A DNA stretch of 35,295 bases from Oculatellaceae cyanobacterium bins.114 (lineage in GTDB: Bacteria; Cyanobacteriota; Cyanobacteriia; Elainellales; Elainellaceae). Positions within the stretch are counted from its first letter, which is position 1; each line of letters starts with the position of its first letter. The stretch spans positions 1 through 35,295 of the forward strand of contig JANRJA010000142.1 in the NCBI GenBank assembly GCA_033764315.1, in the 5' to 3' direction. This document shows, piece after piece, positions 1 through 35,295 of the stretch. A program made the translations under genes and the position numbers. The notes under the pieces were generated by a model, which had not been told where the DNA came from, did not search any database, and saw only the letters and a list, made by a program, of their open reading frames with translations.

Positions 1-151
1 CCCATCTCATCTCCGTACAGACGCGATTAATCGCGTCTCTGCCCCTCTAATAATTGCAACACCTCATCCCGATCGGGAATTGCTTCCTCTAACCCCAATG
101 CGATCGCCCGATTGAGATCCGCCAATACCTCACGATATTGCTGGCGATCGC
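1..151. repeat. Array repeat copy 1 (left-truncated by window): pyrimidine-rich spacer + 20-bp palindrome + antisense TPR-gene 3' end, ending in HIP1 at 144-151
   Basis: Aligns by eye with 920-1048, 2334-2476 and 3302-3407. Palindrome AGACGCGATTAATCGCGTCT at 19-38; internal HIP1 at 100-107. Confidence 0.95.
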
Positions 152-152
152 C
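27..152 (-). pseudogene. Headless TPR-protein C-terminal fragment (GDRQQYREVLADLNRAIALGLEEAIPDRDEVLQLLEGQRRD*)
   Basis: Manual translation; nearly identical to the C-termini of ORFs 932-1138 and 2360-2572; no start codon or N-terminus. Confidence 0.85.
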
Positions 153-220
153 CTAAATATAAGCACTTATTCAGAGAGTGATCTGCTTTCACAGATTGGT
201 TAGAACGACGATCTGTGAGT

Positions 221-619
221 TTATGGAGCAAATGGATTAAGGAGATTCAGATCTTCAATATTTTGGAAATCTTGAACATTTCGTGTCACTAGAATGCTAT
301 CAATTTGAATTGCACAGGCTGCAATCAAAGCATCTGCTAAAGGAACTCGATACTTTCGTCGAATGTCGGCTGTGCGATCGAGAACTGGTTCAGTCAGTGA
401 AACCTCAGTTAGCGATCGCAAGAAGCTCCGAATTTGATTGGCTTCTGATTCGGTTAAAGCAGGATAGCAAAGCAATTCTACCCAGCTAATTGGGCAGTAA
501 AACCCGATAGCATCTCCAGTCAAAATTTCATTGAATAGAGGTTGAACGGTTAGATCCCCATTGAAGTAATAAATAAAGATATTGGTGTCGAGTAAATATT
601 GATTACCTGTTCCATTCAT
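221..619 (-). CDS. vapC: PIN-domain (VapC family) toxin
   Basis: YLLDTN N-terminal motif, DALIAACA, LVTRNVQDF; 132 aa; overlaps the upstream small gene. Confidence 0.92.
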   Translation of the reverse strand: MNGTGNQYLLDTNIFIYYFNGDLTVQPLFNEILTGDAIGFYCPISWVELLCYPALTESEANQIRSFLRSLTEVSLTEPVLDRTADIRRKYRVPLADALIAACAIQIDSILVTRNVQDFQNIEDLNLLNPFAP

Positions 620-827
620 CTCTTAAAGTCCTTTGGAACTGGAGCGGATCAGTCCGACTTTCTAGGAAGCCGAAGAGATTAGGAATTTCAGTCGAAGTAG
701 ATGTCGATCGCTCTAACGGTTGTAGTACAACAACAATTTCAACCAGCCCAGGTTGCACCCCCTCTGGAAGGGTCAGTTCTATTTTGCGATCGCGGTTGAC
801 TAAAACAATTTGCCGAATCGTTTCCAT
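603..827 (-). CDS. Putative VapB-type antitoxin
   Basis: 74 aa, directly upstream of vapC with a 17-bp overlap; ends DPLQFQRTLRDEW, resembling PIN-associated antitoxins. Confidence 0.75.
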   Translation of the reverse strand: METIRQIVLVNRDRKIELTLPEGVQPGLVEIVVVLQPLERSTSTSTEIPNLFGFLESRTDPLQFQRTLRDEWNR

Positions 828-867
828 TAGGCTTCAGGCATTAGGATAACTTTACTCATAATGATAG

Positions 868-1136
868 GCGATCTCCCCTTGGGAGAACTGCTTTGCCTCT
901 CTCCTCCCTCATTCACCCCGTACAGACGCGATTAATCGCGTCTCTGCCCCTCTAATAATTGCAACACCGCATCCCGATCGGGAATTGCTGCCTCTAATCC
1001 CAATGCGATCGCCCGATTGAGATCCGATAGTGCCTCACGATATTGCTGAAGGTCGCGATAGGCTAACCCGCGATTGTTGTAGGCAAGTGAATATTGCGGG
1101 TTAATTTCAATCGCACGGGTATAGTCCGGCGATCGC
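868..1136. repeat. Array repeat copy 2
   Basis: Starts at 1-mismatch HIP1 GCGATCTC (868-875); one 21-nt minirepeat (876-896); palindrome 924-943; TPR 3' end; ends at HIP1 1129-1136. Confidence 0.95.
932..1136 (-). pseudogene. Headless TPR fragment (DYTRAIEINPQYSLAYNNRGLAYRDL...EGQRRD*)
   Basis: Canonical TPR residues (AYNNRG, RAI). An extra G next to the HIP1 shifts the expected AIADY frame; no N-terminus. Confidence 0.85.
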
Positions 1137-1151
1137 AATTAACATCTTGTC

Positions 1152-1181
1152 CCTCAGTCTCTTCTGAGGATGGATTACAAT
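1152..1181 (+). promoter_or_regulatory. Putative TA promoter/operator: CCTCAG-N6-CTGAGG inverted repeat then TACAAT (-10-like); near-identical copy at 2579-2608
   Basis: Inverted repeat and -10-like hexamer about 30 bp upstream of the likely ATG at 1209. Confidence 0.35.
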
Positions 1182-1208
1182 AGCATCAAACTCTCAGGTT
1201 TTAGCGTT

Positions 1209-1511
1209 ATGCAAAGCTATTCACTGACAGAAATTCCACCTCCTTCTAATGAAATTTTGGAGCAAGCTGCAAGTGAGCCAGTCTTATTGACGCAGGAATC
1301 ACAACAAGCGCAATCTGATTACGTCCTCATGTCAGCGCAACGGTACCAAGATTTAATCAGGCGATTAGAGGAATTGGAAGACCGGGTATTTGGAACGTTT
1401 GCAGAGTCTGCACTGCGATCTTCGTCAATGGTTGGCTCAGATGCGTTTACAACTGAGCTTCAGCGGTTAGCAGCTTTAGAGAAGGTTTCTCAGCCGATAA
1501 AGGTCTTATAA
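1209..1511 (+). CDS. Phd/YefM-family antitoxin, copy A (altered C-terminus, cognate RelE absent)
   Basis: EPVLLT...YVLMSA..Y..L pattern; about 97% nt identical to the 2636-2911 copy up to 1472; alternative start at 1170. Confidence 0.78.
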   Translation: MQSYSLTEIPPPSNEILEQAASEPVLLTQESQQAQSDYVLMSAQRYQDLIRRLEELEDRVFGTFAESALRSSSMVGSDAFTTELQRLAALEKVSQPIKVL

Positions 1512-1555
1512 CACCAGAGATTAGGCTAGGTGAAGAGAGAAAATGGTTGATATAG

Positions 1556-1855
1556 ATGCACATCATTAGCTATAAGCGTTTGCGGGAATTTAGTGAACAA
1601 CATGCTGACTGTCGTGAAGCTTTAGATAACTGGTTTAAGGTCACCAGTAAGGCAGATTGGTCAAATTTGGTTGAAGTTCAAGCCACTTTTCCACAAGCTG
1701 AAGCCGTTGGAAATTTCACCGTTTTTAACGTTAAAGGAAACCATTATCGTTTGATTGTTAGCATCGACTATGAAAGGCAGTTAATTTATATCAAATACGT
1801 TCTGACTCACGCAGAATACGACAAGGAGAAATGGAAGAATGACTCTTACTTTTAA
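1556..1855 (+). CDS. higB: HigB-family toxin (RelE superfamily)
   Basis: MHIISYKRLREF, VFNVKGNHYRLI, LTHAEYDK; toxin-first order. Confidence 0.9.
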   Translation: MHIISYKRLREFSEQHADCREALDNWFKVTSKADWSNLVEVQATFPQAEAVGNFTVFNVKGNHYRLIVSIDYERQLIYIKYVLTHAEYDKEKWKNDSYF

Positions 1856-2240
1856 TGCCAGTCGATATAGTGAGCTTCTATCTCAATATCAACCCAAACT
1901 GATCAGAACCGAGGAAGACAACGAACGGGCACTTGCAGTTGTAGAAGAGTTGATGCATCGACCCAATCGAAGCCCAGAAGAGAATGAATTGTATGATTTA
2001 TTGATTGCTTTAATTGAAAAGTTTGAACACGAATTTTATCAAGTGAGTTCTCAATCTAACCCCAGTTCAATGCTTGAATTTTTGATGGAGCAACAGGGAA
2101 TTGCGATCGCTGAGTTAGCCAACGTGTTGGGGTCTGAGATAGCGGCGACTGAAATGTTAGAAGGAAAGCGTGAATTGTCGATCGCCCAAGTTAAAGTATT
2201 GAGTCAATTATTCAAAGTTGATTCAAGTGTGTTTATCTAG
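1839..2240 (+). CDS. higA: HigA-type HTH antitoxin
   Basis: Overlaps higB by 17 bp; LIEKFE and a C-terminal HTH-like region (GKRELSIAQVKVLSQLFKV). Confidence 0.87.
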   Translation: MTLTFNASRYSELLSQYQPKLIRTEEDNERALAVVEELMHRPNRSPEENELYDLLIALIEKFEHEFYQVSSQSNPSSMLEFLMEQQGIAIAELANVLGSEIAATEMLEGKRELSIAQVKVLSQLFKVDSSVFI

Positions 2241-2242
2241 GA

Positions 2243-2563
2243 GCGATCGCCCTTTGGGAGAACTGCTTTGCATCGCCCCTTGGGAGAATTGCTTTGCATC
2301 GCCTCTCTTCATCCATCTACTCATCCCCATTCACCCATCTCATCTCCGTACAGACGCGATTAATCGCGTCTCTGCCCCTCTAATAATCGCAACACCTCAT
2401 CCCGATCGGGAATTGCCTCCTCTAATCCCAATTCGATCGCCCGATTCAGATCCGCCAATGCCTCACGATATTGCTGAAGGTCGCGATAGACTAAACCTCG
2501 GTTGTAATAAGCATAAACATCTTGGGGATTGATTGCAATAGCACGAGTGTAGTCAGCGATCGC
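2243..2563. repeat. Array repeat copy 3 (most complete)
   Basis: HIP1 2243-2250, 2 nt after the higA stop; two 21-nt minirepeats each followed by ATCGC; palindrome 2352-2371; TPR 3' end; HIP1 2556-2563. Confidence 0.95.
2360..2563 (-). pseudogene. Headless TPR fragment (AIADYTRAIAINPQDVYAYYNRGLVYRDL...EGQRRD*)
   Basis: TPR consensus; begins exactly at the HIP1 that encodes Ala-Ile-Ala. Confidence 0.85.
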
Positions 2564-2635
2564 AATTAACATCTTGTCTCTCAGTCTCTTCTGAGGATGG
2601 ATTACAATAGCATCAAACTCTCAGGTTTTAGCGTT

Positions 2636-2911
2636 ATGCAAAGCTATGCACTGACAGAAATTCCACCTCTTTCTAATGAAATTTTGGAGCAGGCTGCAAG
2701 TGAGCCAGTCTTGTTGACGCAGGAATCACAACAAGCGCAATCTGATTATGTCCTCATGTCAGCGCAACAGTACCAAGATTTAATCAGGCGATTAGAGGAA
2801 TTAGAAGACCGGGTATTCGGAACGTTTGCGGAGTCTGCACTGCGATCTTCGTTAATGGTTGGCTCAGATGCGTTTACAACTGAGCTTCAGCGGTTAGCAA
2901 ATTTGGGGTAA
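2636..2911 (+). CDS. Phd/YefM-family antitoxin, copy B
   Basis: Same family pattern as copy A; 17 bp upstream of the RelE toxin; alternative start at 2597. Confidence 0.8.
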   Translation: MQSYALTEIPPLSNEILEQAASEPVLLTQESQQAQSDYVLMSAQQYQDLIRRLEELEDRVFGTFAESALRSSLMVGSDAFTTELQRLANLG

Positions 2912-2928
2912 CGTCAGTAGTACGTGAT

Positions 2929-3210
2929 ATGGCAAAACTGGATGGTCTGCAAACCGTTCTTGATTTTTTGAAAGGATTACAACCCAAGATTGCGGCTCAA
3001 ATTTCTAAGAAGGTTTTGGCTCTGAATATTGAACCATTACCCTCAGATAGCAAGGAGTTAACTGGATACTCTGGCTATTATCGAGTGGATTCGGGTGAAT
3101 ATCGCATTGTTTACCGCTTCAAAGCTGATGAAGATTTAGTTGAGATTGTTCTAGTCGGTAAGCGGAATGATGATGAAGTCTACAAGCAACTGAAAAGATT
3201 GTTAGGTTAG
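2929..3210 (+). CDS. relE: RelE/ParE-family toxin
   Basis: YYRVDSGEYRIVY...VGKRNDDEVY; 93 aa. Confidence 0.9.
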   Translation: MAKLDGLQTVLDFLKGLQPKIAAQISKKVLALNIEPLPSDSKELTGYSGYYRVDSGEYRIVYRFKADEDLVEIVLVGKRNDDEVYKQLKRLLG

Positions 3211-3407
3211 GCGATCGCCCTTTGGGGGAACTGCTTTGCATCGCCCCTTGGGAGAATTGCTTTGCATCGCCTCTCTTCATCCATCTACTCATCCCCATTC
3301 ACCCATCTCATCTCCGTACAGACGCGATTAATCACGTCTCTGCCCCTCTAATAATCGCAACACCTCATCCCGATCAGGAATTGCTGCCTCTAACCCCAAT
3401 GCGATCG
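3211..3407. repeat. Array repeat copy 4 (shortest TPR piece)
   Basis: HIP1 3211-3218 abuts the relE stop; two minirepeats; palindrome 3320-3339 with one mismatch; homology stops at GCGATCG 3401-3407, the internal HIP1 of copies 1 and 2. Confidence 0.95.
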
Positions 3408-3525
3408 AATGAATTTCTCCTATCATGTCAGTTAGTGGAATCGCTAAAAAAGCAATAGGACTTATGATTGAGGATAAACCTGGTGTAAGTCTGGTGCGAT
3501 CGCTCCCATTTCCCCTCGCCTGAAC

Positions 3526-3553
3526 TGTCTTCAATCATTTGTCTTCAATCATT
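3526..3553. repeat. 14-bp tandem duplication TGTCTTCAATCATT x2
   Basis: Seen directly, just upstream of the helicase start. Confidence 0.8.
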
Positions 3554-3575
3554 AGTGTGGTAGTGTCCCCCCTTT

Positions 3576-6227
3576 GTGAACGTTTCCTCTAGCCCTTTTG
3601 AACTTGATCTCAGTCGCCTGTTTCCATTTGAGTTAGATGGGTTTCAGCAACAGGCGATCGCCGCTCTCAACGCCAACAAATCAGTCGTGGTCTGTGCACC
3701 GACGGGTTCTGGTAAGACTCTCATTGGGGAATACGCCATATATCGAGCCATAGCAAGAAACAAGCGGGTCTTTTACACCACCCCCCTGAAGGCACTGTCA
3801 AATCAAAAACTTCGCGATTTTCGGGAACAGTTTGGGGCAGATCAGGTGGGGTTGTTGACGGGGGATGTCTCGGTCAACCGCGACGCCCCAGTGCTAGTGA
3901 TGACCACTGAAATCTTTCGTAACATGCTGTATGGCACCCCGATTGGGCAAGTGGGTACATCGCTCGTCGATGTCGAGACGGTGGTGTTAGACGAATGCCA
4001 CTACATGAACGATCGCCAACGCGGTACGGTGTGGGAGGAGTCGATCATCTATTGCCCTAACGAGGTGCAACTGGTGGCTCTGTCAGCGACGGTTGCCAAT
4101 AGTCAGCAACTCACCGATTGGATTGACCAGGTACACGGGCCAACTGAGTTAATCTACTCTGACTTTCGCCCTGTTCCACTGCAATTTTTGTTCTCTAGCC
4201 CTAAAGGATTATTTCCCCTGCTCAATCCTGAAGGCAAGGGCATCAACCCCCGACTGAAGCCCAAGGGAGGCAAGCCCAAGGGCAAACAAGAGGCTCCCAG
4301 TTTGGTGTCAGTGATTGGTCAGTTGCAACAGCGAGATATGTTGCCTGCGATTTATTTCATCTTTAGTCGGCGCGGCTGTGACCAGGCCATTAATGAATTG
4401 GATGGACTGTCACTGGTGAGTGAGGCTGAAACCGCCAAACTCAAAATGCAAATTGATGAGTTTCTAACCCGCAATCCTGAAGTCAACCGTGCCCCCCTAG
4501 AACCGCTCTATCGAGGCATCGCGGCTCACCACGCAGGCATTTTACCCGCCTGGAAGGGTTTAGTTGAGGAGCTGTTTCAACAGGGCTTAATCAAAGTCGT
4601 TTTTGCCACCGAGACTCTGGCCGCAGGGATCAACATGCCCGCTCGCACCACGGTCATCTCTAGTCTCTCTAAGCGCACAGATCGGGGACACCGTTTGTTA
4701 AATGCGTCGGAGTTTCTGCAAATGGCAGGACGAGCCGGACGCCGAGGCATGGATCCGGTGGGTTATGTTGTCACAGTGCAAAATCGGTTTGAGGGAGCCA
4801 CCGAGGGAGCTTACCTAGCCACATCCGGAGCCGATCCGCTGATTAGCCAGTTTAGCCCCAGCTATGGCATGGTGCTCAACTTGTTGCAAACCCATACGCT
4901 AGAAGAGGCGAAAGCCTTGATTGAGCGAAGCTTTGGGCAATATCTGGCGACGCTGTACTTGAAGCCCCAACAACAAGAAATTGAGCGGCTTGAGGCAGAG
5001 TTAGAACACCAACACGCTCAAATTGCTTCAGCGGATGCAGCACTGTTGGCAAACTATGAAAAGCTGCATGAACGGCTCAAAGAAGAACGCCGTTTGCTGA
5101 AGATCTTGCAACATCAAGCCCAAGACCTGCAAACCAATGAGTTGACGACGGCGTTGCCCTTTGCGATCGCGGGTACCCTGTTGAGTCTCAAGGGCAAACA
5201 CATTCCAGTGCAAACCCCGCTGCCCGCTGTGTTGGTGGCAAAAGTGCCTGGTTCAGGGCAATTCCCTTACCTGATTTGTCTAGGAAAAGACAATACCTGG
5301 TATGTTGTCACCGTGTCAGATGTAGTGGGGCTGCACGCTGAGTTTCCTCGCTTGATGGCAGCCGATCATCTGACTCCCCCGGTTGAGTTAGCCCTCAGAC
5401 CAGGGCACACCTGGAGCGGACAAGAGCAGACAGCGGCGATCGCTTATCAGATTCCGCAACCCCCCTCCGCCGCTGATCTGTCGCCTGAAGTTAAAGAGCA
5501 GCTAGAGCGAGTGGCAATGGTCGAGAGTCAAATCACCGCCCATCCAGCCCATCAGTGGGGCAATCCAGGCAAACTGGTGAAGCAGCAAAAGCGCATTGCC
5601 CGAATTCAAACCGAACTGAGCGATCGCCAACAAAAATTGAGCAAACAAACTCAACGCTATTGGCAAGAATTTCTCAGCTTGATGGATATCTTGCAACAGT
5701 TTAATTGTCTGATTGGGGTTCAGCCCACTGACCTGGGGCAAATTGCGGCGGCGATTCGAGGTGACAATGAACTGTGGCTGGGTCTAGCTCTGGCATCGGG
5801 TGAACTGGATGCCCTCGATCCACATTATCTGGCGGCGGCCTGTGCCGCACTGGTGACTGAGGTATCGCGCCCCGATAGCTGGACTAACTATGACCCGTCA
5901 GGCGAAGTGGAAGAAGCTCTCGAAGGGTTACGAGGCATTCGTCGCCAACTGTTTCAATTGCAACGTCGCCATCAAGTTGTGCTACCCATTTGGTTGGAAT
6001 ATGACTTTGTGGGATTGGTCGAGCAGTGGGCATTGGGAGAACCCTGGGTAGACCTGTGTTCCAATACCAGCCTGGATGAGGGAGATGTCGTGCGGATTTT
6101 GCGACGAACCCTCGACTTTTTATCGCAGATTCCCTACGTGCCTCATTTGTCAGCAGGTTTCAAGCAAAATGCAGTGAGAGCCATTCAGTTAATCGATCGC
6201 TTCCCGGTTAACGAAAGTATCAGCTAA
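3576..6227 (+). CDS. helY: Ski2/HelY-like DEAD/DEAH-box RNA helicase
   Basis: APTGSGKT, DECH, SAT, QMAGRAGRRG; C-terminal DSHCT-like region (DEGDVVRILRR); GTG start. Confidence 0.93.
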   Translation: MNVSSSPFELDLSRLFPFELDGFQQQAIAALNANKSVVVCAPTGSGKTLIGEYAIYRAIARNKRVFYTTPLKALSNQKLRDFREQFGADQVGLLTGDVSVNRDAPVLVMTTEIFRNMLYGTPIGQVGTSLVDVETVVLDECHYMNDRQRGTVWEESIIYCPNEVQLVALSATVANSQQLTDWIDQVHGPTELIYSDFRPVPLQFLFSSPKGLFPLLNPEGKGINPRLKPKGGKPKGKQEAPSLVSVIGQLQQRDMLPAIYFIFSRRGCDQAINELDGLSLVSEAETAKLKMQIDEFLTRNPEVNRAPLEPLYRGIAAHHAGILPAWKGLVEELFQQGLIKVVFATETLAAGINMPARTTVISSLSKRTDRGHRLLNASEFLQMAGRAGRRGMDPVGYVVTVQNRFEGATEGAYLATSGADPLISQFSPSYGMVLNLLQTHTLEEAKALIERSFGQYLATLYLKPQQQEIERLEAELEHQHAQIASADAALLANYEKLHERLKEERRLLKILQHQAQDLQTNELTTALPFAIAGTLLSLKGKHIPVQTPLPAVLVAKVPGSGQFPYLICLGKDNTWYVVTVSDVVGLHAEFPRLMAADHLTPPVELALRPGHTWSGQEQTAAIAYQIPQPPSAADLSPEVKEQLERVAMVESQITAHPAHQWGNPGKLVKQQKRIARIQTELSDRQQKLSKQTQRYWQEFLSLMDILQQFNCLIGVQPTDLGQIAAAIRGDNELWLGLALASGELDALDPHYLAAACAALVTEVSRPDSWTNYDPSGEVEEALEGLRGIRRQLFQLQRRHQVVLPIWLEYDFVGLVEQWALGEPWVDLCSNTSLDEGDVVRILRRTLDFLSQIPYVPHLSAGFKQNAVRAIQLIDRFPVNESIS

Positions 6228-6291
6228 AACATCCGGTAGTCCTCAGCCAAAAGACTCATCAGGCAAAAGGTGTGGAGCGATCGCCCCCGTT

Positions 6292-6322
6292 TAAAAAGAA
6301 AAAACCCGGTTTAACCCGGGTT
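6292..6322 (-). terminator. Rho-independent terminator-like hairpin oriented for the minus strand
   Basis: Minus strand reads AACCCGGGTTAAACCGGGTTTTTTCTTTTT. Confidence 0.5.
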
Positions 6323-6643
6323 GGCTACTCGTGTATTTCCCAATATTTTTATAGCAATATTTCTATCGCTGACATCTCTAACTAAAGATAGGTTTTGTTT
6401 AAACAACTAGCGTGTATCCCTTTTTTCGGGGTGCATCTAGCGGTTGAGGGACTGGACTCGGCAAAGGATTCACAGCTATTGAAACGAAGTCGCGTAGACA
6501 GACTAAAGGTCTTGAACCTGCGTAGAACCATATCAAGCTGTTTTCTGGTTTAACAGCATCTTTGCTCCATCCCTCCTACAATCGGGTGATGCCGCTGGGG
6601 GAAGTAGGGCGATCGCACCGTCAGATATAGTACACGAGCTGAA

Positions 6644-6700
6644 TAGCACACTGTGCTAAGTCAATGGAGTATTCATTCACACCAAATCATAAGTGAATGA
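6644..6700. promoter_or_regulatory. Candidate repressor operators upstream of the MATE gene
   Basis: TAGCACA-C-TGTGCTA (6644-6658) and TCATTCAC-N12-GTGAATGA (6673-6700). Confidence 0.35.
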
Positions 6701-6748
6701 TCAACTCATCGCAGTTAATTCCACCGCAGCTTGATGTATCACAGGACG

Positions 6749-8149
6749 ATGATGGCTCTCACCGCTCGGCTTCGCTCAGAAATTAATGCCTGTCTAATCT
6801 TGTCTGTGCCATTGGCCGGGGCACAGTTATCGCAGGCAATGACATCATTTACAGACACCGTGATGATGGGTCTGCTAGGAAGCCAAACACTGGCGGCAGG
6901 AGGATTAGGGGCTGCAACATTTGGGGTGTTGCTGATCATTAGCACAGGCATTGTCTCAGCCGTCAGTCCTCTGGTTGCAGAAGCCTATGGCAGCGGACAA
7001 CTAGAAAAAGTAGGACGAATCACCGCTCAAGGCGTATGGTTAGCCGTTTTCTTGGCGTTGCCAATCACTCTATTGCTGTGGAATATGGGTGCTTTGATGA
7101 GCCACTTTGGGCAAGCCGAAAGCATCGTTGTCTTAACCCAAGCTTATCTAAAGGCGATCGCTTGGGGGGTTTTGCCAGCCCTGATCTTTGCCGCTTTTAG
7201 AAGCACTGTTACTGCGCTGTCACGTCCTCGTCCTGTGTTAGCAATTACCATTAGCGGCACCTTGTTTAACGTCGTCGCCAACTATGTGTTGATGTTTGGC
7301 AAATTTGGTCTACCAACATTGGGGTTAGCCGGGATTGGTTGGGCCAGTAGCCTCTCTTTTTGGCTAATGTTGGTCGCCTTGATCATCTACATCAAAACTC
7401 AACCCGCTCTCTTGGCATGTGGGCTGTTTCGCCATCTACACCGCTTTGAGAGGCAGCGGTTTCAAGAACTCGTGGGAATCGGTATCCCCATTGGTGTGTT
7501 GTTTGCTGTTGAGGCAGGGTTATTTACCATCACTACATTTCTGATGGGCTATTTAGGAACCACCACACTGGCGGCTCATCAAATTGCGCTGCAAACCTCT
7601 GCACTCACCTTTATGGTGCCGATGGGAATTTCATTGGCAACAACCATCCGAGTCGGACAATTAGTTGGACAGGGCGATTCAGACGGGGCAAGACTTGCCG
7701 GATATGTCGGCATTGGACTCGGTGCTCTCTTTATGGCAGTCATGGGATTGATCATGTGGATCGCTCCCAGAAGCATCATTGCTCTTTATCTCAACCTCAA
7801 TGATGCTGAGAATGCGGCTGTCATCCAGATCGCCACATCACTTTTAGGAGTCGCTGCCCTCTTTCAAATTGTGGATGGCATTCAAGCGATCGCCGCTGGA
7901 GCATTGCGAGGCTTAAAAGACACGCGCATTCCCATGCTAATTGGCATCATCGCCTATTGGGGCGTTGGGTTGACCAGTGGCTATCTCTTAGGGCTACAGC
8001 AGGGGATGGGTGGAGTCGGTTTGTGGTTAGGATTGGCCATTGGCTTAGCGATCGCCGCCTGTGTCTTGACCTGGCGATTTCATAGCTTAGTGTCACTCGA
8101 AAAAACCAAAAAAAGAGACACGATGTATCGCGTCTGCCCTAAAGGGTGA
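6749..8149 (+). CDS. MATE-family (NorM-like) efflux transporter
   Basis: DTVMMGLLG, LAAHQIA, FQIVDGIQ, GALRGLKDT; about 12 hydrophobic segments; start could be 6731, 6734 or 6749. Confidence 0.93.
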   Translation: MMALTARLRSEINACLILSVPLAGAQLSQAMTSFTDTVMMGLLGSQTLAAGGLGAATFGVLLIISTGIVSAVSPLVAEAYGSGQLEKVGRITAQGVWLAVFLALPITLLLWNMGALMSHFGQAESIVVLTQAYLKAIAWGVLPALIFAAFRSTVTALSRPRPVLAITISGTLFNVVANYVLMFGKFGLPTLGLAGIGWASSLSFWLMLVALIIYIKTQPALLACGLFRHLHRFERQRFQELVGIGIPIGVLFAVEAGLFTITTFLMGYLGTTTLAAHQIALQTSALTFMVPMGISLATTIRVGQLVGQGDSDGARLAGYVGIGLGALFMAVMGLIMWIAPRSIIALYLNLNDAENAAVIQIATSLLGVAALFQIVDGIQAIAAGALRGLKDTRIPMLIGIIAYWGVGLTSGYLLGLQQGMGGVGLWLGLAIGLAIAACVLTWRFHSLVSLEKTKKRDTMYRVCPKG

Positions 8150-8186
8150 AAAAGAAGGGACGCGATTAATCGCGTCCCTTCTTTTT
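8149..8186. terminator. Perfect 38-bp palindrome acting as a probable bidirectional terminator; same GACGCGATTAATCGCGTC core as the array palindrome
   Basis: AAAAAGAAGGGACGCGATTAATCGCGTCCCTTCTTTTT between convergent genes. Confidence 0.8.
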
Positions 8187-8201
8187 TCTCCTCTTCTATC
8201 T

Positions 8202-9434
8202 CTACTGTCTCTGATCAGGAGACAGCTCTGCGGTACGCACCGAGAGTTGTTGAGTGCGATCGCCCCGTCTGATGGTGAGCCGCAGAGCTTGACCCAACTG
8301 GCTCCGTTCTACAGTGTCTTGCAACTGCTCAGCCGTCGTGATAGGGCGATTGTCAATCTGAGTAATCACGTCTCCCCGTCGCAATCCTCCTTGAGCCGCA
8401 GGTGAATTGGGTACAATGCCTACCACTAGCACTCCATCCACCTCTGGCAAAATCACCGTAGCGTTTGGATCGTCGTTGTTTTCCTTGGCCAACTCAGGGG
8501 TTAACGTGGCAATTTGCACACCCAAATACGGATGCACAATTTGTTCGCCACGGGCAAGGCGAGCAGTAATATCTTTGGCCTGGTTAACAGGAATGGCAAA
8601 CCCAATTCCCATCGCATTGGCTCGGATAGCCGTGTTGATGCCAATCACCTCACCTTGAGCGTTGAGCAAGGGCCCACCTGAGTTGCCAGGGTTGATCGCC
8701 GCATCAGTTTGAATAAATTCCACACGCTTGTCAGGAATGCCAACCAGTGAGCTAGGACGGTTGAGGGTGCTCACGATCCCTAAGGTGACGGTGTTGTCGA
8801 GTCCTAAGGGGTTGCCAACGGCGATCGCCCAATCTCCCACCTGCACCTGGTCTGAGTCCCCCAGAGGAACAGTCGGCAAGCTAGTTGCGTTGATTTTCAC
8901 CACTGCCAAATCCGTCACTTCGTCAGCACCTCGCACTTCGCCTTCAAACTGGCGTCCGTCTTTGAGCCTGACTGTCACGCGATCGGCATTATCCACAACA
9001 TGAGCATTGGTCAAGACAACACCATCAGCACTGACAATGAAGCCCGACCCCTGCCCCCGCAATCGCTCTTCATAAGGCCCCTGAGGAAACGTATTGTCGC
9101 CAAAAAAGCGACGGAAAAAGGGGTCATTTAGAAAAGGATCGGGGTTGCGGGTAATTGTTCGTTCGGTGTCAATGCGAACCACAGCTGCACCCACTCGGTT
9201 CACTGCTGCTGCCACAAAACTCGTCGTGCTGCTAGTAGCAGCAGGAGCCTGGGCAACGATCTGATTTGAATCGCCTAAAGCAAACCCATCAGCCGGAGTC
9301 AGGGTTGATATGGCATGAGGCAGCACTGGCAGGTTGTTTGGCCTAGGCAGTGCTGCTGCCCATGTGGGTAACACTCGAATTGGACTGAATGCCAAAACCA
9401 GTCCTAGAAGAATCGCAACAATACGAGTCATCAT
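8202..9434 (-). CDS. hhoA: HtrA/HhoA-family serine protease with PDZ domain
   Basis: GSGFI, TNAHVV, DLAVVK, IQTDAAINPGNSGGPL; signal peptide; one PDZ. Confidence 0.9.
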   Translation of the reverse strand: MMTRIVAILLGLVLAFSPIRVLPTWAAALPRPNNLPVLPHAISTLTPADGFALGDSNQIVAQAPAATSSTTSFVAAAVNRVGAAVVRIDTERTITRNPDPFLNDPFFRRFFGDNTFPQGPYEERLRGQGSGFIVSADGVVLTNAHVVDNADRVTVRLKDGRQFEGEVRGADEVTDLAVVKINATSLPTVPLGDSDQVQVGDWAIAVGNPLGLDNTVTLGIVSTLNRPSSLVGIPDKRVEFIQTDAAINPGNSGGPLLNAQGEVIGINTAIRANAMGIGFAIPVNQAKDITARLARGEQIVHPYLGVQIATLTPELAKENNDDPNATVILPEVDGVLVVGIVPNSPAAQGGLRRGDVITQIDNRPITTAEQLQDTVERSQLGQALRLTIRRGDRTQQLSVRTAELSPDQRQ

Positions 9435-9771
9435 GTCGTGTAACAGCGTAACGATGTTTTGCTTAAATTTTACCTACTGAATAAGCACCTTGTCAGATGG
9501 GTTGCCCCAAACATTCTTTGGATTCGGCAACACCTGTCATAACTTGTCATCACTAACCAGGAAAGGCACCTCTGTAACCCCATCCTGAGCAACAGGGCTA
9601 TATGCTATCCATTTGCGATTCCAGGTGGAGTGCAAGGTTTTGAGCTTACAATAGAATTGGGACAATATCTCACAGCAAATGCCCAGCAGCACAAGCTCTT
9701 CAGCAAATGCCCCCATCTGATCGCGATTAGCCTGCCAGTTCTTGCCCCCATATCCTTCACTGTTTAGCGTC

Positions 9772-10131
9772 ATGGCAACCTCCGAACTTCCTCTGCCTTC
9801 CGCCTCTGGCGATCATGACCACAGCGATCCTAGTCACAGCCACGACGCAATCCATCCCCATGTCCACAGTGAGGAGTCTCTGCGCCAGATTATTAATCGT
9901 CTATCGCGGATAGAGGGGCATATTCGTGGCATTAAGACAATGGTGCAAGAGAGCCGTTCTTGCCCCGACGTATTGGTACAGGTTGCAGCGGTGCGGGGGG
10001 CACTCGATCGCGTGGCTCGCATCATCTTAGATGCACATCTGACAGAATGCATTGCCCGCGCTGCCCAGGAAGGCGATATTCAAACCGAGATTGAAGAACT
10101 GAAGTCTGCCCTCGATCGGTTTTTGCCTTAA
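9772..10131 (+). CDS. inrS: CsoR/RcnR-family nickel-sensing repressor
   Basis: His-rich N-terminus, HPHVHSEES..NRLSRIEGHIRG, CPDVLVQVAAVRGAL, H..EC; closely matches cyanobacterial InrS as I recall it. Confidence 0.85.
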   Translation: MATSELPLPSASGDHDHSDPSHSHDAIHPHVHSEESLRQIINRLSRIEGHIRGIKTMVQESRSCPDVLVQVAAVRGALDRVARIILDAHLTECIARAAQEGDIQTEIEELKSALDRFLP

Positions 10132-10143
10132 CCCCGATCGCCA

Positions 10144-10698
10144 TCACGCTACAATCTGCTGAATCTGGCTCACCTCATGTTGATAAGAGTCATCTGTGAG
10201 AACGGGTTGAGCCTTGACATCTGAAAAACCGATCGCTAATTCGATCCAGGATTTGCAGCCGCCATACTCAGAATGATAGGGAATCGTAACTGGCGTTTCT
10301 AGCCTGTAGACTCGTAGCAATAATCCATACAGCGGTTGTTGAGGCTTCCATCGCAGGCGATCGCTGACCCATCTGTCATTCCAAATATGGAAGGGTAGGA
10401 GAGCATTCACCGCTGTCTCCGATTGAATCGGTAAAACGTGGGTGATCTCTGCCCAAGCTTGCAGCACAACCTTTTCAGAATGCCAACCGGAGGGCACAGG
10501 CTGAACTTGTTGGTCATACGGTGATTTCAACAACTGGGGTTGCTGATGTTCATAGGTGGGATAGAGCCAAACCTGGCGATGGGCAACTGTAAAGCGACCC
10601 TGGTCTTCTCGAATGCCACCTTTGCGCAGCAACAAAATCGTTTTGCCGTGGGTCAAAGCCTCTACCGCGATCGCCCATTCTTTGAGTGCAGCCGTCAT
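10144..10698 (-). CDS. DUF1802 family protein
   Basis: ALKEWA, LLRKGGIRE, YPTYEHQ, YGGCKSW; start chosen at the ATG preceded by GGGAGG. Confidence 0.85.
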   Translation of the reverse strand: MTAALKEWAIAVEALTHGKTILLLRKGGIREDQGRFTVAHRQVWLYPTYEHQQPQLLKSPYDQQVQPVPSGWHSEKVVLQAWAEITHVLPIQSETAVNALLPFHIWNDRWVSDRLRWKPQQPLYGLLLRVYRLETPVTIPYHSEYGGCKSWIELAIGFSDVKAQPVLTDDSYQHEVSQIQQIVA

Positions 10699-10853
10699 CT
10701 CAAACCTCCCGTTTTTTCTCATCCGGAAACCAGATGCCGTCATATGAAGTAATGGTACATATAGATAAATAATGATGAAAATATTCAGGATCATCAGCCG
10801 CTTCTGGGCAGAAGCAGGTTAAATATTCGTACAGTCTGTAAGAGGTACATCCG

Positions 10854-11093
10854 GTGAAACGTAGTAGCAAGCCTACCGATAATTCAATCTCCCAAGAATT
10901 ACAAAAAACCCTAAATCAAATTGCCGCTAGAGCTACCGATCGCAAAGATGAATTAGTGGAGCTGTTGGGCAACGAGCAACCGGGTAAAAGTCATCTGGTC
11001 GAGACGGATTATGGGCAATGCATCTGGTGGGAAGGTTGCTATTACTGCCAGGACGATAACCAGCAGTGGCACCGCGTCAAGTGCTTTATGTAG
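10854..11093 (+). CDS. Small hypothetical protein with Cys/Trp-rich C-terminus
   Basis: GTG start preceded by AAGAGG; fills the intergenic gap; CIWWEGCYYCQD...KCFM. Confidence 0.6.
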   Translation: MKRSSKPTDNSISQELQKTLNQIAARATDRKDELVELLGNEQPGKSHLVETDYGQCIWWEGCYYCQDDNQQWHRVKCFM

Positions 11094-11135
11094 TCTAATT
11101 TTCAGCCTTCATCCTTCATCCTTTCTCCTTTTTTC

Positions 11136-12053
11136 CTACGACCCTTGGTCTGCAATCGGTTGCTCTGGGGCTGCGATCGCCTGTTTCCGTCGTTTTAGGC
11201 GGTTGTAGCCGTAGATCATCCCTGCGATGACAAGCCAATAGGGGCTGTACACCATCAACCAGATGCCGATTTGCAGTAGATTAACCGTGAGCTCTCTCAA
11301 GGACTGAGTCGAGCTTTGCCAAGTTTCGCCGAGTTGGGTTGCCACAGTGCGATCGGGCACAGTAGAGGCGATCGCCCCTTCCAGGTTGATGTTAATCGTC
11401 GAGTAAGCCACCCGATTTTGCAGGTCTTTGAGTTGAGCGTCGATTTGTTCAATTGAATTTCGTACATTGCTCACTTCCTGCGCCACCTTCAGCACATCCC
11501 CCACACTGCCCGATCGCTCCATGATATCGAGCAACATTTCCTCTGTTTTTTGCAGATTGCGTAATCGCGCCTGAAAGTCTACCAACTGAGTCGAGACATC
11601 CTCAGCGGTGATCGACTGCCGTTGAATTGTGCCTAGCCCTGCCAGAGCGTTGATGGTTGCCTCTAATTTGTCTTGTGGCACCCGCAGTTGCATGTAAGCC
11701 GTTTGGCGGCTCCCCGTTGGCGACTCATCCTGTAACCCCAATACATCTCCCCGTTGCTGGTGGGCGATCGCCGTTGCTGCATCAATGCTTTTTTCAACCG
11801 AGTCAACCACGATCGACAGTTCAGCGGTTTTAATCAACTGAGGCAGCGATCGCGGCACTTCAGTTGCAGCCGCCACGACCGAACCATCCGCCGCAGGAGC
11901 CTGTGGAGCAGCTGCACCCGCCGTGGGAGGTTGCACATTAGAAACTGACTCTGACATCGGCGCAGGAGCACCACAACTGTTGAGAACCAACCCTCCAAGC
12001 AGAGCAGTTAATATTAACGCAGGTTGAAACCGAATGGGATAAGCACGATTCAT
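11136..12053 (-). CDS. DUF4349 domain lipoprotein
   Basis: Lipobox-like LNSC, LIKTAELSI, EDVSTQLVD..ARL, C-terminal TM helix. Confidence 0.85.
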   Translation of the reverse strand: MNRAYPIRFQPALILTALLGGLVLNSCGAPAPMSESVSNVQPPTAGAAAPQAPAADGSVVAAATEVPRSLPQLIKTAELSIVVDSVEKSIDAATAIAHQQRGDVLGLQDESPTGSRQTAYMQLRVPQDKLEATINALAGLGTIQRQSITAEDVSTQLVDFQARLRNLQKTEEMLLDIMERSGSVGDVLKVAQEVSNVRNSIEQIDAQLKDLQNRVAYSTININLEGAIASTVPDRTVATQLGETWQSSTQSLRELTVNLLQIGIWLMVYSPYWLVIAGMIYGYNRLKRRKQAIAAPEQPIADQGS

Positions 12054-12146
12054 ATCAGAAACTCCACAAGCTCTTGTTGTAGTATGGCTGCCTGATCTAG
12101 CAACACCTAAACAGTTACAATTTACGCAACAACCTTTCTTGAGTGA

Positions 12147-12629
12147 ATGGGCGCAATCTTTGACCCAAGTGGCACCTACCGCTACACCCTCTGGCGCAAC
12201 TGGGGATGTGCTCCCAAAGTGGTGTTTGTCATGTTAAACCCCAGCACTGCCGACGCCGAGCACAACGACCCGACGATTCGTCGCTGCATTGGGTTGGCTC
12301 AAGCATGGGGGTTTGGGGCGTTAGAAGTGGTGAATTTGTTTGCCTATTGTGCGACACACCCAACAGAATTGCGACAGGCAACTGACCCCATTGGAATTGA
12401 GAACGATCGCTACTTATTACAAGCCGTGCAGCGGAGCGATCGCACCCTATTGGCGTGGGGCAACTGGGGTTATTTACATCAGCGCGATCGCTGCGTGTTA
12501 AACCTATTGTCACAACAGACCTCACTGTATTGTCTGGGCATGAATCAGTCGGGTCAACCGCGCCATCCCCTTTATGTCCGACGGGATGTGAAGCCGATAC
12601 CCATGAAGACAGACATTGTTTGCAAGTAA
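12147..12629 (+). CDS. DUF1643 family protein
   Basis: YRYTLWR, MLNPSTAD, DPTIRRC, NLFAY.AT.P, PRHPLY. Confidence 0.88.
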   Translation: MGAIFDPSGTYRYTLWRNWGCAPKVVFVMLNPSTADAEHNDPTIRRCIGLAQAWGFGALEVVNLFAYCATHPTELRQATDPIGIENDRYLLQAVQRSDRTLLAWGNWGYLHQRDRCVLNLLSQQTSLYCLGMNQSGQPRHPLYVRRDVKPIPMKTDIVCK

Positions 12630-12725
12630 GCCGTTTGCAGGTGAGCCTTTGAGCGACTGATACCAATCTAAACCGTCTTTGTGACACACCTATAAATCAG
12701 CTTTAAGCGGACGTGTGGGAAGTTT

Positions 12726-12845
12726 TTGGCGGTTAAAACCGCGACTACAAAAACAAAGTCCAGCATCGCGGACTCAAGCCAATCCAGGCTTTCTGTAACT
12801 CGCGGAGGCAGGTTTTGTCCTTGTAGCTGCAACTTTAGTCGCCAA
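12726..12845. repeat. ~120-bp imperfect inverted-repeat element (MITE/REP-doublet-like)
   Basis: Arms 12726-12774 and 12798-12845 pair with mostly transition mismatches; each arm has its own small hairpin. Confidence 0.7.
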
Positions 12846-13758
12846 CGCTGCCTAAATCTAGTCTTTTCAGAGACCCTCTAGGGGCAGGCTTAATCAGATT
12901 TGTAAAGTTTTGAAAACCTTTTGCATAACTCTTGGGGCTACCTCCGACAGCTTCATAGTGACCCAATGAGTGAGGTAGTGAATGGTTCAACTGAGCAAGT
13001 AACTAAAAAGCCAATGACATGAATCAAATTCAATTTCAATACTTGGTGTGGATTTCAGCTTCAACCAAGAGAAACAGCTCAAAAATGAGATAAGGAGAGA
13101 GGTGTATTTGAAAGCAAATTAACTTTAATCATCCAATTAAATTGATATTTATTTTCACAATTTAAACGTGCAGAATCTTTTTAACCAATAGATTCATCCA
13201 CCAAACGTAAGCACGGTTATAGACAAAAATTAAATATGGACGTCGTGCTTAAGCCTAAAAACCCTTGCCAGTTTTAGGTTTAAGCATTTTCATTTTTAAA
13301 ATTCAGAAACTAAATCACGGACAATTACCGAAATAGTCATATCCAAAATTGGAGCAAATTGCTTTCATTTGAAATCAATCTATTAATTAATCACCCATAC
13401 AGGCTATCTAAAAGGGTGAGGCATAAGACAAAAAACAACCTTACATTAGAAACATAGAGTTCACGAGTTGAGATTGATTTACGAGTCAAATATTGAGGCT
13501 TTAAAAACAATTGAATGCTAGAGGTGATTCATTCTGTGGAAAATGATTTTGCGATCGCGCCTATCTTCCACAATCCCTCCAAGCCAAATCAATTGAACCG
13601 TCCCTACTTGATTTGCTAACCAAACCAATCTCAACCTTGAATTCATCGCTGGCTCGTAACGGTTGGGGTAATGCAACTGGGTTGATTGCCCCCTTCTAGC
13701 AAGACACCTTTTGCCAAACCCCAACCCTTTAATCTCCACACTTCAGGATGACCCCACC

Positions 13759-14022
13759 ATGAAAGCTGTTTATTCTAATCGCCCTCAATCATCTGCATTG
13801 TTGTCTGACTCAACCTCCAACACCTTGAATCAAACACTGGCAGTATGGTGCAGCCAAATAGCTCAATGGTTGTCTCCTCGGCTTTCTGAACCTCGCGTCT
13901 ATCAACACAGAGACAGAGCAGGTCAAGTCTATTGGTCTGGATTTGACCCCAACACAGGCTCATCTATTCGTTGGGTTTCTGAAGCAGAAATACGGATTTG
14001 GCTAGAGCAACGATATCGCTAA
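13759..14022 (+). CDS. Hypothetical protein (cyanobacterial-type EPRV..RDR.G..YW...DP..G motif)
   Basis: ATG at 13759 in the ORF 13711-14022; protein-like C-terminus SEAEIRIWLEQRY. Confidence 0.7.
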   Translation: MKAVYSNRPQSSALLSDSTSNTLNQTLAVWCSQIAQWLSPRLSEPRVYQHRDRAGQVYWSGFDPNTGSSIRWVSEAEIRIWLEQRYR

Positions 14023-14088
14023 TCCCTGTGTTTTGTTTGTTTGATGAACTTCGCTTCAACCCTGACTGCAAATTTTTGAGAGGTAATT

Positions 14089-14253
14089 ATGACTATTTCA
14101 GCCATTAAACGACTCAACTCTAAACTCGCCGTTGATGCTTTGACCGATATGAACAAATCTGTTTCTGACGTTGAATCTTTGCAAAAAGGTCGTTTAGAAG
14201 CAAGATGGGAAATTGAAAACGGCAAGTTAGTGTGCAAATGGATTGTGATCTAA
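14089..14253 (+). CDS. 54-aa small protein absent from the ORF track (MTISAIKRLNSK...LEARWEIENGKLVCKWIVI)
   Basis: GAGAGG RBS 5 nt upstream; manual translation; followed by a strong hairpin and T tract. Confidence 0.7.
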   Translation: MTISAIKRLNSKLAVDALTDMNKSVSDVESLQKGRLEARWEIENGKLVCKWIVI

Positions 14254-14297
14254 CCCTGTCGTGTTGCTAATGCTTTTATTTTCAGTGTGCTGATGCT

Positions 14298-14352
14298 GAG
14301 CGATCGCTTTTGAGAATCTCCAATTCATTGCTGCAAAAGCGATCGCTCTTTT
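14298..14352 (+). terminator. Terminator-like hairpin whose 15-bp stem is built from two HIP1 sites
   Basis: GAGCGATCGCTTTTG-N21-CAAAAGCGATCGCTC followed by TTTT. Confidence 0.65.
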
Positions 14353-14401
14353 CTTCTGATTCTGGTTAAACAGCGATACTCAGTCATCATTTTTGATCAT
14401 C

Positions 14402-15487
14402 ATGTTTTTCATTCACCCAGAACACCGTTCCATCTCGACATGGGGCAAAGCTCATTTCAAAAAACCAGTCTTGCATCTAGACACTCAAGGTTCTGCGGTT
14501 GTTGAGTTACAGAAACTATTGTTGCGGTGGCGATCGTTCTCAAATTATCCAGCAGGGAATTGTCAGGTCAGTGAGGCAACCGTCTTAACGGGTCACTTTG
14601 ATGAAACCGTGAGAATAGCGGTGGAATCTTTTCAAGCCGCGATGTTTCTGATTCCAAATGGCATCGTTGATCCGCTAACGTGGCAGGTATTGTATGCGGG
14701 GATGCCGATTCACATGCCTGTGTTGCGGTTAGGGAGAAAGGGGTCGGCTGTCAAGTTATTGCAGCGATCGCTTTTAGATACAGGAGATGCTCTCTATAGC
14801 ACGCCTGTGGATGGGGTGTTTGGTTCATCAACCGAGTGGGCAGTACGCCACTTTCAACGACGGGCAAGTTTGCCTGTGGATGGAGTGTTTGGGCTGACTA
14901 ATTGGTGTACCTTAAGTCGGGCATTGGCAGCTTTAACCCAAGATCTGTTGCCTTCCACCCGTGGCATTGACCTCAGCGAGGTCTGGCAGGTGTTGTCTGA
15001 GCCAGTCTGCAATCCACCTCTAGAGCGTGCCATCTTAAAAGCCGTAGGGCAGTTGGACGGTTCCGCTCGCTATTATTACAACCGGGTTGACTTAAATCGA
15101 GATAGTCGATTAGAGATTGTGGTGTATGTCGTCAGCCCTTGCTTAAAAGGAGTTGGGGGCTATCCAATCTTGGTCTTTCAACCCGATGAAACAGGCTATC
15201 AATTAGTGTCTCATCTCGGTCTGGGGGTTGCTCCGGTGATTGTGACTGAACAAATGACCAATGGTTGGAGCGATCTGGTGATAGTGTCTCAAGATGAAAT
15301 GGGATTAAACTACTGGTCTTCCCGGTTTAGTGGCAAACGATATGTTAGAGCATTCTATGGCAGTCATCGATTGGCCGTTTCCAGTCATGAAGCGATGATC
15401 TCAAAAGAGAAAGAGCTTCGCATCGTTGGCACCGCTTTTATTGCCGATGCTTGCAACCTTTACTCCGGCATTGAGTTTTCGACTTGA
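14402..15487 (+). CDS. Peptidoglycan-binding domain protein (two PG_binding_1-like repeats) with uncharacterised C-terminal domain
   Basis: L...GSAVVELQKLL...G.VD..TW and LRLG.KGSAVKLLQ...DGVFG..TE.AV..FQ; later VDLNRDSRLEIVVYV. Confidence 0.78.
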   Translation: MFFIHPEHRSISTWGKAHFKKPVLHLDTQGSAVVELQKLLLRWRSFSNYPAGNCQVSEATVLTGHFDETVRIAVESFQAAMFLIPNGIVDPLTWQVLYAGMPIHMPVLRLGRKGSAVKLLQRSLLDTGDALYSTPVDGVFGSSTEWAVRHFQRRASLPVDGVFGLTNWCTLSRALAALTQDLLPSTRGIDLSEVWQVLSEPVCNPPLERAILKAVGQLDGSARYYYNRVDLNRDSRLEIVVYVVSPCLKGVGGYPILVFQPDETGYQLVSHLGLGVAPVIVTEQMTNGWSDLVIVSQDEMGLNYWSSRFSGKRYVRAFYGSHRLAVSSHEAMISKEKELRIVGTAFIADACNLYSGIEFST

Positions 15488-15569
15488 TCAGTGGTTGCGG
15501 AATGATGAGATGGCGAGATGATGGGATAACGCAGTGATAGTCAATCGTTACTTGTCAATCGTGAATGTC

Positions 15570-15669
15570 ATACCAATATGAATTGGCTTCGCTGCACATG
15601 ATTTCGTAAGGGCGTTTCGCGAAACGCCTTTACCCAGTAATCTGCCACAATCAAACATTAAATCGGTAT
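15570..15669. repeat. REP-like palindrome (15606-15633) inside a ~100-bp element with loose ATACC...GGTAT terminal inverted repeats
   Basis: GTAAGGGCGTTTCGCGAAACGCCTTTAC; second palindrome copy at 18085-18110; similar ATACCAAT end at 12660. Confidence 0.6.
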
Positions 15670-15732
15670 CAGTTGCGACTTGACCATTACCCTCTCACTT
15701 TTCCACTGCTTTACTCTCTCACGCTGTTTCCC

Positions 15733-16206
15733 ATGCAAAGTACCCTCATTATTCGAGAAGCCAGTTCTGGAGACGACGCACTGATTGCCACCCATTTTTA
15801 TCGCATGTGGCAAGACAATGACATTCCCAGTGAGCACATTTGCCCCAATTGGTTAGAGATCAGCTTAGAGTTTATCGATCGCGCCCGTCGAGAGCAGCAC
15901 CATAAAGCATTTGTGGCAGAGGTCAACGACCAAATTGTAGGGTCTACGAGTTGCCAATTGTTTGCTGGGCTATATCCGCAGATTTTGACCGCGCAATCTC
16001 GCCAATACGGTTATATCTGGGGCGTGTATGTAGAGCCATCCCATCGTAGGCAAGGCATTGCTAAACGGTTGACTCAAGCGGCGATCGCCCACCTCAAAAC
16101 CTTAGGTTGCACCCGTGCTATTTTGCACGCCTCACCATTGGGTAAACCAGTATATGACAGTCTTGGCTTTTCAAGCAGTAATGAAATGCGCTTAGATCTG
16201 GTGTGA
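15733..16206 (+). CDS. GNAT-family N-acetyltransferase
   Basis: VYVEPSHRRQGIAKRL acetyl-CoA motif, LHASPLGKPVYDSLGF. Confidence 0.9.
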   Translation: MQSTLIIREASSGDDALIATHFYRMWQDNDIPSEHICPNWLEISLEFIDRARREQHHKAFVAEVNDQIVGSTSCQLFAGLYPQILTAQSRQYGYIWGVYVEPSHRRQGIAKRLTQAAIAHLKTLGCTRAILHASPLGKPVYDSLGFSSSNEMRLDLV

Positions 16207-16239
16207 GTCACATTACATCACCCAACTCAGGGCATTCGC

Positions 16240-16629
16240 ATGGATATTCTGGAGATTCTCAAGAACGACTACCGCAACTTTCCTAACGATCAGACCTACA
16301 GCCTCTATGCACCAGATGTGTATTTCAAAGATCCGATGACCGAGTTTCGGGGGTGCGATCGCTACCGTCAAATGATCCACTTCATCAAAACCTGGTTTCA
16401 CAATCCCCAACTCGACTTACACGCCATTCAACGCACAGGCGACTCGATTCGCACCGATTGGACTCTCAGTTGGACTACCCCACTGCCCTGGAGACCTCGA
16501 ATTGCGATCGCCGGTTGGAGCGAACTGCAACTCAACAACGAAGAACTGATCATCTCCCACATCGACTACTGGAACTGCTCAAAGCTCGACGTCCTCAAAC
16601 AACACATTGGGCTAAAGAATAAACACTAA
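16240..16629 (+). CDS. DUF2358 (NTF2-like) protein
   Basis: YAPDVYFKDP..FRG..RY, WTLSW..PLPWRP, SHIDYW. Confidence 0.85.
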   Translation: MDILEILKNDYRNFPNDQTYSLYAPDVYFKDPMTEFRGCDRYRQMIHFIKTWFHNPQLDLHAIQRTGDSIRTDWTLSWTTPLPWRPRIAIAGWSELQLNNEELIISHIDYWNCSKLDVLKQHIGLKNKH

Positions 16630-16673
16630 AGCACTCTGCCCCAAAATATTGCACCCCAACAAGCTCTCTTTAG

Positions 16674-16705
16674 CCTTCATCCTTCATCCTTCATCCTTCA
16701 TCCTT
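16674..16705. repeat. Heptamer tandem repeat (CCTTCAT)4, STRR-like; shorter copy at about 11101-11123
   Basis: Seen directly. Confidence 0.85.
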
Positions 16706-16750
16706 TTCTTTCTCCTCTCTTCTTTTTTCCCTTTTCCCCGTTCCTCCTTT

Positions 16751-16768
16751 AAAGTAAAAGAATGTAAA
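16751..16768 (-). promoter_or_regulatory. Candidate HLR1 (RpaB-binding) direct repeat
   Basis: Minus strand TTTACATT-CT-TTTACTTT versus consensus (G/T)TTACA(T/A)(T/A)-N2-repeat, one mismatch; 20 bp upstream of the ArsA-like start. Confidence 0.4.
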
Positions 16769-16788
16769 CTCTTCTCAGATTGGTATCC

Positions 16789-17970
16789 ATGCGCGTAATT
16801 TTGATGACTGGTAAAGGCGGAGTCGGCAAAACCTCAGTAGCAGCCGCCACGGGATTACGCTGCGCCGAGCTAGGCTATCGCACCCTCGTGTTAAGCACTG
16901 ATCCTGCCCACTCCTTGGCAGATAGCTTTGACTTAGAGTTAGGGCATGAACCCAAGGAAGTCCGTCCTAATCTCTGGGGGGCAGAGCTAGACGCGCTCAT
17001 GGAGCTAGAAAGCAACTGGGGAGCCGTCAAACGATATATCACTCAAGTCTTGCAAGCACGAGGGTTAGAGGGTGTAGAAGCAGAAGAACTTGCCATCTTA
17101 CCCGGCATGGATGAGATTTTTAGTCTGGTGAGAATGAAGCGGCACTATGACGAAGGTGAGTTTGATGTCTTAATTATCGACTCCGCCCCAACCGGAACGG
17201 CTCTGCGGTTGTTGAGCTTGCCAGAGGTGGCAGGTTGGTATATGCGTCGCTTTTATAAACCATTGCAAGCAGTATCGGCTGCACTGAGACCCTTGGTGGA
17301 GCCACTCTTTCGCCCGATCGCCGGATTCTCCTTGCCGGATAAGCAGGTGATGGATGCGCCCTACGAGTTTTATGAGCAAATCGAGGCACTCGAAAAAGTA
17401 TTGACTGATAATACTCAAACCTCGGTTCGACTTGTCACCAACCCCGAAAAGATGGTGATCAAAGAGTCCTTACGAGCACACGCTTACCTCAGTCTGTATA
17501 ACGTAGCAACGGACATGGTGGTCGCCAATCGGATCATTCCTGACCAGGTGACAGACCCCTTCTTTCAACGGTGGAAAGAGAATCAACAAAAATATCGCCA
17601 CGAAATTCACGAAAACTTCCGTCCCTTGCCTGTGAAAGAGGTGCCTCTCTATTCTGAAGAGATGTGTGGCATTGCCGCACTGGAGCGTCTAAAGGAAACT
17701 CTCTATGGCGACGAAGACCCCGCTCAGGTGTACTACAAAGAAACCACTCTGAGAGTCGTGCAAACAGATAACCAATACAGCTTGGAGGTTTATCTGCCGG
17801 GGATTCCAAAAAACAAAGTGGAACTCAGTAAGTCGGGCGATGAGTTAAATATCCGAATTGGCAACCACCGTCGCAATTTAGTGCTGCCCCAAGCACTGGC
17901 TGCATTGCAACCTGCCGGAGCCAAGATGGAAGAAGACTACCTAAAAATTCGTTTTGCTACCGTTGTTTAG
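16789..17970 (+). CDS. ArsA/GET3/TRC40-family ATPase with C-terminal HSP20-like domain
   Basis: [23 protein letters not shown]-terminal [16 protein letters not shown]. Confidence 0.92.
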
Positions 17971-18084
17971 GAATCCGGCTTAAGCCGACGATCAGAGGCA
18001 TAGAGAGATTTCCTGATACTGATATCCTCTGCGGTGCCCGTTAGCTTCAGCTCATACCATTTCTAACCATTTGGGCTAGTTTCT

Positions 18085-18110
18085 GTAAGGGCGTTTTGCG
18101 AAACGCCCTT
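18085..18110. repeat. REP-like palindrome, same family as 15606-15633
   Basis: GTAAGGGCGTTTTGCGAAACGCCCTT between convergent genes. Confidence 0.75.
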
Positions 18111-18146
18111 CTCGTTGATCTGCCATTGTTATCAGTTGAATGGGCA

Positions 18147-19421
18147 TCATCTACGGGCGTCAGGCAAACTCTGATCCAATTCTCTGGGTGCAGTGGCAAT
18201 GCCCCGTTTTCGCAGGCTTGCTTCCAGGCTTTTCACAAATGCTAAATCTTCGGCAGGCAAGGGATGTTCTAACTGAGGAAATGTCTGCTCTGGATGGCAG
18301 TCAGCTTCTAAAAAAGCAAATGCTTGACGAAACTGTTTTGGCGTTGTCGAAATGGGGGCGTCAAAGTGGCAGGGAATAATCTGCTGAAAGTCCCACTGGG
18401 CGACTCGGTCTGCCCAACGGAGCACCTGTCGGGGAGCTTGAATCAAGATCAAAGCCTGGAGGATGGGAGCTACAAAGGGGCGTCCTTGTCCGCGGAGTGC
18501 ATCAAACGATTGTTGCCAATTATTTTGCCAGCGAAACGGAAAAAAGCCGAAGTAGGCTTTGGGCGATCGCTCTGGTGATTTGAGAGCATCTTGAATGGCT
18601 TGCTTGAAGTTAACCGTTTGTAAGGGACTGGGACGAAAATAAGTCGCGAATAAGGCGATGCGTTGCCACCCTTTTCGGCGATTGGCGACACTGTCTTGCA
18701 TCGGCTCTAAGGCTGTCTCTCTGGCGTGAAACAACAAGGGATAGGGATCGAGTTGGGCGATCGCCGGAGGGTCGTCAGACACCGAGAGAATGGAGTCGGT
18801 GAGTAACAACGTGCGCGATCGCCGATGAAACACAGCCACCTCTGCAAAGGAACCCCGTCCTAAGTTAAAGTCTAGAATCGCGTAGTCCAACTCATCACCC
18901 CAAGGAGTTTGGGAACTGTCATCGGGCAACACATGGGTGCGATCGCCAGGAAACCCTAACCACGTCAACGGCAAGTTCACAGGAAAACTCCACTGGTTAG
19001 GAGCAACCCAAACCTGAGCCTGTGGGAAACACCGAGCAAACGGGCCGACAAAAACCTTGTGCTCTAAACCGGATGAGGTGGGCAAGAGAATGTGACGTAC
19101 CTCGCCATGCGCCGCGACCAGTTCTTCGACCAGGCGCAAACATTCAAGCGTCGGGGCGACAGGCGCATATACCAGCAATCCCCCTGTCTCAAGTTTGATG
19201 ATCGTCATGCGAATGGGGACAATTGCATACAAGATGCCGTGTAACTGTTCAAACGTCCAAACCATTCCTGGCACAACTTCAGTCCGCAACGTTCGTCGTT
19301 GTTGGTAAGGATACAGCGGCAAGGTAAACCAAAAACGCCACATCCAATCTTTAGAATGAGTGTTTGAATGTACCTCTTTTTGTAGATGGTTTAATTCTGT
19401 TGAATTGTCATGCAGGTTCAT
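18147..19421 (-). CDS. DUF4336 domain protein
   Basis: PIRMT, YAPVAPT.EC, GLEHK, IIPCHF. Confidence 0.85.
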   Translation of the reverse strand: MNLHDNSTELNHLQKEVHSNTHSKDWMWRFWFTLPLYPYQQRRTLRTEVVPGMVWTFEQLHGILYAIVPIRMTIIKLETGGLLVYAPVAPTLECLRLVEELVAAHGEVRHILLPTSSGLEHKVFVGPFARCFPQAQVWVAPNQWSFPVNLPLTWLGFPGDRTHVLPDDSSQTPWGDELDYAILDFNLGRGSFAEVAVFHRRSRTLLLTDSILSVSDDPPAIAQLDPYPLLFHARETALEPMQDSVANRRKGWQRIALFATYFRPSPLQTVNFKQAIQDALKSPERSPKAYFGFFPFRWQNNWQQSFDALRGQGRPFVAPILQALILIQAPRQVLRWADRVAQWDFQQIIPCHFDAPISTTPKQFRQAFAFLEADCHPEQTFPQLEHPLPAEDLAFVKSLEASLRKRGIATAPRELDQSLPDARR

Positions 19422-19783
19422 CAGCCTGACCGGGTTAACGCTCTTCTTCTAGTCTCTAATAAGAGGCCGTTCAACTCATTTTTGAGCCAATGAAGTTTAG
19501 ATAACGTATCAATGGGAGTACTGCACTTCCTAATATTGTTCTCAAAATAAAGTGTACTGAGTCTTGATTCTTTACTTTTTCGACTCAATAACTACTGGTG
19601 TTACCGAGAGAGTTTAGTCCAACTATAAAAAAACTCTAAAATTATCTCATCCTCAAGAGATAGCGGGTTTCTCTCTTGTGATAGTCCTTTTCATTTCAGC
19701 AGATTGGTAACTTGGTAACAACGAAATCAATCAGATTAAACGCTCTGTTACGACTCAAGTTTCACTAATTTGGAGAAATTGCA

Positions 19784-20056
19784 ATGAATATTTTGGCTTG
19801 GATTGTATTAGGTTTGATTGCTGGCGCGATCGCAAAAGCGATTTATCCTGGTAACCAGGGCGGCGGAATCCTTGGAACCTTGATCCTGGGTATCATTGGT
19901 GCATTTGTCGGTGGTTCTTTGTACAACTTGTTAACAACAGGTTCACTGAGTTTAGCCGCATCAGGTCTGAGCATCGGTGGTATTGTTGTCGCCATCATTG
20001 GTGCAATCATCGCACTGGCTATCTACTACGCCTTCACTCGCCGTAGTGCTTATTAA
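19784..20056 (+). CDS. GlsB/YeaQ/YmgE (transglycosylase-associated) stress membrane protein
   Basis: WIVLGLIAGAIAKAIYPG...LGIIGAFVGG; GGAG RBS. Confidence 0.92.
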   Translation: MNILAWIVLGLIAGAIAKAIYPGNQGGGILGTLILGIIGAFVGGSLYNLLTTGSLSLAASGLSIGGIVVAIIGAIIALAIYYAFTRRSAY

Positions 20057-20121
20057 GAACTTGATTTAGCAACTTCAGTGAAGGTTTTGAGAAACCCTTT
20101 TAGGTTTTGTTAGCCCTTCTT

Positions 20122-20151
20122 AGCCCCTTTTCTTAATGGAGAGGGGCTTTT
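20122..20151 (+). terminator. Terminator-like hairpin
   Basis: AGCCCCTTTTC-loop-GAGAGGGGCT followed by TTT, between convergent genes. Confidence 0.6.
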
Positions 20152-20191
20152 GCTTTCTCCTTAGGATGGTGTCTTTTGAAGATGACGTTTT

Positions 20192-21892
20192 CTAAAGATG
20201 GCGTTGTTGAAATGCAGCGATCGCCGTATGCAAAGTGAAATAAATGTGTTCAGGATGGGTGCTCTCTAAAAAGTGCGATCGCTTGAGTTGAGCATAGAGA
20301 TTTTGTTTGACGCGCGCCATCCCAAATGTAATGCCCCTAGTAGCAAGTTCACTTCGCAACTCTTCTAGCATGTCAATGGCGGTGATATCTACTTCAGTAA
20401 TCGCTTCAGTGTTCAACACAAACCACTCAACAGGTGTCATCTCTGCCTCAAGGGTGGCCAGTGCCCGTCGCTTAAAATCTTCAGCATTGGCAAAACACAA
20501 CGGTGCATCATAGCGATAGAGCACTAAGCCTGGAATAGTTTTTGCACCTTGCCAATCTTCTATGTCGTGCAACCCAGGCAAATCAGGCACTTCACCTAAG
20601 ACTGCATCATGGGGACGAGTCAGACGGGCAAACAAATCAATCACCGATAAACCCACTGCAACCCCAACTCCCACCAAAATATCTGTCGCTAAAACACCCG
20701 CTGTCGTGACCAAGGCCAGCGCAAATTCGCTGCGTCGAAAGTGCCATAATCGACGAAATTCTGCAACTTCGATCAGTCGAGTTGCGGCATAAATAACGAT
20801 CGCTCCCAGAGCAGCCTTGGGAAATATCGCCAACACCGGGCGCAAAAATAGCAATACCACCACAATCACAATCAGCCCCACCAGGGAAAACACTTGCGTT
20901 TTACTCCCCAATGAATCGCCAATGACGGTGCGGCTGCCACTGCTGCTAATGGGGAACCCCTGCATCAACCCATTGCCCAGATTGGCTGCTCCCAAAGCTA
21001 ACAACTCTTGATTAGCATCTAGCTGGTAATGATTGCGAGTTGCAAACGCTCTAGCCGTCAACACATTATCGGAATAACCCACGATCGCAATTCCCAATGC
21101 CGATGCTATCAGTGGTACTAGGTGCTGAGTTGAGAGATTAGGCAAGACAAAGTGGGGCAAACTGGCAGAAATCTGACCGACGACCGCAACCCCCCATTGG
21201 TCTAGGTGAAACAGAGCGACCGCCGCCGTAGCCAATAAAACCGCTAAGAGTGGACCTGGCGCAGTTGGGAAGTAGCGTTGAATGGTAAATAAAAAAACCA
21301 ACACCAGCACTGACACAAGCAACGTCAGCCCGTGGATTTGATCTAACTTGTTCAGCCATTCCCAGGCTTGCCCATAGAGAGAATCAGCCGCGATCGCCAC
21401 GCCACTCACTTTGCCTAATTGACTAACGATCATAATCACTGCAACCCCTGCCATATACCCAATCAAAATGGGTTTAGACAAAAGGTTGGCGAGAAAGCCG
21501 AGTCGCGCCATATAGCCAATGAGACAGACCACACCCACCAGCAACGCCAACAGAGACGCTAGACTGGCGTAATTACTGCCGTTAGAAGCAACTAAAGGGG
21601 CGATCGCGGCTGCGGTCATCACAGCCGTCGTGGATTCGGGTCCCACTGACAACTGGGGCGACGACCCTAATAGGGTATACAAAATCATGGGCGGCAAGAT
21701 AGCCCATAACCCTACTACCGAATCAACCCCAGCCAGCTCGCCATAGGCCATGCATTGAGGAATCAGGTAAGCAGCAACCGTTACCCCTGCTAAGACATCT
21801 CCTCGCAACCACGATCGCTGATAAGACCGCAGACGTTTTAACCCTGGCAAATGAAACAAACCCTTGTCATGTCCCTTTGATAGATGTGTCAA
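20192..21892 (-). CDS. SulP/SLC26-family anion permease with STAS domain
   Basis: DVLAGVTV..YLIPQCMAY, GSSPQLSVGP, DANQEL, YRYDAPLCFANA; start approximate. Confidence 0.92.
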   Translation of the reverse strand: MTHLSKGHDKGLFHLPGLKRLRSYQRSWLRGDVLAGVTVAAYLIPQCMAYGELAGVDSVVGLWAILPPMILYTLLGSSPQLSVGPESTTAVMTAAAIAPLVASNGSNYASLASLLALLVGVVCLIGYMARLGFLANLLSKPILIGYMAGVAVIMIVSQLGKVSGVAIAADSLYGQAWEWLNKLDQIHGLTLLVSVLVLVFLFTIQRYFPTAPGPLLAVLLATAAVALFHLDQWGVAVVGQISASLPHFVLPNLSTQHLVPLIASALGIAIVGYSDNVLTARAFATRNHYQLDANQELLALGAANLGNGLMQGFPISSSGSRTVIGDSLGSKTQVFSLVGLIVIVVVLLFLRPVLAIFPKAALGAIVIYAATRLIEVAEFRRLWHFRRSEFALALVTTAGVLATDILVGVGVAVGLSVIDLFARLTRPHDAVLGEVPDLPGLHDIEDWQGAKTIPGLVLYRYDAPLCFANAEDFKRRALATLEAEMTPVEWFVLNTEAITEVDITAIDMLEELRSELATRGITFGMARVKQNLYAQLKRSHFLESTHPEHIYFTLHTAIAAFQQRHL

Positions 21893-22471
21893 ACCAACCT
21901 TATCCCTAAAAATTAAGAAAAGGATATTGTTAGTTTAAAGAGAAATTAAAGTGCCTGTCTCTCTCTAGATACACAACTTTATAGGTGCATCTAGTTCACA
22001 AATAGGTCGCGATCGCCCTTCCCCACATGATTTTGGGTCAACTACAGCAAACTTTTAACCACATGAATGACCCTTGCTACAGAGAGCGATCGAGTCGATA
22101 GTGATTGAGAAGTTGAGGTTGACTGTTGTGATTGCATTCCCATCAAAAAATAGAGGGCAAAGGTAATGACCACAGCTTGCAGCAGTTTTTTAGACATTGC
22201 TCGTCCTCCTGATGAACTGGGAGACTACCAAATTAAACTACTGCAACGGGATTACACTTCACCCGCCTGACTCCCCCTTTTGGGCGATCGTAGAAAATAA
22301 TCAGATCAAGAAACCATTGTGCAGGTCAATGGTTAGTCCTAGACGGTCACGAGCATCAATTTAGGCTGAGCATTTGGTGAATGGATTCGCCGCTAGACTG
22401 AGCTTCGCCAACTATCTAAGCTCGCATCAAAGTCGGCGATCTTAACCGCCAAAGCGACTCATCATCGACCC

Positions 22472-23803
22472 TTATTTTTGAGCCAAACGCACAATCTCAG
22501 AGGTGACTGCCATTGTTTCCTCGTATAGGCCATCCCGACCCCACCGCTGAAGTTGTTGACCCAACAAAAACTCCGCCTTTTGATCAGACAAGGCTGTGAC
22601 TTGCTCAGTCCGACAGGCTTGAGCCGATCCCCCGGCTTCCATGCGCATACACCCAGTGGTTTCAGAGCAAAGAATGGTACAGCAGTCAGCGTTGAGATTG
22701 GTTGAGGTGAGACGAATGCCAACCAAATCGCCCAAGATTTCGCCCCAGTCTGCTGTTGGAATAGCAGCTAACTCGGCTTCGATCAGTTTGTGATTTGCCC
22801 CCTCAAACTTAATGTGTTTGAGGTCATAGTCACCCCCTTGTGCTTCAAAGGACAACGGACGCCACCCTAAACGACTGGCTACCCAACCCAAAAACATCAG
22901 GGCTTGAGCCGCACTTCCTTTTTCGTAATCGATCGCCACTCGATCAACTTCCACCAATGCAGTACGACGTTCGGGTGGGTCAAAGGCAGCCGCCGCCAAT
23001 TCTTGCCAGGGTGAAATGCGGTGCCAGTTCAGATCGGCAACAAATTTATCTGCCTCAATCAGCTTGTACATCTTGAGAAACTCAGACTCAGGATCACTGA
23101 AATAGGACGAATCTAAGATGATGCAATTGCAATTTTCAGAGAGCTTGCGGAACAACTCTTGTTCGGGGTTGGGGGTTGCCTTCCACCAAACAAATTTGGG
23201 CAGTTCAGGAATCATCAGCGACAACACGAGATCGCTGGCTCGTTGCAGGGCTGCTTTTGTGCCCCTTAGCGTGATGTATTCGCAGCAAATGAGCGTGCTG
23301 ACACTCCGCTTTTGCAAAGGACAATAGGCTGACACTTGAGCCGTGATCCCCTCATCTTCACCCAACACAGGGCAAAGAGTGATGATGCGGCAAGGATTTT
23401 GAGAGGCGATCGCATCACTCAGACTAAACCCACGCAGGTTGAGATTAGACACTTCTAAGCGATCGATCGGTTGCTTAAAATATTCCTCACGCAGGCGAGC
23501 GAGTGTATTAGGATCAACCCGTCCCGTTTCTAAAAAGCCAAACGCTTTTTGAGCCGCTTTCACAGCCGTTTTGGTAAGTGGCCCATGAATGCCATCAATC
23601 GGACCATCATAAAACCCCAAGACTGCTAACAGTTGTTGATACTCTTCGGGTTCATAAACCACCATGCTGAATGTGGCAGCTCTAGCGGCGATCGGGGCTG
23701 CCTGATTACCATTCTGGCTTTGCCAGATTTTGGTTAGTTCTGCCTCAATTTCATCGAGGGAAATATCTTTTGGCTTTTGCAGCGCAACAAGTGGAGTAGT
23801 CAT
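22472..23803 (-). CDS. opcA: Glucose-6-phosphate dehydrogenase assembly/activator protein OpcA
   Basis: NPCRIITLCP, CCEYITL, PKFVWW, DLNWHR; directly downstream of zwf. Confidence 0.93.
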   Translation of the reverse strand: MTTPLVALQKPKDISLDEIEAELTKIWQSQNGNQAAPIAARAATFSMVVYEPEEYQQLLAVLGFYDGPIDGIHGPLTKTAVKAAQKAFGFLETGRVDPNTLARLREEYFKQPIDRLEVSNLNLRGFSLSDAIASQNPCRIITLCPVLGEDEGITAQVSAYCPLQKRSVSTLICCEYITLRGTKAALQRASDLVLSLMIPELPKFVWWKATPNPEQELFRKLSENCNCIILDSSYFSDPESEFLKMYKLIEADKFVADLNWHRISPWQELAAAAFDPPERRTALVEVDRVAIDYEKGSAAQALMFLGWVASRLGWRPLSFEAQGGDYDLKHIKFEGANHKLIEAELAAIPTADWGEILGDLVGIRLTSTNLNADCCTILCSETTGCMRMEAGGSAQACRTEQVTALSDQKAEFLLGQQLQRWGRDGLYEETMAVTSEIVRLAQK

Positions 23804-23924
23804 AGTTTGTTTTAAGTGTTTGGTTTGAGTTTAGGCAACAAACAACAGAGTGTGGGCAGCAGTGAGCCAATTATGTTTGAGAGAAGCAAGCCCTTATATT
23901 CCCTCGTTCTCAATCTTTCTCGGT

Positions 23925-25454
23925 TTACAATCTTCGCCAACGCCGACCATCTCGGTTTAACAACGTTTCTGCTTCAACAGGCTCCCAAGTGCCCGCTTCA
24001 TACATAGGGATCGCATCTGGAGGGGCAGGGGCATCCCACGCTTCTAGCAACGGGGTTAATACACGCCAAGACGCTTCTACTTCATCTCCGCGAGTAAACA
24101 GCGTCTGATCTCCTAGCATACAGTCAATTAACAGACGACCATATGCCTCTGCGCTGGCTTGACCAAAGGCCGCATCATAGCGGAAGTCCATTTCAACCGT
24201 TCGGGTACGCAAGGAGGTTCCTGGTGTTTTAACATCAAAGCGAATCGCGATTCCCTCATCAGGTTGAATGCGCAGCACCAATACGTTGTTGTTGACCTGC
24301 TTCGCAGCCGACTGAAACATCAGATGCGGCACTTCCTTAAACTGAATCGCGATCTCCGATACTTTTTTAGGCATGCGTTTCCCGGTGCGCAGGTAAAAGG
24401 GCACCCCTTTCCACCGCCAGTTGTCAATGTAAAGCTTGATGGCGGCATACGTTGGGGTCGTAGACGTGGGCGATGCCCCATCTTCTTCACGATAGGCTGG
24501 CACCGCTTTGCCATTCATCCAACCAGCGGTGTATTGCCCTCGCACAGCTGAGCGGTCTAGATTTTCTAGATCAGCAAGGTGCGTCGCTTGAATCACCTTC
24601 ACCTTTTCGTTGCGAATGCTATCGGCATCCAATGCGTTGGGCGGTTCCATCGCTGTTAGGCAAAAGAGTTGCATCAGGTGGTTTTGCACCATGTCTCGTA
24701 GTGCCCCAGCGGTCTCATAATAGCCTGCCCGTCCCTCTAGACCTACTGTTTCAGCGACGGTGATTTGAACGTGATCGACAAATTGACGATTCCACAATGG
24801 CTCAAAAATGGCATTAGCAAATCGGAAAACCAACAGGTTTTGAACGGTTTCCTTACCCAGGTAGTGGTCAATCCGATAAATCTGCTCTTCTTGGCAAACC
24901 TGGTGCACCACCTGATTGAGCATCTGGGCTGAGCCGATATCTTTGCCAAAAGGTTTTTCAATCACCAGACGGTGCTTTTTGGGATCGGGCAACATTCCAG
25001 CTGAGCCTAGCTGTTGAGCAGCTTCCCCAAAAAACCGAGGAGCCACCGATAGGTAGAACACGCGATTGCCTCTGGTTCCCCGTAGCTCGTCTAACTCTTG
25101 CAAAAATGCCTTGAGCTTTTGATAGCTGGCAGGGTTGTCGATATCCCCAGAGCAATAAAACAGTCCTTTGGCAAAGTCTTTCCAAACTTCCTCTGAAATC
25201 AGCCCACCCCCAAATTGCTCAATGCCCTCCTTCATGTGGTTGCGGAAGAAATCGTGATCCCAGTCGCGACGAGCCACACCAACAATGGTGAGTTCTGGAG
25301 GCAATTTGCGGTCTTGCTTCATTTGATAGAGCGCAGGCACTAACTTGCGCTGGGTTAAGTCACCCGATGCACCAAAAATGACCAGGATTTGAGGTTCAGG
25401 AATGCGATCGTGTTGCAGACCAACGCGAAGGGGGTTTTCGAGCAGAGTAACCAT
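23925..25454 (-). CDS. zwf: Glucose-6-phosphate 1-dehydrogenase
   Basis: [26 protein letters not shown]. Confidence 0.98.
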
Positions 25455-25582
25455 AGGCGGGAAAGGGGGTTAGGGGAAGATAGAGAGAAAAAAGCAGATG
25501 GAAGAGAGAAGATGGAAGAGAGAAAAAGAAAATGGAAGCAGCTATTCACTTTTTTCGTTCTTCACTCTTCACTCTTCCTTTT

Positions 25583-26731
25583 TTATGCGACGTTGCTGAG
25601 GAGTTTAACTTTGCCTTCCATCGACTGCATGAGGGATTGGAAGGGTTGGACGAATTTGTCGATGCCTTCATCAAGCAGTTCATCCATGACCTGATCGAGG
25701 TCGATATTGATGTCAGGGTCTTTGAGGTTTTCAATTACCTGATAAGCCTGGTCAACGTTGAGTTCAATGCGATCGCCCACATCACAATGGTCAGCACACG
25801 CTTCGATTGTAGCGGGAGGTAACGTATTGACTGTATCAGCTCCAACCAATTCGTCAACGTACATCACATCGTTGTAATCAGGATTTTTGGTGCTGGTGCT
25901 AGCCCACAATAACCGCTGAACTTTGGCTCCTTTCGCCACTAGTGCTTTCCAGCGATCGCTCTGGATGATTTTCTTGTACTCTTGATAGGCAATTTTGGCA
26001 TTGGCGATCGCCACTTTGCCTTTGACCGCTTCTAATTTGGCTTTTTCTGAGAGTTGGTCGATGCCTTTGAGTTTATCGTCAATGCGCTTGTCAATGTTGC
26101 TGTCAATGCGGCTCAGAAAGAAACTGGCAACTGAGGCAATATTGTCTACTTTTTCACCGTTAGCAGCCCGTGTTTCGAGTCCTCGAATGTAAGCCCAAGC
26201 CGTATCAATGTAGCTTTGAACTGAGAACAAAAGGGTTACGTTAACGTTGATCCCAGCGGCGATCGTGGCTTCAACCGCGGGTAAACCTTCCGGTGTACCC
26301 GGGATTTTGATCATCACGTTTTCTTTGCCGATCGCGGCATAGTAACGCTTTGCTTCTTGAATCGTTTTTTCAGTATCACGGGCGATCGTCGGTGGCACCT
26401 CGATACTGACGTAGCCATCTAACCCGTTAGACGCCTCATACACCGGGCGCAAAATATCACAGGCATTACGGATATCATCAAACGTTAACGATTCATAGAT
26501 CTCCAAGACGGGTTTGCTGGCCCGAATGCCTGCCTCAATGTCGGCATCATACATTTTGTTGCCGTTGATGGCTTTCTCAAAAATGGCAGGGTTTGACGTG
26601 ATCCCGGCAATTCCTTTGTTCTCAACCAAATCCTTGAGTTCTCCCGACTGCAAGATGTCACGAGTCAAGTTATCCATCCAAATACTCTGACCGTATTGCT
26701 TAATTTCAAGCAAATGATTTGTAGCTGTCAT
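25583..26731 (-). CDS. tal: Transaldolase
   Basis: GITSNPAIF, IKIPGT, NVTLLFS, SFFLSRID, QRLLWASTS; start at MTATNH preferred. Confidence 0.96.
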   Translation of the reverse strand: MTATNHLLEIKQYGQSIWMDNLTRDILQSGELKDLVENKGIAGITSNPAIFEKAINGNKMYDADIEAGIRASKPVLEIYESLTFDDIRNACDILRPVYEASNGLDGYVSIEVPPTIARDTEKTIQEAKRYYAAIGKENVMIKIPGTPEGLPAVEATIAAGINVNVTLLFSVQSYIDTAWAYIRGLETRAANGEKVDNIASVASFFLSRIDSNIDKRIDDKLKGIDQLSEKAKLEAVKGKVAIANAKIAYQEYKKIIQSDRWKALVAKGAKVQRLLWASTSTKNPDYNDVMYVDELVGADTVNTLPPATIEACADHCDVGDRIELNVDQAYQVIENLKDPDINIDLDQVMDELLDEGIDKFVQPFQSLMQSMEGKVKLLSNVA

Positions 26732-26802
26732 TATGCAAATCGCTCCTGTAATTATTTCTACTAAACACAATGTTGCTGAGAATTAGCTGAGCTAGCCTCT
26801 AG

Positions 26803-27879
26803 CTAACGTTGTGGAGCAAACTCATCCTCGACTTGTTGTTCCCGTCGTCGCTCTTGAATAAAGGACTCCACTAGGGCAACATCCTCTTTACTGCCGATAA
26901 TTAATGGGGTGCGCATGTGAATGTGATCGGGAACCACATCTAAAATGTCTTGATCCCCTGTGCTGGCTCGACCACCCGCCTGCTCAATCAAAAAAGCGAG
27001 CGGTGCAGATTCATACAACAACCGCAGTTTGCCTTCTGGTTTTTTGACGGTGCCGGGGTAAAGAAACACGCCACCCTGAAATAGGATGCGGTGAAAATCT
27101 CCGACTAATGCGCCACCATAGCGTGCGGTATAGCCCTCATGGCGATGAACGTAGCGAATGTAGTCGCGTAATGGCTCATCCCATTGCCAGAAATTGCCTT
27201 CGTTAACGCTATAAACGGGACCGTGGTCAGGCACGGTAATGTTTTCACTCGATAGAATAAATTCACCTAAGCTGGGATCAAGCGTAAAAGCATGAACCCC
27301 GGTGCCAATGGAGTAAACCAACATCGTGCTGGGGCCAAACAAGACATATCCAGCTGCGATCTGTTTTCGTCCATGTTGCAGCAAATCTTGGGCAGAGCCG
27401 TCAAGATCCTCCCCTTCCTGTTGCCGAATCGCAAAGATAGCTCCGACATTCAGGTTGGTGTCGAGGTTAGACGATCCATCAATCGGATCATAGAGCAGGG
27501 TATAACGACCAATAGGACAATTTTCAGGAATGTAATAGGGCTTTTCCATCTCCTCAGAGGCAAGACGACAGACCAAGCCACTATGCTCAAAGACAGAAAT
27601 AAACACCTGATTGGCGTAAATATCCATTTTTTTGACGGCTTCACCCTGCACATTTGTCCGTCCTGTGAAGCCCAGTGCATCTTCAACGAGTCCAGCCCTG
27701 GTTAAGCGACGCGCAATGAGCTTGGCTGCAAGCGCAATTCGGCTCATCAACGCACTTAAGTCTTGTGCCTCAGGAGAAAAATCCTGAAACTGCTGGAGGA
27801 CATGGCGAGACAGGGTTGTGGAGTCTCGATCGAGGGCATATTTGTGATTTAGATCGACAGATTGCTCAGTGTCAGTCAC
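26803..27879 (-). CDS. fbp: Fructose-1,6-bisphosphatase class 1
   Basis: [28 protein letters not shown] start with GGAGG RBS. Confidence 0.96.
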
Positions 27880-28039
27880 GCATTCCCTCCTTACCGTTTA
27901 GTTTTGGTGACCCAGGAAGGTAACATCAGCAATTTCACGGTTGCTGCCCTGGTACACCTCTACCTCTATCTTAGAAAGTCATTTCTATAAGCGGACTGAA
28001 CTTTAGATCAACTATAGAAAGGAAGCAGAAAGGAAGCTG

Positions 28040-28067
28040 AGAGAGATGCGATTAATCACCCCTCTCT
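28040..28067. repeat. Degenerate copy of the GCGATTAATCGC palindrome family
   Basis: AGAGAGATGCGATTAATCACCCCTCTCT just past the stop of the DUF4912 gene. Confidence 0.5.
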
Positions 28068-28076
28068 TGGCTTGCT

Positions 28077-30263
28077 CTAGAGCCACTCGTCGATCGCCTC
28101 GTCTTTGGTGTTAGTGCGGCGTTCGGGGGTTTCGCGCTCAAACTCCATATGGATAGCCCGGTTTTGTTCGCCATCCGCAGCAACAGCAGTGATGGGGTAG
28201 TCAATCACGCCATCCTGAAAAGACATCTGGAAGCGGAAAGTGCCATCGGGGCTGAGTTGAATTACGCGATCGCCAACAGTAACCGTTGCATCAGGTTCCG
28301 TTGCACCGTAAACAATCAATTCGGCATCCGCCACCAACCAGAACTTGCGCGGACGAACTGGAGGAGCCGAGGCCGAAAAGCCAATGCCCGACATGCCAAT
28401 CCCCGACATCGACAGCGTTGGCAATGCTCCCATGCCCACCCCCGAAGGAAAGATATAGGAACTCACGGCTTGCTCTGGCACCATTTGCATTGAGCCATAC
28501 AGCGACCCTGCGACCCGTTGCGACTCGGCGGATTGCGCCATATCAAAAAGTTCGCTGTAGAGCGGATTTTCTGGAGCAACAATAGACCGTTGACTCGGCG
28601 GAATCAGAGTATAGAAGGTTTTGCCCCACAGTTCTTCATCCCACCCCAACGTGATGAAATAGTCTTCAAACCAATCAGAGGGATAAATGGGTGGAATGCG
28701 GGTAGGGGCAGACCGCGCCAACATCAGCCAACGACCATCGGCAGCAATGTAGCCAATCTCAGCCACATAGTCGCGATCGCTCACCGGAATCGGCAAATAC
28801 CAATCGCGGGCCAACTCTTCACACGCAAATTGTTGCAAGCTATGGGGGCGTTGTGCATTCAAATCGATGTCAGTGACATCATAAAGCCGCAGGGCTAATC
28901 GCTCTCCCCCTTGACGGCGCAACTCTTCTCGGTGGTCATTGGGCACGTCCCAATAAGCATAGGCCCACTGGGGATCACGAGGCATCAAAACAATGCGGCT
29001 CTCGCCATAGCCTTCTGGCAAATCAGGCAGATCGGCATCAACATCCGCCAATGACTCCGCTGAGAGATCCGTTTGACCCACATTAAATTTAGTCGCTTCC
29101 ACCGTTGACTGATCATCATCTCCTGGCTGCGAAGAGGCTCCCACTCCACTTAAGCCAGCCATTAATACTGCACTCTCTACAGCTAGAGCAGGCGGACTGC
29201 TAGGAACTGGAAACGCCCCATCTGCCTGATCGAGCAAGGCGGCCACCGTTTGAGTTGGGGTGGGGGTGTCTGCTGGAAGTTTTGCCAAGACGGTTGGGGC
29301 ATTATCAAACCCACTGGGCAGTCGAATCGGAGCCGATCGCGCTAGAACCAACCATTGCCCCTCTGCGGTAGCGTAACCCACCTCCGTGAGGTAATCGCGT
29401 TCATTCGATGGAATCGTCAATAACAACGGTTGGGCTTGCTCATCCACCGCAATTTGTTCAACGCTATGCGGAGATTGCGTTCTCAAATCAATGCCAGTGA
29501 CATCATAAAGCCGCACCGCAAATTGCTGCCCGCCTTGTTCACGAGCGATCGCCAAGTGGGTATCAGGTACAGTCCAACGGGCTTGAACTTGATTGGGGCT
29601 ATAAGGCTCTAGGGTCAATTGACTGTCAACTCCAGGCACTAACCCGGCCAACAGAGGCGCAGCTGTGACTCCAGCCCCTGCGGTTAGTACTGCACCTCCA
29701 GCGATCGCAGCTTCAGTGGGTACACTAGAGGGGCGATCGCCCGAAATGGACTGCCGATCGGAGGCAACCACCGATCCGGCTCTGGCGGCTAGGTCAGTCC
29801 CCTCACTGGGTGGAGTGACCGCACCCGTAACGGGAACAGTGCCCGTAGCTGTTGGAGCCGATTCGCCCGTTGCAGGAGTGGTGCGACGTTTGCTCAACCA
29901 CCACAACAACAGTGCTAACAATGCTAGAGGAATCAATAACAGTAACCATAGTGGTAAGCCCTTAGCAGCACTCGCAGTTTGCTCTCCACCAGTCGAGGGG
30001 CTGGGTGCACTCACCAAAACCACCGCTTTATCACCCACACCTGCGATCGATTGATCATTGGAATTAGAGGCATCTGTCGCGATCGCCTCGTCTCCGGCAA
30101 AGGTGTCAGCAATCATATTTTTTGACCTGACCGAACTCACAGGGGCAGGAGATTGATCAATAGATATATTCTTTCTTAAAGATTCTGCTAACAATTTAGG
30201 AGCCGCAGGGAAGGCAAATAGGAGAGCCAGAGCGATCGCCGGAGTATATTTCTGAAACACCAT
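28077..30263 (-). CDS. Membrane-anchored protein with two DUF4912-like domains
   Basis: Signal peptide-like N-terminus, TM LWLLLLIPLALLALLLWWL, two copies of RLYDVT.IDL...DY..E.GY....G.W..LARSAP, C-terminal FWLVADAELIVYGATEPDA. Confidence 0.85.
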   Translation of the reverse strand: MVFQKYTPAIALALLFAFPAAPKLLAESLRKNISIDQSPAPVSSVRSKNMIADTFAGDEAIATDASNSNDQSIAGVGDKAVVLVSAPSPSTGGEQTASAAKGLPLWLLLLIPLALLALLLWWLSKRRTTPATGESAPTATGTVPVTGAVTPPSEGTDLAARAGSVVASDRQSISGDRPSSVPTEAAIAGGAVLTAGAGVTAAPLLAGLVPGVDSQLTLEPYSPNQVQARWTVPDTHLAIAREQGGQQFAVRLYDVTGIDLRTQSPHSVEQIAVDEQAQPLLLTIPSNERDYLTEVGYATAEGQWLVLARSAPIRLPSGFDNAPTVLAKLPADTPTPTQTVAALLDQADGAFPVPSSPPALAVESAVLMAGLSGVGASSQPGDDDQSTVEATKFNVGQTDLSAESLADVDADLPDLPEGYGESRIVLMPRDPQWAYAYWDVPNDHREELRRQGGERLALRLYDVTDIDLNAQRPHSLQQFACEELARDWYLPIPVSDRDYVAEIGYIAADGRWLMLARSAPTRIPPIYPSDWFEDYFITLGWDEELWGKTFYTLIPPSQRSIVAPENPLYSELFDMAQSAESQRVAGSLYGSMQMVPEQAVSSYIFPSGVGMGALPTLSMSGIGMSGIGFSASAPPVRPRKFWLVADAELIVYGATEPDATVTVGDRVIQLSPDGTFRFQMSFQDGVIDYPITAVAADGEQNRAIHMEFERETPERRTNTKDEAIDEWL

Positions 30264-30660
30264 AAGATAACTACCTGATCAACTCCAATTGTAAATTTTT
30301 GAAAAAGACGTGCTCATTATATAACCCTTTACTCCATGGAAAATGTCTGAGTAGAAATACTTATCACCCAAGTTTTTTTGAATAACTAGGGCTTAGGCAA
30401 AGAGTGCTAAGTAGGATATGTAAATCAATTAAAGCGTGTCTCCTAGCTGTGTCGCCTCTGTGTCACCCGTGCGCGTTGCGCTATCCTCCTTCCCCCCTAA
30501 CTCAGTGGGCTTTCATAAAATGCGGTCAGACCTGAGAGCGGCTTACCCGACGTAGCCTGATGGCATGACGAATGATGAACAATTGACCGATAATTTAGTA
30601 CTTCACAATAGACAGGTAATTAACCATCTTCCCCTCCTACCCTTCACTCCTTAATGCATC

Positions 30661-32175
30661 ATGATAGCGACGGGTCAACCAGCACTACACTATCAGCCAA
30701 AGTACAAGCCTAATCAACTCATTTGTGGTACGGGGCAAACCGCCATTGTGACCGGATGGACGGTGAAAGGGGCGATCGCCAAAAAGTTACACCCCCACGA
30801 ATACGCCGTGATCGGGCAACTCTATAGCCCCACCCGTGGTATTGATCTGTTGGTTCGCAACCTGTTAGCCAACCCTCAGGTACGGTTTATCGTGATTTTA
30901 AACGCCACTAAAGAAGACCAAAATGCAGGAGCATGTGCCTGTTTCATTGATTTCTTGCGATCTAGCGTTGAGCAGGGCAAGACCGACACCGGGCGCGAGT
31001 GTTGGGTGGTGCGATCCGCTATCACAGGCTATATCGATATTGAAATCTCACTCGACGCATTGGAGCACCTGCGCCAGTCGGTCGAATGGAGTGAAGCAAA
31101 GTCAATTGCTGAGGCGGTTCAACAGGTTCAAGCCTATGCCACACGAGGAGCGATCGCTCCCTGGGGAACTGCTCTCACCTTTCCACAAGCCCCATTAACA
31201 CCGACAACCCTTCCAGGCGTGCGTTATGGACACCGCATTGAAGGCAAAACGATTGCTGAAACCTGGGTCAAAATAATTCACCGGATCAAAACAACCGGCA
31301 CCATTCGCCCCACTGCCTATGATGGTCACTGGCAAGAACTGATTGATTTGGTGGCGATTGTCACCGCTGAACCCGATGGATTCTACTTTCCAGACCCTAA
31401 CTATCTCCCCGTCGATCGCCCCTTCATTCAGCAATACATCTCCCAGATCTTGGATGATGCGCCTCTCCGCGAAGGTGTGAAATATACCTATGGGCAACGG
31501 TTGCGATCGTGGTTTGGGCAAGACCAGATTCAACAGGTGATCGAAAAGCTAGCCGCTGATCTCAACTCTGCCAGAGCCGTTATGTCTTTGTGGGATGTGA
31601 ATGACCACGCCGCAGGGGATAGCCCACCCTGTTTGAATCATATTTGGGTGCGAATCATCGATGGAGAACTCTCGCTCACCGCTACCTTTCGCAGCAATGA
31701 TATGTTTTCAGCGTGGGTTGCCAATGCAATGGGCTTGCGGGCATTGCAGCAACACATTCTCAAGGCAGTGAGCGACCTTAGCTCTGTCTCGCTTACATTA
31801 GGCCCGTTAATCACAATTAGCCAGAGTGCCCATATCTACGATGATTGCTGGGAGAACAGCGATCGCCTGATCGAGTCACAATATGCCAAGATCTGCCAGC
31901 AACGAGACTACGCTGACCCCATCGGCAGTTTCACCATTACCGTTCAACCTGACCTGATTGTGATAGAACACTTGACTCCAGGCTCCGGAGAAACGATTAA
32001 CTGCTATTCAGGACGGTCTGCCACCCAACTCTATCGACAGATCGCCACCCATTGCCCCGCCTTGCAACCCGAACACGCTCTCTATCTCGGCGCAGAATTG
32101 CAAAAAGCAGAGCTTGCCCTGACCCGACCTGAGCAATTTAGCTATGAACAAGACAAACCCTTAAAAGGGTTGTAG
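30661..32175 (+). CDS. thyA: Thymidylate synthase (ThyA-type) fused to an N-terminal MtrA-like and a C-terminal DUF4346-like domain
   Basis: YTYGQRL, SARA, PPC, FRSNDMFSAWVAN, SAHIYD; N-terminal GIDLLVRNLLANPQVRFIV; C-terminal HALYLGAELQKAE...YEQDKPL. Confidence 0.8.
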   Translation: MIATGQPALHYQPKYKPNQLICGTGQTAIVTGWTVKGAIAKKLHPHEYAVIGQLYSPTRGIDLLVRNLLANPQVRFIVILNATKEDQNAGACACFIDFLRSSVEQGKTDTGRECWVVRSAITGYIDIEISLDALEHLRQSVEWSEAKSIAEAVQQVQAYATRGAIAPWGTALTFPQAPLTPTTLPGVRYGHRIEGKTIAETWVKIIHRIKTTGTIRPTAYDGHWQELIDLVAIVTAEPDGFYFPDPNYLPVDRPFIQQYISQILDDAPLREGVKYTYGQRLRSWFGQDQIQQVIEKLAADLNSARAVMSLWDVNDHAAGDSPPCLNHIWVRIIDGELSLTATFRSNDMFSAWVANAMGLRALQQHILKAVSDLSSVSLTLGPLITISQSAHIYDDCWENSDRLIESQYAKICQQRDYADPIGSFTITVQPDLIVIEHLTPGSGETINCYSGRSATQLYRQIATHCPALQPEHALYLGAELQKAELALTRPEQFSYEQDKPLKGL

Positions 32176-32407
32176 TCATGGGTCACTCACTCCATCTGCA
32201 ACTATGTTCAGATCCCCGATTTTTGGTGATGCACCCTGGGGGGAATCGGTCTACCGCTCTCCTTCCAAGATACAAGGGGAGACTCTCCCAATACTTGGTT
32301 TCAGTTCCATAGGTTTCAGCTCTATTGAAATACCAGACCTGATTGACAATTGACAACGAACCGTTGACGATAAACGGTTGACCCAACTCCCTACTTCCTT
32401 TTAGCTG

Positions 32408-32842
32408 ATGGATCTGTTACTAAAAGTCAAACTACTCAACGAACATGCTCGCTTGCCCCACTATGCCCATCCTGGAGATGCAGGCTTAGATTTATTCTCA
32501 ACAGTCGAAACAGTCATCGAAGCAGGAAGCAGTGCCCTCATTCCAACAGGTCTAAGTATTCAATTGCCCCCGCACACAGAGGCTCAAGTTAGACCCCGCA
32601 GTGGGCTAGCCCTCAAGCATCAAGTCACAGTTCTCAATACCCCAGGCACAATCGACGAAGGCTATCGCGGAGAAGTTGGAGTTATCTTGATTAACCACGG
32701 TAAGTCACCTTTTCACATCACAATTGGCATGAAAATCGCGCAAATGGTGATCAAACCCGTCTATCCCGTGACGGTGCAAGCCGTTGAAGCGTTAGAGTCA
32801 ACCTCTAGAGGCGAAGGAGGATTTGGCTCTACCGGAGTTTGA
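32408..32842 (+). CDS. dut: dUTP diphosphatase
   Basis: [38 protein letters not shown]. Confidence 0.97.
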
Positions 32843-33578
32843 GCGATCGCCCCTTCACATCACCTTCTACCTCTCCTGCCAATCTGACCCATTGCCTGAC
32901 CTAATTCATTACTTAAGCCACTACCTAATTTATCTAGAGCAAATAGCTATTCACCCTGACTTTAAAGTTTTTCAGACAGAAGCGTTAACAACCCCTATCT
33001 CAAAAGCGACTCAATCTATTTACGGCATAGGATAAAACAACAAATCTGGGAAAAAGGCATTAATCATCAGCCAGAGCGAAAAAGTGACTGAAATCGCTAG
33101 CACTGCTAAAACAGGTGCTAATGAAAGATATTGCAGAAAGTAGCCCGGTTGATTATTGGCTGTTTTCTTCATGAGAGGTTTCCTGACGCAATAGTGTAGA
33201 ACTAGAGATTTTATTCACACCATAATGCAGCGTCTTTTGACAAACCTCTGACTCAAGATAGGACAATACCTTAAAGAAAACACAAGGACTTGCTCAAAAG
33301 CATTGCGTCAAAAGCCTTACTGCTTCTGAGAGAAAGCTTTCAAGCATGATTGTAACTCTCTTGATTTGTGAGGTTGGGGTGTGCTTCTTACAACACACTT
33401 AGGAGTGCTAGATAAAATTGCATAAAGTGTTTTTGTATTCGTCTTTTCTCTAGGCGATCGCGCTCCAGTCTTCAATTAGCTCTCATATTCAACACAGTCT
33501 CTGCTAATAGAGTGATGATTTAAATGCAAAAAACTTTCATTCTTATAACTAAATCATTTACTTTGGAGTCAACAAAAC

Positions 33579-34256
33579 GTGGCGTTGCAAGGCTTGTTAT
33601 TAGATGTAGATGGAACGCTCGTTTTGAGTAATGATGCTCACGCTCAAGCCTGGGTAGAGGCGTTCGCCAAATATGGATATGACATTGATTTTGATACGGT
33701 TCGTTCCATGATTGGCATGGGGGGCGATCGCATCATACCTCAGTTAGTCCCTGGTTTGAACGATGAGGAAGGTATCGGTAAAGCGATCACTGATTATCGC
33801 AAACAACTCGTTCTTGAAAAATTTGTTCCTCAACTTACCCCAGCTAATGGGTCACGGGCACTGCTGCAAAAGATGCAGACATTAGGATTAAAGTTGGTGG
33901 TTGCCAGTTCAGCCTCAAACGAAGAACTGGGAGCACTACTCAAAGCCGCTCAGGTAGAAGACCTGATTGAAGAAGCAACGACATCCGATGATGCAAATGC
34001 CTCAAAACCCGCTCCAGATATTGTCGCAGCTGCCCTCACCAAATCAAACTTTGCACCAGACCAGGTGTTGATGTTGGGCGACACTCCCTATGACATCGAA
34101 TCAGCAGGTAAAGCAGGTGTTTCAGTGATTGCATTACGATGTGGGGGATTTAAAGAAGAGCAGTTAGCGGGAGCGATCGCCATCTATAATGATCCGGCTG
34201 ATTTACTGCAACACTACAACGCATCTCCGCTAGCTCAGGAGATGCACCAACCCTAA
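33579..34256 (+). CDS. HAD-family hydrolase
   Basis: DVDGTLV, KPAPD, GDTPYD; GTG start with GGAG RBS. Confidence 0.92.
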   Translation: MALQGLLLDVDGTLVLSNDAHAQAWVEAFAKYGYDIDFDTVRSMIGMGGDRIIPQLVPGLNDEEGIGKAITDYRKQLVLEKFVPQLTPANGSRALLQKMQTLGLKLVVASSASNEELGALLKAAQVEDLIEEATTSDDANASKPAPDIVAAALTKSNFAPDQVLMLGDTPYDIESAGKAGVSVIALRCGGFKEEQLAGAIAIYNDPADLLQHYNASPLAQEMHQP

Positions 34257-34501
34257 TGCTTTAAACACTGCTGGGATAAGCCTTAAACTACCTCTTTGGT
34301 TTCACAGATCTATGCCAACAGTGGACGTAAAACCAGTTTCAATTGCATATCCTACATAAAAGCATGGCGGGGTGCCGGTGGGGTTTAGACAATTTTGTAG
34401 ACCAACCCAATACTCTCTTTTCACGGAGTCTCAGTCTTTTTTAAACTCCAATACTCAAAATTGAAACTTGCAAACCCTTTAAAACCAAAGGAATAACACC
34501 A

Positions 34502-35131
34502 ATGAAGCTTTCAACCTTGTCTAAAAAGGTGTGGTTAAACATTTTTGCGGTCGGTTTCACAACACTTGCACTAGCATTGCCTGTCACTGCCACTACCAGC
34601 ACTGGCAGTGCAGGAGGTGCTACTGGAACCACAGGCGGCACTACTGGAACTACGGGCGGCACAACAAGCGGCACAACAGGCGGCACTACTGGATCTACTG
34701 GAACTACAAATGGTACTAGTGGCACAACCGGAACGACAGGCGGTACTAGTGGCACTATGGGTGGTACTAGTGGCACTATGGGTGGTACTACTGGTACAAC
34801 AGGGACAACTGGAACGACAGGGGGTACTACTGGCGGCACAACCGGAACCACTGGAACGACAGGCGGAACCACTGGTGGCACTACAGGCGACACTACTGGT
34901 ACAACTGGTACAACTGGTACAACTGGAACGACAGGCAGTACCACTGGGACAACAACCGCTCCCTATGGAACGACCGGAACCACAACTGATACCTTGCAAA
35001 CAGAAGACAATAACGATTGGAGTTGGTTAGGCTTGTTTGGTTTACTGGGGTTAGCAGGACTATTACCCAGAGGCCAAGAACCTGTCCGGTCTGTAGATCC
35101 TAATGTCACCACTCACACCGGATCACGCTAG
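34502..35131 (+). CDS. Thr/Gly-rich exported protein with WGxxGxxG-type C-terminal anchor
   Basis: Signal peptide, (G)GTT repeats, DWSWLGLFGLLGLAGL. Confidence 0.82.
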   Translation: MKLSTLSKKVWLNIFAVGFTTLALALPVTATTSTGSAGGATGTTGGTTGTTGGTTSGTTGGTTGSTGTTNGTSGTTGTTGGTSGTMGGTSGTMGGTTGTTGTTGTTGGTTGGTTGTTGTTGGTTGGTTGDTTGTTGTTGTTGTTGSTTGTTTAPYGTTGTTTDTLQTEDNNDWSWLGLFGLLGLAGLLPRGQEPVRSVDPNVTTHTGSR

Positions 35132-35159
35132 GCAGCAAGCTCTACAGATGGGTTCATAA

Positions 35160-35295
35160 CCCTCTTTGGTCACATTAATGAGAGGAATTTAGAATAGGGA
35201 TAGACCATTTGAGAGGGTGCCAGGAATCCTATGCCTGCGTCAAGAGAGGCTCGACCAACGATTCGCTTTGTCGATGAGTATTGCCAACTGTATGC
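35160..35295 (+). mobile_element. Left end of a probable IS701-family element (truncated by window)
   Basis: Candidate terminal repeat CCCTCTTTGGTCAC at 35160-35173, followed by a transposase-like start; both recalled from cyanobacterial IS701-type elements. Confidence 0.6.
35231..35295 (+). CDS. IS701-family transposase, N-terminal fragment
   Basis: MPASREARPTIRFVDEYCQLY resembles the PT(V/I).FVDEYC..Y N-terminus of cyanobacterial IS701 transposases; only 21 codons visible. Confidence 0.65.
   Translation, partial: MPASREARPTIRFVDEYCQLY

Follow-up and report, generated by a model that had tools for sequence, protein, structure and literature searches.

The octamer HIP1 (GCGATCGC) is among the commonest DNA words in cyanobacteria and, to our knowledge, has stood without an explanation for 30 years. 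Evidence brought together in Elhai 2015 (PMC4390886) links it to site-specific as well as illegitimate recombination: SDR5 repeats insert between its bases 3 and 4, plasmids recombine at it in PCC 7002, and cloned HIP1 recombines illegitimately, excision between sites included, in both Synechococcus PCC 7942 and E. coli, at frequencies that are similar according to the title cited there. A preprint by Kamoku and Nielsen 2024 (bioRxiv 10.1101/2024.09.10.611283) describes a Chi-like increase in integration efficiency, and that preprint and Rodriguez-Cruz et al. 2026 (PMC13756078) treat HIP1 as an enhancer of transformation, Chi-like or acting on uptake. In this literature, Elhai 2015 included, its function is still being worked out.

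Here we describe an array of toxin-antitoxin (TA) modules at one end of a 35,295-nt stretch of cyanobacterial DNA (hereafter, the window). Its likeness to HIP1-associated recombination, as presented in those sources, lies in joints at the octamer, deletions and insertions between two HIP1 sites and no element-borne recombinase. It differs from the earlier cases covered there in that the evidence is natural and comparative, with entire TA modules as well as gene fragments reassorted across four genomes or contigs, and in that one docking HIP1 is reused, the result being a tandem, cassette-like array and not just one deletion. TA-rich chromosomal integron arrays (Vibrio-type superintegrons and integrase-less CALIN) likewise consist of small units, many of them TA modules, which alternate with a repeated spacer, vary in content among relatives and probably owe some of their stability, as would the array described here, to the TA modules. 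Unlike integrons and CALIN, the window yielded no attC, attI or IntI. Its cargo is found on both strands and is not by design promoterless, a gene fragment with selfish repeats serves as spacer, and the joints are an 8-bp genome-wide word. Rhs/CDI orphan C-terminus arrays also have repeated copies of a gene's 3' end downstream of that gene, with small genes between them, but here the fragment is a tetratricopeptide (TPR) tail instead of a toxin tip, and the cargo consists of independent TA operons instead of matched immunity genes. The main interest of the locus is as natural evidence on HIP1 action, by which a vague idea of HIP1 recombination becomes testable; it would also mean that defence or addiction modules can come to form a cassette-like array without an integrase, which matters for recognising such arrays in genome scans.

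Anatomy of the array

Repeat search, blastn against the whole assembly and MAFFT alignment identified four composite-repeat copies, all on the minus strand (f1 to f4; pairwise identity 85-96%) and separated by VapBC, then a Phd-like gene with HigBA, then a Phd-like gene with RelE, in units of 0.7-1.1 kb; the strict alternation of four copies with different cargo, noticed in the original prediction, is thereby confirmed. The aligned extents of two copies are slightly wider than those listed (f2, 868/918-1145; f3, 2243-2572). The features are:

1..151 (-): repeat copy f1, truncated by the contig start; holds the palindrome (19-38) and a TPR 3' fragment, and ends on the right at HIP1 144-151
221..619 (-): VapC, PIN-domain toxin; Pfam PF01850, E 4.6e-14; NCBIfam VapC models below cut-off
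603..827 (-): VapB-like antitoxin, without a family match and named from its position overlapping the vapC start
868..1136 (-): repeat copy f2; mutated HIP1 868-875 (GCGATCTC); one 26-nt unit; palindrome 924-943; HIP1 1129-1136
932-1138 (-): ORF of the f2 TPR fragment; TPR_1, E 2.7e-11
1209..1511 (+): Phd/YefM-like antitoxin, copy 2, an orphan adjoining HigBA; repeat homology reaches 1472
1556..1855 (+): HigB toxin; Pfam PF09907, E 2.4e-32; RefSeq plasmid homologues annotated HigB
1839..2240 (+): HigA antitoxin, C-terminal HTH; PDB 5ifg_B HigA, E 6.8e-7; HTH_3, E 0.019
2243..2563 (-): repeat copy f3; HIP1 2243-2250 interrupted by two 26-nt units (2246-2271, 2272-2297); a spacer; palindrome 2352-2371; HIP1 2556-2563
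2360-2572 (-): ORF of the f3 TPR fragment; TPR_1, E 8.1e-13
2636..2911 (+): Phd/YefM-like antitoxin, copy 3; entered in the database in its 91-aa form
2929..3210 (+): RelE/ParE-family toxin; Pfam PF05016, E 6.8e-8
3211..3407 (-): repeat copy f4; HIP1 3211-3218, holding two 26-nt units; palindrome at 3320-3339, with 1 mismatch; TPR tail of 80 nt, ending inside a HIP1 (GCGATCG, 3401-3407)
3408..3575 (no strand): native helY upstream region; 3438-3469 is 94% identical to the sequence just upstream of helY in the sister genome G001
3576..6227 (+): HelY/Ski2-type DEAD-box helicase, conserved flank; Pfam DSHCT, 6.3e-41, and DEAD, 1.2e-28

Judged by its sequence, the locus is an array made of predicted TA modules only. 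The three toxins belong to type II families known in Pfam (PIN/VapC, HigB and ParE/RelE); RelE/ParE homologues that are 82-86% identical in amino acids adjoin Phd-like genes in Calothrix and Scytonematopsis loci, and the VapB-like protein has copies in related loci L076 (90% identical) and L084 (84%). The Phd-like gene matches its family weakly (PF02604, E 0.02, below cut-off), three of its homologues being named Phd/YefM by JGI. The prediction that all cargo genes are TA components thus holds for the three toxin families and HigA, while the VapB assignment is positional and the Phd-like gene belongs to the repeat: f2 and f3 extend about 340 nt beyond their described ends and take in this gene, with 918-1472 matching 2346-2899 (92% over 555 nt, and 96.6% in the Phd part). 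At f2 and f3 the repeat unit is therefore about 560-660 nt long, and part of the supposed cargo is repeat. A remnant of about 90 bp after f4, previously counted as cargo, turns out to be sequence upstream of helY, a gene present in 25 of 25 genomes searched.

The composite repeat has four layers, namely the HIP1 octamer, 26-nt micro-inserts that interrupt it in f2-f4 (one or two per copy), a 20-nt REP-like palindrome and the 3' end of a TPR gene. This 3' end is truncated at successive internal HIP1 sites in different copies, so that the fragments form a nested set with a common start at the HIP1 beyond the TPR stop and other ends at TPR-internal HIP1 sites (144-151; 1129/2556; 3401-3407). The fragment encodes TPR only and its full-length relatives are plain TPR proteins, in agreement with the earlier statement that the spacer is not a toxin tip. 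Composed of a TPR 3' fragment, HIP1-splitting micro-inserts and a REP-like palindrome that occurs throughout the genome, the repeat is a pile-up and probably not in itself a site dedicated to recombination by a new cassette machine.

Position 1 of the window is base 1 of its contig (C218), so that the array, as anticipated, runs past the left edge and is cut there. The source assembly is a draft of 251 contigs, and the joints unique to the window (151/152, 867/868 and 3407/3408) rest on this one assembly. That the array is an artefact, in which repeats of several loci or strains were misjoined, could be argued from these joints, from a contig that starts within a repeat and from a genome completeness of 90.7%, but we regard it as extremely unlikely: two independent assemblies have long repeat-plus-cargo blocks collinear with the window (L084 with 1508-2250 and with 2496-3221, L076 with 610-873), contigs of two environmental runs cross from TPR into Phd (2527-2760, with 2 differences, and 2447-2760), and the 4-15% difference between copies is enough for separate assembly.

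Module order in related loci

The array was compared with four related contigs, drawn from one metagenome and three further genomes; two of the four represent one genus. On three of these contigs the same modules lie beside a full or near-full TPR gene, each time in a different order: MNT-HepT / TPR tail / HigBA / VapB / TPR fragment-Phd-RelE / 414-aa TPR gene in L084; Phd' / HigBA remnant / VapC remnant-VapB / MNT-HepT / TPR gene in L076 (= G060); and MNT / TPR gene in G061. The VapB, HigBA, Phd-RelE and/or MNT-HepT modules found in these three differ in their state of decay as well as in order. In G011, which represents another genus and neighbourhood, only the MNT-HepT pair and a TPR-tail remnant have been kept. 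A clean HIP1-to-HIP1 indel, about 1.9 kb long, distinguishes the congeneric G061 and G060, and the same HIP1 is joined to a third partner in L084 (alignment A5). The locus and its relatives can be read as natural before-and-after states, with modules deleted, duplicated and re-partnered precisely at HIP1.

The proposal of a locus that shuffles cassettes is thus borne out as far as the reassortment of modules between genomes goes, whereas a dedicated cassette machine gains no support. Variation of the helY-adjacent locus had also been expected; related loci do vary in module order, but the sole same-genus genome lacks the array at the corresponding site. Its absence there, together with the dispersal of parts of the repeat without a link to TA cargo, counts in part against the original reading. 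Phd copies 2 and 3 are each other's closest match, relatives being only 77-81% identical. The 3' joints of the two nevertheless differ, one leading to HigB and the other to RelE, and each recurs in a relative; this combination fits gene conversion between the two copies.

HIP1 at the joints and the search for recombination machinery

Among 87 unique homology-breakpoint positions, 23 lie no more than 3 nt from an exact HIP1, compared with 5.2% of all positions (binomial P 7e-11, a value that overstates the case because the positions, through the shared history of the lineages, are not fully independent). HIP1 density in the island is 3.1-4.4/kb, and the enrichment at breakpoints is five-fold over this local density; in the control, the rest of the window against syntenic G001, 1 of 108 breakpoints falls at HIP1 (null 2.3%). 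The other 64 positions are away from exact HIP1, and some of them are microhomology deletions or within-gene divergence, such as the Phd 3' end (1472/2899) and the L076 deletions. In the junction alignments the exact octamer is present in both partners at the joints, with HIP1 visible in one partner only at the right end of f1. On its left, the HIP1 beyond the TPR stop is joined to no fewer than five different partners (HigA end, RelE end, VapB 5' flank, HepT end and MNT flank), and in one contig of environmental run X2 it is preceded by the end of an unrelated gene. As read from these alignments, the joints are ubiquitous HIP1 octamers and not the 150-320 bp repeat as such, and a common word seems to be the seam at which TA modules are swapped.

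If the [TPR tail-Phd-toxin] segment had simply been duplicated in tandem and had then diverged and suffered deletions, HIP1 would appear at the joints owing to its frequency and conservation. The 555-nt block common to f2 and f3, the closer resemblance of the window copies to each other than to relatives and the high HIP1 density of the island are all in keeping with this scenario, which is nonetheless unlikely given an enrichment over local density that is lacking in the syntenic control, and given that divergence alone cannot produce mosaic joints in which one HIP1 has three different partners.

No integrase or transposase was found among the 21 other ORFs of the window (the left side of the array lies off the contig) or among the 20 island ORFs of two fully flanked islands, L076 and L084. 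A crude scan of 1-3600 (R''/R' cores and L-box pairing, not IntegronFinder) gave 0 attC-like candidates, and at E<=1 the array matched no Rfam family but one irrelevant lncRNA; the earlier remarks that the spacer is not an attC and that no integrase or transposase is nearby hold for the window, and the second also for the two related islands. The signature of tandem integrative islands was likewise missing in integrase and in identical fragment ends (151, 1136/2563, 3407). Serial site-specific integration of small mobile elements at the TPR 3' end, duplicating the target each time as in tRNA-gene islands, with an integrase lost or off the contig, is very unlikely. Same-orientation 3' fragments of one gene do alternate with cargo, the array does continue past the contig edge, and the MNT-HepT pair with its TPR-tail remnant has moved to another neighbourhood in G011; against this, fragment lengths and end sites differ, units of 0.7-1.1 kb are too small for a recombinase, the complete L076 and L084 islands are integrase-free, and the copy furthest to the right, shorter than all the others, has no intact gene joined to it.

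We have more time, if still little confidence, for a dedicated site-specific system, an integron analogue in which a hypothetical enzyme, possibly a nuclease or recombinase directed at HIP1/CGATCG, uses HIP1 or the composite repeat as an att-like site and captures TA cargo. It would explain joints that fall exactly on the octamer and sometimes inside it (3401-3407), a single docking HIP1 with many partners and cargo that is entirely TA; moreover, Uma2 nuclease-family genes flank the L076 and L084 islands, and directed cutting at HIP1 is named as a possibility in Elhai 2015 (PMC4390886). However, a candidate enzyme linked to the array is absent from the window and from the two complete islands, the 10,682 HIP1 copies in genome G000 would call for extra specificity, none of which was seen, and the illegitimate recombination of cloned HIP1 in E. 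coli, as reported in the same source, suggests that cyanobacterial machinery is not needed.

Proposed formation of the array and its selfish repeats

On balance, we lean towards an integrase-free chromosomal TA island, not an integron-like machine, that owes its assembly and reshuffling to short-homology exchange at HIP1 together with homologous recombination or gene conversion between duplicated TPR/Phd blocks; the route and the enzymes are what we infer here. Modules would be DNA segments bounded by HIP1, and the relatives suggest an ancestral layout in which the island lay directly downstream of a secreted-type TPR gene. That gene would have had a single HIP1 in each 34-residue repeat, at the motif AIAD (the L084 TPR gene has 11 HIP1 in 1245 nt, or 8.8/kb, compared with 1.61/kb in genome G000), and a HIP1 about 60-80 nt past its stop codon would have been the common docking joint. 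Short-homology exchange at non-allelic HIP1 sites, plausibly among the chromosomes of one polyploid cell or with DNA incoming in natural transformation, may first have duplicated [antitoxin-toxin-HIP1-spacer-TPR tail] blocks and created the new joint 'TPR fragment|HIP1|phd'. Further HIP1-HIP1 exchanges would then have replaced, deleted or re-ordered cargo, while homologous recombination or gene conversion across direct repeats of 150-650 bp would keep the TPR/Phd blocks similar and could reorder units.

A broader and distinctly more tentative possibility is that GCGATCGC is the universal joint of integrase-free gene-cassette exchange in HIP1-rich cyanobacteria. Any HIP1-to-HIP1 segment might then be excised, duplicated or imported, probably via natural transformation or a HIP1-directed nuclease, and genes with one HIP1 per repeat, the TPR gene among them, might be landing pads on which TA and defence modules accumulate. 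If true, HIP1 would gain a role in building the flexible genome.

In the favoured model, selfish elements, that is, the 26-nt inserts splitting HIP1 after its third base and the REP-like palindrome at the TPR stop, would have entered the joints before the copies multiplied in the window lineage. Genome-wide blastn of the repeat, as originally suggested, tied the TPR part to the locus (4 of 4 matches in the assembly on C218) but not the other parts. The perfect palindrome is dispersed without a TA link, with 154 genome copies at <=2 mismatches, 67 of them exact and 40 of the 154 clustered (<=300 nt from another copy), which resembles REP/BIME elements. Unlike REP with a cognate RAYT, it does not occur within 1.5 kb of any of the 12 Y1-transposase-like genes (PF01797 matches). 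The 26-nt units, single or in tandem, interrupt HIP1 after its third base (GCG|ATCGC), at a site that is intact and empty in L084 and L076 (alignment A4). They share this layout with SDR5-type mobile repeats (Elhai et al. 2008, as covered in Elhai 2015 and Xu et al. 2018), from which, as described there, they differ in sequence and in occurring in a Leptolyngbyaceae-type rather than a Nostocaceae genome. In the source genome the units were seen in two TA islands only, the second of which, on C239, carries a unit in the same layout.

Composite repeat copies and their toxin-antitoxin cargo

Repeat search, whole-assembly blastn and MAFFT alignment confirmed, with corrections, the original prediction that four repeat copies (f1–f4, 85–96% pairwise identical) alternate with cargo at the left end of the window. 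As had been stated, the array is cut at the left edge of the window, which is base 1 of the contig, and the proposed leftward extension failed, as no other contig of the source genome (G000) overlaps the start or carries the TPR part. The repeat is a composite of distinct layers, listed here for f3 in plus-strand reading; HIP1 is the cyanobacterial octamer GCGATCGC.

Repeat copies in the window and the layers of f3
1–151: repeat copy f1, cut by the contig start
868/918–1145: repeat copy f2
2243–2572: repeat copy f3
3211–3407: repeat copy f4
2243–2250: HIP1 of f3, immediately after the HigA stop codon
2246–2271 and 2272–2297: two 26-nt units, between the third and fourth base of HIP1 2243–2250
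after the 26-nt units: spacer of ~50 nt
2352–2371: perfect 20-nt palindrome, overlapping the stop of the minus-strand TPR ORF
2360–2572, minus strand: TPR ORF, a TPR repeat plus C-terminal tail (TPR_1, E 8e-13)
2556–2563: second HIP1 of f3, at the end of the TPR ORF

The homology between f2 and f3 extends into the next gene (918–1472 vs. 2346–2899, 92% over 555 nt; 96.6% in its Phd-like part), so that the antitoxin gene, originally counted as cargo, belongs to the repeat there.

Cargo genes of the array
VapC toxin: PIN, E 4.6e-14
VapB: small gene overlapping VapC, assigned by that position; no family match
HigB toxin: E 2.4e-32, after the first Phd-like gene
HigA antitoxin: matches solved HigA structures, E 7e-7, after HigB
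ParE/RelE toxin: E 6.8e-8, after the second Phd-like gene

The locus is a predicted toxin-antitoxin (TA) island with confirmed toxin families. The broader claim that all cargo is type II TA holds for the toxin families and HigA; VapB lacks a family match, and the Phd assignment of the Phd-like genes is weak, as they match PF02604 at E 0.02, under the cut-off, and their database relatives carry a Phd/YefM source name in 3/9 cases and PF02604 in one. The plasmid collection contained homologues of HigBA only (70–72%). As a separate observation, in Calothrix, Scytonematopsis and related genomes (loci L077–L083 and L085–L090) RelE is 82–86% identical in amino acids to the window's copy across orders and its Phd-like partner only 48–52%, which, judged by these identities, is unusually lopsided conservation within one TA pair.

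The layers of the repeat (TPR part, palindrome and 26-nt unit) differ in genomic distribution, and the genome-wide blastn that had been proposed gave a divided answer: the TPR part is confined to the window locus (4/4 matches), but the palindrome is dispersed. The 91%-complete assembly contains no close full-length TPR parent, the best match reaching ~50% amino acid identity.

Modules and TPR genes in related islands

Two contigs proved informative in a search with the Phd-like family: L076, which belongs to a Leptolyngbyaceae MAG and is identical to G060:C478, and L084, from a metagenome. In both, the island is flanked by a quinone-oxidoreductase gene on one side and a pentapeptide-repeat gene on the other; in the source genome these two genes are neighbours (C30:13291–16968), and neither a TPR nor a TA gene separates them. 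Each contig also has a minus-strand TPR gene that is complete or nearly so. The C-terminus of this gene matches the TPR fragments of the window, and the window's modules recur downstream of it in altered order.

TPR genes and module order in related genomes
L084 TPR gene: 414 aa, hydrophobic N-terminus, 8 AIAD-containing repeats
L076 TPR gene: 7483–8464, split into two ORFs of 117 and 171 aa
L084 order: MNT-HepT (broken), 65-nt TPR tail, HigB-HigA, VapB, 68-nt TPR fragment-Phd-RelE (frameshifted), TPR gene
L076 order: truncated Phd, 40 nt HigB/HigA overlap, 42 nt VapC, VapB, MNT-HepT, TPR gene
G061 (third genome of the L076/G060 genus) order: only MNT, TPR
G011 (another genus): MNT-HepT pair, then a TPR-tail remnant of 65 nt; neighbourhood unrelated

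A frameshift, the deletion of an internal repeat or a misassembly accounts for the split of the L076 TPR gene. No TA genes were found in the ~1.4 kb visible downstream of a TPR homologue in genome G018. DNA identity between the window and L076/L084 is 88% for HigBA, 80–91% for VapB, 81% for TPR fragment-Phd-RelE and 74–77% for the TPR tail, compared with 67–81% for the housekeeping flanks, which hints that some modules may have been exchanged more recently than the genomes diverged. Neither an integrase nor a transposase was present among the 20 island ORFs of L076 and L084. Uma2-family genes (putative restriction endonuclease fold), one intact and the others broken, flank both islands (L076 3757–5078; L084 4722–4988).

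Metagenome support came from only two public runs, both with ~7% of sampled words, and the contigs are short fragments; they served only to supply two contigs that bridge the joint of TPR fragment and Phd, along with one alternative left partner, and no circle or excision joint was found in them.

Homology breakpoints and HIP1

When all block ends were inspected, many ends of homology blocks coincided exactly with GCGATCGC in both partners. The HIP1 at the HigA stop continues into 26-nt units and TPR tail in the window vs. the 3′ end of vapB in L084, and the one in the VapB 5′ flank continues into TPR tail (window), TPR fragment (L084) or MNT (L076). A HIP1 at the RelE stop occurs in the window, in L084 and beside a truncated RelE in genome G008. 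Two copies of the joint of TPR fragment, HIP1 and Phd upstream region are found in the window and one in L084; L076 has the same HIP1 before Phd without any TPR. That the array is an artefact of assembly is, in our estimation, a very slim prospect.

Counting unique positions at the ends of HSPs of ≥60 nt and ≥73% identity, with sequence ends dropped, 23/87 breakpoints lay within 3 nt of an exact HIP1 vs. 5.2% of all positions (binomial P 7e-11, which is optimistic because breakpoint positions share history). The other 64/87 are off HIP1, several being small deletions or divergence inside genes. As a control, the rest of the window was compared with the syntenic 40 kb of G001, the only same-genus genome, and 1/108 ends fell at HIP1 (null 2.3%), showing that alignment ends have no general tendency to settle on HIP1. 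This result speaks against a plain duplication in which HIP1 is coincidental, an explanation we regard as distinctly unlikely.

The cleanest case is alignment A5, in which G061 equals the left flank of L076 up to GGCGATCGCCC and thereafter equals L076 sequence ~1.9 kb further on; in L084 this octamer is followed by yet another, third sequence. In alignment A4, a HIP1 ~60–80 nt past the TPR stop (the docking HIP1) and the spacer are homologous in the window, L084 and L076, and the left partner of this octamer is HigA, RelE, the VapB flank or HepT, MNT in G061, and another gene end in one contig of the environmental run X2. With a shared docking HIP1 and differing left partners, the TPR fragments therefore form a nested set, all beginning at the docking HIP1 and stopping at successive HIP1 sites (f4 at 3401–3407, f1 at 144–151, f2/f3 at 1129/2556). 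The TPR gene of L084 is exceptionally HIP1-dense: its 1245 nt hold 11 octamers, which recur every 102 nt, once in each repeat, vs. a source-genome average of 1.61/kb. The idea that the modules themselves bring HIP1 with them was rejected, since in HIP1-poor heterocystous genomes Phd-RelE modules are not HIP1-bounded.

Exchange between non-allelic HIP1 sites is the best-supported account, and one we hold to be probable with some reserve. If the HIP1 inside the TPR tail on one chromosome copy exchanged unequally with the phd-upstream HIP1 of another copy, the unit Phd-toxin-HIP1-spacer-TPR tail would be duplicated and exactly the observed joint of TPR fragment, HIP1 and Phd would arise; cargo would be replaced or deleted by further events of this HIP1-HIP1 kind, and the resulting direct repeats would permit ordinary homologous recombination. 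Identity between the window's two Phd copies is 96.6%, against 77–81% to relatives; even so, one copy shares its 3′ joint (to HigB) with L076 and the other its 3′ joint (to RelE) with L084, a pattern that gene conversion between the copies would fit.

The exchange may be passive short-homology recombination or may be aided by a factor that reads HIP1. Counting for the passive route, Elhai 2015 (PMC4390886) describes illegitimate recombination of cloned HIP1 sequences in both Synechococcus PCC 7942 and E. coli, at similar frequencies as worded in the title of a paper cited there. Counting for the assisted route are the Chi-like and uptake roles of HIP1 proposed by Kamoku and Nielsen (10.1101/2024.09.10.611283) and by Rodriguez-Cruz et al. 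(PMC13756078). A dedicated HIP1-directed system is, in our view, rather unlikely. The proposed shuffling TA cassette locus is partly borne out by the reordered modules of L084 and L076; a dedicated cassette machine was not evidenced.

The locus behaves like a small cassette array, similarly to those of integrons, but differs from them in having no attC-like sites, no integrase seen and cargo in both orientations. Two earlier statements held here: the spacer shows no attC-like site in a crude scan of 1–3600, the Rfam search also yielding no relevant match, and no integrase or transposase lies next to the array within the window, none being found among 21 further window ORFs. The unequal repeat ends and the lack of an integrase in the DNA covered also distinguish the locus from tandem integrative islands, and the repeated fragment is not a toxin tip as in Rhs/CDI orphan arrays. 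Serial integration is, in our view, highly unlikely. The joints of the locus match reports of HIP1 recombination in isolated laboratory cases. In the open-access literature we found no publication linking HIP1 to TA modules or island boundaries, and nothing pertinent to TA islands in cyanobacteria among the matches listed. The locus and its relatives offer natural, checkable evidence on the role of HIP1.

Dispersed elements and the helY flank

The 20-nt palindrome is a REP-like element distributed genome-wide in G000, with 154 copies at ≤2 mismatches, 67 of them exact and 40 within 300 nt of another copy. A RAYT-linked REP was rejected, since 0/12 Y1-transposase-like genes have a copy within 1.5 kb, and scans for an intrinsic terminator and promoter gave no signal above shuffled sequences. 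Being present in all four copies and in G001 and absent from L076 and L084, the palindrome is older than copy multiplication in the window's lineage, as likewise are the 26-nt units of f2–f4. The stretch separating the MatE and protease genes contains a further palindromic element (window 8156–8179), which is related to the REP-like family and matches G001 in both orientations.

Alignment A4 shows the 26-nt units as later insertions into an intact docking octamer; they behave like the SDR5 class of HIP1-splitting micro-repeats as described in Elhai 2015 (PMC4390886) and Xu et al. 2018. The idea that the unit marks TA genes in other genera was rejected, because 5/6 scanned loci have one or two copies in non-TA surroundings; it was not found in the sixth, L094. 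Within G000 it is present only in the window array and a second TA island, C239:37850–40400 (L097 4850–7400), downstream of a 1244-aa WD40 gene. That island consists of HepT-MNT, an antitoxin-like gene plus PIN gene, and a pair of small genes lacking a family assignment; tandem 26-nt units, in 1, 2 and 3 copies, stand between these modules, and the REP-like palindrome brackets them. The MNT-gene segment lies elsewhere in G001, and the other modules have no match there.

The ~90 bp after f4, originally read as a cargo remnant, is instead native upstream region of helY, the conserved helicase gene right of the array, judging from the 94% identity of 3438–3469 to the sister genome. In G001, helY (93% identical in amino acids) has a 1382-aa WD40-type gene upstream and no array; the sole trace of the repeat, 4.8 kb upstream of helY, is the palindrome with 47 nt of TPR tail. 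The helY-adjacent comparison that had been suggested thus recovered a remnant, which permits no strain-level comparison of cargo order and indicates that the helY site is probably old in the genus, with content not conserved.

The GGDEF-EAL and WD40 neighbours in G001 map to other G000 contigs (C56 and C241), with no repeat at the ends of these homologues. A MITE-like dispersed repeat of ~106 nt (copies 85–88% identical) separates the GGDEF-EAL gene from the palindrome in G001 (L075 3815–3922) and is present in at least 14 places in G000. Contig C241 opens (1–330) with the C-terminal part of a transposase-like ORF, which looks ISAs1-type by a motif, adjoining tandem repeats and the closest homologue of the helY-adjacent WD40 gene of G001; this suggests an IS-linked rearrangement of the G001-type WD40 neighbourhood. 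Within the window, 100 nt at 15570–15669 match two separate sites in the syntenic 40 kb of G001 (91–92%), another small dispersed repeat. Finally, ~22470–35130 (~12.7 kb), carrying the genes for transaldolase, G6PD, OpcA, FBPase and neighbours, is inverted relative to G001, the rest of the window being collinear.

Follow-up and report, generated by a model that had tools for sequence, protein, structure and literature searches.

HIP1 octamers at most joints of a toxin-antitoxin array in a cyanobacterial chromosome

The window, meaning the whole stretch of 35,295 nucleotides that was analysed, carries at its 5' end three toxin-antitoxin cargos separated by four copies (A to D) of a repeat, R, at 1-151, 868-1136, 2243-2563 and 3211-3408. 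The setting is chromosomal, and the array lies beside housekeeping genes, namely a helicase gene and fbp-tal-zwf-opcA. The host is a filamentous cyanobacterium; the Zwf of the window is closest to that of Crinalium (91%), followed by those of Oculatella and Hormoscilla (86%). The window begins inside copy A, and genes further left lie outside the scanned DNA. The features of the array are the following.

1-151, minus strand: copy A of R, cut by the window start; TPR C-terminal fragment with its stop at 27-29, coding to 143; exact HIP1 at 144-151
152-867, minus strand: cargo 1, opposite in orientation to the other two; PIN/VapC toxin gene at 221-619 and small upstream ORF at 603-827, the presumed antitoxin
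868-1136, minus strand: copy B; left end GCGATCTC at 868-875; one 26-nt unit; palindrome at 924-943; TPR ORF at 932-1138; HIP1 sites internally at 1005-1012 and at the right end at 1129-1136
1137-2242, plus strand: cargo 2; antitoxin-like gene copy 1 at 1170-1511, HigB toxin gene at 1556-1855, HigA-like regulator gene at 1839-2240
1472|1473, equivalent to 2899|2900, plus strand: joint without HIP1, where B and C cease to be homologous, within the 3' part of the antitoxin-like gene, and the higBA segment starts
2243-2563, minus strand: copy C, the longest; HIP1 at 2243-2250; 2.2 copies of the 26-nt unit at 2246-2303; palindrome at 2352-2371; TPR ORF at 2360-2572; right-end HIP1 at 2556-2563, the codons Ala-Ile-Ala of AIADY
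2564-3210, plus strand: cargo 3; antitoxin-like gene copy 2 at 2597-2911, ParE/RelE toxin gene at 2929-3210
3211-3408, minus strand: copy D; HIP1 at 3211-3218; 2.2 copies of the 26-nt unit at 3214-3271; palindrome at 3320-3339 with one mismatch; cut short at GCGATCGA, 3401-3408, where R has its internal HIP1 (RAIAL codons)
3409-3503, no strand: unassigned stretch between copy D and the region upstream of the helicase gene, with an exact HIP1 at its right end, 3496-3503

The predicted toxins of the three cargos match the PIN (E = 4.6e-14), HigB_toxin (E = 2.4e-32) and ParE_toxin (E = 6.8e-8) domains. Each toxin gene adjoins a small ORF, the arrangement expected of a type II toxin-antitoxin module. 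The partner genes are less distinct. No family match was obtained for the ORF at 603-827, the second antitoxin-like copy has a weak Phd/YefM match below the cut-off (E = 0.022), and partner ORFs also give a weak HTH_3 match (E = 0.019). The two antitoxin-like copies are 95% identical and differ in their C-terminal tails.

R consists of the 3' end of a TPR gene, comprising its final ~67 codons, and ~120 nt of the spacer that follows it. The fragment matches the TPR_1 domain (E = 8e-13), and 53 of the 66 residues of its peptide (80%) are identical to residues 303-368, the C-terminal end of the 368-residue protein P0013. AIADY recurs as a motif in the parent TPR family, and P0013 contains AIADYTRAIE three times. 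As a gene fragment R measures 150-320 nt and has variable ends; the segment spans one HIP1 to another, each copy carries two or three HIP1 sites, and the right end takes three different forms among the four copies. The left end begins with GCG and continues with a 26-nt unit starting ATCGC, present once in B and 2.2 times in C and D, and absent from the seven other loci compared. The sole stable hairpin in both the minimum free energy and centroid folds of R is its 20-nt perfect palindrome. No further copy of R was found in the remaining 31.8 kb of the window. A 28-nt palindromic stretch of R occurs letter for letter in intergenic DNA of one Nostoc and one Calothrix genome; one scan of genome contigs with this 28-nt pattern found no related array, and neither the TPR nor the cargo context of R elsewhere.

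The sequence-only reading had placed every junction between repeat and cargo on a HIP1 octamer. Alignment of the copies bears out the four repeats and their ends, and all eight octamers are where that reading had put them. Exact HIP1, GCGATCGC, starts at 144, 1129, 2243, 2556, 3211 and 3496, and octamers with seven of the eight bases start at 868 (GCGATCTC) and 3401 (GCGATCGA). Of the six HIP1 joints, four keep the full octamer and two keep seven of its eight bases. Two HIP1 sites in the TPR frame do encode AIA, and the gaps from stop codon to HIP1 are +2 nt after the TAG of higA and +0 nt after that of parE/relE, both as proposed. HIP1 is the commonest 8-mer, with 65 occurrences in the window against 0.41 expected, 54 of them outside the array. 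Its density in the array is 3.1/kb, and falls to 1.7/kb, the value of the rest of the window, when the five exact sites at cargo joints are removed. Outside the array it is sparser in non-coding (1.2/kb) than in coding DNA (1.9/kb).

Copy A departs from its homology with B and C at 143|144, the homology of C with D starts exactly at 2243/3211, and that of D ends at 3407|3408. B and C agree in 60/82 columns (73%) over 1049-1128 and in 333/344 (97%) in the part that starts with the HIP1 at 1129 (Fisher p = 5e-10). This step exactly at 1129 makes the HIP1 there a sharp mosaic boundary. The homology of B and C runs 344 nt past R into the antitoxin gene and stops at 1472/2899. The closest exact HIP1 is 336 nt away, which leaves this real joint without the octamer. 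The claim that every junction falls on HIP1 is therefore upheld for most joints and fails at 1472/2899, since B and C stay homologous through 1129/2556. The seven boundaries listed for it also reduce to four independent positions: 868, 2243 and 3211 are one position of R, and 1129 and 2556 are one joint that was later duplicated. The further site at 3496-3503, regarded as a joint closing a remnant, finds no support, as 3409-3575 resembles nothing else in the window and the ORF that opens in this stretch (part 3409-3534) has no protein match.

Of the four HIP1 positions, two belong natively to R, as indicated by the HIP1 at the break of D, which A and B share, and by AIADY, the recurring motif of the TPR family. 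Such R-native sites, common to sister copies, predate the joints. The HIP1 at the left end of R is used by three different cargos. At the position of 144-151, B and C carry AAGGTCGC, as the sequence-only reading had noted; this HIP1 is thus not native to R, and the joint there was not cut at a pre-existing R site.

The match between breakpoints and HIP1 is significant against local HIP1 density. With the array's own density (hit fraction 0.028) as the null, exact HIP1 occurs at three of the five independent breakpoint classes (p = 2.2e-4), and HIP1 with one mismatch allowed at four of the five (p = 1.8e-5). When the null is limited to positions outside cargo genes, three of four classes are hit (p = 5.6e-4). 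A habit of HIP1 following stop codons, which had been raised as a possible confounder, does not explain the joints: HIP1 lies within 5 nt of the stop in 1 of 22 outside genes and in both of the two cargo-terminal genes. The suggestion that related cassettes might end at the same octamer is not borne out, as none of five homologous cassettes on cyanobacterial plasmids has HIP1 within 50 nt of either end. On these five, HIP1 joints are no property of related toxin-antitoxin cassettes, and HIP1 on the donor side of the joints is an assumption.

With slightly better than even confidence, the region is read as a mosaic made mainly by the joining of segments at HIP1, after which one unit was duplicated and partly replaced. 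The evidence is one locus, and its joints are read from the product sequence alone; from it we infer an exchange mechanism at HIP1. Each joint would be an exchange between two HIP1 or HIP1-core sites, either by short-homology illegitimate recombination or by preferential breakage at HIP1 followed by rejoining. A palindromic joint would allow segments to be inserted in either orientation. Cargos do lie either way between R copies, and the cuts on the TPR side of R fall on HIP1 sites. Ordinary duplication, homologous or in tandem, may next have doubled a unit of R plus the antitoxin gene. One of the two units would then have had its toxin swapped for higBA, through a left joint without HIP1 and a right joint at the left-end HIP1 of R. 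The repeated, HIP1-rich copies of R could afterwards serve as homology arms for further gain or loss of cassettes. Against this explanation stand the one class of five without HIP1, the mismatch in the octamers at 868 and 3401, the HIP1 at 144-151 that is foreign to R, the five plasmid cassettes with no HIP1 at their ends, and the strict count under passive microhomology given below. The general proposal that HIP1 acts as the joint of a cassette array survives the tests run, with the exception of that one joint.

Homology-facilitated illegitimate recombination in naturally transformable bacteria combines one homologous side with one microhomology joint. The sequence-only reading had offered a scheme of this kind as an example, with uptake anchored by homology at the TPR end and resolved at HIP1. 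The TPR sides of the cargos are instead illegitimate joints at three points and not a crossover hidden in homology. In contrast to that process, which has one anchor side, the array shows illegitimate joints on both cargo sides, so no anchor crossover can be demonstrated in it. The uptake model, unsupported in that form, is further weakened by the joint at 1472/2899 and by the origin of part of the array in ordinary duplication of the repeat with its antitoxin gene.

HIP1 as a recombination joint has already been published. A smtB deletion flanked by HIP1 is described from Synechococcus PCC 6301 (Gupta et al. 1993), as is excision promoted by HIP1 (Robinson et al. 1997) (both as cited in PMC13756078 and PMC4390886), and site-specific as well as illegitimate recombination at HIP1 is reported (PMC4390886). 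As described there, these cases resemble the array in having endpoints on HIP1, for which illegitimate recombination between HIP1 copies was proposed. They are single deletions between two HIP1 sites with known parents, whereas the array has several joints, is seen as the product alone and has one joint without HIP1. Plasmid recombination at HIP1 is reported in Synechococcus sp. PCC 7002 (Akiyama et al. 1998; PMC4390886, PMC9239245), and somB and somB2, the end genes of an inversion in PCC 7942, have HIP1 shortly before the breakpoints (PMC9239245). These cases also place HIP1 at or beside natural recombination points of cyanobacterial replicons; they concern a plasmid fusion and an inversion, while the array consists of chromosomal cassettes. 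HIP1 in homology arms is said to raise integration and has been called Chi-like (bioRxiv 10.1101/2024.09.10.611283). With HIP1-flanked deletion, excision and plasmid recombination already published, the array is a variation on known HIP1 rearrangement. What it adds is a natural case of HIP1 marking the joints of a multi-cassette array.

Among the other explanations, passive microhomology survives best, although it is unlikely. Here ordinary short-homology illegitimate recombination or replication slippage would have used HIP1 as the commonest shared 8-10-mer, without any HIP1-specific activity. HIP1 is indeed the top 8-mer, and among all pairs of identical k-mers those with HIP1 account for 10% at k=8, 19% at k=9 and 24% at k=10, so this null puts 10-24% of joints on HIP1. 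Under it the strict count, P(at least 3 of 5), is 0.009-0.10, with the upper value reached at p = 0.25, and the null is not firmly rejected. The joint without HIP1 fits this explanation, as does the similar excision frequency in E. coli (Robinson 1997, cited in PMC4390886 and PMC13756078), a hint that the process does not depend on the host. It is opposed by the count with one mismatch allowed, for which P(at least 4 of 5) is 0.0005-0.016, by the six of seven distinct cargo/R joints that lie on HIP1 (P = 6e-6 to 1.3e-3), and by the sharing of one left-end HIP1 among three different cargos.

At the other extreme, HIP1 might in this lineage be the substrate of a dedicated break-and-join activity, by which HIP1-bounded segments are excised and inserted, either way round, at other HIP1 sites, with the repeated HIP1-rich gene fragment serving as landing pad and as homology arm for natural transformation. 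This stronger version is quite doubtful. If it were true, cyanobacteria would own an integrase-free, integron-like way to gather toxin-antitoxin and other accessory cassettes.

Slightly less probable again is that all or part of R is a dispersed element targeting HIP1, which entered intergenic HIP1 sites between toxin-antitoxin genes that were already neighbours and so came to have HIP1 on either side. Such behaviour is reported for SDR5, a 21-nt module that inserts into HIP1 (Elhai et al. 2008; as described in PMC4390886, PMC5861425 and PMC13756078). The HIP1 or HIP1-like octamers on both sides of B and C, the left end made of GCG and the 26-nt unit, and the recurrence of the 28-nt stretch in Nostoc and Calothrix are in line with this. 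However, R is a true gene fragment, matching the end of P0013 at 80%, and no typical small element. Its right ends differ in three ways, the B-C homology extends 344 nt beyond it, the other 31.8 kb hold no further R, and the scan with the 28-nt pattern produced no array and no TPR or cargo context.

It is also improbable, a shade more so, that the joints fell anywhere in short intergenic spacers and that the substitution bias or selection which enriches HIP1 across the genome later created or preserved it there. Selection is reported to conserve HIP1 both inside ORFs and between them (PMC5861425), and HIP1 is also said to propagate by substitution (Robinson 1997, as cited). Some sites could thus postdate the joints; the unrelated dut gene also has HIP1 directly after its stop. 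Yet p is 2e-4 to 2e-5 against local density and 5.6e-4 in non-genic positions, HIP1 is sparser in non-coding DNA, R-native sites are common to sister copies, and the identity step lies exactly at 1129.

Chromosomal integrons typically carry toxin-antitoxin cassettes. Like integron arrays, the array has compact, promoter-poor cassettes in series, trimmed near stop codons and with a recurring sequence between them; here the recurring sequence is a HIP1-bounded gene fragment. A recombinase-driven system of the integron or tandem-island type with R as attachment site, for which the short cassettes between direct repeats and the location of the genes left of copy A outside the window may speak, is highly improbable, as the 36 ORFs scanned across the window contain no integrase, transposase or recombinase domain, the window has no tRNA gene, R as single-stranded DNA has no attC-like fold (z = -0.63; 25 of 100 shuffles fold as well), its ends vary and cargo 1 is inverted.

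In position, the left end of R fits an SDR5-type insertion, as a short unit directly follows the first three HIP1 bases, GCG, and is itself followed by ATCGC; in R this unit has 26 nt, which can also be read as 21 nt with ATCGC repeated. SDR elements have been reported only from Nostocaceae, whereas the Zwf of the window is nearest to Crinalium, Oculatella and Hormoscilla. Plain tandem duplication primed by ATCGCC accounts for the 26-nt unit equally well as an SDR5-type insertion.

The window comes from the chromosome of a filamentous cyanobacterium that is non-heterocystous and rich in HIP1, and contains genes for a DEAD/DSHCT helicase, a MatE transporter, and an HtrA-like protease, and an fbp-tal-zwf-opcA cluster. 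Zwf from this cluster has 91% identity to a protein from a Crinalium MAG and 86% to proteins from Oculatella and Hormoscilla. The HIP1 octamer, GCGATCGC, occurs 65 times in the 35,295 nt, as against 0.41 expected from dinucleotide shuffles. An Rfam search and a tRNA gene search gave no matches. The array, in the first 3.5 kb of the window, comprises four copies (A–D) of a repeat, R, with three toxin-antitoxin cargos between them:

1-151, copy A of R, TPR coding on the minus strand; incomplete, as the window edge cuts it
221-827, minus strand, PIN/VapC pair (cargo)
868-1136, copy B of R, TPR coding on the minus strand
1170-2240, antitoxin-like gene, then HigB, then a HigA-like regulator (cargo)
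2243-2563, copy C of R, TPR coding on the minus strand
2597-3210, second copy of the antitoxin-like gene, then a ParE/RelE toxin (cargo)
3211-3408, copy D of R, TPR coding on the minus strand

The somewhat lower GC content of the array, 0.44-0.46 (region 1-4000) versus ~0.49 for the remaining window (most of it ~0.48-0.54), is consistent with acquired DNA. GC is similarly low at 12001-14000 and 32001-34000.

By its coding content, R is a fragment of a gene: on the minus strand it codes for the end of a TPR protein, from the final TPR unit through the C-terminal tail (TPR_1 E = 8e-13). Of 66 residues, 53 are identical to those at positions 303-368, the extreme C-terminus, of the 368-aa database TPR protein P0013, in which AIADYTRAIE occurs three times. 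The stop of the fragment is followed by a spacer of ~120 nt ending in HIP1. P0101, a short TPR protein (127 aa) from another source, has 31 non-TPR N-terminal residues that run directly into AIADYTRAIE; at the protein level only, it enters mid-TPR unit at the Ala-Ile-Ala codons that are the truncation point of copies B and C.

Each TPR fragment has its stop codon midway through a 20-nt perfect palindrome, AGACGCGATTAATCGCGTCT (core GCGAT-TA-ATCGC), at 19-38, 924-943, 2352-2371, and 3320-3339. A variant is located at 8158-8177, between two convergent genes. A 28-nt stretch around the palindrome recurs unchanged in intergenic DNA of two genomes: a Nostoc MAG (L001, 10001-10070), with two tandem copies lying between heptamer repeats, and Calothrix anomala (L002, ~10000-10030). 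These two loci, both from Nostocales, were the only matches when species-representative genome contigs were scanned with the 28-nt pattern; they have the small intergenic palindromic element alone, with neither TPR fragment nor cassettes, and no orthologous array was found in the scan. The R palindrome looks like a small dispersed element that occurs in more than one cyanobacterial order. SDR elements of this kind were reportedly described by Elhai et al. in 2008.

The left end of R consists of GCG followed by a 26-nt unit, ATCGCCCCTTGGGAGAACTGCTTTGC, which begins with ATCGC at the fourth base of the HIP1 found there. The unit is present once in B (871-896) and 2.2 times in both C (2246-2303) and D (3214-3271), and was found neither elsewhere in the window nor in seven fetched loci. 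Its origin is either an insertion of SDR5 type into HIP1 or a duplication by slippage, with ATCGCC as primer.

Most breakpoints of the array fall on HIP1. The sequence-only reading had placed every repeat/cargo junction on an octamer, and all the octamers it listed lie at the coordinates given. It also noted correctly that two TPR-frame sites encode Ala-Ile-Ala (in AIADY and RAIAL), and that two sites come within 2 nt of a stop codon; the higA stop is 2 nt and the parE/relE stop 0 nt from the left-end HIP1 of R. The A, C/D, and D breaks are sharp and on HIP1: homology of A to B and C ends at 143|144, with HIP1 in A and AAGGTCGC in B and C; C-D homology begins exactly at 2243/3211; and D loses homology at 3407|3408, within the internal HIP1 of R. 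The B/C joint is the exception. At 1129/2556, where the break had been set, homology runs on with 333/344 identical columns to 1472|1473 = 2899|2900, a position within the antitoxin-like gene whose nearest HIP1 is 336 nt away. By alignment, 1472/2899 is a genuine joint that lacks HIP1, and it forms the left border of the inserted higBA. The seven junction sites had been treated as separate and reduce to four independent positions, namely the left end of R (used three times), the AIADY site (one joint, later duplicated), the A break, and the D break. The octamer is complete at 4/6 HIP1 joints, and 7/8 of its bases are present at the other two. The site at 3496-3503 is not supported as a closing joint, as 3409-3575 has no similarity within the window beyond HIP1 itself. 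The N-terminal 43 aa of the ORF at 3328-3534 matched no longer protein. On both these grounds, the reading of copy D as an internally deleted TPR gene is unsupported.

Identity between B and C drops from 122/131 over 918-1048 to 60/82 over 1049-1128 and then, starting with the HIP1 at 1129, rises to 333/344; the step at this HIP1 is abrupt, with a Fisher p of 5e-10 versus the right flank. The middle portion, 1049-1128 versus 2477-2555, is a divergent patch of 73% identity within copies otherwise 93-97% identical. It stops exactly at HIP1 1129/2556 and at the protein level looks like two different TPR units. The identity step points to different histories for the TPR parts of B and C, next to a nearly identical antitoxin side, and on this comparison the octamer at 1129/2556 is the boundary between the two. 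Over 103 aa, the antitoxin-like genes at 1170-1511 and 2597-2911 share 95% identity. The first copy differs in its C-terminal tail, which is longer, and a complete higBA pair follows it in place of the ParE/RelE toxin; toxin replacement probably left it as an orphan antitoxin. The antitoxin-like protein shows no similarity to the gene upstream of an Acaryochloris RelE homologue and matched no solved structure.

The coincidence was evaluated with five independent breakpoint classes, the four HIP1 positions and the one non-HIP1 joint, and a match was counted when the boundary falls within or at the edge of a HIP1 site.

Coincidence of breakpoints with HIP1 under three null models
Any array position, exact HIP1: hit fraction 0.028, 3/5 matches, p 2.2e-4
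Any array position, one mismatch allowed: hit fraction 0.044, 4/5 matches, p 1.8e-5
Only positions outside cargo genes: hit fraction 0.053, 3/4 matches, p 5.6e-4

Set against local HIP1 density, as the sequence-only reading had proposed, the coincidence is significant (p 1.8e-5 to 5.6e-4). The position nulls are conservative, since the junction sites themselves inflate local HIP1 density; with the five exact cargo-joint HIP1 sites subtracted, the array has 1.7 HIP1/kb, the density in the remaining window. The suggested correction for HIP1 near stop codons shows a site within 5 nt of the stop in 1/22 genes outside the array. This gene is dut, and its TGA stop is directly abutted by HIP1 (32840-32850). 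HIP1 density outside the array is lower in non-coding (1.2/kb) than in coding DNA (1.9/kb). Of five homologous toxin-antitoxin cassettes compared from cyanobacterial plasmids (three higBA, one RelE-type, and one vapBC), none has HIP1 within 50 nt of either end. In the plasmid collection, a DNA search with 1-3560 matched the higBA part alone (~70% identity, 6 records), and in protein searches with ParE/RelE and VapC every match was below 50% identity. The plasmid matches served this cassette-end check and not breakpoint mapping.

In the array, segments bounded by HIP1 lie next to each other in either orientation, and the cuts in R are at HIP1 positions, two of them native to R. The full octamer at 4/6 joints and the 7/8 bases at two suggest that the motif was present in both putative parental sequences of a joint. 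The joints would have formed by exchange between HIP1 or HIP1-core sites. Duplication of the unit of R plus antitoxin gene would have followed, and one duplicated unit would have lost its toxin to higBA, leaving the antitoxin gene with an altered C-terminal tail. Homology-anchored uptake resolved at HIP1, as proposed earlier, is not demonstrable because illegitimate joints are visible on both sides of each cargo. At other HIP1 sites, the shared motif does not extend past HIP1+CCC.

Such exchange may be passive use of the commonest microhomology or may involve a HIP1-preferring activity. Identical k-mer pairs outside the array bear HIP1 in 10% (8-mers), 19% (9-mers), and 24% (10-mers) of cases, and under this passive null the probability of at least 4 of 5 is 0.0005-0.016 and that of at least 3 of 5 is 0.009-0.10. 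The joint data lean towards HIP1 preference, without deciding. R itself could also be a HIP1-targeting element like SDR5, which inserts between bases 3 and 4 of HIP1 (PMC4390886). This reading fits the HIP1 at both ends of R and the position of the unit, GCG^ATCGC. However, R is a piece of a gene, its right ends vary, and homology extends past it into the antitoxin gene. If HIP1 had arisen later, at joints already in place, this would be at odds with the sharing of sites by sister copies and with the breakpoint statistics. An integron-type or attachment-site system is unlikely, as the 36 scanned ORFs of the window have no integrase or recombinase domain, the window has no tRNA gene, R has no attC-like fold (z = -0.63), and cassette orientation is mixed. 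With many substitutions and indels separating the copies, an assembly artefact is unlikely, as judged from one window.

Exchange between HIP1 sites agrees in kind with published events. The function of HIP1 has been debated for ~30 years as a recombination hotspot, a DNA-uptake mark, or a repair by-product (PMC4390886, PMC5861425, PMC13756078, bioRxiv 10.1101/2024.09.10.611283). HIP1 is linked to site-specific and illegitimate recombination (PMC4390886), and a HIP1-flanked 352-bp smtB deletion was ascribed to illegitimate recombination between two HIP1 copies, with later work on excision (PMC13756078). Plasmids recombine at HIP1, and both end genes of a PCC 7942 inversion have HIP1 ahead of the breakpoints (PMC9239245). 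HIP1 is described as under selection, and SDR elements are reported from Nostocaceae only (PMC5861425). Integration rises up to 7-fold when homology arms carry HIP1, and >100-fold if it is methylated; a Chi-like effect and an uptake signal are the explanations discussed (bioRxiv 10.1101/2024.09.10.611283). Such events are therefore already known in kind from deletion, excision, plasmid recombination, and inversion, and the multi-joint cassette array is a new form of them; among the listed papers on HIP1, toxin-antitoxin, and cyanobacteria, no title or abstract describes such an array.

Prior natural evidence for a recombination role of HIP1 consists of a few single events. This locus provides a concrete template, with four independent breakpoint positions on HIP1 and one internal control joint off it. 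The template predicts HIP1 at indel endpoints of comparative genomes above the 10-25% shared-k-mer expectation, and also informs construct design for transformation assays. It points to an integrase-free route by which toxin-antitoxin cassettes could build up in cyanobacterial chromosomes.

Just upstream of the helicase gene start (3576), the window contains a perfect 14-nt direct repeat (TGTCTTCAATCATT twice, 3526-3553), which may be a regulatory site.

What the first reader, a model, noticed from the sequence alone, without database searches (positions are those of the whole stretch)
1049..2563. TPR fragments are diverged alleles under protein-level selection inside near-identical flanks
Seen: over the 25 codons DYTRAI...YRD, copies 2 and 3 differ at 17 codons by my count, 11 synonymous and 6 non-synonymous (EINPQYSLAYNN vs AINPQDVYAYYN). 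The adjacent 336 bp beyond the shared HIP1 (1137-1472 vs 2564-2899) differ at only about 11 positions. Simple tandem duplication followed by decay would not give this mosaic. Inference: the TPR segment was exchanged with different alleles or different internal repeats of a functional TPR gene. The fragments may be silent donor cassettes for C-terminal variation, or recombination anchors, with TA modules protecting the array from deletion.
Basis: partly seen in the sequence, partly recalled or inferred. Interest (0 to 1): 0.75.

Follow-up and report, generated by a model that had tools for sequence, protein, structure and literature searches.

The report
Leftover gene tails joined at HIP1
Four leftover ends of a missing repeat-protein gene alternate with toxin-antitoxin gene pairs in a cyanobacterium, nearly all joined at the short palindrome HIP1, and the mismatch between two of them likely comes from different repeat units of intact genes stitched in by recombination, not from selection on the fragments.

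Summary
The counts are exact: 17 of 25 codons differ (11 synonymous, 6 not), against 11 of 336 flank bases. The step is far beyond chance. But the divergent 66 bases (20 differences, pS 0.67, pN 0.17) look like any two internal TPR repeats of one intact relative (mean 21.6, pS 0.63, pN 0.23), so the synonymous bias is likely inherited. Copy 2 is frameshifted against copy 3's start codon. No parent or donor gene is in this assembly, and the GQRRD* ending is read-through into a dispersed palindrome.

Six of seven distinct joints lie at HIP1 or a 7/8 match; HIP1 is the Ala-Ile-Ala of many of these repeats. Relatives show the parts moving: a 1.9-kb toxin-antitoxin block gained or lost exactly at HIP1, a TPR gene identical between two species from a HIP1 onward, and a third version of the divergent segment behind the same joint in another sample.

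Best reading: an rhs-like array of displaced gene tips built by HIP1-anchored recombination, with the gene body since deleted. Silent donor cassettes are unsupported. The scan earlier noted a HIP1 crossover on other DNA (e1-9949791), not this array.

The parts
27..151 (-). Tail 1: cap of the TPR gene only, beginning at a perfect HIP1 (144-151); contig starts just beyond it
221..827 (-). VapC (PIN) toxin 221-619 and upstream 74-aa partner 603-827 (antitoxin by gene order; no family hit); 610-873 is 91% identical to a block in G035
868..875 (.). HIP1 with one mismatch at the joint between tail 2's downstream repeats and the VapBC module; a perfect HIP1 stands at the matching place in G035 (L016 6227)
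932..1136 (-).
1061..1126 (-). Divergent 22-codon TPR segment of tail 2
1137..1511 (+). Phd/YefM-like antitoxin copy without its toxin (ORF 1170-1511), 3.3% different from 2564-2899
1556..2240 (+). HigB toxin 1556-1855 (PF09907) and HTH partner 1839-2240 (HigA by gene order; weak HTH hit)
2243..2359 (.). HIP1 2243-2250, short tandem repeats and purine/pyrimidine-skewed spacer downstream of tail 3 (96% identical to 3211-3327)
2352..2371 (.). Dispersed 20-base palindrome carrying the tail's stop codon (also 19-38, 924-943, 3320-3339); 37 exact copies of its 20-mer on the + strand of the assembly
2360..2563 (-).
2489..2554 (-). Divergent 22-codon TPR segment of tail 3; a third version lies behind the same joint in run X2/X3
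2564..3210 (+). Phd/YefM-like antitoxin 2597-2911 and ParE/RelE-family toxin 2929-3210: the cognate pair in G025, G033 and G011
3211..3408 (-). Tail 4: HIP1 3211-3218, repeats, stop 3328-3330, last 26 codons of the cap, cut at a 7/8 HIP1 (3401-3408)
3409..3503 (.). 95-base remnant of the slot where the gene body likely stood; aligns to the helicase-upstream DNA of G001, which has a HIP1 (L017 8777) at about the place of the tail-4 joint and a 1382-aa TIR-WD40 gene in the slot
3576..6227 (+). DEAD/DSHCT helicase, conserved flank (81.7% identical in G001)

Best explanation
The region is a tandem array of four orphan 3' ends of one multi-repeat TPR gene alternating with toxin-antitoxin modules, with six of seven distinct joints at HIP1 or a 7/8 match, and it likely grew by repeated recombination at HIP1 with DNA from related strains, each event likely leaving one more gene tip behind, after which the gene body was likely deleted. 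SHOWN: the anatomy, the joints, the lack of a parent in this assembly, the size and kind of divergence. INFERRED steps: (1) In this gene family the codons Ala-Ile-Ala before each repeat often spell GCGATCGC, so the gene is studded with HIP1 at 102-base spacing. (2) The last repeat in front of the cap is replaced from time to time by an internal repeat (crossover near the RGL-x-Y codons, 20-25), so copies with nearly the same cap carry different repeat halves; their synonymous-rich divergence was earned while they were internal repeats of working genes. (3) A unit HIP1-[last repeat, cap, palindrome]-HIP1-[TA module] is added by a crossover at the repeat's HIP1, either as a circle or as linear transforming DNA anchored by homology on one side; the resident tip ends up behind the incoming TA module. 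Because the same two HIP1 sites are used each time, the antitoxin-HIP1-tail joint recurs with different repeat versions and near-identical flanks. (4) Neighbouring copies go on exchanging short patches. (5) A deletion from the HIP1 inside the cap (3401-3408) to the helicase-upstream DNA removed the gene body. The fragments are most likely by-products and homology anchors, not selected peptides.
For: Segment divergence matches internal repeats of one intact gene: 20/66 bases, pS 0.67, pN 0.17 vs G073's 21 repeat pairs mean 21.6 (10-27), pS 0.63, pN 0.23, and five G033 genes mean 19.3-26.3. HIP1 stands in the three codons before the segment in 18 of 32 repeats of six intact genes. Joints: 4 perfect HIP1, 2 at 7/8, 1 none among 7 distinct joints; 5 of 7 hold CGATCG, binomial p about 1e-5 at genome density (joints not fully independent). 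G035 vs G073: a 1.93-kb TA block downstream of a cap-bearing TPR gene is present or absent exactly at HIP1, and the gene differs by one 102-base repeat; the two species are 77-94% identical in flanks but have no substitution from the HIP1 at L016 4578 to 7490, indels aside. A 314-base contig in X2/X3 (depth 5.8) spans the antitoxin-HIP1-tail joint with a third version: 9 listed differences from tail 3, 5 shared with tail 2, 4 unlike both, only 2 differences in 197 flank bases; a 234-base X1 contig also spans it. The three informative sites among the four caps support all three possible splits (522 of 200,000 simulated star trees give two or more). Short cap-bearing proteins starting at the AIAD motif occur in 3 of 5 other clusters found (P0134, P0137, P0139), and P0138 and P0146 join the N-terminal leader directly to a late repeat at AIA. 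Orphan tails also in G001 and G011. HIP1-linked site-specific and illegitimate recombination and better transformation are reported (passages of PMC4390886 and PMC13756078, abstract of 10.1101/2024.09.10.611283).
Against: The parent gene and the donors were not found: best match to either segment in the assembly 48/66, in relatives 49/66; the tree of 39 repeat segments is unresolved (p-AU 0.50 for tails 2+3 together). So step 2 is inferred from relatives only. Genome-wide, ends of other local repeats are not enriched at HIP1 (8 of 70 vs 8.9% at random), so HIP1 joints are not a general rule for duplications here. One joint (1472/2899) has no HIP1, and the G001 and G011 tails do not start at HIP1. 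A TA cluster follows the cap clearly in only 3 of 9 other genomes with the cap (G035, G011, G198; a lone nucleotidyltransferase in G073). The tract edge at HIP1 in G035/G073 has about 8% local chance, and both may be metagenome bins. Five of X2's 14 differences were not listed by the tool. The assembly is 90.7% complete and the contig starts inside the repeat.
Confidence: 0.6

Rival explanations
1. Old duplication with homogenised flanks: tails 2 and 3 descend from two old neighbouring paralogues (as in the five-gene array of G033), both cut down to tips, and gene conversion later made the caps and antitoxin copies alike while skipping the 66 bases between them.
For: G033 holds five tandem intact paralogues with this cap. 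The four caps are mosaic. The antitoxin-then-HigB order of unit 3 also exists in G035 at 77-90% identity, so that arrangement may be older than the 3.3% difference between the two antitoxin copies.
Against: G033 paralogue caps differ at 18-40 of 108 bases while the window's differ at 3-7 of 78, so all four caps would need near-complete conversion; a third segment version behind the same joint in X2/X3 is not expected from two fixed paralogues; conversion would have to stop at the HIP1 edge.
Confidence: 0.17
2. Silent donor cassettes: the tips are stored variants copied into an expressed TPR gene to vary its last repeat, with TA pairs guarding the store.
For: Conserved flanks around a variable core is the geometry of cassette systems; three versions exist; the assembly is incomplete, and a 42-base unitig at depth 14 in X2 hints at a multi-repeat gene in a relative.
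Against: No recipient in the assembly by tblastn with the tails, with P0009, or with the leaders and middle parts of candidate parents; the slot beside the helicase is empty; only two of four tips hold a variable part; the store would change about 6 residues of one repeat; the same TA modules are broken in G035.
Confidence: 0.07
3. Assembly chimera: strain variants, each with one tail and one TA module, were strung together through the shared repeat in a metagenome assembly.
For: Draft of 251 contigs; the contig begins inside the repeat; no source reads were available (best run shares 0.07 of words).
Against: The antitoxin-HIP1-tail joint is bridged by single contigs in two other samples; repeats are 94-555 bases and 92-96% identical; contamination estimate 0.42%. 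The mosaic itself does not depend on the tandem order.
Confidence: 0.07
4. The tails are translated mini-proteins under their own purifying selection.
For: Tail 3 is an open 70-aa frame from ATG 2572 and tail 2 a 68-aa frame from TTG 1138; similar short proteins are called in other samples.
Against: Tail 2 is frameshifted against the ATG and its first 6 residues come from the antitoxin's upstream DNA; tails 1 and 4 have no start; cap differences are mostly non-synonymous (5 vs 2); the C-terminal QRRD is palindrome read-through; database calls are predictions.
Confidence: 0.04
5. An integron cassette array (CALIN) whose attC sites are the repeated spacers.
For: TA pairs in a repeat-punctuated array; the genome has an integron integrase on C16 above cut-off.
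Against: No RYYYAAC...GTTRRRY pair in 1-3600 on either strand; DNA beside the integrase has no match to the window; modules face both ways.
Confidence: 0.01

Closest known systems
rhs C-terminal displacement arrays (Jackson et al. 2009, PMC2935791; abstract and section 10 read)
   Same: A string of dissociated 3' gene fragments of varying length, each beginning with near-identical gene sequence, mostly without start codons and partly frameshifted, proposed to arise by recombination with incoming circles that displace the resident tip.
   Different: In rhs the shared part is the core upstream and the tips are non-homologous toxins; here the shared part is the very end (cap) and only one repeat half varies. 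The cargo is ordinary type II TA pairs, joints are at HIP1, and no intact gene heads the array.
Orphan immunity arrays of Vibrio T6SS, homology-facilitated illegitimate recombination (Kirchberger et al. 2017, PMC5361080; passages read)
   Same: Arrays grow by successive insertion anchored by homology on one side and a short illegitimate joint on the other; arrays then spread by ordinary homologous recombination.
   Different: No effector-immunity logic here; the short joint is a defined palindrome; retained pieces are gene ends, not whole immunity genes.
HIP1-mediated recombination in cyanobacteria: smtB deletion (Gupta 1993), plasmid recombination in PCC 7002 (Akiyama 1998), HIP1-improved transformation (Kamoku and Nielsen). 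Seen only as passages in PMC4390886 and PMC13756078 and the abstract of 10.1101/2024.09.10.611283; the original 1993 and 1998 papers were not read
   Same: Joints, a deletion and an indel at GCGATCGC.
   Different: Those are single laboratory events; here several natural joints at one locus, with HIP1 supplied by a protein repeat motif.
Staphylococcus aureus lpl tandem paralogue cluster (Tsuru and Kobayashi 2008, PMC2568036; abstract read)
   Same: The unit of exchange spans a gene's 3' part plus downstream DNA, not an ORF.
   Different: lpl genes stay intact and recombine in a central conserved region; here only tips remain.
Cap-bearing TPR genes of relatives: AAA_35 (PF14516)-TPR proteins P0003, P0009 and short leader-TPR genes of G035/G073, P0138, P0146
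   Same: Same C-terminal cap (tail 3: 89% aa identity to G073 and P0134, 83% to P0003 and P0037) and same repeat style.
   Different: None ends in GQRRD; none is the parent; function untested.

Membership tests
rhs-type displaced-tip array | Several dissociated 3' fragments in tandem, same orientation, as direct repeats of varying length | tested here: met
   four tails on the minus strand, 26 to 64 codons
rhs-type displaced-tip array | Intact gene immediately upstream with near-identical shared part | tested here: not met
   95-base slot only; no parent in assembly
rhs-type displaced-tip array | Non-homologous variable tips (toxins) with immunity genes | tested here: not met
   caps 91-96% identical; neighbours are type II TA pairs
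rhs-type displaced-tip array | A tip attached in one strain and displaced in another | tested here: inconclusive
   caps are attached in G035/G073/G033 and orphan in G000/G001/G011, but no conspecific genome was available
Silent-cassette gene conversion system (vls/pilS type; features recalled) | An expressed recipient gene with the same conserved flanks | tested here: not met
   assembly 90.7% complete
Silent-cassette gene conversion system (vls/pilS type; features recalled) | Within-clone variation of the recipient matching cassettes | not testable with these tools
   no source reads or RNA run listed
Integron / CALIN | attC sites between cassettes | tested here: not met
   no R''/R' pair in 1-3600; pattern scan only, no covariance model
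Integron / CALIN | Linked integron integrase and attI | tested here: not met
   intI lies on C16; its flanks do not match the window
HIP1-mediated recombination product | Breakpoints within GCGATCGC or its CGATCG core | tested here: met
   5 of 7 distinct joints hold CGATCG, a sixth is 7/8; G035/G073 indel exact
HIP1-mediated recombination product | Dependence of the event on HIP1 or its methylation | not testable with these tools
   needs an experiment
Type II TA modules | Toxin family hit with adjacent small partner gene | tested here: met
   PIN, HigB, ParE above Pfam cut-offs; partners by gene order, Phd/YefM by Atlas lead 0.91 and conserved order in 3 of 5 other genomes

The most novel reading that the evidence does not exclude
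The 3' end of this TPR gene family is a recombinase-free cassette trap: because the repeat motif Ala-Ile-Ala spells HIP1, each incoming HIP1-[tip]-TA unit swaps the protein's last repeat and adds a TA pair, within and between species, giving an integron-like TA array built on a host palindrome instead of attC and an integrase.
Probability: 0.25. Interest if true: 0.7.

Novelty: new variant of a known kind. Interest (0 to 1): 0.4.

Why it matters
The function of HIP1 is a long-open question, and the recombination evidence I saw cited is from a few laboratory cases. This locus and its relatives give natural breakpoints at HIP1 (joints, an exact 1.9-kb indel, the edge of an apparent inter-species transfer) and a concrete test system. 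It also shows how a protein repeat whose consensus encodes HIP1 can become recombination-prone. The headline claim of selected or stored TPR variants does not hold, which lowers the surprise.

Tried and rejected
Parent search: tblastn and exact-peptide scan of the assembly found the cap only in the four window copies; P0009 and leader/middle parts of candidate parents found no orthologue; contig ends gave no continuation; C135, C47, C193, C145, C239 genes have other C-termini. Database searches for a longer protein with this cap: 427 hits among 797 candidates, only the best 120 listed; cap-only search 3 hits among 154 candidates; 31-aa phmmer over 1.84 billion representatives 7 hits, of which P0143-P0145 are unrelated TPR matches; none ends in GQRRD. 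Cap found in 7 of 56 other family genomes and 6 of 400 class genomes at E<=1e-9. Tree of 39 segments unresolved. Promoter/terminator scan at chance level (6 vs 6.5; 4 vs 2.7). PDB search with the antitoxin: nothing below E=1.2. No RNA holder listed; parts of the window without contig cover in X1-X3 say nothing. X2 and X3 look like one data set filed twice and are counted once. Family-wide test that the last repeat varies more than the cap was weak: identity 0.57 vs 0.61, 26 of 45 pairs among intact genes. Integron reading rejected. Literature searches (listings only unless stated) showed no paper on HIP1-joined arrays of gene tips and TA pairs; the library lacks most subscription papers; no supplements were opened.
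Full report
Setting. The window is the whole contig C218 of a 6.64-Mb, 251-contig cyanobacterial assembly, 90.7% complete, with 10,661 HIP1 octamers. Bases 1-3500 hold four minus-strand copies of a TPR gene end (tails 1-4; stops at 27, 932, 2360, 3328) separated by a PIN toxin with a small partner, an orphan Phd-like gene plus HigB and an HTH partner, and a Phd-like gene plus a ParE-family toxin; a DEAD-box helicase and housekeeping genes follow. The Phd label rests on an Atlas lead (0.91, 176 shared features) and on the gene preceding the same toxin in 3 of 5 other genomes that have it.

Observation. Confirmed to the codon: 17 of 25 codons differ, 11 synonymous and 6 non-synonymous; flanks differ at 11 of 336. 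The differences sit in codons 1-22: 20 of 66 bases, against 9 of 126 in the cap (p=7e-5); no shuffle of 100,000 reached 20 in a 66-base window. Within the segment pS is 0.67 and pN 0.17 (dS 1.7, dN 0.19; Fisher p=2e-4). In the cap pS 0.13 and pN 0.05 do not differ significantly (p=0.22), with 5 non-synonymous and 2 synonymous codons. So purifying selection acted while the two segments diverged; the question is where.

Where the selection acted. Intact genes with the same cap exist in relatives: a 345-codon leader-plus-TPR gene in G073 and G035, five tandem paralogues in G033, and AAA_35-TPR proteins P0003 and P0009. Cutting the same 66 bases out of each internal repeat gives, within G073's one gene, a mean of 21.6 differences (10-27 over 21 pairs), pS 0.63 and pN 0.23; the five G033 genes give means of 19.3-26.3. 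Tails 2 and 3 therefore differ as two internal repeats of one working gene do. The fragments themselves show decay: tail 2 has an extra base after HIP1 that breaks the frame from the ATG that opens tail 3, and tails 1 and 4 lack starts. The ending QRRD* is read through a dispersed palindrome, 37 exact copies of its 20-mer on one strand of the assembly; intact relatives end 1-5 residues after the LL of the cap. That this palindrome resembles REP or small dispersed repeats is recalled, not tested.

No parent, no donor. The cap occurs only in the four window copies. No orthologue of either candidate parent type is in the assembly. An exhaustive ungapped scan gave at best 48 of 66 identities for either segment; relatives gave at best 49; a tree was unresolved. 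In the same-genus genome G001 the helicase orthologue is followed by a HIP1, a 1382-aa TIR-WD40 gene and one orphan tail. The window's 95-base spacer aligns to that helicase-upstream DNA with the tail-4 joint at about the place of G001's HIP1. I infer that the gene body stood in this slot and was deleted. The assembly's incompleteness and the contig start inside the repeat leave an unassembled copy possible.

Joints. Of seven distinct joints, four are perfect HIP1 (144, 1129/2556, 2243, 3211), two are 7/8 matches (868, 3401) and one has none (1472/2899). Five of seven hold CGATCG, about 1e-5 by a binomial at genome density, though three share one repeat-side site and the joints were identified after looking. 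The reason HIP1 starts tails 2 and 3 is visible: the Ala-Ile-Ala codons before the segment spell GCGATCGC in 18 of 32 repeats of six intact genes. A control goes against generality: ends of other local repeats in the genome lie near HIP1 in 8 of 70 cases against 8.9% at random, and the single tails of G001 and G011 do not start at HIP1.

The parts move in relatives. G035 and G073 share the TPR gene; G035 carries behind it a 1.93-kb block (HEPN-nucleotidyltransferase pair, the window's VapB-like gene at 91%, its Phd-like gene at 77-80%, scraps of VapC and HigB) that G073 lacks, with HIP1 at both ends in G035 and one HIP1 in G073. The gene differs by one 102-base repeat. Their flanks are 77-94% identical, yet there is no substitution from L016 4578, the first base of a HIP1, to 7490, indels aside: an apparent recent transfer between species, with about 8% local chance for the edge and the caveat that both may be metagenome bins. 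Short proteins P0134, P0137 and P0139 begin at the AIAD motif; P0138 and P0146 join the leader straight to a late repeat at AIA and carry different last repeats; their DNA context could not be seen. A TA cluster follows the cap in G035, G011 and G198 (G198 labels from my reading of the sequences), partly in G073, and not directly in G001, G033, G079, G018 or G090.

Population evidence. Three runs share 0.07 of the window's words; X2 and X3 appear to be one data set. A 314-base X2 contig (depth 5.8) covers 2447-2760 without gaps, across the tail-HIP1-antitoxin joint, with 14 differences in 2447-2640 of which the tool lists 9, all in 2495-2521: 5 agree with tail 2 and 4 with neither tail; the flank has 2 differences. 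A 234-base X1 contig (depth 2.4) spans the joint with no difference in 2527-2640. So the joint is real outside this assembly and carries at least three segment versions. Among the four caps, the three informative sites support three incompatible splits (522 of 200,000 simulations give two or more), so the caps too are recombinant.

Mechanism. Most likely (0.6): repeat shuffling changes the last repeat of intact alleles; crossovers at the repeat's HIP1 and at the HIP1 beyond a downstream TA module add tip-plus-TA units from related strains; copies exchange patches; the body is finally deleted. Circles and one-side-anchored linear DNA cannot be told apart here. The main rival (0.17) is old paralogue duplication with homogenised flanks; G033's paralogue caps are far more diverged (18-40 of 108) than the window's (3-7 of 78), and the third version argues against it. 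Silent cassettes (0.07), assembly chimera (0.07), mini-proteins (0.04) and integron (0.01) follow.

Known systems. It works like rhs tip displacement (PMC2935791, abstract and section 10) and like the homology-anchored arrays proposed for Vibrio T6SS (PMC5361080, passages), but is a member of neither: no intact head gene, no variable toxin tips. HIP1's link to site-specific and illegitimate recombination and to transformation is reported (PMC4390886 and PMC13756078, passages; 10.1101/2024.09.10.611283, abstract). Five searches listed no description of a HIP1-joined array of gene tips and TA pairs; the library is partial.

Verdict. Observation confirmed; interpretation partly supported; new variant of a known kind; interest 0.4.

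Noticed in passing
L016 4578-5506 and 7434-7490 vs L036 (G035 vs G073): A TPR gene with no substitutions between two species whose flanks are 77-94% identical; the tract starts at a HIP1. G035's copy has a one-base frameshift and one repeat fewer.
   Followed up: partly
L034 8335-14860 (G033:C62): Five tandem intact TPR paralogues with the same cap, with a Panacea-domain gene pair and a PIN gene on one side; part of the array also in G079.
   Followed up: partly
G000:C239 34040-40500: AAA_35-WD40 gene followed by three TA-like pairs separated by the same palindrome and short repeats as in the window, with near-HIP1 joints but no gene tails.
   Followed up: partly
G000:C47 10400-14303: Intact AAA_35-TPR gene with another C-terminus, followed by the same palindrome, a HIP1 and small toxin/immunity-like genes.
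   Followed up: partly
G000:C16 1-1124; C112, C183, C155, C44 ends: Integron integrase above cut-off at a contig start; its upstream 141-182 bases recur at 98-100% at the ends of C112 and C183 and at about 82% on C155 and C44, suggesting several integron pieces.
   Followed up: no
L017 4074-8338 (G001): The slot beside the helicase holds a 1382-aa TIR-WD40 gene whose stop lies about 40 bases from an orphan TPR tail: a different repeat-protein gene in the same slot.
   Followed up: partly
window 34502-35131: 209-aa ORF without Pfam hit containing 9/21-base tandem repeats near the right contig end.
   Followed up: no
window 15606-15633 and 18085-18110: A second dispersed 26-base palindrome in two intergenic places.
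   Followed up: no
window 30661-32842: Thymidylate-synthase-like plus DUF4346 protein next to dUTPase.
   Followed up: no
window 1005-1012, 100-107 vs 2433-2440: The cap codon that is Glu in tail 3 and in nearly all relatives is Ala in tails 1, 2 and 4, which creates a HIP1; tail 4 is cut there.
   Followed up: partly
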